The translations under genes and the position numbers were made by a program. Shown in pieces: positions 1-64,000 of a DNA stretch of 64,000 nt (the first letter of the stretch is position 1; every line of letters starts with the position of its first letter). The DNA comes from Haplodiscus bocki (taxonomy: Eukaryota). The stretch lies in the NCBI GenBank assembly GCA_965655095.1, contig OZ296652.1, forward strand, positions 63,240,001-63,304,000. Reading direction: 5' to 3'. Below the pieces are notes generated by a model. That model worked only from the letters and a program-made list of their open reading frames with translations. It had not been told where the DNA came from and made no database searches.

Positions 1-1200
1 CTTTTTGTTGGAAAATTCCATGCTGACAGGTTCGGCTAAACATAATTGGCTGGCACGTTAAGACTTGAGTTTGGTTTGGAAGTGGCTATTTGTTGAGCCA
101 TCAATGACAAAGGATCAGGATTTGTTGGTTCTGCTAGCGGTTGAGTCGCATTCGGTTGAACGGAGTTTTGGTCTTCGTTTATTGAGGGCTGATTAGATTT
201 AGTCAGAATAGGAACAGCAACGAAATGCTGAGGAGTGTTAGGTCTATCAATTTCAGTCGCAACGTTGGAACGAAACCCCTATAAAGACCTTGGGCGCGTT
301 TCGCTTTCTAATCTGGGGTCCTGCAGCTGAGGTTGATTTGCGACTGCGGTTGAGGCGTTAATGACCCAGTTAGTCAATTATACAGCTTTAAAACTTTAAC
401 TGTTCGCACTAGGTTCACACAATGCATCTTGCAGGGATTGGCTGGCCTTAGTGACGTTTTCGGCTAGTTCGAATTTAGTCAATGTTGCTTCCGCCAGTTT
501 CCTTCTAAAATCATCCTCCAGTTCAGCAAGCATCAACGTTTGTTCTTTTCTGATTCGGTCTTCTTCTTGCTCTAGACGCTGTTTTACCAGTGTGAGTCGA
601 TGGTGGTCAAGTTCGTGATTCTGTTGAGCCACGCGAAACATGCTTTCGTGCTGTCGTTCAATCTCCTCGCGACGCCGTTTTGGAAGGAGAGGGTCCCTGC
701 GTCGCTGACTAGATGTCTTTGAAATACGGGAAGGAGACGTTTTGGAAGTTTGAGATACAGACGTGGCTTTCGGAGTGGTTTTAACGGAAGACTGAGAAGT
801 GTTATCCGTTTCAGGAAGGCCATCGATTAACTCAAGAGCCTTTTTTATAACTTCCTAGTTTTTCGCAGTCACTTCGCTCAACCAGCTTTCCCAATCACTT
901 TTCAATGCTTCGGGTTCTGCAGTTTTATCTGCCAAAAAGTACAGTTGTTCGTTTGCACCAAATCGTTGGTCATTGCTTCTTCACACAATTTATTCAAACG
1001 TTTAACTCGTACCTTCCCTTCTTCGTTATCTACAGCTTCTTTTAACTGTGGCAGGTACTTTTCTAACTCGCCCTCCATTTCCGCACAGCTTTCATTTTTT
1101 TTAACTTTTTCGTGTCGTGAATCAGGCATTTTCAAACTAAGCGTCGGTTTTTTCGATGTTTTAGGGGATGCTGTCATTTCAAGTAAAGGTGGCAAAACAA
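1..1200 (-). pseudogene. Decayed 5' part of a retrotransposon gag, BEL/Pao-like
   Basis: Broken minus-strand ORFs (902-1195, 584-823, 396-641) give a helical N-terminus, a Ser/Lys-rich linker and a coiled coil (REEIERQH...LAELEDDFRRKLAEATLTKFEL), then a Ser/Pro-rich region. This resembles BEL/Pao Gag N-termini. No catalytic motif lies inside the window. Confidence 0.4.
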
Positions 1201-3070
1201 ATAGAAGTGAATTTTTGTTTAATTTTGTTTTTTGTTTTGTTGTACGTAGTTACGAGCTACCAGGGTTTTTTCGAAGACCGCGTTACGTAAAAAGAAGTTT
1301 TCCAAGGCCTTAGGAATTCAACCAGTCAGCGAAGACCGGACACTATCACTGAGGCGAACGGAAAATGGGGGGGGGTTTACTTTTCAAGGTATCAACCTGA
1401 CATTCGAAGTCTAGACATAACGTGAAAAAGTGGTTCAACCTGTTAAGAAACCAACCAATCAATGAATTTTAGACCCAAATGCATCCGCGGAATAAAAGCG
1501 GGGGTTCACGAAAGCAAAGTGGCAATCGTTTTCTTTTGAGCGTTTCTGCCACGCTTACTAGGTCGTTTCCGCCAGCTTTTAGCAGTATGAGGAAAATACA
1601 CTCTCTTTCCGTTAAAAAATCGAAATGCTTGAATTCAATCTCAAGGTTTTGATATATTATTTTCAAGTGGTTCAAAGGATTGGGATTATTTTGCTTTCTA
1701 GCGGAATATCACTTAAAATGCTGAATACTTGAATAGAATGGCTTTTTCTCAATTTTTTAAGTTAATCAAACTTTTCGGGTGTACGGTCACGCTGGCTATA
1801 CACAAGAGCACGGAGCTTGTCTTGAAATTTCAATGCGTTCATCAGATCTGGTACTGATAGTGGTCGATAATTTTTACTTTTTGTCTACAAATGTTATTAT
1901 TCAACACAACGCGCCAAACAACAATCACGATTTTATCATTCAGATCTTTCGAAAAGTAAATTCTGCACAATTTTTGCCGGATTTTTTGCGTGAGGATTAA
2001 GATTTAGGCCCGGGATAGCGTAAAATTTTGTCTTTGTACTTTGATTGTTAATCAGAATTCAACGCATCTGTCGCATGATGAACAGAACTTGCAACTAAGA
2101 TGTACACCATGAAAACTTTTCGTCGATTTTCGTGCAAAAACGTGATTGATAAGATAATTCCGGGCTTCAGAGTAAACGACGGGATACTGGGAAAATATCA
2201 CGGTGTGTGAAAAAAATGTGGAATTTTCGAAAACACTTTTGAGAAATTCCTAAAAAGTCTTGCTATCGAAAATTTAAAATTTGAGACGTCAAAGATTTAA
2301 AGTTCAATTATAATCAAACCGCTTCTACAATCTTTTTGCCGTATTTTTGGGTTCCCATTTGTCCAATTGCTTTTCCATTTGTATCACAAGCATAAAAACT
2401 GCACTTAAAAAACACGGGTGGTAAGTTCACCAAGAGTACCCAGAGCCAAGCCCACAGCCAAATGTCTGTAATTAGCAAGCCTGCCATCTCGAAAATTGGG
2501 GAGTTCGCTGTCAATATGATTACATGTTCTGTTTTGTATGATGCGGATTGCTCGGTTGGTAAAAGTTGAAAAAACACCTTTTTGAAGTTACAGAACGGAT
2601 TTGACACCCATTGCCATTTGTTTTCTTCTCAAATTGTGACGTATCAGGGCGCAAGTCTTCTAATTCAACTGGGGGAGAATTCTTCGGGTTTGTGCTGTTC
2701 TGAATTAATGAATTTGTCTGTATGCTGATGAACTTTTCTGCCAGATAGAATATCCTCGAATGCTTGAGTGGCCCAGCAGCCTCTCTATGGCCACCAAGAA
2801 ATGCTGCAATATCTTCAGCTTCTTACAGCTCATTTTGAGGAACGGTTTCTGAATATTAATCGATTCAGTGTGTATTTGAGCTCGGTTCTGCCCCGAATGA
2901 CGGTTTTTTTCAATACAACAAAATTCGATCAAATAGCAAAAGAACAAATATCCATTTAACAATATTTGTAAACAATACATTCCAATCGATAGCTAGACAT
3001 TTTCAAGGTTATCATATCGAAAATCGAATGTTATTTGAGATTTTTAGAAAACGAAGTTATTTTGACATAA

Positions 3071-3133
3071 TAGGGATGCGAACCTCGACCCTGAGAATCT
3101 CAGACCAACACTCTACCTTTAAAGCATCATTCC
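3071..3133 (-). pseudogene. Degenerate tRNA-like sequence (tRNA pseudogene or SINE head)
   Basis: Minus strand reads GGAATGATGCTTTAAAGGTAGAGTG...GGTCGAGGTTCGCATCCCT, with an A-box-like GGTAGAG and a B-box-like GGTTCGCATCC at tRNA-like spacing. The stems pair poorly. Confidence 0.3.
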
Positions 3134-4195
3134 TCGTAAAGTTACATATTTCTCTGGTATATATTTTTTCGCAACAACTTGCATGTTTGAAGAATTGATA
3201 TGTGTTTTGACTTTCATCGATGTCTTCGAGATTTGCTTGTTTAGATTGGATAGATCATTCAGAACAAGATGACAAACAGTGAGGACACTTCAAGACAATC
3301 TCAATGGAGGGTTTAGTGTTAAACTCTACGCAGGCGTTTATGCTAATGCTTTGGTATTGTCGAAACTTTCAACCTTGTTTACTGGTGACATTCATTGAAC
3401 GGCAGAGATAAAATTACCCATCATCTAATGGATAGTCAGACACGTTTGCTACCACATTCAAGCTCTTGATGCTTTGTATAAAATAAAACCTACTAAAATT
3501 GATACACGTTCTCAACACTAAGGTATAATTCCTTCATCTCAGCATTTAGTTCATGCAAATATATAAAAATTTATGCAAAAATAAATATTCCAAAACTCGC
3601 AGTCAAATCATAATTTCCTGCTCTATAAGTTCTGCACTTGGTGAGCATGTCATGAGACAATTCAACTTCAAGTGGTTTTTAGTATAAAACAAAGTTTTAA
3701 ATTGCGGAATCTTGCTGAATGTGAATTGTGAGTTAACGTCAGCTGGAGTTGCATTTTTTAGCTACTTTTCTTACGTAAAAATAGATGTAAATAAAAATGA
3801 TAGTCGGATGTGAAGTGAGTTTGTTAGAACGCAGAGATCGTCAAGGCAAACTGATGGAGCCACAAAGTACAGGCAATGTATGAAGCAGACATCTTTTTTC
3901 ATCGTTCGTTTGTTCCTTCAAACGACGAATTTAGACCAATTCACATCAATTTCTGTGGTTAATGATGTGAACCGATGTTCAAGTGTGTTGCACTTTCAAT
4001 TTCAATCAATGACACATTGTTTTATATCCCTTTTGCTGTGACTGATGATCGTGTACGTTGTCTTTCGAACTTCGTTGGATGGGACTTCATTTCATATCGA
4101 TTTTTTAGTGAAGGATGTATTCTCATGTCGATGTATTCAGCCAGTTTGAAATCTTTCAATGGAACAGCATTTTAATTGACTTTCAGTCCGCGTGC

Positions 4196-4618
4196 TTTAT
4201 TTTGACGTAAGTAGTGTGCAAAACAGAATATGACGCCAAAAGCCGCGGACGCACACTTCAACAAAAATAAGAATCTAAAAATACATAGCAGATCCCTACA
4301 CAGCGGTATAAGTATAAAAAAAAATAAAATAAAAAGCAACAACTTATCAATGAGGTAGCACAGCCTATAATAAAAATTAAGTGAAACTGTAAAAGTGGGT
4401 GAAAATAGAAATTTATGTTAAATTATAAAATTTTGTTAAATATTAATATATCAATGATGTGTCTGAATAATATAGAAAAAAATATAAAATATACAAACAA
4501 CTTGTGTAGGATAACTCTGCTATGTATTTTTTAAATTTCTATTTTTCATTGAAGTGTCCGCTCTTTGCCTTCTGACGTCATATTTTGTTTTGCACACTAC
4601 TAGTCGTGAAATAATAAA
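4196..4618. mobile_element. MITE-like element with ~100-bp imperfect terminal inverted repeats
   Basis: GTAGTGTGCAAAACAGAATATGACG...AATACATAGCAGA...CCTACACA (4211-4301) is the approximate reverse complement of TGTGTAGG...TCTGCTATGTATT...CGTCATATTTTGTTTTGCACACTAC (4503-4600). The core is AT-rich and non-coding. Outer limits are approximate. Confidence 0.7.
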
Positions 4619-5222
4619 ATCATGTTGAATTACAAATAAAAATGAATTTATATAAAAATTTTAAATTACAAAATTAGGTGGAATTTTGAAATTACATACA
4701 ATTTTTAGTTTAAAAGATTGAACCATTTCTGACATGCAAAACGAAAAAGATTTTCCACATCATTGCACAAATTTTCTGCATACTTTCAATTTTGTGATAT
4801 TACCATTAAGAACTGTCTATGACACATCGGTATTAGAATTTTCAGATAATAACTTATGTTTATGTATCATAAACGCGAATAAAATTTTATTGTTAGTTTG
4901 TTTAATTGATTAAATATGAAACCAATATGTCTAGCATTCTTTAAGTTTTTTAAAAAATCATTTGAATTCATGCTTCTAGCACTATTTGTCAAATTATTTA
5001 TTTCAATATCAGTGATATTTGTAAGTTTATTATCATAGAAACATTCATAATTGATATTATGAATTTAATTGATATGACAGTCTTTGAAACAACTATCTAC
5101 TATAGAATCTATTTCCGGAATGAGTGGGTTATCACATAAATAATCTTTTACAACATATAATTTGTTTTCATTCATTTATTAGTAACGAAATATTTGAAAT
5201 AAAAAAATCTTTTCGAAAAAAT

Positions 5223-5422
5223 NNNNNNNNNNNNNNNNNNNNNNNNNNNNNNNNNNNNNNNNNNNNNNNNNNNNNNNNNNNNNNNNNNNNNNNNNNNNNN
5301 NNNNNNNNNNNNNNNNNNNNNNNNNNNNNNNNNNNNNNNNNNNNNNNNNNNNNNNNNNNNNNNNNNNNNNNNNNNNNNNNNNNNNNNNNNNNNNNNNNNN
5401 NNNNNNNNNNNNNNNNNNNNNN
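5223..5422. other. Assembly gap (200 N)
   Basis: Run of N; it hides the start of the element B 5' LTR. Confidence 1.
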
Positions 5423-6723
5423 AATTGACAATGTCAATAAGTCTGACTGTAATTATAGAAGTTGACTTTACAAGTGAAGATTTGTTCCGCACGCGTTCCG
5501 TCGCTAGCAACCTGGTGAAGTCATTAGACTTTAATGCAATGCGTTGTGCTACCATACTGTATCACTTTTGCCAATCATGGAACGGTTCCCTAGCCATCCA
5601 TTTCATTCTTAGCGGTCGCGTTGCAACGAGCAGCGCTACAGGAGTCTAGGTGGCTGTTCCGGAACGCTCTGGCCTAAATGAGGAGCCAGCTAGTAGCAAT
5701 ATGGAATGAACTAGGGGAACGCTCAGTTTTGCTCCCGAAAGCGTATGTTAACGATGCAATAATATTTCAGACATGTAGTCATGACTTCTCCTTTTTTTAT
5801 TCTCTTATAATTTTCTTTTTTTTTGTTTAACATTACGGACTTTCTTTGATCCATTAAATCCTTTGATACATTAAATATACTACTGATTTTTGTGTCGAGG
5901 CGGGAATATGCACTTTGATGTCCATTTTTGACGGATTAGGCCCGTACTGGTTCGTCAAAAGATCGAGAAGACGAAGCCTATCAAGAGAAAGATGAATGCA
6001 GAGTTGTTTACTTCCAGCCAGAGCCGGCGTTTTTTTTCACATATTATGATATTATGATTGAAGTACTTTTTCCTTTTTGTATCCTGACTTAGCGTGTAAA
6101 CAACTATGTTTCCCGCCAAAGAAAAGGTGTAAATAGAAGAAACGAAAACACTATTTTATAATTTTCTGTACTGCGGTAACAATCGATCGTCTTTCATATC
6201 TCATTTCCCTATGGTTAAAACATTTTTTTTCTTAAAAGACAGAAAAATTACATCCGGTGAAAAATTCATTTCTAAATAAAACTATGTCAGTCCGCACAAC
6301 AAATGAGCTGTTTTCTCTTCCAAAGTTATGGCGATGCTAAGGAACAAGCGAAAGTTAGCAGCCGTTTCAAAGGAAAAAGCGGAAAGTGCTAGGAACAGCC
6401 AGTTGCAGAAAACGTTAATTCCGGGAATGACTGAAGAATACATCGCCCATGTTTGAGAAGGAATGGAAGGCAGTGTCACCCAAAAACTGACCAAGGAAAA
6501 AAATCACGTATTTTGGCTGCTCTGTCCAAACTTAACGAATAACTTCTGAACCCGCGAGTACGGACATGCTCTGAGACTGTTCCGGGAACATCCTGGAACC
6601 ATGACTCCGAAAACGGGGAACTCACTGGGGATCGTTCCCAGATTGATCCCTACACCGAAATGGAAACCTCTACTCGTCGAACCTGCATCTCAGCTGACTC
6701 ATACCTGGAGGAGAGCTCGCACA
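5423..6723 (+). repeat. Element B 5' LTR (5' end lost in gap)
   Basis: Shares blocks with 15124-16766 and 52600-53565, e.g. GCGGGAATAnnCACTTTGATGTCCA at ~5899, ~15956 and ~53451. Ends ...GCACA before TGGTGA at 6724. Confidence 0.7.
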
Positions 6724-7495
6724 TGGTGATACGAACTCAAGAACAGATTATCTATCGCCTCCACATGGTGACAGGAGCTCAAGAAAAGATTCCTTTTTGG
6801 TCCTCAGGGACTTCTTCAGGAAAACAAAAGAAGGCGCGCGCCACAATTCAGCTATAGTTTCGCCATCAGAACACCCCTGCGTCAATTGAAGCAAACCAAA
6901 ATTTGTTGGCTCTTCAACAATTTGCGAGCAACAGTAACTCAGCCATATTCAATAGGAAAACTAAAGGAATCTCAAAACTGCCCGAATCCCTTACAAAAAA
7001 ATGCCCACCTTCGACCGGAAGTCAGAAAAAAATGAACTGTTTGAAAATCTCTTCGAACCAAATTTTGAAAATTGACAACCAACTCACGGAAGAAGACAAA
7101 TAAAACTGTTTCCACTCTCTAATGCAGGGTGGTGCCTTGCAGGCGTTCCAAATTATCACCAGCCCAAGCAGAAATTTTGGCAGAAATTCTCACAGTGTTC
7201 CGTAGAAAACACGTAGAACCCCAGTCAATAGCTTCGGTGAAGTACAAATCTTAGCGTTTTGCTGTTTAATCTAGCGAACAAGAAGGTAACTGGTTAGTTG
7301 GTTGAAATACAGAAACTAGCAAAAGACGCATCCAGAATTGCGGCTCAGGCGACCATAAATTATTTCAGATATACCAAGATGCTTCCACAAGTGAAGAAAC
7401 CAATCAAGCAGTCTCTTTTGGAGAATGGCACATATGAACAGATTGTGTCGCATCCTGAACGTGATTTACAGTTGAAAAGTTTAAAGGATGACTGA
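6328..7495 (+). pseudogene. gag: Element B gag (decayed; starts inside the LTR)
   Basis: MAMLRNKRKLAAVSKE... through HMVIRTQEQ, HMVTGAQEK and ...ENGTYEQIVSHPERDLQL, with multiple stops and frameshifts. Homologous to element A Gag. Confidence 0.75.
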
Positions 7496-10040
7496 GAAGC
7501 CTAAACCATTCTACAAACTACACAAAGCAGAGACATCAATGAACATAACATCAGAAATTAAAGCGATGTTTGATGGAATAGACGATGCACTCAATGAAGC
7601 TTGCGAACATGCATTAAAACCACCCATCCCTGGAAACATTTTGTTCTCTAATGGAAGGAATTTTCAGAAGCGCTGGTTATGCCCTCCTAATTGAAGAGAA
7701 ACCCGACAACAAAATCCAGTCTAAGCGGAAAATTTACGCCCCCGTGGTGTTTAGATCAATTTTTTCCCAGCTCGATTCAAAGTGTCAAAATCTTCGATAT
7801 ACTTTTTCGCAATTCACAGGGCAGTCCTCGAGTTCGCACATTATGCTGCCGAACAACGAAGCCAGCAATCGTATCAACAAATAGCAACTTTGACTCGAAC
7901 GGTCAGGCATATTTTTTTCAAAGTATATCCATTCCACCGTCATTGTGGAACGCATGTGATTGTGTGTTGCAATACAACTTTAAAATGGCACCGGTTTCGG
8001 GTTCAGTCAACACAGCAGCCGATATTGTCACCTGACTGGAACTGAAAGTTACTGAGAAGATCTCTTTCAAACTCCAGCAGGAGACACCAATAACAGCAAG
8101 GGGTGTGACAGCATCTTCCTTGGATGTCGCTGATGAAGAACAGTTCTTCTTCCTACAAGCAGGCTTCGAGAATGGGTCCGAAAAAAGACCCTTGAGAGAA
8201 AGGAGCTGTCCTGGCAAGCTGCAGAGATTGAATAGCAAGCGAGGAGTGAAACTCACTAAAAACCAGAATCAACGACTTCAGAGATAACGACCAGAACACT
8301 ACGTCTACGTTGTATTTCATGAGCGGGGTCAAAGCAAACGCACAAATACGAGTGGTGCCAATACTTGACTTAACACCGAAGAGCACGAGATTGAAATTAA
8401 TGGGTCAACCATACGACGAATTGCTAATGTCATCAAATAGCAGACACAAGCTTTATAAAGCAAAAAACGATCGCATCACACTCAAAGGTGGCCCATCATT
8501 CCAGAATTGGCACAAAGAAACAGTTGATGTCAAATATCAGAATTTTTCCATACTAAAACACTTTGTGAATGAGGTGCTCCGGCACCTACCCGGAGAATCT
8601 GGTAGACATCCGGGCATCGGAAGAAGCATAATTGCCTATCGCAGAAAATTTTATTTCCAAAAACGACACAGCTAATCGGAAAGTGGGTCAAGCCTGTGAG
8701 CAAAGTTAGAGCAAGTCAAGAATCGACAGCAGACTCAGCCGCCCACCCCTGCAAAACCCTAGTGAACACATCACGGGACCAGAAGCTGCCATGCAGATTG
8801 ACTTGGTTCCGGAACTACCTGCGACAAGTGGCTATGAAAACATTGTGACAGTCATGCACGTGCCCCCCAGATGCTCGTTTGCTTAACTTGATGCCAGCAA
8901 AGATGCCAAAACGACTTTCCGAGTCCGAGTTAATACCCTGACTAAGCACGCTTACTTGCCAACAACGATCATTTCCAACGAGGGATCAGCTTTCCTTCCA
9001 CAAACGATCAAGAAAGTAGCTGACGTTCTAGGGATCACTTTGGAACATGCCACGACAAAAAATGCGCAAGCAATCGAATGCTTGAAGGGACGCATGCGTC
9101 CTTGAAGAAAGCACTAAAGGTTGAAACAGTTGGAAGATGGTCAGCGTGGCCAAAGTATGTCAACATTGCAGTCCTCAGTTACAACACGTCCAGTCACCTG
9201 AGCATTAGTTGTGAACGTAGCCGAATGTTAAATGGACGGGTTTCCCACAATGATTTGATTTGAAGGTGGTTTTCGTCCGCAGAAACCACCCATATCAAAC
9301 ACGCATTTTGCCAAAACGTACTTGAACAAACATGAAAGATCTCCCACGACTTCCGCAAAAAGTGTTATTTACACTAACATCGAGTAAAACACCTACTACG
9401 ATAAGAAATTAAAAACTTTCAAGCTTAAAGTGTCGGAAAGTGCTTATGTGTTATGTGCTACAGTCAAAAGCAGATTCCCTTGGCAATGAAATTGCTTTCA
9501 CAGAATTCCGATGGCCTGGTCCCTCCATTGGTAAAATAGCAGTAGCAAAAGGCAAATACTTGGTACACAAAATCAGAACCGACAAAAGGCAGTTTCTACA
9601 TTGAATGACTGCGACTAGTCACTCCTAGAGACCCCGTACCCAACGAACAGACTACGTCACAGGGTTGAAAAACTCACCCTCAAATTAACAATCAAGCGTG
9701 AGGACCTGTACGCCAGAGCACGGGAGCTTGAAATTGAAAAACACAATTTCGACAAGAATCAAGATGAACGGAGCCTATCCAACCCACAAGAAGCGACGAT
9801 AGAATTTGACCAGATTAGGCCGAGATGTGCAGCACACCATGAAAAAACGTGAAAGTTTCCCAGAAATTCCGACCACCAAAACAGACGGATTGTTTGACGG
9901 AGCGGAGGAATATCACAACAAAAGCCTCGACGTGGAAACGAGTTGAGTGCAACCAAACCAACCTATAGTAATCCACGCAGTGAAAAATGTGACCTAGGTC
10001 ACAATCCGAAACCGAATTGCAACGACTATTACAGAAAATT
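7488..10040 (+). pseudogene. pol: Element B pol remnant (RT thumb, RNase H, integrase); protease and RT core deleted
   Basis: Fragments KPFYKL...ALNEAC, NTAADI, HLPGESGRHPGI (integrase Zn region), QIDLVPELP, LEGTHASLKKAL and C-terminal LGHNPKPNCNDYYR are collinear with element A pol. Confidence 0.8.
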
Positions 10041-10399
10041 TTATCTTTCCTAGTATGTTCGACGGAGCATATACGCATACCGCGTACTTTCCGGAGAAGT
10101 CCTTGGAACGTGTTACAGAACTGATACGGTTCAACTATTGGTTTCTCGTTTTAATGTGTGGACAATTCTTGGCGACTGTGTTATTCACGACTCACTGCAA
10201 GCTACATTAGGAACACGTTCGCCAATACTGAATTCAGACTGAAGTACACTGGAAATGCCAAATTCAGACAATTTTACTCTGAACTAATCATGATGAAAGT
10301 GTGTACAAAAATTCAGTTGACAATTATTTGCACCGTTTGATGGCAAGGCGGGTTTTCTCATGGCAAAACCATCTAGGAAATTGTCGCGGCATGTTTGTC

Positions 10400-13300
10400 C
10401 TGCCTTTTCCTTCTTGGTGTACTAAGGGAAGGCTTAGACTCTAATACGACAACAAAGCTGGGGTCATCGTCCAAAGACCTTTTCTGGGCGTCATGTCAGT
10501 ACTCAGAACTTCGAATTTTTGGGGCAATTTCGTGGGCTGCGCGTTAACTTCCTTTTCATTTTGTCTTGGGATCTTATTAGGCCCTACAAATCAAGAGCGA
10601 GAACACTGAGGGGTATATTTTCAACAAGTCCTTCCTCACCTAGATTAGAGATCCGTACCCCCGTCCATGCTGCTGTTTGGGCCGCAGTTTTGGGAAGTTT
10701 GGTACCATCTTTCACTAGAATCCTTCGCGGCTCAGCGGCGAAAATTAGTTTGAACCCAGCAAGCACGTAAATCAACCGTGACCTGATACGTGGATGCTGT
10801 CTTGTCATGGCACTACGGAGCATTCTCATCATTTGTGGTAAAACTGTCAGCAATGGGAACAGATTTTGAGAAAGCGGAAATACAAAAATCCGAAAAACAG
10901 TTCTTCTCTGTGGAGTGCGGCCGCATTTCGTTGTATGAAATGGCTTTCTGATCCAGATTGAATAGGAATAACTCGCCACAAGTCACTGGCCCATGGACTA
11001 GAAGTGTTGTTAACTAGAACATCTGAAGCAAAACAAGAATGAGTCAATAAAATGCAAACCTGTACCCTACATGATTGGATCCAATACAAACTGTATACAA
11101 GTGGCGCCCGGCACGAAAATCAGTCTGCGAGGAACAGTACGACAGGACGTTCTCTATGTCAGGGCGACTCCTCATTCAGGTCCGCCACAGCTGCCAGCGT
11201 TCTTGCTCGAACGACTGGAACTCGGGCCTGCAAGCTTCCATTTCACTGCCCACGATCCTCCCCTTCTCCAGAAGGCCATCCCATACCTTGCCAAAAGCTG
11301 AAGAGGAGCAAGGTCATCCCCACCGGTCAGAATCGACCGGTCGAAACAGGTCTTTCCCTGGACCACAAGAGATCGGGCAGCCCTGGTGGAAAGTCCCGCT
11401 ATCGAAATCTCTCCAAGAAAACGATGGCATCAAACCGGAAGTCGCTCTTGGAAAAATAGCTCCCAAATTTGACAAGAGGTACCATCGCCTGAGTTCTTGA
11501 GAGAATGTTTCCTCTTCAAAAGCGGTAATTTGGATGAGTAGGAGCAACAAATGCTTCCCGCTGCTCAATGTCTTCTGCAACAGACAGTTGATGAAACGAG
11601 CCAATTCACCAACCGCGTAATACCCTATTTTGATATACAGTGAGCTTGAACGAAGATATTGGCAAGAGAAACAAAAGTACACCTAGCAGACTTGGAACAA
11701 ACAAGGATATTACCTAGGATCTCGACGGCCCTTCTCATTCATATCGGAAACTATCAGAGGCTACATTCAAATAGTTTAGTCATGAAAGTAACGATATTGG
11801 GCAATGTCAACCCTTCATGACGATATGTGTACTGGGGGCAAGATGAGAGGCCAGCCAGTTCTGAATCTCAGCTCCTTTCCGTTTATCAGAGAAAAACTCC
11901 ATCATCGAGAAAGGTTGGTAACTGCCAAAAATACTTGAAGCAGTCCCATTCAAGCACCACTTCAAAAAGAGCCGGTCATAGACAGGAGACTCAACCAACT
12001 TTTGTCGGTAGTCACTACTCGAGTTGCTGTTGAACGCATTCTCAAGCACAAAAAAGCTGACTTTAAGTGCCGGAAAAGACACAATAGGCCCGATGTCATC
12101 CACAATCCCAGACGAAGCAGTAAATTTTTGATGCGGTTCACTGCTGTAGCGATCATCACTCCATCTCGCATACCAAATTTAACGCTATAGCTTCCGTGAA
12201 AGTTTGTCCAGCTTACTGCATCTGAAAGGATGCGGGGGTACATCTTGTTGAGAATAACAGAGTAAAAAACCTAACATCGATAAATTGACACATACTGCTA
12301 TGTAAAATTACGCACCTGTTGCTGCACTCACCAGAACTTCATCACGTGACCACATCCCGTCGACATCCAGCCGCCCAGCAGACAAAATAACTGCGTCCAG
12401 AATTGATAAACCAGTTCATAGCTTCAATCCAGTCGCTATACCTTGATTAACGAGGAAACTTTGGCCATCACAGCAAGATTTTCTATCAACAGCACCAGAG
12501 TTATCCCCTTTTATATCTTAGGAGAATGGGTAAACCCTGTTCCTGACAACCAAAAGAGCCCCTGAAATCCAATCGCACTGTCGCTCTAACTCCTCATCAC
12601 CAAATGTTTTGCCCTCAAAATCTAACAAGCACTAACCAGGTGTTTCCATTTTTAATCGCTGGTCACGGAAAAAGTGAGACGCCCTCAGAATGAGGCAAAA
12701 TCGCATAAGATCATGAGGACCGTATTTGAGAGCAGACACGTTTTTGCGACACACACGACGTTCAAGCTTTCTAGCTGCATCCGTTGCGCAAGTAACAAAA
12801 AAACGGCTTTTTGCGTCCGACCTCCACACCTTCTTCATCTCGTTGGTCCGCTTGGAACGAATTCAAATCTCCTTCGTGGCTGACTGGCCTCTGTCTTATA
12901 ACCGCTCGTGTCAGGTGTGCCCGTTGCTCGAGGAATAGTATGTGATGGTCCCTTCACCACACAACTCAGCACGTCATCTTTTTCTTCAAAACAACTAAAA
13001 ATACAATGAAGACGAGAGAGGCACAAACGTGGAAAACACGGAAACATTACTTAGTAGTTCTGATCGGTTCTGGGATTCGCGCTTTCTATTCAACGCAAAT
13101 GGATCGGCACAACGCAACGAGTTGATAACCAATCGTTTCGATGGGCGTTATAGCAGAGTCAGCAGCAAAATCATCCGAAGCAAAGGTTACGGAAATGAGG
13201 AACCGCCATGGATGGAAACTGAAAAGATCCTCAATTGAAACAACACATACCATCGTCGAAAGCATGCTCTAGCATTTTTTGGCTGCGTTCGTGGCATCCC

Positions 13301-14210
13301 TACTCAACCGAGACTGGCACATTACTGGACAACAGAACCAGGCGTCGAGTGATCACAGCGAGATTCCGCTTCGCTTAACGCCTCGTCTGCACCTTTGTAG
13401 CTCCTTCGCCAGTTCGGGACAAAATGAACCGCCTCTGCTGAACCTTTGTAAAGAATTAAACATGCCCCATGTTTGCCCAAAGGAACCAAATTATTGCTAT
13501 AAACTTGATCTGAAATCCATGGAAGGATCCTCATCAAACATGTGGCGCGCCCAACTTCAAATTCCTTTCCAGAACCACCCGCAGCACCAGTACCAACTAT
13601 TCCAGGATAAGCCACAGGCTGCCTTGAAGAATCGAGTACTAAAACAGAAACCAACACGAAGGCATCTTCATGTATAAGCGCACGCGGCAAATCAGTGTAA
13701 AGAGGAATATGGATGGCCACTGCAATATTCCTACAAATAAAAAACAAACGACAAAGAAGAATGAACACTAACATGTTAGCATTTCAGATGCATCGATGAA
13801 AACCTCCATATCAGTTTCAGTAAACACGTTTGATCGTCTCAGCGCGTCAGCAAATGTGAAGCATCCAGACTCTGCAACAGCCTCCATGTTGACACCACTC
13901 ATTGAGTCAACAAACGCTTCCTCATTCACGTCTTCTCCTCTAGTTGCACAATCTGGAGGATTGCCAACACCAGCCTTACCACTAATCTGCTCCAAAGCTT
14001 GCCGAACACACTCCTCAACTTTTTTCTCTACAATGCTGGAAACGGGAAAAACGGGGGGATCAAAAGTAAAAATACTGGCCGCAATTCCTTCACGAACAAT
14101 CGCCTCAGTATCGCCAACCCTCATGAGCGTTTCTGCAAAAAAATGTATACTCTGCAACGTCTGATGAAATGCTCAATTCCAATGGATCAATGAAATACGC
14201 GGCTTTTACA
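10400..14210 (-). pseudogene. Element B antisense accessory gene remnant (homolog of element A 44742-48904)
   Basis: SRFFVTCATDA...VCRKNVSALKYGPHDLMRF...HFFRDQRLK (12632-12838) aligns with element A AKIFATGPEN...LCRRNVSMRSRGLYELKRHF...HLTADKRFR. YSVKF aligns with YSIEF. Limits are approximate. Confidence 0.7.
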
Positions 14211-14624
14211 TGGTAGGTTTATAAATTTATTCATCAACTTCCTAAATTTTTTCATTTTTAATAATTTGTCTGCCATTAACGACGTCAGCATATAACTTCA
14301 AAGACACGCTGAGGAGAGATACCAGAGTGTTTTTCATTTTTGGATTTCCAATCGTTAGTTTGATTACATCCTTTTACTCTCAATATGTACCTAGAATCAC
14401 TCGTTTTTATCAATTTTAGGTTTTACCGCGAGAACTTCAAACGGCTTCCCCCTGATAAAAGACCACTGACCATTCCCATAAAAATTTGGTCACTTTTTCA
14501 AGTCATTCGCTAAACTTCTGCAACTTACAGCAAAGACTCATGATTTTCATTTGCATGCTTAGAATTAATTCCTCTGACTCCATCAACAGACTCCCAGTTT
14601 TTCTATGTCAGGTGGTCGTCGAAG

Positions 14625-15194
14625 TTGCAGCGCCCACCAAGACATAACACCGCAGAAATTCCAAACTCAACGCAACTGTCTGGAACACTGACAGGAGAAA
14701 TACTAACCAATTTGTTCGTGGCATGTCTAGAACAGAAATTTGTAATGATTGAGTCAGACTCAATCGAACGGACAATCCCACTAACTCCCCATAGCCTAAA
14801 CGATTTGAATTGGCCACTGAACCCCTTCAATGCCATGACGCCAATATCACCGGCACTCAAAACTGAAACGCCAACATACCCTCCCGTATTCGAGCACAGC
14901 TCTATGTCTAAGGCACCCTCCGATAATTTCGATATCTCAACATCATTGATGAAGAGTGAGTACGGTGGAAGTATGGGAAGCATCTTCGGACCTGAAACAT
15001 TCGTTTCAGATAATCCACGAAGAACATCCATCGCATCGAGGAGGTATCACCACAAAACCGCAAACGCCGGGCAGACAGAAAAAAAACTGAGCCTGAGATT
15101 GTCTTTTCATACAAAAAGTGCAATGTCGCTGCACACCTGCGAAGCTTGCGGTCAACCCATGCCTGGAGTCAAGACTTCTCCGGACTCAGAATAA
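14625..15194 (+). CDS. Element B ORF3: Pro/Ser/Thr-rich protein ending in CxxC (HTCEACGQP) inside the 3' LTR
   Basis: 189-codon open frame at the same position and orientation as element A ORF3. Its last ~23 codons are in the LTR and are conserved in the sister LTR at 52600 (RHTCEACGEPLP). Confidence 0.5.
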   Translation: MQRPPRHNTAEIPNSTQLSGTLTGEILTNLFVACLEQKFVMIESDSIERTIPLTPHSLNDLNWPLNPFNAMTPISPALKTETPTYPPVFEHSSMSKAPSDNFDISTSLMKSEYGGSMGSIFGPETFVSDNPRRTSIASRRYHHKTANAGQTEKKLSLRLSFHTKSAMSLHTCEACGQPMPGVKTSPDSE

Positions 15195-16766
15195 AACTGA
15201 AGCTTTCCGATTGCATTTTAAGTTGAACACCTTTTATCATTTGTATTCAAGTTGCCCGTAAATTGACCCGTTGTGTATACGGATAACTCGTATGAACTGA
15301 TCAAGACTGGGACGGAAACTTTACGGAACAAACAATTATCAACCTAGTAGCTCATTGTGATTTGAAGGTTTCACATTTGTATTTATTTAATCAACATAAA
15401 GGTACTTTTCAATTAGAACAAGAGCTAAGTGCAGCAGTTTAATTAATATGACGCTGTCAATGATAAGTATTCACAGCAACTGTAGAAAAGCAAAAATGAC
15501 TCTAGGAGTGAAAAAGTGTTCCGTACGTGTTCCATCGCTATTAATCTGGTGAGGTCACAACAATGTTCACTCTAATTACCGTGCTACTATGCTTTCTTTT
15601 AAGGAATAATTTTGGAGTGGCTCCGTATCCATTCATTTTCACTTTCATAGGAGCACTGCTACTACCGGCGCTACAAGTGAACACAAAACAGTTTCAGAAA
15701 GGACTAGATGAAACAAGGAACGAACTGGTAGAAAGGAGGAGCAGACTAGGAACGTTTTTAGTTGCTGCCTAGTTCTACCTCAAATTTGCGCAGTAAGGTA
15801 ATATATATTCTCACCGTATGGGAACATGTAGAACTCAACTATTTTTTGTATTTTTTTTATTTTCACTGTAACATTTACCAGATGAAATATTTCAGTATTT
15901 TCCCATTATGGAGATCCACTGAATTTTTGTCTTTTACAAAATCTATTGTGATGGCGCGGGAATAAGCACTTTGATGTCCACCTCAGACAAATGAGGCCCG
16001 TACATTTTCTATCGAAATTTGGATAAGGTGCAGTGCAGCCTATGAGGGAAGAAATGGATGGAAAGTTGTTTATTCCCCGCCAGAGTCGGCCTTTTTCCTT
16101 CGTAAAAAGTATGGTTAAAGTACTTTTTCCTATTTTGTACCTTCAATTGGCGTGTGAACAATTATTTTTACCGCCAAGTGAAGGGTGTAAGGAGGAAAAA
16201 TGAAAGTAATAATGTTTAATATACATCTAACTGTACCGTTTGTGACTAGTCATACTTTGTGTTTATCATTAGGCTCGCCTCGTTTCTATTCGTGAAATTT
16301 TTGTGAAATCTCTCAAATTATTCAGCTTTCAATCGTATTCCACAAAATTTCCTTGAGAAATAGAAACCCTGAAAGACAAGAGAAAGTTGGCAGCAATTGC
16401 CAGAGATTGTTAGGAAGGACCTCTAGAAACAGTCACTCGCCGAACTCAGCCGTTTCCATAGTAAATGAGGAGTATATTACTCAAGTGTCGGAGGAAATAG
16501 AGCTTAGGTGACAAAGATTTTATCTCAGGAATTCAATAGAACTGAGAGCAGGTTTCTTGGTGCTCTGTCTAAACTTGACGAATTTCTTCCGAATCCACAA
16601 GTCCGGGTACAAACCGGAACCCGTCTAGTAACGTCCCGGAACATGAACGCAGGAAACCGGGAAAAAACTGGGGATTGTTCCCAGAACGATCCTCGTCCTG
16701 ATGTAGATGTCTCCGTTTGCCAGACCGCTTAACCCATGGACTTAGACCCAGACGAGACATACTAAA
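15124..16766 (+). repeat. Element B 3' LTR (~1.64 kb) containing a gag N-terminus copy
   Basis: Starts TGTCGC, like the element A LTRs and the 52600 copy. Contains KDKRKLAA...EEYITQVSEEIE...LGALSKLDEFL (~16370-16732), matching gag at 6328-6720. Homology stops where the first PBS-like site would follow. Confidence 0.75.
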
Positions 16767-18378
16767 CCCACCGTCGACGGAAATTATTGCAACGCTGCTG
16801 CACCTCTTGTTAAATATTTGACTCAATTTTGACTGCGTTGAAGAAGTTGAAACATAGCTTGCTTTTTCTCGGCTAACAATAATTTAGTGTATGCGAACCT
16901 CAAAGACTTTGGTGAAAGTTCCATTGGTTCTTCCAAAAAGACAGAAATAATACGCCATTATAACATAGGAATACTGGAAATGAAGAATTGTTGCCTTTTC
17001 TAGTTATGAGTTGCCGAAATGGAACTAAACTTAGAGCTTTTTGAAGCTTCTGCTCAAACAAGAATGTCTGAACCGCGTCAGTTTGAGCAGAAGTTGTTTG
17101 CTTTTTTTTTCAAGTTTTAGTTTTTGAAAATTTTCTTCGCTGATTTTGTGGGTGCCGCTCCGGATTTTTTTTCAATATCTACGGAGACATTTGAAAAAAA
17201 TCTGAACAGGCAAAACGAAACGATTTTCATATAATTTCAATTTTCGAAACATCTGAGACACGCCGTTTCCATTGCTGTGTTTTTATGAAAGATATCACTT
17301 TTCTGTCAACATTTATACTTAGTTCTGGTCTTTTTTATCTTTAGCTCGAAGCGTTTGCACAATACTTATCGCACCCATGCTTTTTGGTGATTGTTTCAGT
17401 TAGAGAATTCCTGTTAAAAGTTGTTTATTCGTTGTTTTGCATTTGTATCGTTGAGTTTTATACATAGTCATTTTAATCAGGAATTACTTAAACGATGCAT
17501 TAAACTTTGTTGGCCAATTTTCAACTGTGCGGCACAATGACCTTCATTTTTAAAAATTTTGACTGCTGAATTTAAATAGCATGTTAACCTTGCATCATTA
17601 AGTAATCTTTCTTCTTGCTTTTCAGGTCCTATCTGTGTATCCGGGGAATGTATCGAAGGAGCAGAAAAATGTTTGGAAGTCTTCGAAGAAAAGTTTGACA
17701 AAAATGACATTTTTGCGCAGCAGATGTTCGTCAAAGGAGTCTGCCTGCTCTTTAGTTATAGCACAATTGACAATTCCTCAGAAATACACGCGCTGGAAAA
17801 CGTCGAACACTACGCCTCAGCGCCGTTAGTATAAGAATGAAAAACAGAAACCATTCATGTGTAAACATGACAATTAACATGACACCTTTCGAAAAGTCAT
17901 TGAAAGGGCGTGATATTAGGATGAAAAGGAACTTTTTGGACTGAGATATCTAAAATCTCACAAATGTTAGAACAATTTTTCGCAAGAAACAATTTCGTTG
18001 AATCTTCTCAAGATAACAGTAGCGGATGATTAATTTGCCCTTCAAACATTTGTTCTAAAAAAACCACATCCAGTTTAATTTGGCGTTATTCTGGCACCTT
18101 TGAAACTTGCGATATATCAGACAAGAGTTGACATCCTTACAACTTTCAGTAATAATCATAGAAACTCCATGTTGATCCAGAGATTTAAATACATTTCCAG
18201 ATTGTCTGGAAACTGACAATTGATACACATTGCATTATTTTCAATGGAAATTGCTGTTTCAGAGCAAAAATAACACTGATCTGTGTTTTCACAGAGTAGC
18301 AACTCAGCGATTTTCAGAGCTGAAACAACTTTTGTCAAAACTGAAAATCTCTAGTCATTACTGGAAATGACTGAACAT

Positions 18379-19167
18379 CCCGGGTTGACAGCCATGGTGA
18401 AACATGACGATCATGCTATGACATGGTATGATCATGGTGATTCATACTCGCCATGGTATGATCATGGTAAGATCATGCCATGGTCATCATGAAATATAGC
18501 ATGATCATGGCATGGCAGTCATGGCAAATAGCATGATCATGTTATGGTGACCATGGTCAATATTATAACGTAGTTAGGACGCTAATTATCCAACCAACTT
18601 TGTTAATCAGTAAGCATGTGGTAGTCCCTTAGATTTTAACATGGAATATGTTGGACGAACTCATCAGAAACTACCCGACGGTCGTCTAATAAAATGTATC
18701 TCTCTCCCAAAATTTTGAAATTACCAAACATAACAAAAAGCTGTAACATGAGTGTTTTATTGAAACTGTTGTTTAATAAGAACTTGCTCTTTGTTTATTA
18801 CCGAGTAAAACTCGAAATCTTTCTGGAGTAATATTCGTTTAAGTTTGATGACTCGCCAATTTTGAGGCGGAAAGTCTTTTAAAGCCAGTCAAGTGTGCCA
18901 ATAAATGCTATACGGCAGCAACTATTCGGAAAAAATATTGACAAACAATCCATTTTTTTCAAAAAAAACGTGGAAGACCTGATGATCATACCATGATCAT
19001 GTTATGAACAATGGAAAACATGGTAATCATGCCATGAGTCATGACGACTATACCAAGAAACATGGCGGCCATGCCGTCATCATGGCATGATCACGACCAT
19101 GTTTCGCCAAGATCATGCTATGATCATGGCAAAATCATGGCATGGCAGCCATGTTTTCCAAACCGGA
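18379..19167. mobile_element. Non-autonomous DNA transposon (MITE) with CATG-rich subterminal arrays
   Basis: Left end CCCGGGTTGACAGCCATGG and right end CCATGTTTTCCAAACCGGA form an imperfect inverted repeat flanked by AT on both sides. Dense CATG/ATGATCAT arrays at ~18390-18560 and ~18980-19155. Confidence 0.65.
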
Positions 19168-20449
19168 ATCGCTTAACAATTTTGAAAATCTCTTAACCCT
19201 AATGGAGATGTCTGAATATCACTGAAAACCTCTGAAAACGACGGTTGGCGCTTTATATTGCCAAAAGGTCTTCAAGCTATGTTTCGTCGTTTTTTTGAAT
19301 TGCAGGTTTTTGAAAAAGGTGAAAATGAAAAATTTTTATTCATGAAAACTCCAAAATGAAAAAAAGCAAAATAGGAATTAGTTTGAAGTTAAGCACAGTT
19401 CAGGCAAAAGGCTTGACCTAGTGAGCATCACAATGCTTCAGGAGTGATTCTGAAAGTTCCGGGTTTTTTGTCTTTATAACAATAATATTCTGAAAAGAAC
19501 ATCTTTTTTGGCTCATTCAAATGCCAGTAACTTTCAGCACTGTTTGAGTGATGTGCAGAAATGTTCATCACCGAATCCGTTACAGCCAGATGTGTCAAAA
19601 TAAACGCAAAAATTTCTGAATCAGCGCTGAAAATCACTAAATATCTACAAGATTTCATCCCACGGAAGCATGCTTAACGATAATAAAAGAAACAATAATA
19701 ATGAAGAGACATTGTAAATAACTATCTTTAGGCGCATCCATAATTAGAAAGAACCTAAACTATAAAAAATCTTGCAACTACCGTTCCTGACAGTAAAATT
19801 TTCGGCTGATTACTCCAAACACTGTCAGCTAATCATTCTGCAGATATATTTGCTGTTGTGGTTGAAATGGAACATGAAGGCCGACTATCTACGGATAATT
19901 CTCGCCTTCCAAATTTGGTTACAAAGTATCCAGAGAAAAGTAGGAGCTTTCTATAAATCGAGCATTTATCAGTGATGAGCAAAAAACTGAATTCTTGAGA
20001 TCAATCGATGCAATGCTGAAAGTTGTAAAAGCACCGAAAAGTAGAAAATCACTGTTTCTTTGCTGTAAAAAACTCAAGAACAATTTTTTCCTTCAACAAA
20101 AGTAGTGGTCTTTTTTCTATTCGGAAACACTTTAGCTTTTTAAAGCCTTGGGGGTTGAAATTTATCCCGACAAATTTTGAAGAAAAACTGACCCCAGAAA
20201 AACATTGCCCAAATCAACTTACAAGCATCAAAATCAACTTACATAGTCATAAGGTCAATCAACACATAAAGTTCAATAACACTACCTTTAAGAAAACGTT
20301 TAATGAAAAAATAAACATTTTTACTATTCATACTATTATTATTATTACATAAATTTTCCACCAACACCGTCCAAAAAGACAACGATTTGGAAACGATAAT
20401 AGCAAAGTTGAATAAAACATTATACTTACTTGTACATTTATATTTACAA

Positions 20450-23400
20450 AATTTATGTTTGAAAAGAGTGGATAACCGTTTTATTGACTGATGGTAAGAC
20501 CATGTATATCAAACTGGACGCTTGGCTGTGCTTGTATGAATGAGCCATCAGACCCCAAACTTTAGCTGAGCGAATCAACGAAAACGAAAAACGATACCCA
20601 AAAAGAAAATACCTTCAAAAACATCTATTTTTAATTCCCAAGAACAGATAAAAAACATTAACATCAATGGCACCTGATTTCGTTGCACCTCTACTTTATT
20701 TGAATCCACTGAAAAAAAGTTTAAGCAAATGACAATAATAAAATAGTTATACAAATGTGTACAAAAAACCTAAATTTGAAGTTTGAATGTCTTTTTATGC
20801 TATATTGGATAAATAAAATTTCAATAGTAACGATGAAAAAACTGTCGCTTATTGAAGATGCTTTTTCAAACTTGGAATTGATTTGGAATTGGATCAATTC
20901 AGGATATTAGATACCCCAATAGAATTAAATACTGAGAGAAGATTTTAAAACGTGGAGGAAGCATGGAGTTATCTGGATCGGGCTAGGTGGTTGACAAAGT
21001 TGGCAATATGAGTTCTTACTTTAGAAGTCAGAATAACTAGATTGAATTTGTTAAGTTAAGCTTCTTTTAGATTACTTATTAATTTTAAAACTTCAAAATC
21101 AAACTCATAATGGTCGTGCAATTTGGAGTCCTAGAGTTCAATATTATCCAGTTGTAGCAGACCCCATCGGGATGCACAATTTGAAGAAGATTTTGATACA
21201 ACAAACAACTGGTACAATTGCGGAACATTATTTATATTTAAAAAGACATTCCTGAGTCGAAAGTTTAAAATTCTTTGGTATGGTTTTTCGAATTAGGGAA
21301 AAAACAAATATGCCTACCACCTGTCTTGGTTTCTGTAATTTTACGTTCTTTGTAAGGCTATCCCATTGATTTTTTTGTGGATATTGTTCAGGTTCCCTTA
21401 CAACCGATGATGAGTAGGAAAGACATCAGAAGACACGTGTCAGAAAATATCTTTGTTTTGTGGGATTATTACTTTGTTTGTTTTTTATTACTCTTGAAAA
21501 CGAACCAACTCATTTTCACAGTCTTGTTGAAATTTGGGTTGGATATTTCTAGAAAAACTTGTTTTATTACAAAAAAATTGAGACTGAGTTTAATAAATTA
21601 TAAAAAAAGCAACTCAAAAAATTATTACAAAAGAAACTGAAGAAAAGGTTGATAAAACTAAAAATTGTTGGTTTTGTGGCGACCCATTTCATGACGAAGA
21701 TGATGATAGAATTAAAATCGCAGTCACATTAAAGAAAAATTTTTCAAACCAGCACATAACCATTGCCATTTAAACGCAAAAACGAAATTTTCTGTCTTTT
21801 TAACAACAGTTACACATCTTATCAATAACCATGATTGTTGTTTATTCATCAAGAAGGTAATAGGCCAAAACAGACTTCTGTACTTTTCTAAATTGGCCTA
21901 AAAGCGACAAAACATTCGTTTCTATTACTTGAAGAAATCAGTGAAAGCATCTAACCACGAAGATTTCATTTTCATCAGAAACCTTTTTGAAGGTAAAGGG
22001 TATTACTTGGTAGAAAGAAAGCTCTTCTTTATGAAATAAACAAAAGAACTTTTGATCACCAGTTAACAACCGGAAAAACATTTTTCTTTGAATTTTTCTG
22101 GAAAAAAAACAACAACAAATTGATAAAAAGCAGTACAAAGAAAATTATACCGAAACTCGAAATAAAAAAGTAAAAAACAGTTACAATGACTAAATGTGAT
22201 TTAGAGTTTTTTACACTGATTTTATTCCAAAAATTGCAAAATGGTCAATCAAGGCAATTGGAATAAATCTTAGTATTTGGTTGCACTACCGGAGTCCATT
22301 GATCAATGCTCTTTGTATGAAATTAAGCAACAAGTAGCTTAAATTCGCGGCAACGAATTGTTTTCAGAAATCGAAAGTAGAAAACCCCGAGGACTTTCAG
22401 TTGCAACGGGTCCTAAGTTTGTTAGTTCAGTGAATGAGAGATAGCGTACCATGATGCAAGAAAATGAATTGTCTCTACTGCAAGCATTAACACATGCTGA
22501 TCTTGAATCTGATGAAAACGCATCGTTGGAAAGTAGACTTTCAACACAAAGAGATGTTCGAAGTGGTTAGTTAGTATAGGCAGATACGACACACTCAATC
22601 ACAAAACATAAATGTTCCTCTTTCGTCCAAATTGTAGAAAAAACGCGTCTCAAAATCTTCTACAAGTTTCATGAGAACCAAAACCCAAAACGAATACAGA
22701 CCTTTTAAAAAACGAGTTTCTGATTGAACTGACAAATGAAACTCCTTTTGTTGTCATCGAACTCTGAAATCTGAAATGTTAAACAGAAAAGAACCAACTA
22801 AGATATGTTCTCCGGGAATGAAACTTATAATTATCTTTCGCAAAGAAAAATTCATACAAAAAATAATGTTGTGCGATGAACCAATAGACATGCAGTTTGC
22901 AGTTTTGCAAATGTAAAAAACCGCATATGCATTAAGGTCTCTATAATCTAGTAAAATTTGTTTCCGTGAAAAAACCTTAATATTACATTATAGGGACACT
23001 GATTGTTTTGTTCTCAGTTTTGTAGCTGAAACAGCATCTACTAGTGGGGATCAGTCGAACTAAAAAAAATTATTTTAAGTTCGCAAATTTGAAAAAAAAT
23101 ATCCTGAAACAACTTTCAACGACAATGAAAATGCTTGTGGTAATTTAAAGAAAGAAACTCCTGAAACAAAAGCAAAGGAGGACTTTTGTCCACTAAAAAC
23201 TAAGTGTTTTGATTTCGAAGGAAACCGAAAGGCGGTAAAAAATATTAGTGAAACTTATATTTTGAAGCGACACTCATAAACGTCAGACTGGATAAATTTT
23301 TTGATTGCTGCGATAATAGGCTTACAGAAAATGATTACCTTATGACTATGTTGTAGGAAGCAGCAGAATGTTAAAAAAGTACAAGAAAACGTTTCAAGAA
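20450..23400 (+). pseudogene. Highly decayed family-B DNA polymerase, Polinton/Maverick (adintovirus)-like
   Basis: LHYRDTDCFVLSF at 22983-23021 (PolB YxDTDS motif) followed by ACGNLKKETPE...EDFCPLKTKCF (GKFKxE...F.xL.xK motif). Many stops; 5' limit uncertain. Confidence 0.6.
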
Positions 23401-23559
23401 CTTTTGATGAGTTAGGAAAAAAATGAAAGCAAATAAACATGATTCCTGGTAATGAAATTCAAATACATATTCAACTAAACGGATGTTCCTCCTTCGAAGC
23501 CAGGCAACCAAAGGGTGGTAAATTTATGATCAAACTCACAAAACAACTGACAAATTAAA

Positions 23560-23710
23560 CTTTCTAATTCTTATTTGATCTTCTATTTCGAAATTGGGCT
23601 ACTTTGCCGACAAAACTAAGCTCTTCGATATTTGATGACCTTGGAGTTTGGAGTTGTTAGACCCAAAAGAATACGGTACAAAAAATAACAGGGGTTATCA
23701 ATTTAGTTCA
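23560..23710 (+). pseudogene. Polinton-type retroviral-like integrase N-terminal fragment
   Basis: WSLELLDPKEYGTKNNRGYQF resembles the first catalytic strand (W.xDL.D......N.GY.Y) of Polinton integrases. Confidence 0.5.
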
Positions 23711-26700
23711 ATTATGGAATTTGCTTTTGATTTTTCTGTATTAATCATAGGTTGCAATCAAGATACCTTTGAATCAAAAATCTTGCTTCCAACTAAACCG
23801 ATCAAAAATCAAAAATATACCTGTTTCTGAGTCTGAACTGCACCTGGCGGTTTAAGAAAAGTGAATTTGAATTGAATATGATGCTCTACTGGCTTTGTTC
23901 ATTTAAAACTTACTGTAATAAAAACGATTATCAATTCCACTTTCTAGGCCAATTTCAAATGTCGATTTGCATTCCTGTATTACTTTTTTTGCTGCAAAAA
24001 TGGATATTTGATTGTAGAGTGGCTCGGTTGTTGCCTCAGAAAAAAAAAGAAAATGATGTCCAGACACTAGAGATTGCTGCCTAAAACTAGGAGTGTAGTG
24101 TAGTAAAAGCCAGCCAATAACCTTTGTGACAAATTGCCATATCTTTCAAGACTAGCTATATTTAAAATGGCAGTTGGTTGATTGCTAACTTATATCCCGA
24201 GACAACTGTTGTAAGTTCTCCATTAATCCTCTGCAAATAAAAGTCCTTTTACAAACCTAAAAACATAGGATGATTATTTTTTTAACTGCTTTGTTTTTCG
24301 TCCATTCCTGTTCCCTAGCTTCTCGACGACGTTTGAACCGTACTAAGAAAATACGGCTATTCTTATCAGTTGTTAAGTGTCTGTACATCAAGACATAATA
24401 TGATCAATACTTTCTACTGGAGTTCCACTACCACTAGTCAATTTTTACTCACTGAGAATTGCAGTTGCGCCTAAGCAAACTATTTTTTAATCAATATTAT
24501 GTGCAGAGGGTGTGTCATCAACAATTTGGAAAACAACAAACTCTATTTCTATAAATCTATCTTTCAGGAACCTTACTGTATCTTGCATCGGTATATCAAT
24601 AAAAGTTTACGAATTGATAGTGTCAGCAATGTTTTAGGATGAAGGTGTATCAGGAATGCAAATAGTTTCGGGGGATAGTCCATATACTTGATCATTTTTG
24701 TTCTTGCTCAGCTTTTTAACTTCTCTCAGATTCAAAATCCGTAAAATGGTTTGGTTTCTGGTTGGAGTAATGCAGGGTTATCTAATGGTTTAAAAAGTGC
24801 AGCATCAACTCCATCATCAAGTCTAATTCTATCATTTCCACCTGCTTCTTTTTTAACATGAAACGTCCATACAGTTACTAACCTCATTATTTTTATCTAA
24901 TTGAAACTGACTTTTCATCAGGATATTCTATTTTTTCTACCGTTTTATCACAATAAGCACGTATACTTTGTGTTCGGCTTATGATTTTTATAAATTTCGC
25001 AGAGGTTTTATCCATGTCGGAGTAATTCACATCACCTTTATCACTATTCGAAAACTGTAAAATTTTTGTATATCATCGTTTTTCACTGTAGTTCTTCATA
25101 TTTTTCCAGACTGAAACGAGAATCGTGAAGGATTTTTTTACGAACACGTTCAAGTGATTCAGGCTCAGATTTTTTTCTCGAAACTTTCTTTCTTTTGTGG
25201 TTTCAACAGACTTTGTGCGCCACTCAGTAAAAAAAGTGGCGTCCTAATGAAATTTCTGCTCACATAAAATTTTCTAAGAAATGCATCTTCTTGTGATTGC
25301 AGTTTGTAGAAAAGTTGGAAAGTTTCTAAATTTTCTTTGTTTTTAAAAGTGTATTTTTGATTTTTTATAGATTTTTACTGTTTCACAAACAGTGGATGTG
25401 TTTCGAGCCAGACAAGTAACTTAGTAACCAATGCTTTTCAAAAATATTTTGTGTCTGGTATGCATCTAATTTTTTCTTTTATATTCTTTCAAAAACTACA
25501 AAATCCTTCGCCTTTCCTTTGAGGTCTTTCAATGAAAAGATAAATTATGATTTCATCGTCGCAATATTTTCGACAGGCCTCTGCTTTTAACTAGAGAAAA
25601 GACAGGAATGTGAGAATTTTGTTTTCAGAAAGTTGCTTTGGCAGAGATTGATTTTTTTGACAATACTGGCAGCATTTTTTTAATTAAAACAACTTTACAT
25701 TTTTTTCTACCTCAGTATCAACAGTCACAATTTTTTTATTTTTTGTGAAATTATATTACAGTCGCTCCAAAAAACAAAAAAATGCTATATTCTATTGAAA
25801 AATTTGTTGTATATTTACTTTCAGGGAAAATTGAACTTCATTCTCTGAAATTTTTTGGACTAATTTTCAAATTTCTTCATATAAATCTGTCAAAATTTAG
25901 AAAAAATTGGCTGTGTTTTCTGTTTCCATAAACAAAATTGGGTAAAGAATCTGATAAAGATTCAGAATTGTTTTTAACAAATAATTTTTTGTAAAATGTT
26001 TCATTATTTTCAGTCAGAGTGGATGATAGTATGGTGATTTCTCTCAAATTTTTCCGATGCATCCTATCTGTTCGTATGATTACTTCAGTATAAACTTTAT
26101 TATTTCATGACTTTAGACTTGCAATCCCTCTCGATCTTCGTTTCACTACCAGCCCAAATCCCATGTTAGATAGTTCATCAGAAGTTGAGGTTGCAGCAAA
26201 AACTACAAAGTTGTCTACATTTTCATAATTTTCGGAAATTGTGTTATTTTTCGGATCTTTCTTTGGTTCGCTGTTTTAGTTTTTGAAAATTGTGATATTT
26301 CCTGAATGATTTTGTTTGAGTTTTCAATACCACTTATGAAACTTGTTTTTTTCTCTATTCTATCTATCGTAACAATTTCTGGCTCTAACATTGCAGTTGT
26401 ATTTTGCTTAGGTGCACTTTTCGAAAAATGGATAAGTCTGAATGTGCTTGAGAGGAAATTATAGAATTGGAAACATTTCAAAAATTTTTTTTTTAAAAAA
26501 AGGAATTTCTCAAGACATGTTTACTGGTATGACAAAAAGTACCTATCTGGAATTGTTCATCAGCGGTTATTAAAAAACGCTAGTTTTTGCAATGCTTTCG
26601 TTTGATTTGGAAAATTTTCTTCAGGTTTGTTGCCAGTTTTTCAGCAGACTTAGCAGAACGTGCACCTAAGATTTCAACAAAATTACAGGAATTCTCCGTT

Positions 26701-29700
26701 TCTTTTGTTTTATCAGCAGCAGTCTTCATCTTTGTATCACTTTCAAGTTTAGTACATCTACCGTAATTGAATTTTTTAGACCGGTTTAGATTTATCTACT
26801 CCAATGTTTACTGTAGTAGAAAAATGACGTCCGCTGACACAATACAAACCAAATGTAATATTTTGAAAAAACATTTTCTGGCAAATAAAAATGTGAATGT
26901 ACCTGAATTTTTACATCATACTTTTACTTCTAGTATTGTACGCCTCATTGCGTCTCCAACAAAGTCAACGTTGTTACCCTCGATATCTTTCATGTAAAGT
27001 TTACTACAATTCCAAAAAGTGTAGTTTGTTTCTTCAAAAGACAATCATTTCAATTCACAGAATATTTGAAAAAAGGAATTAATTGATGCAAAAAAAGCTT
27101 TTATCCTTTTAAACAACCTCCATCAATACAAACTCATTTGAATTGATTTTGGGCACTTGTAGTAGACAATATTTTTTGAAACTTCGCATAGATAAATCCA
27201 GGTTTCAAACTCTCATGTGGGCTACTTCTGAGTATTGAAAAGATCACTTTTAAATCAATTTCTAATTTCTTAATTCTTTTAGTTGCAACTTCATTACAAG
27301 GGTATCAATGTAGTTGTTATTCGTACCAATTTTCGCTTTTTATTTTCGAAACGACTAAATTCCTTTGCTGTTGGTGGTAACTTGAGGTTTTGAAAGGAGA
27401 AACATAAACATTCAAACTGAAACCTCAATTAAATTACTGCAAACTGTTTTGTTCTGAGATAAATTTCAAAGCTGCAGAAACAGTTTCGAAGAAAAATTTC
27501 TGACAGATTTCTGTAAACTGTATTCTCACACAAACTTGTTTTGACTGCTACTTTGTCTTTTCTTTTCGAAGATTTCCGTCTTTTTTCACTTTTTTTCAGT
27601 TTAGAAGCAATAAGTGGTCTCATGTTCTCGTCTTTTAGGTTGTTACCTCTCATATCTTGGAAATTTTTCTCATTTCTGTGAAAAAGGAACAAGTTGCCCA
27701 TTTCATCTTCGTTTTGTTCTCGAAAAACTTTGTTTGAAATTCATCATTTGGTTTAGAGTTATTCAAAATATGAGCTACGAGTTTCCGAACTATTTAATCC
27801 TATCATCCCAGTTTTTTGTTAAATAACTTTTGATTGAGAAATTGCAGATTGGATGAGTGATTTAAAAGTCTCTTCTTTCTTGTGGTTTTGTCAAATTTTG
27901 CTCAACTAGAAAATCACCTTCTTCGAGTTTAAATTAAGTAACAGTTCTTCTGATTTGCTTTGGGACTAAAATTGAAACTTTCAATTCAATAAATCAAAAA
28001 CTTTGAATTCGACCTTTTTTTGACTAAGGTAAAAGTCAAAGTTTTACTTTCGCAATTAATTCTACCACCGTTACCATTTCTCACTAAAGTTTTATCATGC
28101 AGAAAAAAATTCGCTTACTTTTGTAAAAATTACTGTTCTCAGCTCAAAAAATTTTACAACCAATCGATTTTACTCCAGCAGAACAAAATGAAAAGGGGTG
28201 TCTATTTGAATTTAAAATACTTCTGGTAATGGAACCGCATCCTCTAATTGGCCAAGGTATTTTTGTACTGATGGTTGGTTTCTCTCTTGTACATTGCTTT
28301 GTCGCACATTCCATTTTTTTGAAAACTCTAAGGTAGTTCATAAAAAGATTTATTCTATAAAGTTTTGCGTTTTTTTTGTTGGTATAGTTAATATTTTCCT
28401 AAAAGTAACAGCATCAAATTCAACTACCACAAGTGACGGATGTTTTTTTTGTAAAAATCAGTTGGTTCTCCGATGTCTCCTGTTATTTTAGAGAATTTTT
28501 CAAGAGAACCTAAAAGTTCTATCTTTTCATGTTTTAGATACCTTGTAAATACGCTATCATAGATTTCAGTCCCAGTTGGTCTTTTTTTATTGTGTTTTTT
28601 AACTTTTGCTTGTTTACACAACTTTCTCTCCAATAACAAGAATAATTGGATGAAATGCATCAAGTCTTTTGTTGTTTCTTTCGTTTCCGACTGCGGCTGA
28701 ATTTATTATCAATTCAGTTAGGTTTTTGAACGTAGTTCTATGGTTTAATCCTTTATTGATCAAAAGATGTTCTTATTATCCCCGTGTAATAATGGGAATT
28801 TCATTTCTTTGAATTCTTTTAAGAAAAGTTCTGAAAACTTCTGAACTAAGTACACCCGATTTGTTGTTTTATCACAGTTTCAAAAAAATGTCAGAGCCGA
28901 ATATTTCAAACAAACTTGAAAATGTAAATTCTCATGTTTCTTGTGGTGCTGGCACTGTTTTTTCATGCATTGGAATCAGTTCATATGTAATGACAGGTAA
29001 TAATGACTGGTACTAGTCCTCTTTTGTTTGAAAAATGTTTATACAAAGTTTGCTGCTTTTGGAAAAAAACTGTAAAATTACTGTTAATGTTCCACTGTAA
29101 AAAGCAACTTGTTTATACAAACTGTCTTCTATATAAGAAGTAACTTTTTTTAAATCAGATTTTTTTCGTTTCTATTTTCTGTTGTTTTAGATTTTTCATT
29201 ATAATTATGACAAAGGAGTCTTTCTAATGCAACACTGTCATGAAAAGGTTGTTTCAGCCCAAATACAAAGTTTACATCAATTCAATTGCAACTTGAAGGA
29301 TTTTTAACAACTCCACTAAAATCAGCATGTTTTTTACAGGGTCAACTTTCTTTTGCATTTCCACCTATTGAAAATCCTAATACGGTCTGAGAAAAAAATC
29401 ATTTCCCACCTCTTTTTGCTAAATACTTTTGAGGTCCAGGTGTGGCTAAAACACCTATCGTTGAACAATCTATTCTACTGAAAGCAACCTTTTTATTTGA
29501 TGGTAAAACCGTCTTCAGGTCTTTGCTGATATTCACCATTTCATAGAATCCGGAAGAGCACCGAAAATGATTGTTTTCTCCATCAAAATAGTTCCTATTT
29601 ATTATTTAACCTCTTTTACTTCAAAGTAAAAACTATGTTAATACCTGACCTCTTAGATGCCTACACTGTTCTCTTCATACTCTTCAAATGTTTAAATAAA

Positions 29701-30269
29701 CCAATACTCAAACAACTATCAACAATATCTGATAAAAAATAAACACTCTCACATTTTGCCTAACCATTTTTTTATTCTACCTATAAGTTGAATTCATTTA
29801 ACATCATTTGCTTTAAAACTTTGTTTGGTTTTTTCGTTGCCACAAAATCTGTTTAATTACCGGGAGTACAAATCGAAGCTCTATTGTTACGTTGAGTTCA
29901 AATAAAAACTGAATTCAAATTGTTTACTGGTTACACTTATCTTACATTTTGCTTTGTTAAGCGTTGATTGTGTTATAGGACAGAAAGTATCACTCTTGGT
30001 GAAGTCCCACCTCATTCGATAAGCTCATCAGTTTTTTTATTAGGTGTACTAAATCCTGATTCGACGTTTATTTTTTCTAAACCCCTGCTACTTTTCTTTG
30101 TCTTTTTTTTGTTGGGAATATAACTACTTGAAGCTTTTAGAGTTGGATACAGATTTAGATTGAGTTTCTCTTTTTTGGTGTAAATTTTACACTCCTGTTG
30201 TCAATATCTAGTTTTTTCAGTGTCAGTCATTGTTACAGGAAAATACAGCTGCTTTGAAATTCTTTTTGT

Positions 30270-30560
30270 ATTTTTTTTCGAAAACATGTCTTCTGTCAAA
30301 GATACAAACAGAAGTCAACACAGTAACCACTTTCCTCTAAACTCCTTCCTCAGAAAAAAGCAAGTTCTATTTATTTCGAAGACATATCCACATATAAACC
30401 TTGTGGAGGAGAATGATCTTATTCGAAGCAGTTCTCCATGATATATGTTACCCAATGTGTAACTTTAGTAGGATGAAGCTTAACAATACCAACATCGGTT
30501 GTACACTTACCACTTCTAGTGACTATATTAGGCCTATTTTCTATTTTTCTTAAGGTTTCT
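30270..30560 (-). pseudogene. Adenain-like cysteine protease remnant (Polinton/Maverick)
   Basis: Minus strand gives DVGIVKLHPTKVTHWVTYIMENCFE (30496-30422) and ESGYCVDFCLY (~30334-30302), matching the THW...YFDS...CGxYC pattern. Confidence 0.65.
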
Positions 30561-33500
30561 CTTCTTCTGAAAAACATATGACTTTATCTTTTAAACTGAT
30601 ACTAGTTACAAATTTTTCAATTGTTGCTTCCCTGGTTTCTAAGCCTCTTCTGCGGCTTTTATGTACAGGTAGGCAACCTTATTTTACTGCGTCTGCATTT
30701 TCATATATATCAAAGTTTCATCTATCATATAGTAATTATACTTCATTAAATTTGAAAACAATTCAATGTTTTTTTTCCAAAATTTCAACCACTTCCAATT
30801 TTGTTGGAATCTTTCAACTATTCAAAAATAATTGGTTTTTTCTCCAATTGATTGCCTTCATTTGAGTTTGTCCAGTTTTTTGTTTTAAAACTTCTCCCCC
30901 TTTAAACTTTGTTGTACAAGGGTTTGTGTTATTCGGGTTGCTAGTTTTTTAGATGATTGATTTCCTTTCCTTTTAAATCAATCTTGCTAATCATCTTTTG
31001 CAGAGAATTCAGTTTGAATTCACTTCTACCAATTTTATCAGAACCTTTATAGCTCCTACGTTCAATACTCTTGACTCCGTTAGCAGTTTTCTGCATTCTT
31101 TTCTTAAAAGAATCAAAGTTTTGTCTATCATCTATATCATTTAATTGTTTCTTTTTCTTGATCTCACATTTTGCATCGAAATCTCTCGAATTACTTCTTC
31201 AGAATTCCTTTCGTGAAACATTTCCTATATTATCATCATCCATCAATATTGAGGCTTCAAAAGTGCTCCGTTATTCTTCTGTTCTCTAAGAACAATTCTC
31301 CAATGGTTATGTTTTCACCCCTCTTTTTCTTCAATTTAATTTCAGTTTTTGTTTGCTCTTTTCGCGGGTATGAATTTTCAGAACCTATCTCAGTTGAGAA
31401 GCAAATTTCGGAACAGGGAGGCTTATTTATTTCAAAACATTTGAAAAAAATTGTGAACAAAAGGTCAAAAACTTCTCCATGAAAAATTTCTTTAGGTTCC
31501 ATTAAAGGATAAGCATCTTTGAAGTTGTTTTATTGAAAGATAGATCGGTTCATTTTATCTTTTCTTTCAAAATGTGAAAAGTTTGCTGTCTCTGCAGGGT
31601 ACATCGTTTTGTGATTTTGAGTTTATTATTTTAGACTTTTTTTTCAAAATAATTACATCGTGAACAACAGCTCATTGTTCGACAAAAAAATCAGAAAAAT
31701 GTCTTTCTTGGTTTTTATGCTCTTTGAAGTTGCCCTTGTCCATAACCTTATTGCAGATACCACATTTTATTCTTATACTTGTTCCAAGTTTATATTTGAT
31801 GGAGTTTAAATGTATTGGGTAAGTTGAAAATTTGAAAGCCAAAAAGCAAATTTTGCCTCAAAAAGATTCTTTGAAATTTACATTTCACCTGTATTAAAAA
31901 TGGAAATTGTCAGATTCTCAGCGTTTTGGAAATTTTTTTCCCTAATGGATTTGAGACAAAAATCGCATAACCAATATATTGGTTATCAAAAGTTTTCATA
32001 AAATTTGCTAAAAGTTCAATTGACTTAATTTGCATTTGATAAAGAATTCTATTAAAATATAAACTTTCACTATATGCCAAAATGAAATATGTGGTTGAAA
32101 TTTTAAATGTAAAAATCGTGCTTCATTCTTTCATGAGTATTTTTCATATGTTATCCTCCTTGAGGAAGGGATGAGACAAAAATTCGTGAAATAGTACTAG
32201 GAATATTAATATTTAAAAAGTGTGTTTCTTAATCAGACTCTTTAACGAATGTGTTATCAAAGCAATTTTTGTTTTGATGGTTGATAAGACTATGTAAATC
32301 GATTTTGATGCTTGGTTGGGTTTGTATAATGGAGGATTTAATATTTGCCTGGGGTTGCTTGTTTTTATACTAAAATTTTTGGATTTAATCTAACTCCAAA
32401 GTCTCCAGATAGCTAGATTATTTTCGAATGAAAATATTACAACTACTGAAAAAATTTTTATTGAGCGTTCTTCAATTTTAGTCTTTTCTGATGTTATTGA
32501 ATTCCAAAGGACAAAGTGGAGCTTTTTTCTCAGAAGGTGCGCGTTTTACAAGTTAAATATTTTCTTCTCATATTAAGAAGAGGAGGAAATGGAAATATGA
32601 ATAGTTAACCACAGCCAAAGTTTCTTTTAGGGTTCTAATGGAATTATTTTTTGTTCTGATAATATTTAAGAGTGGTAAAAGGAGGTATCTAAGATTTCCT
32701 CGGAACCTGCAAAAAATTCTCGATACAAGATATACATGTAGCACATCAAGTCGATTATCCGTGTTCTAATTTTAAAGAAATGTTTGATACCTGCTAAAAT
32801 TCAGATAACGCAAAAGTGGCAATATTTTTAAACTATTGCAGTCCTTATAAAATTGAGAATCGATTTTATATAATGTGAACATAAGATGAAAAACGTATTT
32901 TTGTAAATGTGTTTGTAAAGTCTATGTTTTGCATAGGACAAACCATATCAAAGGCTTCAAATATCAGGACAATGAAGAGTCTTTGTGCTTTCAATACTGC
33001 AACTTCACAGTGTTAGTATTACTTTCGAAGATATCCTTTCGGAAAAATAATTTGATAATAAATCAATTATGATCAGATACACTTGCAATATGAGTTTCAT
33101 AACTTATCAGTGAAATACAACTATGAACTTGAATTTGAAGATACAAAAATTATAGATTCAATTTTTTTAGCGCCGTCGATTAATGTCGACTTCATAGATT
33201 CGATTGACGCTACTATTTAACAGTTTAAACCATTCAAAATGAATTCAAAATCGCTGAAACCATTGCAAAAATTGACGTCAGTTGATGTATAAATAGATAG
33301 CAACAGAAAATATTCTATACAGTGGTTGCCATGCTATTACCGTGGATCAGTGAAAAAAACGCGAAAAAGCCGGAATTTCGTAGAAAAATAAAGGTAGTTA
33401 ACGGCGTTCCCGGGAAATATAACAGCAGTTACCAGCGTTTCGTAAAAAATTTGCAGCGAATATAGCCGTTTCTTGGAAAAATTCCCCTCATGAATTACCG

Positions 33501-33659
33501 CCAGTATCTTACAAAAACAAAAGCGGACTTCGAACCGCCACTGTCTTAGCAGAATTTCGCCGATAAATTTTTCGCCGTTGTCCTTCAACATTAACAGCGA
33601 AAGTCTACAATTTTGGACCTCCTCAACTGGCTGGTCGAATGGATAAAAAGCGTAAATCA

Positions 33660-34570
33660 AGTTGTCGGACAATATTGCCTTCCACAAGCAATGTTTGCAG
33701 ATGATGGAAACAGGAGTCCTTATGTTTAAAATCGGAGGCTTTCAGTTCGTGGGCGCACTGTAGCCCATTTGACATGATTAACGACAAAAAAATGACCTCC
33801 GTATCACCCTAAAAGCGGCTAAACAGAACTGAAATATATGAGAAATGACATAAATTTGAAATTCGAACAGAACAATTTCGCTAAAGCACAATATAGAAAA
33901 AAGCTCAAGACATCTAGGGAGACAAAACGTGCTTGTCAAAAAGAAATATAAAGTTAACTAAAATTGTCGGACAATGTGTTCTTCCGCAGACAAAGTTTGC
34001 AGGTGATGGAAACAGGAGTCCTTGTGTATCAAATTGGAAGCTCTCAGCTCAAAGGCTCCAAATAGCCCTATTGACAGGATCCACGACAAGAACGCTTCCT
34101 CCATAGGTCCCCAAGTCTGCGGAAACAAAACGACATGCGCAATGTCGCAAGGTAGAAAAACTAAAAAACTCAATTGACAAAAAGCTGGTCCTCGAAACGA
34201 TACATTTTAAAATTAAAGTTATCGCACATTGTTTTTATCTACTAACAAAGTTTGCAGATGGTGGAAACTAGAAACGTTATGCATCAAGCTGGAGGCTTTC
34301 AACTTGTGGTTGCAAAGTCCAATCTGACACGATTCATGACAACAAAATGCCATCTACAGAAGCCTAAACCTGTTTCAAAACATAAAGATATCGAAAAATC
34401 GATATTGAAAGGTATTTGAAACAGACCTCATTTTCCAATCAGACAGCATAGAAAAAGCTCATTGAATGTAAAAAGACAAAATTGGCTTGTCAAAAGGAGA
34501 AAGCAGAAATGAAGTTGTCGAACAATTGTGATTTTCAAAAATACATTTGGAGATAATGGAACGGAGAGTC
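33660..34570. repeat. Degenerate tandem repeat, ~250-300-bp unit, ~3.3 copies
   Basis: GTTTGCAGnTGnTGGAAAC...GGAnGCTnTCA...TGACAnGAT recurs at ~33693, ~33995 and ~34250, with a partial copy at ~34545. Confidence 0.7.
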
Positions 34571-37111
34571 TGCTTGCTTTGTATCGAACTTGATTTTGTC
34601 ACTCGTTTCAGTGATTTTTGTGAAGCAAAGATTTTGGTATACGATAGCTTGCGTTTTTGAACCAAAAACACTCCCACGTCTTTTGCTTTTTTTTGTTGCG
34701 GAAATCAGGTTTCTCGATTGGGTTAGCCCTTTTCTGCGTCAGTATTAAAATATACCGGCGTTTTTTTTCAGAGGAGATCGGCGTTAACCTTCAGTGAAAA
34801 ACCTTCAAAAAAAATTTATAAGTGCCATCAGCAAAATGGCAAATGACTAAAAGACCATTGTGCATATACATGAGCTAATAAACACAACACCAAGTAGATG
34901 TTTTCAAGAAAACTGACCATTCCTAACTAACATTCACTTAAATGACAGACAACAAAGGAAAAGTTACGTTCGAAATAAAGGGAACTCAATATGAACAGAC
35001 ATCAATTTTCATGCCAAAGAGATGCAAGACGATAAGACGATAAGACGATGTTACAGATATCGAATATCATCCTTCCAAATTAAAAGCGAGGAGGCCAAAA
35101 AACTGGTGTTGCCTCAATTTCATAAACATCCATTTTCGTTATTTTCTTAAAAATTGGAGAATTAATTGGAGAGCCAAATCAACAAACTTCTATTTTCATC
35201 CAATCTAGGATTAATACGTAGAATATTTCATTGGTTGAAAAGCAACTACTTTCAATACCCATGATACACATTGAGAATGCAATAGAGAACTAAATACTCA
35301 GAAAACGGAATTCATCACTGCGAGGCGAACTTAGAACCGACTAGCTCAGACAAATAGCAACACAGAATCAGAAAAGGGGTTAATTCCGATGCCCGAAAAG
35401 TTTCGCGAACTGGCAAATGTATTAAGGATGGGTTCATTATTAAAAGTGAAATTCATTCAAGAAATCCTTTCCTTATTGTAGAAAGCTTTTTAATTGTCGA
35501 TTAGCATGAAATTCCGAAAATTCAGAAAGCAGACATACTTTTACCCCAATTCAAATTTTAGCAGCGAATTTTGCGGTAAATTTTGTTGGAACTCATGTCA
35601 GCATGATGATTTTAACCTCCAGAGGCTGACTTCCCATAAATATCAACGATTAAAAAAAACTCTTGCATCTTATCTCACCACCTGTCAGGTGACCACGCAA
35701 ATCCGCGAACAGAAAATAAACTTGACGAAAGCAGAAAGCAAATCTTAACTCACAACTTGCGCACGCACAGTGTTGCAACTCTAGGTTGAATTTTTGAACT
35801 TTGTAAACTTTTAGACAATTAGAAGGTGCAAAATCATTATGTTCAATTAAACAACTTTTCATCACTTTGTATAAGTTTTTTCTAATACGTTACACTGAGA
35901 TGAACTGTGACGTACCTTAGCAGAAAATTTAGTGATTGGACCGATATTCGAGAATACCCTAATGAAATGGTGGAGAACCTAATCGACTAGACAGAACAGA
36001 ACAAAGAGTTTGCTCCTCTAACACAAAAACATGCTGCATGCCGATTTCCAGATAATGGCACACTTAGCCTGTACCAATCAACAATCAGCAGAAACGAGGA
36101 CGTTCTTGCAGGCGTTCGCATCTAGAGTGGCAAAACAAAGTTGTTCAACACCTTTTTCTTGCGGTTCTACATCGATGACGGGAACTCCGTAAAACAGTAA
36201 ATTAGTTTGACTAAAGTGAATCTTTGTATGGTAATGATATTTGAACGATACATCTGATTGCGTGTCGCAGGCTGCCGCCTGTGACGGCATGATCTACTCC
36301 GTTAATTACAACGGGCAGAACTCAGTCATACAGGGCTACGCTCTGCCCTTAATTGAAGACTAATATAATAGAACTATCCTTTAATAAACCATTGGATAAA
36401 AACCCCCACCATTTTGAAGTTATATTCTTATACATACTTATATACTAATATATAAATATATATAAAATCTTACAAATATTTATGTACTTATGCGCAAAAT
36501 CCATACAAATATCGAAGAAGCTTGTATCATGAAGGAAAGGTCATAGACAAATGTTTACAATGCGCAACTTATCTGCAGTCTTATACTCAAATTTGATTGG
36601 TCAAAGGCAAGTAATCGTATCAACTGCTGACCAACCAAAAGCGCTGCTAGAACCTGGTCAAAATTGGTCACTGGGACCTAATTTTGACCATTTTGCTCAA
36701 AGCGAGTGGTCGTTTTCAAACAAAAGGCGAAATACGGCCAAATGAAATCAGAAAGCCAATGTATGAACAGACATAATTAAAAAATATTGCTATATACTTA
36801 TATAAACATATAATTATGTGATTATGTGATATAAAATCATTTAGTGCTAATAATTATTAAATCCTGAGTGAGAAATATCATCTGGTCAAAAGACGGTCAT
36901 AGTGCCCACTTTTGACCACTACATATTAACCTACAGTTAAAACCTGTGCAAGAAGCTTAATACCAATATTCTTGCCATATTTAGCATATTATAACTATAT
37001 TTAACCATCCATTATATGAAGCATGCATGTAAACATGATTTTAATATCCCTGAACATTTATCCAGTTTCCATGACCATATTTTTGGTGGTCATGGTTTTG
37101 CGGCATATATT

Positions 37112-37270
37112 CTTTGATGTTGTTTATATTACTATTTTTAAAACTGACGTCATGATGATGAAATATATATTCCGGGCTAAACCTCTTTAATGTTGTTTAT
37201 ATTACTATTTTTAAAACTGATGTCATGATGATGAAATACATAGTTCGGGTTGAACCCCCTTTGATGTTTA
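37112..37270. repeat. ~73-bp tandem duplication inside the LTR (also present in the 3' LTR)
   Basis: CTTTrATGTTGTTTATATTACTATTTTTAAAACTGAyGTCATGATGATGAAATA... starts at 37112 and 37185, with a partial third start at 37259. Confidence 0.9.
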
Positions 37271-37322
37271 ATATACATAGAACCCGAGGACATGACGTCA
37301 AAGAAGTGGTCCTCCCAATTGG
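37145..37322 (+). promoter_or_regulatory. Candidate LTR promoter: CRE-like TGACGTCA sites and a palindromic CCAAT box
   Basis: TGACGTCA at 37145-37152 and 37293-37300; CCAATTGG at 37315-37322, ~260 bp upstream of the gag ATG. Function is inferred. Confidence 0.45.
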
Positions 37323-38249
37323 CTGGCGAAGATGAAGGAAAAGAGACGAATCTGAAGGAGAAATCATCAGAGGAGGATATTCGATCCTGAAAAACAGTTC
37401 ACTATTGAGGAGAAGAAAAACTGCCCTCCTAAAAAACAGTCGATTAGAATACTCTTTGAAACTGACATTATTCTTTGTCCCTGTTAAAATCCTTTACAAA
37501 TTTTTAATTTGAAGTATTATTTCACTTTTGTGTCACTATTAATTTTCGCTGCTATTACAATTCAGTTATTAAAACAAACATGGTTTCTACTCGTAAGAAA
37601 AGACAGTCAAACAAAAGACTCCTCAACCAATTAGATGACTTCGATCAGGATGTGATAATTGGCAACACTGCAAGCGAGAGACAAGAAAACGTTGTGGTCA
37701 ATGAGGGTAATAATGACCAGGATTTTACCGTTGGTACTTCTAATGTTAGTTCGATTATCAATGAAAATGTGTTGAATGTGAAAACTTTAGAAAGGTGTTT
37801 TAATGAAAGAATTGATAGGGAAATGGAAAATATTGTTGAAACAGTTGAAGATAGGATACAGAGTGCAATTTTGACCGCCATCGATAACATTGTTGGTCCT
37901 AAAATTGACTTAGCGATCAGGTCAATAAATGCATCCTCTGGACGGGATGTGGCTAGTATGTCTGCAAACTCAGAACGTAGGGAGCATACGGGAATCAATG
38001 CCTCTTTTGAAAACGCATCTGAAAACAACAACACATTAGGTGTAACAAATATAAATGATGAGGCTCGACGCAACTCCCAAGACGCGGTAAGTGAATTGTC
38101 GGTCCCGGGAACACAATTTGACCGACAATCACACATTCATCACGTGGTGACAGGAGTTGAAGAACGCCACACCATGCTGGCAGGAGGTTCAGAACAGATT
38201 TATAACCCTCATCACATGATGACAAAACCTAGTAACGAGACTCATCACA

Positions 38250-38260
38250 TGGTGACAGGA
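38250..38260 (+). promoter_or_regulatory. Primer-binding site TGGTGACAGGA
   Basis: Immediately follows the 5' LTR terminal CA and is complementary to a tRNA ending ...UCCUGUCACCA. Leu-like by my recollection of acceptor stems; identity not verified. Confidence 0.85.
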
Positions 38261-39385
38261 CAAAAAGCCCAAACAAGTCAATTCCCCGAGTTTCTTACTG
38301 GGCGCATTAAAACACCACGCAACCCATCATTTCATCAATACCAGAACCTGTCAACACAAGTATCACAAGACAACAATTTACCAGTGGTCGAACAAACACC
38401 AACAAATCAAAACTTAGAAGCAAACAACTCCATTAACCGTCTAGCTGACGCAATCGCTGGAATTACCACCCAACAACGACAACAAGCAGCCACAATGCTC
38501 AAACCAGCATCCACCAATACATTAATCTTCGATGGCAAAAATGAGAAATTCGAACTCTTTGAAGACCTATTTCACACAATGCTCAAGATGCAACCAGAGA
38601 TGACAGAAGCCATGAAAATTAACCATTTTCACGCTGATTTACGCAAAGAAGCACTTCAAACATTCAGAAATATCAGTGCAGTAAACAGGAAAACTCTCGA
38701 TGACGTGCTAATTGTGTTCAGATGCAAATATGTCAAACCCGAATCAGAAGCTACAGCTAAACACAAATGGCACAAGCTCACATTCGATCTCAATACAAAA
38801 TCACTTCCTGACTTCATAGAAGAGCTCAATGAATGTGCCGAAAGAGCGTTCGGTGACAACGCCCAACACATGATTGACAGCTTACTATACGCAAAACTAC
38901 CACCCCATTCAAAACGATCACTCAACGTAGCCTATTTGGAGAATGGCACGTACGACCAAATAGTTGCACACCTTGAAAGAGAATTATAACTCAGTGGCTT
39001 AGAAAACGATGGGGAGCTGACAATACCTACAATGACAGCCGTTCCCCCAAATGATAATCAACAAAACAACGAACAAACAAAAGTGGTATGCCACTATTGT
39101 AAAAAGCCAAGCCACGTAATCCGAGAGTGCCGCAAAAGGATGAGAAAAGAACAGGAGCAAAGAAATGATCCCTCAACCCACAAGATGAAACCTTCAACAT
39201 CTAAATCATACGCACCATGTCCTCATTGTCAAAGAATAAATCAACCTAGAACAGTGTTGGAGTGGTCCCAATGCCGCTAAAAGACCCAAACGGTTCAAAC
39301 AGACATATCCAGAAGACAACCGAAATGATGGGCAAGACCAAGGAACTTTGACCCAATCAGGACCTTCATCAATCCTTAAAAACTC

Positions 39386-39392
39386 TTTAAAC
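39386..39392 (+). promoter_or_regulatory. -1 ribosomal frameshift slippery site T TTA AAC
   Basis: X XXY YYZ heptamer in the gag frame directly before the gag stop. The -1 frame is open from 39386 into the pol ORF (39527 minus 39386 is 141 nt). Confidence 0.85.
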
Positions 39393-42300
39393 TAAAAAAG
39401 CCACGACTCCAATGGGCAGATTACACATCAGTCGGACAAAATGTCATATCTGACCCACCTCCAATAGTATTTCACTCTCATCAAACACTAAACACAGGAA
39501 TTCCATCAGTTGTCTGGCAGCAACAAATGGAAAAAGCCTACATTCGAAGATATAATAACATGCATATCATTCATAAAACACTTCCAACATATGAATTTGA
39601 CTACACAGACAACTTCGACACTCACTTCAGACCCCTTCCAGAAGTCTTTGCATACGACCCATACTTCGTTGACCCTCAATATGGATTTGACCCCTCTTGG
39701 GCTGAAGAAATATATGATCAAGACAAATTGGAGTACAAAGATACTTACAATAAACCTAATGATCAGATCGAATCTGATGATTTGATTACGGATGCACATG
39801 TATCAGACGCACTACGATACGCAGTGATAGATTTATGGACAGTCAATCCACAGTTACCTGATACATCACCCTTACCAAACTTTCGACCGAGACCACAGAA
39901 CCAACAAAGGCAAATAGCAGTCATCGACGACCAAATTTTAACACAGCTCCAGGTAAAGCCAGACGGACTCACAAGGTTTCTCCTGCTCTCAACAAATTCG
40001 CCACTGAAAAATAAGCGAAAAATGCTTTACTTTCCAATGGATTTCGGGGAGTTAAAAATTGATGGCCCCATAGATACGGGTGCTTTGTCAAACGCCATTT
40101 CGGAAGCCGACTTACGCAAAATTCGATTACTGGCTCCACATACGATATTAAATGAGGGCCCACCACCTGAGTTCCAAATTATGGTTGCCAATGGACAGTT
40201 AGAAGCACCTATTGCAACAGTAGAATTGCAATTCGAAGTCGGTGACATTACGTTCAGAGAAAAGTTCATAGTTATGACAAATCTTACAAGCTCTTTGATC
40301 GGTGTCTTATTCCTACAACGCAACAGTACCATACTCGAGATGCGTCAAGGATTTCTGAACTTTCCTTTCTTTTCAATGCAATTGAAAAATGAAGACCGGA
40401 CATACCCAAATGTCATTGAACCCATAATAAACCCAGTAGACACCATTCTACAACCGAGAAAACGAACCACAATTTGGGTAAAATCACAGATTTACACAGA
40501 AAACGAAGCGACAGGAATAATTTAACCTTCGCCACTTTTGGAGACCGATGAAGATCTCCTTATTTGTCCGGCAATTTCGTCAACCCAAAATAATAAACAT
40601 ATTGTCCAAATTAGCAATTTTCTAGACCATCCTTACACTCTCATGAAAGAAACACATATGGCAAATTTCTCCACTTTGACTCCTCAACAAACAAAGCACA
40701 TTCGACCAGTCAATCCTACCTCAGTGAGACACCTCCTGAATAACAATCACGATGATGCCATCCATTACATAAATAGCCTTCTGAAAACATCGAAACCTGA
40801 CGAAGTCAATAAGACCTACTGGTTTCCAACGCCGCAAAATCCGGGCAATGAAAAGGAACATACGCCCATTCAGACACGCATTCTCAATGAATTACGAGAA
40901 CTAGAACAATTAGAAAAATTAAACCCACTGGAAAATATCGACTCCCGAAACCAATTCCTATCCAATTTCGATTGGACAGACTCTACTTTACAATCGGATG
41001 CGAAACAAGCAGTTGAAAATCTGCTCGTGGAACTTCATGACATCTTTGCACGACACCGTTTTGACATCGGAATCAATACAGAGTTCAAAGTACAACTCAC
41101 ACCATTAGACAATAGGCCTGCTTATAGCCGGAGCCTTCCAGCGCCGATAAATCTCAAAGATGATATCCTTGTGGAACTAGCTCTATTACACAAGTATGGT
41201 ATCATCACAACACTACCCTTTAGCAAATACGCTAGTCCAATATTTGCACAGAGGAAACCAGATGGGAAACTACGCCTATTAGTTGACCTTCGGAAAATAA
41301 ACACACTAATAGCAGATGATTACATAAACAACAACCATCCAGTCAGTACATTAGCGGATGCAGCACAACATATGGCTGGAAAAAATCTGTTCTGCAAACT
41401 TGATTGTCCCCAATTATACCACTGCCTCCAAATGGCCGACCAACAATCAATTGAACTCCTTGCATTCAACTTTGCAAGTAAAACATTCGCGTACCGAAGA
41501 CTGGCACAAGGACTTAGCCGTTCCCTATCGGCATTTTCGAGCTTCATACGTAAATACCTCGACCCAGTCAGCAAAGCCGATCAGTGTGCACAATATGTTG
41601 ACGATATTGGCATAGCCGCCAATACACCTGACCAATTAATCAAAAAGCTCCAGTGCCTAAGGGAAGCTGGCCTCAAACTCAGCATGACCAAATGCCATTT
41701 CGGAGTACAAGAAGTAGATTTCCTTGGACGAACAATAACAACCAAAGGGGTTGCCCCTCAAAAACAAAAGATTGCTAAATTCCTTGAAAAAGTCAGATTT
41801 CCAAGGTCCAAAGAAGCACTTCAACGATACATTGGATTCCTGAACTATTACCGAAATTACATACCTAGATTAGCAGAAGGACTCACGCCGTTCTTCCAAC
41901 TACTCAAAACAACTGATGCCAAAACCAAAAATCAGATTACCCCTGACATCATGAAAGACTTCAGGGAAATAAACGAAGCTTTAGACCGATGCTGCCAGCT
42001 AGCATTACGTCAACCATTAACTGGTAAACAATTGGTACTAATGACTGACGCAAGCTTCCAAGCAGCTGGTTACGCAGTGTTAATAGAAGACGACCCAAAC
42101 CAAAAATACACTTCAACACGCAAAACTTATGCACCTATAGCTTACGGCTCAAAAACATATTGACCATCCCAAATCAAAATGTCCATCTACGCAAAAGAAT
42201 TTTTAGCCATTTATATGGCCTTCAAAGAATTTGGACATATATGTTGGGGTGCCACTAAACCAGTGATTATCATGACAGATAGCAAATCTGTCACCAGATT

Positions 42301-44560
42301 CTTTCAAACAAAAATGATCCCTCCACCGTTATGGAATGCCTGCGACTCCGTATTACAATTCAATTTCACTATCGCAGACATTCCAGGGAAAATGAACACC
42401 GCAGCAGATTTTTTATCTCTATTGGAAATGGATCCAAATGAAAAAGTCATTCTAAAAATCAGAGAAGACATTCCAACAAAACCAATTGAAGTAAACATCG
42501 AATCTACAGGCATTGCACAAGAAGAACCGGTCTTCTTTGATCCTACAGACCCACAAGAGACCACAGAAAAAGAACTTTGGAAACGTAAGGACGGGGTACG
42601 AAACGCCATGCCCAAGGAACCACCACTCATTACAGTGTCATGTTATTACGCAAATGACCTACACAAAGACACAACAATTGTGAATATAGCACATTTGACG
42701 AAACCATCACGTATACTTATCGAACAAGATTCAGACACAACACTACTTAATTTTAAACGCGAAATGTTGGGATTACCATTCGACGAACAAATTCTATTAA
42801 ACGATGCACGCTACATGCATTATTCCAGAAACAAAAAGCGTATTATCATCAAGGATGATATTCTCTACCGACAGTACTACAACGACATTGGTGAAGTCAG
42901 TCACTTACAGGTCCTTCTGCCCGGACAATTACTTAAAGTCTTATTACAATCATTACATGGAACAGCTGGCAAACACCCAAGAATTTCAAAAATGATGCAA
43001 GAAATCCGCCAAAAGTATTACTTCCCTTCAATTGCACCTTACGTCAAAAACTGGGTTCGTGACTGTGAAATATGCATCCACGATAAACGCATAAATAACA
43101 CACGAATTACTCCAGAATTAATCCACATCCAAGAATGGGATCTCGGACCGGAAGATCTTATGCAAATTGACTTATTGCCAGAATTACCGCCAAGTGGGGG
43201 TTACGAAAACATCATTACCGCAATAGATGTATTTTCAAGATACGCATTTGCCTATCCAGTATCTTAGCCCACGGCAGTAAACACAGCCAAAGTCATCATA
43301 GACATTATGAGAAGACATGCTTATCTACCCACCCTCATTATAACAGACAAAGGAAGCGCTTTCGTCTCCCAAGTTATACATGAGCTTGCTGAAATATTGG
43401 GCATCAATTTGAAACACGCCACAACGAAACATGCACAAACTATCGGAGTCCTAGAACGAGCCCATGCCACAATCAAGACCTCTTTGAAAATGGCATCAGG
43501 CGAATACAGGAAGCAATGGCACAAATATTTACCCATTGCAATCCTGAATTACAACACGACATACCATTCCAGTATCGATTGTGAACCAAGCCGAGTATTC
43601 CACGGCAGAGTTCCACACAACATTTTAGATCACAAACTTGGATTACGATTTAATCCCAATATTGCACCCACTACAGATTTTGCGGAAGAATTACTGCGAA
43701 GAACCAAGATCCTATATGACAGAACCAAGAAAAATGTCATGCAGTCATATATCAAATACAAAAGATATTATGACAAAAAAGCAAAAGCCTCACCTTTAAA
43801 AGAAAAAGATTATTGTTTTATACTTCAGCCGAAAGCGGACCACCAAGGGTCAAAAATACCGTTCCGTGACTTCCGACGGATTGGTCCCTACATCGTAGAA
43901 AAAGAACTACCAAATAACAATTACATTGTGCGAAAACTTAACACAAACAAAACCCAAATTCTACACAGAATTCGTCTTCGAAAATACAACCCCGAAAAAC
44001 CTTCTGAAGATAATTATTCAGAAGCACAATGGCAAACCGACGACAATATTGTTGTCCCACAGGATGATTTATATACAATTGCATGGGAAGCGGAATTTGG
44101 CGGACACCTATTTGACATTCCTATCATATATACCGATCCCAACGCAATTGACTTCGATGACAGTCACACACAGGGACCTGATACAGTAATTGTCCCACGC
44201 TCCTATTATCAAGATTCAAGAGATGGTCAAAACAGGGAAACTTGCCCCATTTCTGACCCATCAGTACCGCGAACTTTAACACCTACATCGAATGGTCAAA
44301 ATCAGGACATTGAGACCAGTACTGACCTAACTCAAAATGATAACGCCAAATATGTATCTGAGTCAAGTACCGACGCTGAAATTACATGTAAACCTGTCAC
44401 ACAACCACCATCAATACAGAGTGACACTTTTCCAACACTTGACATCAACAATCCTACAGCTGAAAATACTCCCAAAAAGGAATCTAACTCTTCTAGAGGC
44501 GGGAAATACAATCTACGCCCCAATCTCAATCCTATTTACTCAGAGATATACAGATATTGA
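39386..44560 (+). pseudogene. pol: Element A pol: protease, RT, RNase H, integrase in one frame with three in-frame stops
   Basis: PR IDTGA; RT LRLLVDLR and QYVDD; RH MTDAS, AKEFLAI, MTDSK, AADFLS; IN H..GKH...CEIC, QIDL, ITDKG, VLERAH, GPY. ORF pieces 39527, 40538, 42179 and 43307 share one frame, separated by TAA 40523, TGA 42161 and TAG 43265. Confidence 0.95.
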
Positions 44561-44572
44561 CGTGTGCAAAAC

Positions 44573-44578
44573 TTTATT
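44573..44578 (-). terminator. Candidate poly(A) signal for the antisense gene
   Basis: AATAAA on the minus strand ~165 nt downstream of the antisense stop (44742) and 13 nt from the pol stop. Confidence 0.5.
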
Positions 44579-46030
44579 CTAGCCCCTTTTTGTGTGTCAT
44601 TTTTGCTCTTCATTGTTATTTTCTGCACACACATCCTTTACTTCTTTTCTTTTTACCTTTTTGGGGCATATACAAAATTACCAAGAACGACAACAAAGCC
44701 AAATTCACTCAATAGAGAAACAACAAGAAACTAATCAACAACTACAACAGCTTTAAGTAAGAGACAAGACGACTCAGTATTCGAAGTTTTGCGTTTGATC
44801 GCAACTTCCCAGCCAGCAAATCAGCCACTCCACGATGATGAGTTTTACTGATATCAAAACGTGGACGCTGTGCAGGACGACGACGTTGTTCTGGTAGTCT
44901 CTCTGAGACAAACACTGGTTCACTCAAGGATGCAGAAGACTCTACATCACTAGCAATCCTCACTGCCTTGTACGATTTCTCCAACTCAGTTCGAATTTTC
45001 TCGTACCCATGACAATCGACAAATTCCCAAGGATTGTACCACACTGAAGCGCACTATCACCAAAAGTCTCGGGCAACTCCATACACGACGAAATGGACTC
45101 CGGATCAGTGAAATAGTTTCCCTCAGCATCACTGCTCAACAGATACCCCTGTAGCGGCTCTAAAATCGCAGACAGGTCAACACTGGTCACTCCAACTTTG
45201 CTCGAGCCAAGCGAAACATCAGGCAATTTCGGGGCAACATGACCCAAACAGAGACAACTCAATTTAAATACATCCCACGTATACCCTCCACGTGACAATT
45301 CGGGGCACGATGACAGGAAAGAGACCATGTCCTCAACACATGGCCCAACACCCAACTCGTCTAGATAGACATGCCTCACATCGTCTACAAACTCTATGTA
45401 ACCGTCAATGTGCACGTTCCGCAACTCCCGTGCAACCCAACCCCGGGAACTAAAGCTCTGAAACAAGTGCTGGTAACAGTCAACAGCAACAGTCTTCGGC
45501 AATTTGAATAAGACTCCATAGTCGAAGCAAGCCAAGCCAATCACCAGGTCTGACTTGAATGTGGGGTGTTTCACTAACTCCTTAGCCACATATTTAATGT
45601 ATTGTCTGCCCTGGTCAATGAAGGGATTGAATGACTCCCCCATCACCGTCTTCGCCACAGTATCAGACCTTGCCTTCTTCCCACGCTCACGCTCCACATC
45701 GTATTTCGACTTGGCGACCTTCAACACTTTGGACCGAAGTTATGTTTTCTGCATAAATTCAGGGATGCCCACTAGCTCGCTTACAGCAAAGTCGAAAGAT
45801 CGCAACGCATCCCAATCCCATTCAGATGGCAGACAACTCCGAGACACGATTCTTCGTAGCAGACGATGCAAGAAATCGCACATTTGGCTGCACAAGAAAA
45901 ACCCTTGGTCACGACTGGGCACAAGTGACCGCTTGAAGGCCTCCCTATACTCTTGAACAATGAGTTTGAACAACTCCAGACGAGCTTCAAAATAGGGATC
46001 TCCAGTGACATGACTATCAAACGCTTGGCC

Positions 46031-46092
46031 CTACAACACAAACCAATTAAAACTTTATTACTTACATGCAATTACACGCAAACTATACCCAC
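46031..46092 (-). other. Intron 3 of antisense gene (62 nt, phase 0)
   Basis: AGG|GTGGGT...TGTGTTGTAG|GGC joins ...HVEGR to GQAFDSHVTGDPYFEARLELFKLIV, in frame with ORF 45740-45973. Confidence 0.7.
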
Positions 46093-46227
46093 CCTTCCCT
46101 CCACATGCTGAAACTCTTGACGCTGACTGGTGCTGCTGATGTACGTCACAATTTGAGGCCAATGAGCAATCATTTCCTGCACCACAAGAAACGCAGTAGA
46201 CAACTCTGATTTCCCATCTTCCAGGGC

Positions 46228-46299
46228 CTGCAAACGAACAATTATCACTCAACAAACATACTACTCAGACAATTACGGGGCACCACTACCAATACGTAC
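46228..46299 (-). other. Intron 2 of antisense gene (72 nt, phase 0)
   Basis: ATG|GTACGT...TCGTTTGCAG|GCC joins ...YFRM to ALEDGKSEL... and removes a stop. Confidence 0.75.
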
Positions 46300-46785
46300 C
46301 ATCCTGAAGTACTGTGTTGACTGCACCCAGCGTTCATCCAGAAGTCCATTCAAACGCAACAGGAGAGAACGCAGCATCGAACACATGTCAATCCTCCCCA
46401 TCACACTGAAGCTGGGTTTGTGCAACAAACGTTCAAATTGCACAGGTGTCAACGAAAATGGGTACTGAACACCCGCCTTCCGACCAGGTCTTTCATCGAG
46501 AACTTTCACAAAGTCGCCACTTGAACCGCCACAGCATATGATTGTTGCGTCACCCGAAATGGCACTCATTAATCGCGAAACAAGATCAATATAGCTTTTT
46601 GTGGGTGGAACATCTCTACCACAATGCAACATAGGCAGGCACAGGAAACGCTTGCCCTCCCAAAAACAAAGACTCAAAGTTCTGCGACGTGAATCCGCAA
46701 AAAATTCAATAGAATATGCCCCCTCACGAGCAATAACAGATGACACATGTTTCACCAGCTCCAGAAACAGATGATGCAGCAATCC

Positions 46786-46971
46786 CTGAAACATCACAAA
46801 TTACATGACACCCAACCATCAATTTCCACCCTACTCCCTCCTGTCAAATGCAAAGCTTCCCAACGACTTCTAACTCTACATGTAGTACACACCCGACAGA
46901 CTCTTGACCCATGGAAAACTACAGCACTATTACCCAGTTATAACCATAACAAAATCTGCTCAGATACGTAC
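46786..46971 (-). other. Intron 1 of antisense gene (186 nt, phase 0)
   Basis: TCT|GTACGT...TGTTTCAG|GGA joins ...SCIS to GLLHH... in frame and removes a stop. Confidence 0.8.
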
Positions 46972-49652
46972 AGAAATGCAGCTCAAACTCCAATTGAAGT
47001 CAGCGGTGCTCGCAGAATGACCCGTCAACACTCCCACCTGGGTCCAGTACTCCTCCAACGTCCACAATTGGCCTCCTCCTCGCAAAAAAATTAACAACAA
47101 CTCAATTTGAATCAGAGTCCGTGAACTTGCTGAGGTAAAAGTAAAGGGCTTCCCTTCAACAACATCATAATAAAACGGACGTTCGTGATCCAACTCAGGC
47201 ACATCCAGATGCATGAACAGCTCCTTCTCAGCTTCCAACTTGGACCCATACAGCGTACGCCCATCTGAACCACGCATCTTAGAAGGATGGTACCGGGCAC
47301 GAAATCTCTTATCTGCCGTCAAATGATGCTCCCGTTGGAAGTGGCGCTTCAGTTCATATAATCCCCGAGATCTCATGGACACGTTCCTCCTACAAAGCAT
47401 GCAGTAGAAGCAATGACGATTCTTCAACGGATTTTCTGGACCAGTAGCAAAAATTTTCGCAAACGGAGCGAGCTCCAGCATCTCCTCGGTGAAAACATAT
47501 CCACCACCATCCGACCCACTGGGTGAAATTGGGTTCGGCAGGCCTTTTCGTGACCACTTGTACAACTGACATTTTTCCCGAGCATCAGAACGAATCTGGC
47601 CAAGAGTTTTTAAGCTATCAGTATCATTAAACTCGTTCACTTCCGTTCGCAAGAAACCCAAGGCTGCATCTGCTTGTCGACTGGAACATGGTTGCTGTGA
47701 AAGATCACCCACCAAACGATCACTATCAAATGACTCCGTAATCGTTGGCAAAGAATAAAAAGATCGCGAAGCCACACTCTCCATGACAGTAGACCCTGAC
47801 CTACTGCGCGAAGCAGACTGCTCACTACCCTTCTCACCGACGTTTCTCCCAGTCTTTCCGCCAATCTTCAAAAGAACATCCTCCAACATCCCAAAAGTGG
47901 CCAAAGAAACTTCCAATCCGACGGCCTCAGCAAATTATATCATTTGATCCGAACTCATTCCGGTCACTTGCTGACGAGGATCCAATTGCACAGGAGGATT
48001 ATCAGCAAAACACTCTTTCAATAGGGTCCTTGCAGACTCACTTGGGTAATACTTCGAACGCCCAGCACCCAAACCCGGCTGCACTGTAGCTCCGGAAACA
48101 GCTGGAAGATCTGATTCTGCAACTTCAAAAACCCTCCCCCCACTCAAACTACCAACTCGTCTTCGTGCAATTGACTCCAACTCCGATGTACCATACTCCG
48201 TGTCATCCGGTCGGGAACTACTCGGGAACGACTGCCCAGCATCTGACACACCAACCATAGTATATCTATCACAAAATGATTTCCCACCCGAGTCATCAAC
48301 TTCAAATGCCACACTCTTTGAAGGCCGCTCATCTGCCACGCCAAACTCCACATCACACAATGACCGCTTGCTTCCAACACCAATCTTCTTTCCTCCCAAC
48401 TCTGCACGCAAAATCTCATCCACCTGACTCCTGGCAAAATTTGTTGTCAGCAGTTACCACACCACTCCCTGTATTAACGCGATCAACCAAATTTGAATCC
48501 AAGAATTCAAGCACTTCAGCAGGATCAACCTCCGCATTATTCTCTATTCCATCACCCCCGAGCGATTCAAGCTTATCTCGCAAAAACTTCTCCAGTCCTT
48601 CACTTCCTTCGTCACTACTCGACAATAGACACTCCTGACTGCCAGCAGCTAAACTCTCTTTATTCACATTCCCGCGTTCTTCACTTATGGTCTTTTCACC
48701 ACCTGTGACTTGCAACACTGCCAAATTTTTCGTTGGAGAAGTCTCTGTTTCCTCAATCACCACGATTTCTACTTCGCTTCTCTGGGGAAGGTCTGGGTAG
48801 TTCTCAGTTCCTTCGGTGTTGTGGTGTTTCGGCTCGTTGGATTCGTTCTCTAAACAATTGAAGCTGATAAATTTACGTGGCAACTCGCCAGCATATTCGC
48901 CCATTTCGAAACCGGATATCCGTAAAGAGGAAACACGTGTTCGTTCAAACTTAAATCTATCACGTGTTATCCTAGCAGTGAAGAGAGAAAAAGTGCTCTG
49001 GCCAAGCAATCAAATTGCCATCACTCATCAAGTAGTTCTTGATTCGACATATTCCAACATAACAAAAAGTATCAAAAAACCCAACACTCACCCATTTGTT
49101 AACAGCGACGAAACTTCTTGATTCTCTGTAGAAACCGGCTCCTCCTCCAATTGGCTCGAACACAAGTTGACAGAATTCCAAAACAAGTCCAAAACAAGCG
49201 GTACACAATCAATAAACAATTTAATCACAATTCGAAAACAAGATAATCAAATGCAATAACAATTCAAAATTAAACATTTTCAAAAGATGAGAGAGTCGTG
49301 GCTGTACAATATGGATTTTGCCACACTATGGTCATTATTGACACGATATTTACCTATCTAACATTATCTACATATTTACTATTTGGGTCAACTTCTGCCA
49401 GAGTTGCCCAACATTTGACCTTCGGAATTTCCATCTTTACATTTTCATCAAATCTTTATTCATTTTCTTTAATTCTCATTCACCCTATCACGCCTCACGC
49501 TCATTGGCTCTCACCATTACAAAAGGTGAGCTTACACTCATCAAAGTGAAGTGCCGCTTCAGCTTCACTAGCACGGTCACTTACGGTTATTGATGACCAC
49601 TTGAAATTCAAGAGTCAATACAACAATGAAATAAATCACTTAAAATCAAAAC

Positions 49653-50644
49653 ATGATTTCCTTTAACCTAACCGCATTAACCCAACCAACTCTCTCAATC
49701 CAACGAAAGTCAGAAACCCGCCATATTTTCCCCAGGAAAACCTTTCAGAATTTTACCCAACTTTCATTTACAGTTTCAATCTTCAACAAAAACAGTCGCT
49801 TCGCTTTAACACTTAGTTTCTTCAATCACGGCACTAAAGCATTTCAAGAAAAAGCCTTCGCAGATATGACCACCACATTCTGCATAGAAGAAGATGAAGA
49901 ACCCATGGCAACGGAGCCGATATACCTCTCGAGCGATGAGAGCGGATATTCAACACCCAATACAACTCCAGATCACCAGCTTGAATGCATTTATCCCGAT
50001 TCGATCACCCAGTTTATAGCCTCACAATTGGAACAACGGTCAAATATGGGCGCAGAGACCATCGTCTACCCACCAACACCAAACACGTCTACAATCTCTG
50101 ACGACGAAGACCCAATGAACCCCACTCCAATAATTGGAAACCCTGATCAATATACGCCTCAGATCCCACCCAGACGCCATCACCCAATACAACTTTGCCA
50201 ACAAGTGCAACCTATCCCAGACACGCCGCAATCTCCAACCCCGGAATATCTTGGGCAGTCAAACAATTTCTATCCCGACAATATCCCATTACACAACCCC
50301 CCAATATCGTAGCAGTAGCGGACGAATTGCGCAACCTAACATTACACCCTCATCCGCACCGTAACGGAACGGTTACAAGTTGTTTGGTATGTGGCAAATC
50401 GTACGACCAGGTGATCGAAGAGACTGTTGCCGACTACCTCGATCAGACATCACAACCGGGTGAGACAGTGCGGGAACGACAGATCAAGAGAAATGCATTC
50501 ATTGAAGGCGTTCAGAGCGGAGTCTTCATTTTATCCCCCCGGGAGTGTCGCAGGCTGCGGCCTGTGAAGGCATGATCCACTCCGTTAATTACAACGGGCA
50601 GAACTCAGTCACAGGGCTACGCTCTGCCCTTAATTGAAGACTAA
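49653..50644 (+). pseudogene. Element A ORF3: acidic/Pro-rich protein with HxH...CxxC; C-terminus encoded in the LTR
   Basis: ORFs 49653-50312 and 50195-50575 join by one extra C in a C-run at ~50300. A second 1-nt shift near 50530 leads into VSQAAACDGMIYSVNYNGQNSVIQGYALPLIED*, which is intact in the 5' LTR copy (36262-36363). Alternative start at ATG 49866. Confidence 0.65.
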
Positions 50645-52530
50645 TATAATAGAACTATCCTTTAATAAACCATTGGATAAAAACCCCCACCATTTTGAAG
50701 TTATATTCTTATACATACTTATATACTAATATATAAATATATATAAAATCTTACAAATATTTATGTACTTATGCGCAAAATCCATACAAATATCGAAGAA
50801 GCTTGTATCATGAAGGAAAGGTCATAGACAAATGTTTACAATGCGCAACTTATCTGCAGTCTTATACTCAAATTTGATTGGTCAAAGGCAAGTAATCGTA
50901 TCAACTGCTGACCAACCAAAAGCGCTGCTAGAACCTGGTCAAAATTGGTCACTGGGACCTAATTTTGACCATTTTGCTCAAAGCGAGTGGTCGTTTTCAA
51001 ACAAAAGGCGAAATACGGCCAAATGAAATCAGAAAGCCAATGTATGAACAGACATAATTAAAAAATATTGCTATATACTTATATAAACATATAATTATCT
51101 GAATATGTGATATAAAATCATTTAGTGCTAATAATTATTAAATCCTGAGTGAGAAATATCATCTGGTCAAAAGACGGTCATAGTGCCCTCTTTTGACCAC
51201 TACATATTAACCTACAGTTAAAACCTGTGCAAGAAACTTAATACCAATACTCTTGCCATATTTAGCATATTAAAACTATATTTAACCATCCATTATATGA
51301 AACACGCATGTAAACATGATTTTAATATCCCTGAACATTTATCCAGTTTCCATGACCATATTTTTGGTGGTCATGGTTTTGCGGCATATATTCTTTGATG
51401 TTGTTTATATTACTATTTTTAAAACTGACGTCATGATGATGAAATATATATTCCGGGCTAAACCTCTTTAATGTTGTTTATATTACTATTTTTAAAACTG
51501 ATGTCATGATGATGAAATACATAGTTCGGGTTGAACCCCCTTTGATGTTTAATATAAATAGAACCCGAGGACATGACGTCAAAGAAGTGGTCCTCCCAAT
51601 TGGCTGGCGAAGATGAAGGAAAAGAGACGAATCTGAAGGAGAAATCATCAGAGGAGGATATTCGATCCTGAAAAACAGTTCACTATTGAGGAGAAGAAAA
51701 ACTGCCCTCCTAAAAAACAGTCGATTATAATACTCTTTGAAACTGACATTATTCTTTGTCCCTGTTAAAATCCTTTACAAATTTTTAATTTGAAGTATTA
51801 TTTCACTTTTGTGTCACTATTAATTTTCGCTGCTATTACAATTCAGTTATTAAAACAAACATGGTTTCTACTCGTAAGAAAAGACAGTCAAACAAAAGAC
51901 TCCTCAACCAATTAGATGACTTCGATCAGGATGTGATAATTGGCAACACTGCAAGCGAGAGACAAGAAAACGTTGTGGTCAATGAGGGTAATAATGACCA
52001 GGATTTTACCGTTGGTACTTCTAATGTTAGTTCGATTATCAATGAAAATGTGTTGAATGTGAAAACTTTAGAAAGGTGTTTTAATGAAAGAATTGATAGG
52101 GAAATGGAAAATATTGTTGAAACAGTTGAAGATAGGATACAGAGTGCAATTTTGACCGCCATCGATAACATTGTTGGTCCTAAAATTGACTTAGCGATCA
52201 GGTCAATAAATGCATCCTCTGGACGGGATGTGGCTAGTATGTCTGCAAACTCAGAACGTAGGGAGCATACGGGAATCAATGCCTCTTTTGAAAACGCATC
52301 TGAAAACAACAACACATTAGGTGTAACAAATATAAATGATGAGGCTCGACGCAACTCCCAAGACGCGGTAAGTGAATTGTCGGTCCCGGGAACACAATTT
52401 GACCGACAATCACACATTCATCACGTGGTCACAGGAGTTAAAGAACGCCACACCATGCTGGCAGGAGGTTCAGAACAGATTTATAACCCTCATCACATGA
52501 TGACAAAACCTAGTAACGAGACCCATCACA
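50546..52530 (+). repeat. Element A 3' LTR (1,985 bp)
   Basis: Near-identical to 36263-38249; followed directly by the TSD TTGCG. Confidence 0.97.
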
Positions 52531-52538
52531 TTGCGTAA
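51861..52538 (+). CDS. LTR-encoded copy of the Gag N-terminus (225 aa), terminating in flanking DNA
   Basis: Identical to Gag residues 1-223 except E/K at one site; reads through the LTR end and TSD to a TAA at 52536-52538. Expression is unknown. Confidence 0.6.
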   Translation: MVSTRKKRQSNKRLLNQLDDFDQDVIIGNTASERQENVVVNEGNNDQDFTVGTSNVSSIINENVLNVKTLERCFNERIDREMENIVETVEDRIQSAILTAIDNIVGPKIDLAIRSINASSGRDVASMSANSERREHTGINASFENASENNNTLGVTNINDEARRNSQDAVSELSVPGTQFDRQSHIHHVVTGVKERHTMLAGGSEQIYNPHHMMTKPSNETHHIA

Positions 52539-52599
52539 CACTCGAAAGCAACTAATAATCACAAACTAAGATCGAAATAAAAAATTGAGCCAAGATAAC

Positions 52600-53565
52600 T
52601 GTCGCGACACACTTGCGAAGCCTGCGGTGAACCCCTCCCTGAAGAAAAGACACCGTAAGACTCAGAATGAGACTGAAGTTTTCAAATTATTTTAAAAACA
52701 CTTATCTTAATTCGCGTTCAAATTACATGTAAATTGATCAGTATCATATAGGGATCACCGTAGTGAACTGATCCAGGCTGGGACGGAACCGTTACGGAAC
52801 AAACGGATATTCACATACCTTTCAAACATCTGCTGTTTTTATATATTTTTTCTTTAATACAAATCCACCTTCTAAGTTTAAATTGACTTGACTGGCTGTA
52901 GGAAGTGCTGAATTCCACTTTATGTACTTTATGTGCAGTTTATAAGACTAGAGCTAAATAACAGTTGTAGTTTAAACAGCTTGAAAGACTCTAGGATTGA
53001 AAATTTCTTCCGTACGTTATCCACCGTTACTAACCTGGTGATGCCACAATCATTCCGAGCACTAAGCTGTGCTGTAATGCTATACTAAAGACGGAATGAA
53101 TCGGCGTTTGCTCCTTCTTTACGCTCAGTTTGACTGACCTGACTGCCACTACTTACGAATGCGGAGATGATTCGGAGCACATTAGTTGCTACTCGCCTGA
53201 TTAAGGAGTAAACTAGTAGTGCTACTAGTTTCTCCTCATTTTTGAAGACAAATCATAATGAACTAAGTAATTTGAACGAATGTTGATTTGGACATGAAAT
53301 ACCATGGTTATTTTATTTAATTAGTATCATTTCTAATTTTCTCTAAATGTTGCCTGAATCTAGTTTAAAAATTCATTTCCCCACTTGGAGAATTATTCAA
53401 TTTTGTCCTCTAAGAATGGCCCAAAATTTTTTTGTGAATATTATGTCGGCGCGGGAATAAACACTTTGATGTCCATTTCCGACAGATTAAGTCCGTACGT
53501 TTTCTGTCATGAGATAGAGAAGACGCATCCCATGAGGGGAGAAATGGATGGAACGGTGTTTATTG
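52600..53565 (+). repeat. 3'-truncated LTR of the element B subfamily
   Basis: TGTCGCGACACACTTGCGAAGCCTGCGG... is collinear with 15124-16070 (shared GACTCAGAAT, GAACTGATC...CTGGGACGGAA, GACTCTAGGA, GCGCGGGAATAA.CACTTTGATGTCCA). Confidence 0.8.
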
Positions 53566-55249
53566 TAATACATACCCACTTTAGAGAAGATGTTCCTGAA
53601 ATATTATTGGACAGAAAAAGATTGAGTGTAAATTCTTCATTTATTACTGATGCAGATGTTTGTAATAGAGGTAACAAGGTAGACTTTAATTTTTATTCAA
53701 GTAGAGATTGGCTTCTTTTCTCTAAATTTAAAAGCGTAAGCAAGTCAGGACAAAGCAAAGAGCAAGGTTTCGTCTTAGTAACAAACCTAGCGACGAAAAC
53801 GAAGATATCTTCTCAAAAACTGACAGACCAAGCTTTGAAAGTTGTCCATACTCGTCAAAGTTTTCTACTTTCATTCTCAGAACGTTTTTCTTTTCCTTGT
53901 CCAACTATATTAACTTTCTCCTGTCTCTCTTGTATTTTTAGACGTGTTTTCATAAAAAGTTCAAAAACAAACAAAAACTTTTTTCTCCATTTTTGTTTTT
54001 TTTTGTTTACTTTAAACTTTATAATTGTTTCGACTCTAAATTTCCAGAGGCCTTTTGACTACCGATTCCGACAGTTGTTTCGGCTTTAAACTTGGCCATC
54101 CATCTACGTTTTTGTTCACTGTCAATGTTAGTAACTACATCCTGCCTAAACTGTCAGTCTATTCTATTCTAATCCGTGCACTAAACTTTAAGTTCTGTTG
54201 CTACGGCAGCATTATTTTTGCCAGTTTGTTCACACTTCTTTTCTTTTATCATCATCATCATCATAATTTCCTCTCCCTCAATCAAAATTTACATGTTTTA
54301 CCACTAAAATCAAAAAAGTTTATCTCTGATGTTTTATATTTCTTACCTCTGCATATCTCCCAAATACAGTTCGTTCTGTATTAACTGCATTTTCTTCCAT
54401 TAGCAACCTTTTTCTTCAGTCTCTGACATTTTTTTTCACTATTCATTGAAAGTTTTTCATTCATACAACTCTGATACTGCGGTATTCTTTTCTTTCCTGT
54501 AGTAATTTTTTTCGTTTGTGTGTACTTTTCGACTTTTTGATACCTTATTTTTCCGTCACCAACATTTAAGACTTCGAATCAGACCATGAAGAGTCTTTTG
54601 CACAGCGACTTTGGATTCGTTATGTTGCTGATTGTTAAAGTGGTTGTCTAGGACTTAGTTAGGAAATATTTTTCACTAAAGAGTTTTCGTAGATAGTACT
54701 GAACTTTGTTCTGCCAATCAATCTTCTCTGGTTTTTTAAAACGCAAAGTAAACTTTCTTGTCTTCTAAAACGTAGAACTTAAGTACTGAAAATCCTTCTC
54801 AAAAACTATATCAACCACAAACCACTCCTGTTATACAAACCAGATTGATAGTTCCGCAAGTTTTTCTTCGACATCTTCTGTACTTACAGTGAATCCAATA
54901 AACCCTTCTCCTCTAAATTCATAAATTTATACTGTACTTTTTGCTGCATTGAGCAAATTTGTAGAAACTTTTGATGGATTTGATCATCAATATACTCCTG
55001 AAAAGTATATATAACAAAGTGATACACACATGGTTTAGACTATGGGAGAACAACTTCTGGATTTCGTAGACCATAATCAATGGCACAAAAAGTTGAATAT
55101 ATATAATGCTATGTATCTGGAATTGCTTGTTTTATGCTGGGGTTCACTACTTTATGAAAGTTACTGAAAAGATTGGTCTGCTTCCGTACCTTTTATAATA
55201 GACATCTTTTTGCCAAGTATTTGAACTTGCAGCCCAAGCTTGAACGAAA

Positions 55250-58200
55250 AAAACTTGAAAACGTATGCCATTACAGGCCGAAAGTTCAAATAATTACTCG
55301 AAAAAGGGTGGTATAAGGAATCTGCTGCAACACTTGAACTCAACTGTAATGCAATTTTCACTCGAGGATCACCAAAATACTGAAAAATTTTGCTCATAAA
55401 CGTCAAATCAAACAGTCATTCACTCTTTTGGAAACTTTTTTCCTATCCATAATTTGGTTAAATTTGTTGACGCTGAAGACATTACGAATGAAAAAATCGT
55501 ACTCTTTACTTAACACTGGAATATATTAATGTAGCATCTGAAAAGCTGTCTCCCGAAAATTACGAATCAAATACTAAAATTCTCTCGACAAAGACGAACG
55601 CTCCGAATGACAAAAGTGAGCCTCAGTTTCAAGAAAACTCAAATTTTTGTCATAAGGACAATCATCCCGTTTCCAACTGTTTCTGAGTAAAACGAGGAGC
55701 CAAAAAAACAAAAGTCTGATTTTTGATCGAATTTGCCTGTAAAATCATCTAATCTGTATTCCAAAGCATATGAAAATCAGATTCATCCGCACGAATGCTC
55801 TTCCTCCCATTTCTCACGCAGTTGCAGAAAATTGTTTATTCCCCATTAAAATTATTCCCCCAGAGAAATAACTATTCCCCACATCGATCGTCTCGTTTTA
55901 TATTACCTTCAATTGCACAATCACGTGATAATTATCAGTTTCAATATCGTTATCATAATGAAAATGTCATTTCCGAACGAACTCCATCATGTTTGTGACA
56001 TATTGAACTTTATAAACAACAAAAAGACTCTAGGTAATCTTCTTCTTCTTCTTCAAGAAAAAATCTTTACCGTCCTTTCTCTGAACATAACTGTGTAAAT
56101 TGACATTTTTTTAGAAATCACAGGTCTTCGTTCGACTTCCATGAAGACGACGTTCAATATCTTCAACTGCATCAAGCATATTTTTTGATGCTTTAGAACC
56201 AATTTCTTCTGACATATTTAGTCACTATTCTGTAAACCCTTCAAAGTCATGAGAGAAATTTGAAGTCATTATGTATACCACAAAAATGACAAAAACCATA
56301 TCTCCAAAATGCTGGTTTTATACCTGTACAGTCAATCCCAAAACGAAGCTGATTCCAAATTACCTTCACGACTTCAAATCGTTTTTCTACTGGTTCGCAG
56401 TGCATGCATTTTCGCACTTAATTCTGGAACGCATAGGATATTTACTCAAAAGTTCAATGTCGGTGATCGAACTTTTTATGATACATCAGAAGCGTTAACC
56501 ATCGCAAATCAACCTGAAGTTCCAAAATCTTAATATTTTTCTGTAACTTGTTTTTGATCAATTGAAAAAAAGTTTATTGTACTTGTTAATTCCTTTCTTC
56601 CTTTCGTTTTGGCTAATACTAAATATTTTGTTCTCGTAATACCATTTTCTGAAAAAAGCCTGCAAAGAATCATAGTTCAAGTATTCACTATTAATATCAA
56701 ACATTCAATTAAAGATCAACCCGAACATGATTCTTCTACTATACTGTTTGGGAAGAAATTTCCTCTCTTATCCTCTATTTATTAATTCAATGTAAAAAAC
56801 CAACCTATTTCAAACCCAAGATTGTAAGCAATTTGTTTTTTCTACTGAAAAATTGAAAAAACTTTTTTGCTCACAACTGAAAATAATGAACCAATTCTCG
56901 CTGATTTGCCCCGAAAACTTTTTCCATTGAAACTGAAACAATATTTACCTTTTATGGGGAAATAACCAGAAAATCTGAAGATTGCTATTCAGTATTAGAT
57001 GAAAAGAATACAATAAACATGCCTACTTATCTAACACGAACAATGGGTGAAATTGAAAATCCTGTCACAACTAAAATGACCCTTTCGTTTAATCATGCCT
57101 ACTATCCAGACATAACTGAAGCAAACATTGTTTCTTATCAAGATCTGATACAAACGAACAATTTCTTTTAATTGAAAAATTTAGGCTTTCTTAAGAAAAC
57201 ACTTGAATAATATTTCTCTCTGTAATGTACAACCGTCTCTAAAATTGGCTCTGCGGATATTCCCGGCTTAATCATACTGCAAAGAAAAATTAAAATTTCT
57301 GTACAAATTTCATTTTCAACACCCTGTTCTCAAGGCTTCTGAGTACATATAACTCTGCAGAATTCTCGTTGAGAACAACAACTGTTATGCTTTACTTGGT
57401 ACAGGTTTTGGAAAATATCTACTCCAATTCGGACTAGAATGAGAACTGATGCTCAGCTTGAAACACAAAGAGCTACAAAAGTCCCCTTTTTACTGAGCAA
57501 AACTGAACTTTTTATCGATTGATAAGCAAAAAATTAGTGATATTAAACGAATCGGTTCAACACCTCGTGAAAAACCAACTTATGAAACTAGCATTCGGAG
57601 TCCATCGATCATTTTAAAAAAAGTTTCGCCTGAAAATGTTTTGTTTGCTAGACTTCCAATCCCACTTACGGACCAACTATCTAAATCCTGGCCACTGGTA
57701 GCTTTAGGAGTGTGCTTTGCTGGTGCTGAGAAGAAATATAAATCTGCAATTGACCGTATTTATGCATATGAACGAATAACATTAAATCACGAAACTACTG
57801 AACTAACTGTATTTTTATCTGTTGAAAAGCTTTATTCTTTCAATGGGAGGTTTATGCAGCCCTATGTTTGTTTTATGGGCTCAAAGATGTCAAATTTTAA
57901 ATCACACATGCTGAAACTCATCCAACAGCTTCTCACTATCGCTAAAATAAAGAAATCTGGTAATAGCTCCAAAAAACCCTTCTTCATGCTTCTCACTGTG
58001 GAAAAACTTAGTCATGAAATTAGTTTCATTACAGCTAAACTACCTCAATCCAAAGTGACTGCAACTACAATCTTCAAAATTCCGTCTCTAACTACAAAAC
58101 TTGAACTGATTATGTTCATCGGCCCAATGAAATTCTCTTCTGTTTTTTTTTGGTAAATTTCTTGTTAATATGCAGCCTTTGCTTGATTTACTTCAAAATT

Positions 58201-59900
58201 TTGTTCAATTCACTGGAAAATTGATTTGGAAGCGTTTAATAAACGAAAAAAGTATGTATCACAAAAGCTGTTACTCTGATTTTACATAACACAAATCATC
58301 CATTCTTTAATACTAAGGATTCTTCCATCATTGGTATAGGGTGTGTCCTGTTCTAAATGATTATAAAAAATACACTGGCTGTTTTTCAAACATTTCTCCT
58401 GTTTTTTCAACTAATGAATAGGAACTCTGTTCTACTTATCGAGAATTTACAGGAAACGTATTTTCATTATAAATATATGACCATATTGTTATTGGAGTTG
58501 ATCTTTTGATTCATGTTTTGAATGATCACAAACCAATTCATAACTGTTTACCAGGAAAAGAAACCTGTATCCAATAATTCATAGTGCACAAATACAACTG
58601 ACCAAATTTCAAAACAAACTGCTTTTCATTGATCAAAGAAAAAACCTCTCCGTGGCTGATATATTAGGCCGTCCTATTACCCGAGAAGAACTGCAACTGA
58701 AGCAATTCAAACAAACCCGATTACGCTCACAAATTAATTTACAACACTGATTCACGTTAATCAAATACAACTTGTTCAATTTTTAGCTGAACATGAAAAT
58801 GCACTTGCTTCACAAAAAGATGATTGCCATCCGGTTTCAGCTAACTTCGGAAACGATCGATTCTCTCTTCGTATTAAGGATAAAGGAGCAACATAAGTTA
58901 ATGAAGCACTGGTTTCGTTCTCGTTTGATGCTCCGAAAACCTTCCAAAATCAACATAAAATTCAATCAGGAAAAATATCAAAACGTTGAGACAACAATCT
59001 GCCAGTTTAAAGGACACTGATTTCACTGATATTGATGCTCCGATTGAGACAACACTTCCACAAGATCAAAGTTCAATTCAACTTGATTTATCTTTTAGAA
59101 TAAAGTTAATTATGAGCAAACAACCACAATTTCGCTGAATATTAATCCATCTCTCTTTCAAAAACGTAAAGACTCTGAAGACTAAAATCTGACAACGCAA
59201 ACCGTCCGTGGAACATCTCCATCTGTAATGAAGCAATCACTTACTTCTACGATCCGTCCTTTTTCAAACACATGTCTCAACTCAATGAAGATTCTTCAAC
59301 TCCATTTTCTTCATCGGGTGTACACGCAATACCAGAAACTCGAAAAAAGGTCCGGTTGGAAAAACAACAGTGAATCAATGGGTCAATTAAAGATCACATC
59401 CTTTGACGAAAACACCTATTACCACTGCTAGTCCATTCTCGTCAGGAACTTACAAAAAAGTTCCCAACCTGGTTTTCGATGAACAAAACATACTGGATTG
59501 ATCACCAACGAAACTAACATCTATAAAGTAATGATAAAGTCTCACAGTATACAGTCGATAATCCTTTCAATCTTTATTCTCATCCATTCTCACGTACTTG
59601 CCACTGACTTGACTTTGTTCCACTATGCTTTTGATAAAGTTCATGAACTTTCCCATGCTGGTCTGAATATTGATCACTTTGATTCTAAGCAACAATAGCT
59701 TTTTTCATTTCTGCAAACAGAGCTATCTTTTTTCTTTCATGAATGTTCTTGATTGCCAAATAAATAAACATTTCATGAAACAACATAAAGCTGCAACCTT
59801 GCAAACTTCGAAACTGTTTTTAACCATTAACCTCTAAGGATACCAAAAGTCCACTGTACTCTACTTCTTGAAGAAAATCATTACGATTACGTACAATTTG
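55250..59900 (+). mobile_element. Third, heavily decayed Ty3/Gypsy element (gag-PR-RT-RH-IN remnants), different family
   Basis: In order: knuckle-like FCHKDNHPVSNC (~55645), protease-like FLLVRSACIFALN (~56385), RT-like VLFARL...SAIDRIYAY (57640-57770), RH-like IGIGCVLF, NDHKPI, SVADILGR, and IN-like VHELSHAG (~59640). No LTRs recognised. Confidence 0.65.
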
Positions 59901-60149
59901 ATCTTATAATTTTCCGTCGAAAAGTTTTTTCAGAGAGGAAAATCTTCAATTCAATAATCAACGTTTTTTCTAATTCTTACATAACTGAAATAAACTGTTG
60001 TTTTTCAATACTTTTGTTGAGAAAAAATTTTCGATTTTTTTTTGAGAAAAATACAAAAAAAGTTTCTATGTGATAAGTTTGTTAAAAAGTCCGTCAAGGT
60101 TTTTTTTTATAAAACTTGAAAAATGTTCAAATTTTGCCAGTTTTTTCTA

Positions 60150-61700
60150 TTAGATTCTTATTATCTTAATTTATCCAAAAACAAAAATTGCATGGTTTTT
60201 TTCTGAAAGATTCCTGTTTCAGCGCATTTGCCTGTGATACAGACATTGAGATAATGCCAAAGAGCCCGATTGGTACTGAACTTCCTTGAATTTGAAGCTC
60301 ACTTTTCTGCAAAAACACAGGTTTATTTTTTATTTTTAGGTTCCAGTCGGATGCTTTCAACTCGCGTTGAACTGTTTTATTGGACAAGAATAGTCCATTG
60401 TGTTCCTTTCTTGCATCAAAATTCTGATAGTCATCCACTTTTCTTTTGTGGAGGTGAATTCAATATACAAATCTTTTGTTTTGATCCATGCGGCTGGTTC
60501 GTGACAGTCCAATTATTCCAATAAGTGCTTTCTGTATTGATATCGATCGATATTTGAACTTTTAATTCTTAAGCACTACAAGATCGATTTCCTCAGTCAA
60601 GATCTCAATCAAAAACACAGCACTTGTAGACGAGCATTCAACTCAAAAATCATTGTTTCTCTTTTTTTTTTCATCAGTATCCTCATAGTTCGAAACTTCC
60701 GAAGAAAACATATTAATTTCATTTTTTCTTGCTATTCAAATTCATTTTTGACCAAAACCACAGGCTTTATCCCTTCGATCAGGGTCGGCACAGAAAAAAA
60801 TATAGTTGTAGAGAGGTTTTGGAATGGAGAAGTGTAGACTTGTGTTCCTTGCATCAGTGTCTTGACAGTCCAATACTTCCATGCTGTGCAACTTCTTTTG
60901 TTTCACTCGATTTTCAAACTTCTATTCTTACAAACTCACAATCCTCCATCATGACTTTAGTCTAAAAATTAACACCTGTAGAGGAGTATTGAGGTGGAAA
61001 ACTGTGAAGTTTGTTTGTTGCCTCAGAGTCCGGATAGACAAGAATTTGGAAAAAAAACTACTATCAATTGTTTTCTCGACATTCAAGCTCAGCTTGCCTT
61101 GTCACCCAGAACTCAGTCGTCATTTCTTTTATCAAAAATTCATTGAAAAGCCTTTTACTTGTAAGAACATTCTCGATTGGAACATTGTCATTTTTTTTCC
61201 TGCCTTGGAAAACTGACGTTCAGATATTACAATTAATGCTGTTTATGGTGCATCATCTCGGTTTTGAAAAACCTAATTTTCCGTAAGGAGAGGCTTGGTA
61301 TGTCCCATCTTGGTCTCTGCTGAAAACTTGAAACCTGAGGAAATCTATTGAGAAATCAAACCATTGCTTTTTCCTCACATCAGAATCTTGACAGTCCGAA
61401 AATTCCGAAAAACGGTTTGACTTCTAATGTATCTCGGCATGCAAAGTCATCTTTGACAGCAACTACAAACATCTTGTCCGTCACCGAGGGCGCAATCAAA
61501 GGGTCTCCAGTTTTGATTTGTATGAGTGCTATTTAGTATCGGTGTCATGCAATTGACTTCTGATAGTCGAAGAAAAGTCAAGAAGTTTTTTCAATATGAA
61601 GTCTTCTCGATCTTCAAAGCCAAGTTTTTCCCATAACTACCAGTGAACATTTCAAAAGTTTATTGGAGTTGATGTATTCTTTTGAAGTCCTAATCTAATG
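60150..61700 (-). pseudogene. Possible second decayed Polinton-type DNA polymerase fragment
   Basis: Only weak, broken resemblances (QLYFFLCRP near 60800, PVFLQKS near 60310). Tentative. Confidence 0.2.
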
Positions 61701-64000
61701 CTTCCTATGTGAGTTTGAAATTTTGATTAAGAAATCATTGAATTTGTACTCCCCTGTGGAATCATGATGGACCAGATTTGGCAGAAAATGCTCTTAGTAT
61801 TGGCACAACTTGGTATTCCAGCTTTACGTCTTCAACCCTACCTATTTCAATTCTTTCTATCAAGGTGTCAATCTTGATAAATTCATACCTGCAGCAAACT
61901 GTTCGTTTCTACGTATCCCAGAACATGATCTCTACATCGGATTGGAATCACGACACGACAGAATTGACAAAGGAGATTCAATTAAGACATACCCCGAAAT
62001 TCAAACTGTCCTTCTGGAAAACTACAGCTACAAATTCTTGTCTCAAGTTCTGAATCGACGCTTTCATACTACAGTGGGACACTTAGGCTGAAGAATTTCT
62101 GCTTTTATTACTTATCTTGGGTTGAATTCTTCCGTCAACATCTAAATCGATAATTTTTTTTCTCGCAAAGAGAGTTTTTTTTCGCAATCAAATGTTGTAT
62201 GTTCCATCTATCGTTCTATTCCATCATGACGAAAAATAACTCAGTGCGACTACCCCTTTTCTTTAGTATTTACATTGTCACTGTACCAACTCCAAAAAAA
62301 GGTTCATTATTCGATCCACTACTGGATATCAAGTTTTGGTCTTCCCCAATGTCTCATTACAGTTATAGGAGCCGGTTATCTGAAAAGAGAAAATGCAAAT
62401 TGCTGTACTATGTTTAATATGTGACACCCTCCAAGAATTTCACATGCTCCGTGGACAAATGGATTTGTTGGAGTACAAAATGAAAATCTTGGAGCCCATC
62501 TGATAATGTTTTATAATATACCCCTGAAAAATGGTCTTTACAAGTACCATTTTTTAGTTACGCTCAAAGTATTCAAACATTGCAACTTTTTAAATTTAAC
62601 CAAACGAAATTTTTTCTCACACGCAACCGCGTACGTATTCCACTGAATTTTCAGTTTAAATATTCCTCGCATTATATTTAGTGATTGCACTGCAACTTTT
62701 CGCTCCATTTCACCGCTTCATTCACATTAGCAATCCCTTGAATTAAATCCTCCATTTCACAGCTTTCTATTGAAATCAATTTCCACTTGGATTCTTGCCA
62801 TTGAAACAGCAATGCTGCAAATTTCTCTAGTTGTTATTTAAGAAGCACTGAAAAAGGTGAAATCTTCTGCTTATATAACAACCAACCAAATTTGATGAAC
62901 CATTACCATTAAGTGCTTTTGTTTGACATAAATTTTTCGAAGTTGTCCATTTTTGGATAACATGAAACCACTTTGTAATGGTTTTTCCAAAACTTTTAAC
63001 AAAGTTCACTTTCGGTTCTTTCTCAGAATACAACCCCAAGTACTGCAAGTAAAATCTTTTTGCATAGTTCTCATACCTCTCTGAATGACGAAATGGAAAC
63101 TCAAGAAGCATTTCGCATTGCTCTTTCAATTGACTGAAAAGTCTTGTCAAAAAATTCCCGAAAGAATAGAACTCAAAACCTGATTCTTCAAACTCCGTGA
63201 AAAAAAGTACAATGTTTTGATTGATCCTGCATCTTTAATTTCAAATGATAAACCTCCTACTCTGAAGCCATCAGAAAAGCCTGATTTACATCGAGATGAT
63301 TCTTTAACATAACAACTATCTCCAAAAAATAACATAATAAATCCCAATTAACTTCGCTGTATATGGCTTCAACACGGTACGAAATTCAATTTATTCAAAA
63401 TCGAAACAATGATCTTTATATTTTATTTGAAAGTAAGCAAATAGCTCCATATGAGTACTGGTCTCTCAATTTTGAAAATATCTCCTTTCTGCGGCCGTCT
63501 GTATTTGATCTACATACACATGATTCAAATCGTAATTTTCAGTCTGTTATTAAAAACGTGTACATCATCAAACATTTGAGCGTTTTTGGTTTAACTTTTC
63601 TCCCAGCTTTACAAAACAAATTGATACTTCAAATTGGAAAAACTACATAATCTTTTTCAATTCATTTTTTCTATATTCCGAAGCCTTCATACGCAATTGA
63701 TTCGCTGAGAAATTAGGCTCATCTGAACCAAAAATGTTTATTTACGCCAGGAACAATTTCCTCATAGACCTTTGATTTTTCTGCGAGAGTTCCTCTTCTC
63801 TACTAAGTCTTATCATATCGATCCGCACTGTATTCCAACCGAGGTTTCTCACCCATATCCACACTTATCAAACTTCTTGGTTATCCGTTAGACGACCAGG
63901 CTTTGAAAAAACATGATGTTTTTCCTTCACGCCACTATACTCATAGTTATTTACTCATTTTGAGTGCGCAAACAACAACTTTTGTTTCGAGGAAACAATA

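Follow-up and report, generated by a model that had tools for sequence, protein, structure and literature searches.

Can a Gag protein be encoded across the end of an LTR, and what then fixes the position of that end? The question is raised by element A, an LTR retrotransposon in the window (the whole analysed stretch of 64,000 nucleotides), whose gag frame opens at an ATG at 37580, 670 bp inside the LTR, and, over its 469 codons, crosses the end of the LTR and the 11-nt PBS for tRNA-Leu(CAG); the same bases serve in integrase attachment, as tRNA primer site and as Gag codons.

Structure and classification of element A

Element A measures 16,268 bp; its LTRs (36263-38249 and 50546-52530) are 99.1% identical to each other and the TSD TTGCG flanks the element on both sides (Table 1). 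Pfam matches along 39527-44560 follow the order PR-RT-RH-IN, with the RT and the integrase zinc finger above the curated cut-offs and the protease match just below its cut-off. The capsid domain matched PF03732 in the Atlas at 0.90 with low shared-feature counts, the Pfam match of Gag to DUF1759 was weak, and a CCHC motif lies at about 39090. Because the PR-RT-RH-IN order is combined with a Gag that resembles retrotransposon Gag clusters, element A is classified here, from these matches, as Ty3/Gypsy. An assignment to Ty1/copia was ruled out, the order PR-IN-RT being absent, and an env-bearing, errantivirus-like assignment was also rejected: the long frames after pol are antisense, and no env family was found among the five post-pol ORFs scanned. 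The purine run at the PPT position is short (GGGAG), yet it is conserved across copies.

The window copy is young but broken, with gag ending after codon 469 and pol fragmented, while gag of many other copies comprises 595-609 codons. At 39370-39400, the pol frame overlaps the gag end of these other copies at T TTA AAC, which we take from its motif class to be a candidate -1 frameshift site, and the protease is preceded by about 200 additional codons. The antisense region 44960-49009 is an integral accessory gene of the element family; the frame containing 46960-47934 has a weak zf-C2H2_12 match and 123 scored genome matches with 88-100% identity, and matches to the region often lie within frames of 660-712 codons. 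A proline-rich sense ORF of 219 codons (49653-50312, + strand), for which Pfam gave no match, stands immediately before the PPT. The LTRs contain a 73-bp tandem repeat (37111-37268 and 51392-51549) that is one unit short in at least 16 elements. At two loci, L016 and L113, a PPT to the left and a PBS with gag to the right of the same LTR mark tandem elements with one common LTR. Diverged local repeats were also seen outside the elements, at 33625-34593, 18377-19169 and 60479-61467.

Table 1. Features of element A and of element B in the window
Feature	Position	Strand	Remarks
Element B, decayed relative	6328..6780	+	gag-N remnant; two units of the junction, HMVIR and HMVTG
Second B-like LTR	16366..16726	+	with gag-N remnant
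Left TSD, TTGCG	36258..36262	+	same 5-mer at 52531-52535
5' LTR	36263..38249	+	1987 bp, TGT...ACA
TATA-like TATAAATAG, candidate promoter 1	37272..37280	+	shared by most copies and the 3' LTR, with a single mismatch in the 5' LTR of the window
TGACGTCA and CCAATTGG motifs	37293..37322	+	conserved in most copies; putative function
TCAGTT, candidate promoter 2	37562..37567	+	near-invariant in copies; ends 13 nt before the ATG
LTR-encoded gag codons (223)	37580..38248	+	basic N-terminus, predicted long helix (residues 56-119), disordered linker, junction units
LTR-internal unit 1, ATG+565	38141..38157	+	13-nt tRNA-Leu match; preceded by CACG, not CACA
LTR-internal unit 2, degenerate, ATG+595	38171..38185	+	without TGG
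LTR-internal unit 3, degenerate, ATG+637	38213..38227	+	without TGG
Junction codon 224, ATG	38249..38251	+	terminal A of the LTR and TG of the PBS (H-H-M-V-T-G)
Internal gag	38249..38989	+	linker, capsid-like helical domain
PBS TGGTGACAGGA	38250..38260	+	abuts the LTR end; tRNA-Leu(CAG), by tRNA pattern and tRNA calls
pol, PR-RT-RH-IN	39527..44560	+	several pieces in the window copy; Pfam
Antisense ORF pieces	44960..49009	-	between pol and 3' LTR; one with a weak zinc-finger match
CCCCCCGGGAG, PPT position	50535..50545	+	
3' LTR	50546..52530	+	same gag-N frame from 51861, 225 codons, reading into the flank
Right TSD, TTGCG	52531..52535	+	

The gag frame inside the LTR

The distance from the ATG to the last base of the LTR (38249-37580+1 = 670) corresponds to 223 codons and one base. 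The first-pass annotation had proposed this start and these 223 codons, and the frame, the LTR ends and the TSD bear it out, as they do the in-frame ATG at codon 224. The LTR end itself was fixed independently. The 130 loci studied yielded 99 distinct LTR copies (50 5', 30 3', 13 solo, 2 tandem and 4 unclassified), and all 47 3', solo or unclassified copies contain the gag-N region and terminate in CATCAC(A/T) before unrelated flanking DNA; because of this common end, the LTR boundary can be regarded as real. About 3,900 first-look candidates for this LTR were counted in the 1.5-Gb genome.

A stop-free frame of 223 codons arose in none of 20000 shuffles, the initial M and an open in-frame LTR part are retained in 75 of the 99 distinct copies, and the N-terminal MVSTRKKR was found in most of the 120 homologues listed. 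A 163-codon antisense ORF (37645-38136) was set aside: its third positions coincide with those of gag, of which it is a shadow. The AlphaFold model (mean pLDDT 40.9, most of residues 1-315 below 50) suggested, with low confidence, a long helix at residues 56-119, and an Atlas search with Gag residues 1-185 gave no match above 0.76. For the idea that the junction ATG is an ancestral or alternative start, no supporting evidence was found: since CA followed by TGG in the gag frame forces an ATG, its conservation is uninformative on start use.

Selection on the LTR-encoded codons

Selection was assessed on codons 1-223 of the 99 LTR copies from 70 elements, with variants split by sharing. Variants common to many elements have passed through active lineages, as set out in the available part of Dazeniere et al. 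(10.1101/2021.09.06.459136). Variants present in at least 4 of the 70 elements comprised N113, S93 and 0 stops, giving an omega of 0.43, against 1.27 for private variants (N290 plus 14 stops, S84; Fisher p 6e-9) and 0.92 for LTR versus LTR within 29 elements (shared variants versus these, p 1e-4). Comparison of the window copy with 12 diverged copies gave an omega of 0.32-0.62. For all these values, copies were chosen by similarity, and 40 diverged loci were hand-chosen from the 150 listed by protein search, which may lower dN and favour open frames; the controls from private variants and LTR pairs are drawn from the same loci and do not fully remove this bias. The two other sense frames reached 1.81 and 1.37, and the LTR upstream of gag 0.83-1.01. 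The antisense frame with common third positions showed 0.50, which is what a shadow of gag would give; only the sense frame joins the capsid. Shared indels were in frame in 7 of 7 cases in the gag part versus 8 of 53 upstream (p 2e-5).

Constraint was strongest at residues 61-115, the region of the predicted long helix (omega 0.24), and weakest in the junction units (codons 186-223, omega 0.83), which are also the most length-variable part; the capsid gave 0.13. The dN/dS values and the conservation of the LTR-internal frame across copies both agree with what the first-pass annotation had supposed. Its proposal of a dual constraint on the att and PBS sites stands as far as these sites are protein-coding, while the constraint at the protein level is weak there. 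The pattern of variants indicates purifying selection on the LTR-encoded codons. Since the frame is conserved and selected, it would have been translated in active lineages, and this selection in turn argues for a transcript start upstream of 37580.

A junction array with a shifting LTR end

What the first-pass annotation had missed is that the att/PBS junction (xxMVTG in the protein) is repeated in tandem and in frame, with a copy number that varies, and that the end of the LTR shifts along this array. Three degenerate copies precede the true junction of element A, and the 120 listed homologues carry from 1 to about 6 units. Units differ in length (30, 33, 42 and 72 bp). A unit was called intact if both CA and TGG were kept, with at least 10/11 PBS matches, in the form CA followed by TGGTGACAGG. 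Depending on the subfamily, the LTR ends at ATG+565, +640, +670, +673 or +703, all 1 mod 3; the +670 and +640 ends were seen in 27 LTR pairs, whereas solo LTRs and 3' LTRs supplied the ends at +673 and +703.

The LTR-internal unit of element A at +565 has its counterpart in a sister subfamily (L104, L110 and L113-L117), where unit 1 is intact and the LTR really ends at this position. Fourteen of the 40 main matches stop there, an end that was confirmed in 13 of the 14 fetched ends, the 14th being unmatched by the pattern, and in all three checkable pairs of this subfamily the TSD agrees with that in the 5' flank of the partner. Intact units upstream of the LTR end are absent from all 27 LTR pairs, and two pairs have an intact spare unit downstream of it; in three the terminal unit itself is not intact, presumably owing to decay after insertion. 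Likewise, none of the 134 LTR-internal units in the 47 copies is intact, the terminal CA or the TGG being lost. The copies are related, and these unit counts are not independent events. As judged from these units, the LTR ends at the first intact one, so the end position varies by subfamily. Both LTRs of one element carry the identical set of units, and the change in units therefore took place before integration.

The PBS is complementary to CCA plus 8 nt of the tRNA end (11 nt). The primer tRNA was identified by a pattern search: the tRNA end matching the PBS occurs 818 times in the genome (control 0), and tRNA-Leu(CAG) was called in 2 of 4 scanned loci of this end. A first tRNA family search had returned calls for Arg, Lys and Thr and a single Leu(taa) only. 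The primer tRNA of the element is very abundant. Large tandem tRNA arrays were observed at G000:C1:161094516-161151119 and also on C4, C7 and C11; in these, the tRNA-Leu end repeats at a period of about 424 bp, and Arg and Lys arrays lie elsewhere.

Candidate transcript layout

Two candidate promoters lie between the 5' end of the LTR and the ATG. A start from the first would lie about 30 nt past the TATA-like site, which is also found upstream of gag in the sister family D. The TCAGTT at the second could be initiator-like (TCAKTY) or a 3' splice acceptor; TCAKTY is given as an initiator consensus in the accessible part of PMC3601003. The last upstream ATG, at 37332, opens 7 codons. Candidate poly(A) signals are ATTAAA at 37568 (82 of 99 copies) and AATAAA at 37924 (76 of 98 copies).

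Depending on the candidate start, full minus-strand strong-stop DNA would be about 690 or about 950 nt long. Use of the AATAAA at 37924 would leave a U5 of about 300 nt and permit an early jump; the first-pass claim that strong-stop DNA must exceed 670 nt is required only for a poly(A) site close to the ATG, and the coding region that the first-pass annotation had assigned to U5 may in part be R. Between two subfamily groups, fixed differences number 6 sites before 37243 and are dense after it, and variant linkage is lowest at about 37000-37450 and 38200-38550. These dips are weakly consistent with strand transfer upstream of the ATG and at the PBS, and are confounded by the tandem repeat. In the mosaic copies L098, L108, L110 and L130, LTR segments or internal gag derive from different subfamilies, with a switch near the PBS in L130; since mosaics occur along the whole element, mapping of R by recombination is suggestive only.

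Element B, family D and distant Gags

Two gag-N-like frames of a decayed relative, element B, were found in the window at 6328-6659 and 16366-16726. The first-pass annotation had attributed the same layout to this element; such frames are indeed present in both repeats, which, at about 60% identity and with no visible TSD, are at most a tentative LTR pair of one element. The left repeat begins in the N gap 5223-5422. A further LTR of the B/D type (52600-53564) starts about 70 bp past the right end of element A, which may have inserted beside or into this related element.

In family D, a sister family reached via element B, gag starts 403 bp inside a 1.5-kb LTR and each element carries 3-9 units at a spacing of mostly 42 bp. 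The span of the units is divisible by 3 in 26 of the 29 loci, two of which are duplicates. The 3' and solo LTRs end at the first unit (+403) in 19 of 20 cases. At L209, a solo LTR with the TSD GAATC whose first PBS carries a mismatch, the LTR ends 51 bp (one unit) later, at the second unit. The selection test gave an omega of 0.67 in family D on N20/S11, with 0.68 in a shifted frame. By BLASTP, no homology was detectable between the N-termini of families A and D outside the junction repeats. In pairs such as L201/L203, L204/L205 and L206/L207, the LTRs lie 6.4-7 kb apart versus about 14.3 kb in family A, and these closely spaced pairs are possibly gag-only non-autonomous elements.

On a wider scale, a genome-wide count gave 7686 sites for the junction 14-mer and 2 for the control; the first 100 sites listed include 34 gaps shorter than 150 bp, and 32 of these are multiples of 3. 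The motif M[VM]T[GAE] was present upstream of the capsid domain in 16 of 24 distant Gags, chosen from 150 for at least about 90 residues before the capsid match, which suggests, at the level of this protein motif, that the layout is clade-wide.

Discussion

We consider it likely that the RNA starts in the LTR upstream of 37580, that Gag is read through the att/PBS junction and that LTR ends shift by whole units. Genomic RNA would accordingly begin inside the LTR, and translation of Gag would start at an AUG in R/U5 and cross both the site of integrase attachment and the tRNA-Leu PBS. Reverse transcription from the tRNA primer lays down the right LTR end as its first base, and a terminal CA is needed by integrase. 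Mis-annealing at strand transfer, a putative slippage, would duplicate the att/PBS unit, and because the junction lies in coding sequence, only in-frame xxMVTG duplications would survive. Since the tRNA priming site sets the right LTR end, integrated copies would end at the first unit with a terminal CA and a PBS; once this unit had lost CA or TGG, the next would become the end and the LTR would absorb one more piece of gag. We infer this priming order and direction of change, and the dead units inside LTRs indicate growth, because tRNA-complementary sequence originates at the LTR edge. Unit 1 of element A matches the tRNA over 13 nt versus 11 nt for the PBS in use; given this better pairing, the rule of the first intact unit may reflect integrable products rather than the priming site, and priming at unit 1 may give products that are unable to integrate. 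Unit walking explains the last 105 bp of the 670 bp. The first 188 LTR codons are older, a trait of the whole clade that probably resulted from the same kind of event, a single jump of the PBS into gag.

Several other explanations were weighed against this walking of the LTR end through a translated gag. The LTR might hold the absorbed 5' part of gag as a passive relic, with Gag made from the junction or a later ATG, since the in-frame junction ATG leaves the capsid domain complete and constraint is weaker on the LTR part than on the capsid (omega 0.43 versus 0.13). We regard this as very improbable, given the 0 stops in 206 widely shared variants, the shared indels that are all in frame, an omega well under the neutral controls (0.24 at residues 61-115) and the retention of MVSTRKKR in most of the listed homologues. 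A possible but rather unlikely arrangement is that the coding part is mainly R, with polyadenylation inside or after gag-N, an early minus-strand jump and possibly a short strong-stop. The retention of AATAAA at 37924 in 76 of 98 copies speaks for it, as does Ty1, where gag starts near the R/U5 border. The same hexamer, however, is also coding (S-I-N) and is absent from the reference LTR of family D, no signal shifts along with an LTR end that moves by up to 140 bp, and the linkage minima, weak and confounded as they are, fit one strand transfer at the PBS and another before the ATG.

It could also be argued that xxMVTG is an ordinary linker repeat that grows by DNA slippage after insertion, the LTR ends being separate accidents; low-complexity Gag linkers often differ in length, and the unit lengths are unequal. 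This is improbable in our view, since each unit is centred on the tRNA-complementary junction and the LTR always ends at a unit, units within LTRs are consistently defective, unlike those downstream, which can be intact, and both LTRs carry the same units, placing the change before integration. An artefact of assembly or annotation, by which the LTR would include a duplicated internal piece, has a negligible probability: we found no point in its favour, and it is refuted by the 13 solo LTRs with matching 5-bp TSDs, which hold the whole gag-N frame with the same end on several chromosomes.

The broader reading, a clade-wide Gypsy layout that places a Gag domain of 130-230 codons, maintained by selection, in R/U5 and in which a self-duplicating, in-frame att/PBS array acts as a ratchet that moves the LTR boundary into gag, is plausible, and we advance it tentatively, as somewhat less than an even bet. 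If it is true, minus-strand strong-stop DNA would measure 0.7-0.95 kb, subfamilies would exchange Gag N-domains at the first strand transfer, and each solo or 3' LTR, of which there are thousands per genome, would represent a ready promoter, an AUG and a stop-free Gag-N module. Such modules could produce truncated Gag, with possible control of copy number, or fusions with flanking DNA. The layout of element A itself predicts unusually long strong-stop DNA and a Gag fragment encoded by solo LTRs. The natural copies show that the right LTR end tracks the primer site and not a fixed sequence, and they display, step by step, how coding sequence enters an LTR, making the origin of LTR length differences and of overlaps of the Ty1 type testable. 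Annotation pipelines that seek gag only between LTRs would shorten such proteins by a third and call the LTRs non-coding.

Among animal Ty3/Gypsy elements (Metaviridae), element A is ordinary in its PR-RT-RH-IN order, Gag fold, CCHC knuckles, 5-bp TSD, TG...CA ends and tRNA PBS, and differs in the gag start within the LTR, the coding and repeated PBS and the long antisense accessory region. A gag start downstream of the PBS is usual in Ty3/Gypsy, not defining. Some fish gypsy entries in Repbase are said to state a gag start in the LTR. Coding sequence also overlaps the U3 of the 3' LTR in HIV nef, MMTV sag and the CRM integrase tail; these overlaps do not cross the att/PBS, as gag of element A does. 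Within the open literature searched, we found neither a 100-200-codon LTR-encoded Gag in Ty3/Gypsy nor tandem att/PBS arrays with shifting LTR ends, and the accessible parts of PMC3601003, PMC2238898, PMC6238403 and PMC6451197 contain nothing on long LTR-encoded gag or PBS arrays. The plant Ty3/Gypsy elements Diaspora, Ogre and RIRE3 have LTRs of at least 2 kb and long inferred leaders, and gag of Diaspora starts 873 bp downstream of the PBS, the extra LTR length in plants not being gag, according to the available part of PMC1142308. A long LTR is common to these elements and element A, whose LTR contains gag.

The closest parallel is Ty1, in which gag begins in the 5' LTR (PMC3522557) and the PBS lies inside GAG (PMC4974528), as far as the accessible parts of these papers go. 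Element A is Ty1-like in both respects, while Ty1 belongs to another superfamily (Ty1/copia, Pseudoviridae) with the pol order PR-IN-RT. The overlap of gag and LTR in Ty1 amounts to about a dozen codons, compared with 134-234 in the families described here. The Ty1 PBS is multipartite for one initiator tRNA and, unlike that of these families, is not a tandem array of whole att/PBS junctions; we know of no subfamily-specific LTR ends in Ty1. A gag start in the LTR is known in principle from Ty1, of which element A represents an extreme form, and the most original part of the present observations is the walking LTR end.

Follow-up and report, generated by a model that had tools for sequence, protein, structure and literature searches.

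Tandem primer-binding sites inside gag and a variable LTR boundary in a family of Ty3/gypsy-type retrotransposons

The analysed window is a 64,000-nucleotide stretch of Haplodiscus bocki DNA (contig OZ296652.1 of assembly GCA_965655095.1, positions 63,240,001 to 63,304,000), and it contains a young 16.3-kb LTR retrotransposon, designated element A. A self-comparison of the window revealed direct repeats at 36262-38250 and 50545-52531 with 99.1% identity, and reading of the ends placed the LTRs at 36263-38249 and 50546-52530, flanked on both sides by the 5-bp target duplication TTGCG. Pfam searches identified protease, RT, RNase H and integrase in that order in four ORF pieces, together with a weak DUF1759 match in the first ORF, indicating a Ty3/gypsy-type element. 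The same domain order appears in precomputed hits retrieved for other copies. The features of element A, and of a second element designated B, are as follows.

36258-36262: 5' copy of the target-site duplication TTGCG, with the same 5 bases at 52531-52535.
36263-38249, plus strand: 5' LTR of element A (1987 nt, TGT...ACA ends).
37580-38989, plus strand: gag ORF (469 aa, shorter than the 595-633 aa of intact relatives), which starts inside the LTR, so that 670 nt, or 223 codons, are LTR sequence.
38138-38167, plus strand: relic unit 1 (30 nt, HHVVTG-VEER), with the PBS 11-mer intact but CG where the LTR-terminal CA should be.
38168-38209, plus strand: relic unit 2 (42 nt, HTMLAG-GSEQIYNP, 13 of 18 bases), with TGC instead of TGG, of the same unit type as the HDMLTE/HNILTG units of other lineages.
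38210-38242, plus strand: relic unit 3 (33 nt, HHMMTK-PSNET), with TGA instead of TGG.
38243-38249, plus strand: last 7 bases of the LTR (CATCACA), the first half of the active junction (unit 4, HHMVTG).
38250-38260, plus strand: active primer-binding site (PBS) TGGTGACAGGA, read as (M)VTG in gag.
39527-44560, plus strand: pol region in four ORF pieces (protease, RT, RNase H, integrase); relatives have longer ORFs.
50541-50545, plus strand: short purine run GGGAG before the 3' LTR, a candidate plus-strand primer site whose function is inferred.
50546-52530, plus strand: 3' LTR, carrying the three relic units and a 225-codon gag N-terminal ORF (51861-52538) that runs into flanking DNA, and ending in CATCACA at 52524-52530.
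52531-52535: 3' copy of the target-site duplication TTGCG.
6717-6776, plus strand: two junction-like units 42 nt apart in element B, which belongs to a different, decayed family; the second has the intact PBS 11-mer.

The initial annotation described four related units in the gag frame, spaced by 30, 42 and 33 nt, and regarded the last as the true boundary between LTR and PBS. Both statements are confirmed. Unit 4 is split by the LTR end, with CATCACA closing the LTR and TGGTGACAGGA following it. The 18-mer of unit 4, allowing up to 3 mismatches, occurs 6 times in the window against 0.06 expected from shuffles. Relic unit 1 of the 5' LTR keeps a perfect PBS 11-mer (38145-38155) that may still bind the primer tRNA unproductively, whereas its copy in the 3' LTR (52419-52448) differs by one base. 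Regarding element B, the two units have TGG at 6724 and 6766 and the family shares the same 11-mer, suggesting that the layout is older than family A. The further claim that the 3' LTR of element B stops at its first unit fits an alignment but is weak, because the two LTR-like regions are only 72-77% identical and no target duplication was found. B-like LTR and internal fragments (52600-53564, compared with 15124-16074 and 5884-6147) lie directly 3' of element A, which sits beside or inside another old element of B's family. The LTR of element A also contains an 85-nt tandem duplication, 88% identical (37111-37268, and 51392-51549 in the 3' LTR), which is present in a related copy (L003) as well, and a run of 200 N occupies 5223-5422.

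A word search with Gag found 2097 relatives, all from ENA contigs, and every locus fetched came from a single assembly, ERZ26859043 (L numbers denote loci and P numbers denote proteins below). Intact Gags are 595-633 aa or more and carry a CCHC knuckle (zf-CCHC). The stretch between the conserved FDRQ and QTAQTNQFPEF motifs is a variable array. A loose unit pattern gives 0 to 6 units per protein in the first 120 hits, in which exact HHMVTG occurs 0-4 times per protein, and arrays reach nine or more units in P0249, P0254, P0241 and P0281. Unit types of 14, 10 and 11 codons recur, and intact versions of the 33-nt type occur in L009, a copy with four perfect units. Recent duplications copy blocks that begin at a perfect unit (P0023, P0087, P0097, P0241, P0249, P0254 and P0281).

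Four more complete elements were obtained by looking up a Gag and then a mid-element gene. The LTR pairs of the five full elements are 98.4-99.7% identical, with 5-bp target duplications (that of L002 is imperfect, 4 of 5), and each LTR ends in CATCACA followed directly by the same 11-mer. GGGAG is present before the 3' LTR in all five. Relative to gag, however, the LTR end sits at different units, as listed below.

Element A: 3 relic units inside the LTR, 0 units downstream of the boundary.
L002: 1 relic unit inside the LTR, 1 unit (decayed) downstream, not perfect.
L003/L004: 2 relic units inside the LTR, 2 units downstream, of which 1 is perfect.
L007: 0 relic units inside the LTR, 2 units downstream, of which 1 is perfect.
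L008: 1 relic unit inside the LTR, 4 units downstream, of which 2 are perfect.

The gag sequence inside the LTR ranges from 565 to 670 nt. In addition, three solo LTRs with matching target duplications (L011, L058 and L010) hold 3, 4 and 5 relic units, so that the eight LTR ends checked at the DNA level with target duplications hold 0, 1, 1, 2, 3, 3, 4 or 5. L003, L007, L008 and L009 carry 2, 2, 3 and 4 intact junctions, respectively. A block of antisense ORFs without Pfam matches lies between pol and the 3' LTR in all full copies (window 44960-49009, minus strand; L007 11587-15786, with ORFs of 425, 154 and 728 aa in L007), which is unusual for a gypsy-type element. As to the surroundings of other copies, a tandem repeat with a period of about 1 kb (72-92% between copies) flanks the element in L002 (1-3628), a gene with a double-jelly-roll-like domain (PF21738) that may be part of a virus-like or Polinton-like element lies upstream of the solo LTR in L011 (1-116), and a LINE-like ORF (endonuclease plus RT) lies next to the solo LTR in L010 (2828-5695).

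The idea that the units arose by replication slippage in the host genome after insertion, and say nothing about reverse transcription, draws on the facts that short tandem repeats do change by slippage and that unit numbers differ between copies. This is very unlikely, because the 5' and 3' LTRs carry the same relic units in all five full elements and array types are shared by many copies of a lineage (member counts up to 55-56), so that arrays are inherited through transposition.

Searches with LTR-borne gag fragments returned the ORFs of 3' and solo LTRs, which follow Gag and then break off after His-His into unrelated residues. As BLASTP alignments against Gags ran into the unrelated tails, the ends were located by a k-mer pass and a hand count, and the counts are therefore approximate. 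About 110 such ORFs were counted, and in all but one of those with a readable end, the first unrelated residue has a codon beginning with A, as expected if each stops at the final A of the motif. The ends fall at eight or more positions in the array. The 79 ORFs from the first LTR search have 0, 1, 2, 3, 4 or 5 relic units in 12, 25, 21, 16, 4 and 1 cases, and the 31 from the last search have one unit (30 cases) or two (1 case). Same-contig pairs of Gag and LTR ORFs (P0043/P0185, P0033/P0198 and P0069/P0207) place the boundary at the first perfect unit, with more perfect units after it.

An alternative view is that the array is a protein repeat kept for a Gag function, such as a His-rich linker or binding motif, and that the PBS merely overlaps one copy, with incidental boundary differences. 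In its favor, all spacings are multiples of three, the ORF stays open through the array, and the last unit before the conserved QTAQTNQFPEF stretch is HHMVTG in most Gags even where it is not the boundary. In contrast, active-looking lineages have anything from one unit to nine or more, the abundant 595-aa lineage has a degenerate last unit (HYTVTG) and 98.4% identical LTRs, and relic units change residues freely. Moreover, every LTR end falls exactly at the CA|TGG point of a unit, which a protein-level repeat does not predict, and this view is considered improbable.

In every case but one, the boundary is the 5'-most unit that has both the CA tip and the full 11-mer, although part of this rule holds by definition, since an intact in-LTR unit that was used would become the boundary. 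Of 19 in-LTR relic units read as DNA, 5 keep the TGG that pairs with the tRNA CCA end and 1 is fully intact, whereas 7 of 9 downstream units keep TGG and 4 are fully intact. The exception is L010 (P0169), a solo LTR with target duplication ATCAT that contains a perfect junction 130 nt before its end, suggesting indirectly that a downstream start can occur, if rarely, while an upstream unit is intact. The last search, built to favor such cases in the abundant lineage with three perfect units, found none among 31 new LTR ends. It could be argued from L010 that any intact unit primes with similar probability in each cycle, in both directions, as both sites may often be used in engineered two-PBS retroviral vectors, and that the apparent 5'-most rule comes from sampling or from later steps such as loss of the interval after dual initiation. 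This appears unlikely, because about 109 of about 110 LTR ends lack an intact upstream unit, although 54 of the 120 full Gags listed carry two to four perfect units.

According to the established logic of reverse transcription, the U5 part of a 3' LTR is copied from the RNA upstream of the primer, and a junction-like unit can therefore be inside both LTRs only if priming took place downstream of it. Relic junctions inside LTRs thus record outward moves of the boundary. The same unit types lie inside the LTR in some lineages and at or beyond the boundary in others; for example, the in-LTR block HHVVTG-VKER-HTMLAG of element A (units 1-2) matches the boundary block HHMVTG-VKER-HDMLTE of L008 (boundary unit and first downstream unit). 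Phylogenetic analysis of the N-terminal parts with FastTree indicated at least 16 changes in in-LTR unit number, and the P0198, P0201 and P0145 group is a supported clade with 1, 2 and 4 relic units. As this tree is weakly supported and unrooted and elements may recombine, gains and losses cannot be separated.

Regarding the primer, scans of the window and of L001-L008 found no tRNA gene, and the assignment rests on environmental DNA. The 11-mer is complementary to ..TCCTGTCA-CCA. A structured pattern for a tRNA with acceptor GACAGGA...TCCTGTCA found 46 metagenome loci, of which about 34 by hand count are tRNA-Leu genes with several anticodons, and their ends would pair with 11-13 nt of the active units, making a Leu tRNA the likely, though inferred, primer. 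Dense arrays of 44-45 tRNA genes within 5-7 kb were found in metagenome contigs (L020, L036 and L050). The possibility that the spacers are read-through copies of the tRNA body was rejected, because pairing with the environmental Leu tRNA ends stops after 12-13 nt and the spacer, examined by eye, does not fold back into a T-arm pattern. Priming from an internal tRNA segment such as the Asp anticodon loop appears unlikely, as only 8 nt match and the TGG is not explained.

Taken together, these data support the proposal of the initial annotation that duplication of the junction and priming from a downstream copy move the LTR end outward, since unit number and LTR boundary both vary widely across the family. 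Three refinements apply: the array is also a store of spare units downstream of the active one and not only a record of past growth; growth mostly follows loss of the active unit; and the number of steps and their direction along the tree are not resolved. In the explanation that is favored with good, though not complete, confidence, the 18-base junction (CATCACA plus TGGTGACAGGA, read as His-His-Met-Val-Thr-Gly) has been duplicated in tandem with 4-8 spacer codons, always in frame, giving a coding minisatellite of 1 to 9 or more units. Reverse transcription starts at one unit, almost always the 5'-most with both the CA needed at an LTR tip and the full PBS, and that choice fixes the 3' end of the LTR in the progeny, although start sites are inferred from integrated copies, which are filtered by integration. 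When the active unit is disabled by loss of the CA or the TGG, the next intact unit takes over, and the LTR lengthens by 30-130 nt, carrying the dead junction and some gag codons with it. The order of these events is inferred, as is the duplication mechanism, which is probably template switching or mis-annealing between identical units during reverse transcription. More tentatively, the array may be a selected back-up system, in which spare primer sites made by the element's own reverse transcription protect the lineage against loss of its PBS or LTR tip and coding sequence is ratcheted into the LTR as a side effect; this would be a general route by which LTRs grow and capture internal sequence.

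LTR ends are usually treated as fixed landmarks set by a single primer site. This family provides many natural replicates in which the landmark has moved with the old positions still readable, and offers a concrete mechanism for how LTRs lengthen and take in internal, even coding, sequence. It also warns annotation pipelines that a PBS-like motif inside an LTR, or several after it, need not be an error. In addition, the thousands of LTR-borne gag fragments in this genome are called as genes.

Literature searches for natural multiple or tandem PBSs in retrotransposons found no described array of this kind, and the closest precedents are Ty1 and engineered vectors. In Ty1 of Saccharomyces cerevisiae (Ty1/copia), the short PBS lies inside the GAG ORF (PMC4974528), and GAG also appears to start in the 5' LTR, a layout shared by the present family. 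However, Ty1 has one PBS plus separate boxes that pair with other tRNA parts instead of a tandem array of whole junctions, its primer is tRNAiMet, and its integrase seems to be placed before RT, whereas the integrase domains of element A follow RT and RNase H. Engineered retroviral vectors with two PBSs (Voronin and Pathak, J Virol 2004, cited in PMC3902901) likewise have more than one PBS on one RNA, and the choice of site probably changes what ends up in the LTR or is lost. Those vectors are artificial, with two sites that presumably lie far apart in non-coding sequence, while the sites described here, to which those primer-choice experiments are an engineered counterpart, are natural, up to nine or more, 30-42 nt apart, inside a coding frame, and evolving. 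Ordinary Ty3/gypsy (Metaviridae) elements share the TG..CA ends, the 5-bp target duplication, a PBS (inferred here) starting with TGG next to the 5' LTR, the PR-RT-RH-IN order, and a CCHC Gag, found here in relatives. In those elements gag usually starts after the PBS and the LTR is non-coding, whereas here about 190-225 gag codons are in the LTR, the PBS is translated, and antisense ORFs follow pol. Coding minisatellites share in-frame units whose number varies between copies, with recent block duplications, but each unit here appears to be a functional cis-element for reverse transcription, and the unit in use defines a structural boundary of the element.

Follow-up and report, generated by a model that had tools for sequence, protein, structure and literature searches.

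The Gypsy element and its antisense gene

We examined a window of 64,000 nucleotides from the Haplodiscus bocki genome. A Gypsy retrotransposon (element A) carries there, on the minus strand between the integrase and the 3' LTR, a gene of four exons and about 1,270 codons, and a second element (element B) holds a degenerate homolog. The features are the following:

about 7650-9600, plus strand: element B pol
11011..13014, minus strand: degenerate homolog of the antisense gene, between B pol and the 3' LTR-like repeat
about 15500-16760: element B 3' LTR-like repeat
36263-52530: element A, TSD-bounded Gypsy retrotransposon
36263..38249, plus strand: 5' LTR of 1,987 bp, TG...CA, TSD TTGCG at 36258-36262
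37508..38989, plus strand: gag frame, opening inside the 5' LTR, first ATG at 37580
39380..44560, plus strand: pol, with protease, RT, RNase H and integrase
44573..44578, minus strand: AATAAA just past the pol stop, candidate poly(A) signal for the antisense gene
44765..46030, minus strand: exon 4 (422 codons in the family), covering a Hermes-like helical insertion domain and the last part of the core, then another conserved region and a tail of basic residues
46031..46092, minus strand: predicted intron 3, 62-83 nt long depending on the copy, with GT-AG borders in 21/21 copies
46093..46227, minus strand: exon 3 (45 codons)
46228..46299, minus strand: predicted intron 2 (72 nt in the window copy), GT in 21/21 and AG in 20/21 copies
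46300..46785, minus strand: exon 2 (162 codons), with the RNase H-like core and Gly at the second catalytic position
46786..46971, minus strand: predicted intron 1 (186 nt in the window copy), GT in 20/21 copies
46972..48904, minus strand: exon 1 (about 644 codons), with an acidic N-terminus, a BED-like zinc finger and a region aligned to the Hermes dimerisation region
near 47410-47320, minus strand: BED-like zinc finger in exon 1
48905..49640: non-coding stretch that separates orfX from the antisense gene, candidate internal promoter
49644..50312, plus strand: orfX, another additional frame, arranged head-to-head with the antisense gene
50546..52530, plus strand: 3' LTR, followed by TSD TTGCG at 52531-52535

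The LTRs of element A are 99.1% identical, contain 73-bp repeats, have TG...CA ends and are flanked on each side by the 5-bp TSD TTGCG, and pol has the PR-RT-RH-IN order of Gypsy (Ty3/Metaviridae) elements, which bears out the first-pass annotation of a TSD-bounded Gypsy element. Three in-frame stops interrupt pol in the window copy. The gag frame passes through the primer-binding site at about 38250, and its match to DUF1759 (E 9e-4) was below the cut-off. We found no Pfam match for orfX, which showed a dN/dS of 0.13-0.36 in divergent pairs. The stretch at 48905-49640 is 74-75% identical between subfamilies, compared with 43-54% for the introns of the same subfamilies, and may act as an internal, perhaps bidirectional, promoter.

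The three predicted introns are all phase-0 with GT-AG borders, and we infer the splicing of the gene from the conservation of splice sites across copies. By-eye reading of a divergent family (family D) recovered intron 1 at a common position and did not recover intron 2. In one subfamily, introns 2 and 3 keep the reading frame and have no stop; we rejected them as coding sequence on account of stops in other subfamilies, a divergence above that of the exons, lengths of 62 nt in copies with an open exon 4 and the retention of the splice dinucleotides. Among 409 joints from four runs (contigs of unknown kind), none of the 15 listed matched a predicted intron, a result with no bearing on expression.

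The first-pass annotation had described a four-exon minus-strand gene between pol and the 3' LTR, ending at 44742, with its own poly(A) signal and a product of ~1,280 aa. The architecture was confirmed, at ~1,273 codons, and all the motifs quoted from it were found in the translation, but the family frame stops near 44765 and the protein length applies to that frame of about 1,270 codons, not to the window copy. In the latter, exon 1 has a frameshift near 48440 and a stop at 47935-47937, and exon 4 has a stop at 45740-45742 and frameshifts near 45040 and 44790; thus, the window copy cannot make the protein. The gene is broken in the window and intact as a family. The candidate poly(A) signal at 44578 reads AATAAA in four of the six displayed copies and ATTAAA in one, and is missing from one. 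The first 149 residues of the protein comprise 32 Asp/Glu and 12 Lys/Arg, and its C-terminus has basic clusters in three families.

Distribution across copies and families

Full-length copies do not mostly lack the gene: it was present in all 20 copies chosen by RT alone, which are the 20 closest RT matches and therefore a biased sample. When loci were picked by the gene itself, 59 out of 60 adjoined an integrase end on the opposite strand (one being the window itself), and the 60th sat within an internally deleted Gypsy. The loci related to element B all had the gene (20/20), in 19 cases opposite to pol. None of the 80 gene-picked loci lay outside a Gypsy element. As noted earlier from the window, no TIR or 8-bp TSD was found around the gene: in six copies the longest inverted match was 8-10 nt, compared with 8-13 nt in shuffles.

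The gene occupies the same position across families with an RT identity of 57-84% and an accessory identity of 18-28%. A family of only about 20-25% identity, element B among its members, also has it there. The homolog previously reported in element B was indeed found in the same place (minus strand, 13014-11011), with a match at E 1e-65; it had been missed by a direct A-versus-B tblastx and by narrow profiles. First-look searches returned 2,677 and 5,866 candidates, and the family is among the most amplified sequences of the 1.5-Gb genome. For a named long homolog, one search returned three unnamed proteins and another none, and none of the 12 cluster members examined bore a name. No relative was found in the viral contigs, and the metagenome relatives were two short contigs without context.

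Selection and evolutionary rate

Between subfamilies, the finger and exons 2 and 4 had a dN/dS of 0.07-0.13 and the acidic part one of 0.33-0.37, compared with 0.05-0.08 for RT at similar dS. The comparison across copies that had been suggested with the first-pass annotation thus revealed purifying selection on the antisense gene, close to that on pol in the folded parts, and the gene product is almost certainly a selected accessory protein. Its divergence is about four times that of the integrase (2.2 and 0.5 substitutions per site, respectively), and the gene has been exchanged as a module between subfamilies whose integrase cores are almost identical. Both features fit a role in conflict with the host.

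Sequence searches and the zinc finger

Sequence searches gave no link to hAT transposases. None of the 118 and 111 family members matched the hAT Pfam models, nor did any in a further set of 17 proteins, and a PDB sequence search did not recover Hermes; a match to interferon-gamma in that search (E 0.004) was judged to be due to chance. An HMM search against 20 frames from hAT loci of the same genome had no match, and the best profile-profile score (hhalign) against the hAT frames of the genome was 29.7, within the range of shuffled controls (28.4). The CxxH and RW motifs of those frames are not visible in the antisense protein, and the ESM Atlas search with P0003 gave helical-repeat leads only, under 0.9. 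The motifs that had been read as standing in hAT order match no hAT Pfam model. The C-terminal dimerisation region proposed with them went unrecognised by PF05699, and the catalytic-Glu motif is no longer present in it.

In the BED-like finger also proposed, the ligands are conserved (first Cys in 75/76 sequences, His in 75/78 and 70/79). The finger aligned at E 0.013 with the BED finger of hAT frames from the same genome, but Pfam gave no zf-BED match, and zf-C2H2_12 only at E 0.01-0.03. The Atlas leads for the finger were zf-BED and zf-C2H2_12 clusters, with scores of 0.83-0.86 (bar 0.9).

Structural similarity to Hermes

Structure models of both protein halves appear Hermes-like, with Hermes as the best match in at least one search each. 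For the N-half, rows 1-10 of the Foldseek results were all Hermes (best E 5.1e-4, probability 0.97), with Mos1 far behind at 0.043, and residues 103-303 aligned to Hermes 91-262 with Z 5.3 and rmsd 5.8 over 141 residues. For the C-half, Hermes ranked first of 48,161 in VIA (Z 6.5, rmsd 4.7, 179 aligned), residues 275-550 aligning to Hermes 338-578. It held ranks 1-3 in a second look, and no other transposase was among the 50 rows listed; Foldseek searches with this model (687 residues) against PDB and BFVD had no match. The strand-helix order of two models and a VIA list filled by RNase H-like folds point to an RNase H-like core, within which the match to a Hermes-type helical insertion is of moderate strength (Z 6.5, under 8). 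When the RNase H part was taken separately, Hermes was 39th in VIA, tied with integrases and the Mutator-type ISCth4 (Z 5.0-5.7 for Hermes and 5.2-5.7 for ISCth4).

These VIA scores (Z 5-6.5) are below the tool's bar of 8, and the models are middling (mean pLDDT 66, pTM 0.51 and 0.40), having been made from relatives in two distant families with intron-coded peptides left in. The hAT transposase origin put forward in the first-pass annotation is consistent with the structural matches of both halves, at modest scores, and had no sequence-profile match; the link would thus be one of structure and not of sequence motifs. On this evidence we consider a hAT origin very probable.

The Hermes DDE triad is D180, D248 and E572, according to the available part of PMC2533014. 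In registers set by eye from motifs and range ends, the second catalytic Asp reads as Gly, the two columns around the D248 position having Gly in 82/85 and 61/85 sequences, and the catalytic-Glu motif appears absent, 18 diverse sequences having no column of conserved Asp or Glu beyond the last helix. The first strand has a conserved Glu in 69/85 sequences, either on the first catalytic position or two residues ahead of it, and one of the carboxylates may therefore have been kept. Of the two marks of an active hAT element, the DDE triad and the TIRs and 8-bp TSD of independent insertions, the antisense gene has neither.

Proposed origin and role

Our best reading is that the gene encodes a catalytically dead hAT transposase, which the retrotransposon would use in the nucleus as an accessory factor that binds DNA. 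Structure and position suggest that a hAT DNA transposon inserted antisense between pol and the 3' LTR in an ancestral Gypsy; its ends would have been lost and its transposase gene retained as the third gene of the retrotransposon. Because the gene is opposite to the genomic RNA, its introns would remain unspliced there and persist through reverse transcription, and it would have to be transcribed from a separate promoter, for which the conserved stretch at 48905-49640 is the likeliest candidate. The BED-like finger, the dimerisation-like region, the RNase H-like core and the helical insertion would have been retained, the DDE chemistry lost, and a long acidic N-terminus and a basic tail gained. 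The protein would most likely be a nuclear oligomer binding the element's own DNA, and its effect would be a higher transcription of the element or a shield against host silencing. We lean slightly towards this explanation as a whole, from hAT capture and lost DDE chemistry to an oligomeric DNA-binding activator or anti-silencing factor, and regard self-regulation or anti-silencing, as the putative role taken by itself, as evenly poised. Only tentatively, and with a little less than even confidence, do we propose that an old multi-species animal Gypsy lineage turned a hAT transposase into a sequence-specific, trans-acting counter-silencing or activating factor, whose antisense gene contains introns and passes from one subfamily to another as a module, as env does among retroviruses.

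With the same hAT origin, the protein could instead act at integration, on cDNA ends or target chromatin, tethering or escorting the integrase complex (targeting or nuclear import). In the available text of PMC10368747, subterminal repeats are bound by the BED domains of Hermes, which forms oligomers on the ends of the transposon; selection on the whole scaffold, beyond the finger, would suit a structural DNA-holding function, and the basic tail would also agree with it. However, the swapping of the gene between lineages with near-identical integrase cores argues against tight co-evolution with the integrase, and the acidic N-terminus is better suited to transcriptional activation, so we consider an integration role unlikely, if a serious candidate.

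The gene might also stem from a different DDE transposase that has a helical insertion (of the Mutator, P or Kolobok type, or from an unsolved superfamily), in which case Hermes would be favoured by the few solved structures. The tie with ISCth4 and the missing sequence link to hAT would allow this, but we find it improbable given the preference of the C-half for Hermes, the N-half Foldseek values (5e-4 for Hermes vs 0.043 for Mos1), the BED-like N-terminal finger, and an order of finger, dimerisation region, core and insertion that is collinear with Hermes.

A dead transposase can serve as a repressor. The protein could restrain the element by copy-number control, or it could be secondary to antisense RNA as the principal product. 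According to the available part of PMC7264820, dsRNA silencing can be fed by the antisense transcripts of LTR elements, and the two roles can exist side by side. We give this little credence, since codon-level selection over about 1,270 codons indicates that the protein matters, and the family is very abundant.

Nested insertions are common and the structural scores are modest, but a hAT transposon that is nested or still active, and that was carried along in the copying of a single successful retrotransposon, is largely refuted, and it or a chance structural resemblance is highly improbable in view of the missing TIRs, the lack of free copies among the 80 loci, the constant position despite the low accessory identity, the missing catalytic residues and a dN/dS near 0.1.

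Comparison with known systems

The captured hAT transposase that we propose would share with Hermes and other hAT transposases (PDB 4D1Q, 8EDG, 2BW3) the order of a BED-like finger, a dimerisation-like region, an RNase H-like core and a helical insertion. Unlike Hermes, the gene has no TIRs or 8-bp TSD and would move by retrotransposition, and the protein is twice as long, its N-terminus being extended by about 490 residues and its C-terminus by a further region; its sequence has no detectable similarity to theirs, with Gly for the second Asp and no Glu motif. The ZBED1/DREF, ZBED4 and ZBED6 genes are likewise hAT transposases reused as probable regulatory DNA-binding proteins, and are single host loci that keep the DDE triad, in the available text of PMC3606216; here, in contrast, the gene would have been recruited by another mobile element and occurs in thousands of copies, and at least a part of the triad is gone.

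The position between pol and the 3' LTR recalls the antisense ORFs of the plant Gypsy elements Retand, Grande and RIRE2, present in most copies; gene23 of Grande is driven by an upstream promoter of its own, and its product is nuclear. The available parts of these sources (PMC11963269, PMC7264820) describe such ORFs as plant-limited, of unknown origin and unlike other TEs, and TRP28 as having no known function. PF04195 (TRP28) had no match among our 118 and 111 members, and the present gene differs in its host, which is an animal on the evidence of Wnt genes rather than a flowering plant, in its introns and in a donor class that can be named. VANC of VANDAL, the env captures of errantiviruses and the retroviral antisense HBZ share with it the trait of a captured, faster-evolving extra gene serving the element; in the available parts of PMC13547354, PMC12440569 and PMC11963269 these derive from host or viral genes and none from a class II transposase, and anti-silencing is putative in our case.

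Literature searches found no precedent within a coverage that left out most subscription papers, Repbase Reports and supplements. Transposase domestication is known from hosts, and here it was apparently done by a retrotransposon. The origin of antisense extra genes of LTR elements has been called unknown and the insertion of another TE thought unsupported (PMC7264820); the present case supports that route, which can escape sequence detection, and suggests a structure-based re-examination of other orphan 3' ORFs. In animals, the antisense protein is a candidate regulator or anti-silencing factor that is encoded by a retrotransposon and can be tested.

Element A and its antisense gene

Element A is bounded by two LTRs (99.1% identity, TG...CA ends) and a 5-bp TSD (TTGCG), and its pol domains follow the Gypsy order of protease, RT, RNase H and integrase (Pfam). 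The window copy is dead, because its pol contains three in-frame stops. The features discussed below are as follows.

Features of element A (window positions)
36263-38249, plus: 5' LTR (window self-comparison)
37508-38989, plus: gag frame, first ATG at 37580, crossing the primer-binding site
37111-37300 and 51392-51580: 73-bp tandem repeat, one set per LTR (window sequence)
48904-46972, minus: exon 1 of the antisense gene
46785-46300, minus: exon 2
46227-46093, minus: exon 3
46030 to ~44765, minus: exon 4 (all exons by translation and copy comparison)
50546-52530, plus: 3' LTR (window self-comparison)

The gag frame starts ~740 bp within the 5' LTR, and ~220 gag codons are therefore duplicated in the 3' LTR (51789-52538). 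Just before the 3' LTR (50530-50545), a C run followed by GGGAG stands instead of a plain polypurine tract.

The first-pass annotation had described a minus-strand gene of four exons and about 1,280 amino acids; we recovered it with ~1,273 codons between the pol stop (44560) and orfX, a second extra frame on the plus strand. Two stops and three frameshifts interrupt the window copy of the gene. Open versions are frequent in the family: of 20 copies chosen by RT alone, 17 had exon 4 open for at least 422 codons, and 13 had exon 1 as a single frame of at least 660 codons.

The predicted introns, all in phase 0 in the window, have conserved splice dinucleotides. In these 20 copies plus the window, donor GT was found in 20/21, 21/21 and 21/21 for introns 1 to 3, and acceptor AG in 21/21, 20/21 and 21/21; one of the first-intron acceptors falls within a deletion and is best left out of the count. 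Between the window and a sister subfamily, introns were 74–78% identical and exons 84–91%. In the divergent family D, intron 2 is absent and the frame continues across that point (by eye). In one subfamily (L031, L033, L034) neither intron 2 nor intron 3 breaks the frame or contains a stop, and thus the predicted relatives P0003-P0005 were read through the introns by prokaryote-style gene callers; a longer isoform might arise in this subfamily if introns are retained. A candidate 5' leader intron is possible upstream of the ATG (49091 to ~48972, minus), where most copies in the window's subfamilies retain a strong donor-like site together with an acceptor rich in pyrimidines; the two divergent ones do not.

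Linkage of the gene to the Gypsy element

The source genome (1.5 Gb) contains Wnt genes, which marks the host as an animal. First-look candidates in it numbered 2,677 (exon 4) and 5,866 (exon 1); these are not copy numbers. In 59 of 60 loci chosen by the gene, one being the window itself, the gene sat next to the integrase end and ran on the opposite strand; in the remaining locus it lay inside an internally deleted Gypsy. It was also present in 20/20 copies chosen by RT (the best 20 after the window, among 80 listed, of 20,547 candidates, a sample that favours close, well-kept copies). Element B, a divergent relative in the window, carries the homolog (13014-11011, E 1e-65), and all 20 loci chosen by DNA likeness to its 3' region had the gene, opposite to pol in 19. 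As first noticed, no TIR was seen around the gene: the longest inverted flank match was 8–10 nt in six copies, versus 8–13 nt in eight shuffles of each. The accessory gene belongs to the retrotransposon.

The remaining locus of those resembling element B (L083) was collinear with a family-D element over 6.3 kb and continued with other Gypsy sequence in reverse direction. Two internally deleted elements (L059:1-1900 and L085:99-3178) have lost most of pol and kept the antisense gene; they are non-autonomous derivatives.

Similarity to hAT transposases

The proposed derivation from a hAT transposase was supported at moderate strength by structure and not by sequence, since Pfam, PDB sequence, HMM and hhalign comparisons gave no detectable similarity. 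The finger alone gave a weak alignment, to the BED finger of hAT frames from the same genome (E 0.013), and these frames showed no detectable sequence relation to the accessory gene. The genome's ordinary hAT families (G000; L118-L124) have long, open transposase frames of 591–641 codons, some in many identical-score copies.

Two structure models were built, both from alignments without any hAT sequence and both with pLDDT 66. The first was P0003, a relative 58–61% identical to the window that comprises exons 2–4 and two intron-coded peptides. Hermes, a hAT transposase of solved structure, ranked first of 48,161 chains (Z 6.5, rmsd 4.7, 179 aligned), with residues 275-550 on Hermes 338-578. 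Two other rows had 136 and 184 aligned at rmsd near 20, and the rest 63–112 aligned. Hermes chains took ranks 1–3 in a second look, and Foldseek alone gave no match for this model. The second model, 401 residues long and taken from family D, spans finger to core, and all ten top Foldseek rows for it were Hermes (best E 5.1e-4). The TM-scores were no higher than 0.2, owing to a different placement of the domains. One Hermes chain aligned from the dimerisation domain onward (103-303 on 91-262), and by VIA the core was a generic RNase H-like fold with Hermes at rank 39. Families A (that of the window's element) and D were joined by hhalign (E 1.6e-18). These models make a hAT origin highly probable, because two halves, from families ~20% identical, match collinear parts of Hermes with a BED-like finger in front.

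The catalytic triad of Hermes is D180, D248 and E572 (PMC2533014). At the strand-4 catalytic position the accessory protein has Gly-Gly (82/85 and 61/85), and in 18 diverse sequences no column beyond the last conserved helix reached 75% Asp/Glu before residue 288, ~25 residues on. A strand-1 Glu (69/85) would occupy the first integrase Asp position if the VIA ranges are ungapped or, going by the hAT motif, stand two residues N-terminal to it. Under either register the triad is incomplete, whereas host ZBED genes are described as retaining it (PMC3606216).

Selection and exchange of the 3' module

Comparison of dN/dS across copies, as the first-pass annotation had proposed, showed that the accessory gene is under selection. 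Three non-independent pairs between the window's subfamily and a sister one, with a single reference copy in common, gave Nei-Gojobori values of 0.07–0.09 for the finger region, 0.11–0.12 for exon 2, 0.09–0.10 for the core of exon 4, 0.33–0.37 for the acidic N-terminus and 0.05–0.08 for RT (dS 0.33–0.71 in accessory-gene parts, 0.44–0.45 in RT). For very close pairs, in which changes are few, the values were noisy and reached 1.5.

Two copies had RT dS of 0.35–0.55 to the reference, yet saturated dS in the accessory gene, and were grouped differently by the integrase and accessory trees (FastTree on 18 copies, with low support within the family); recombination has therefore exchanged the 3' module. 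Both trees separate families A and D deeply with support 1.0, and the branch measures 0.52 in the integrase tree and 2.17 in that of the accessory region. A profile search for the accessory protein returned 1,336 cluster representatives at E ≤0.001, mostly fragments. Two divergent ones are probably from other genomes, as they had no match above 29–31% in this genome.

The orfX frame (49644-50312, plus) had dN/dS of 0.13–0.36 in divergent pairs and no Pfam match. Its exchange is independent of that of the antisense gene: in two copies whose antisense genes have near-zero dS, dS was ~3 in orfX. Frames of similar size occur at the equivalent place in element B (14544-15194) and in family D.

Putative role and comparison with known elements

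The introns of an antisense gene survive the RNA cycle of a retroelement, because the genomic RNA represents the opposite strand. The accessory gene would need its own promoter. The 740 bp before its ATG were 74–75% identical between subfamilies whose introns were 43–54% identical; Grande gene23 has its own promoter (PMC7264820), of which this stretch is a putative counterpart.

The accessory protein has an acidic N-terminus and a basic tail, and may bind the element's own DNA, activating the element or keeping it unsilenced. We consider this the likeliest job, given these two regions, the lack of catalysis, the fast divergence and the module exchange; a putative role in integration is the main rival. 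For own-DNA binding, the 73-bp LTR repeat region is a candidate site for the accessory protein or for host bZIP factors. The palindrome TGACGTCA, which we take to be CRE-like, occurs in it twice (37145 and 37293), ahead of the gag ATG. Hermes BED domains are reported to bind short repeats within transposon ends (PMC10368747).

Plant Retand and Grande elements likewise have antisense extra ORFs between pol and LTR, whose origin is given as unknown (PMC11963269; PMC7264820). Extra genes listed for LTR elements are chromodomains and viral envelopes (PMC12440569), host-like domains have been reported (PMC13547354), and an antisense accessory gene is described in a DNA transposon (PMC12477816). In the literature searched, with Repbase Reports and most subscription journals outside its coverage, we found no precedent for an LTR element with an accessory gene derived from a DDE transposase. 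Antisense extra ORFs in LTR elements are thus already known; a transposase origin of one would surprise a specialist.

Sequence around element A

Immediately after the 3' TSD, 52600-53564 is ~75% identical to the LTR region of element B, and an older relative may therefore have lain at or next to the site where element A inserted. Upstream, 33643-34349 holds three diverged repeat copies at ~255–300 bp spacing, and 200 N occupy 5223-5422.
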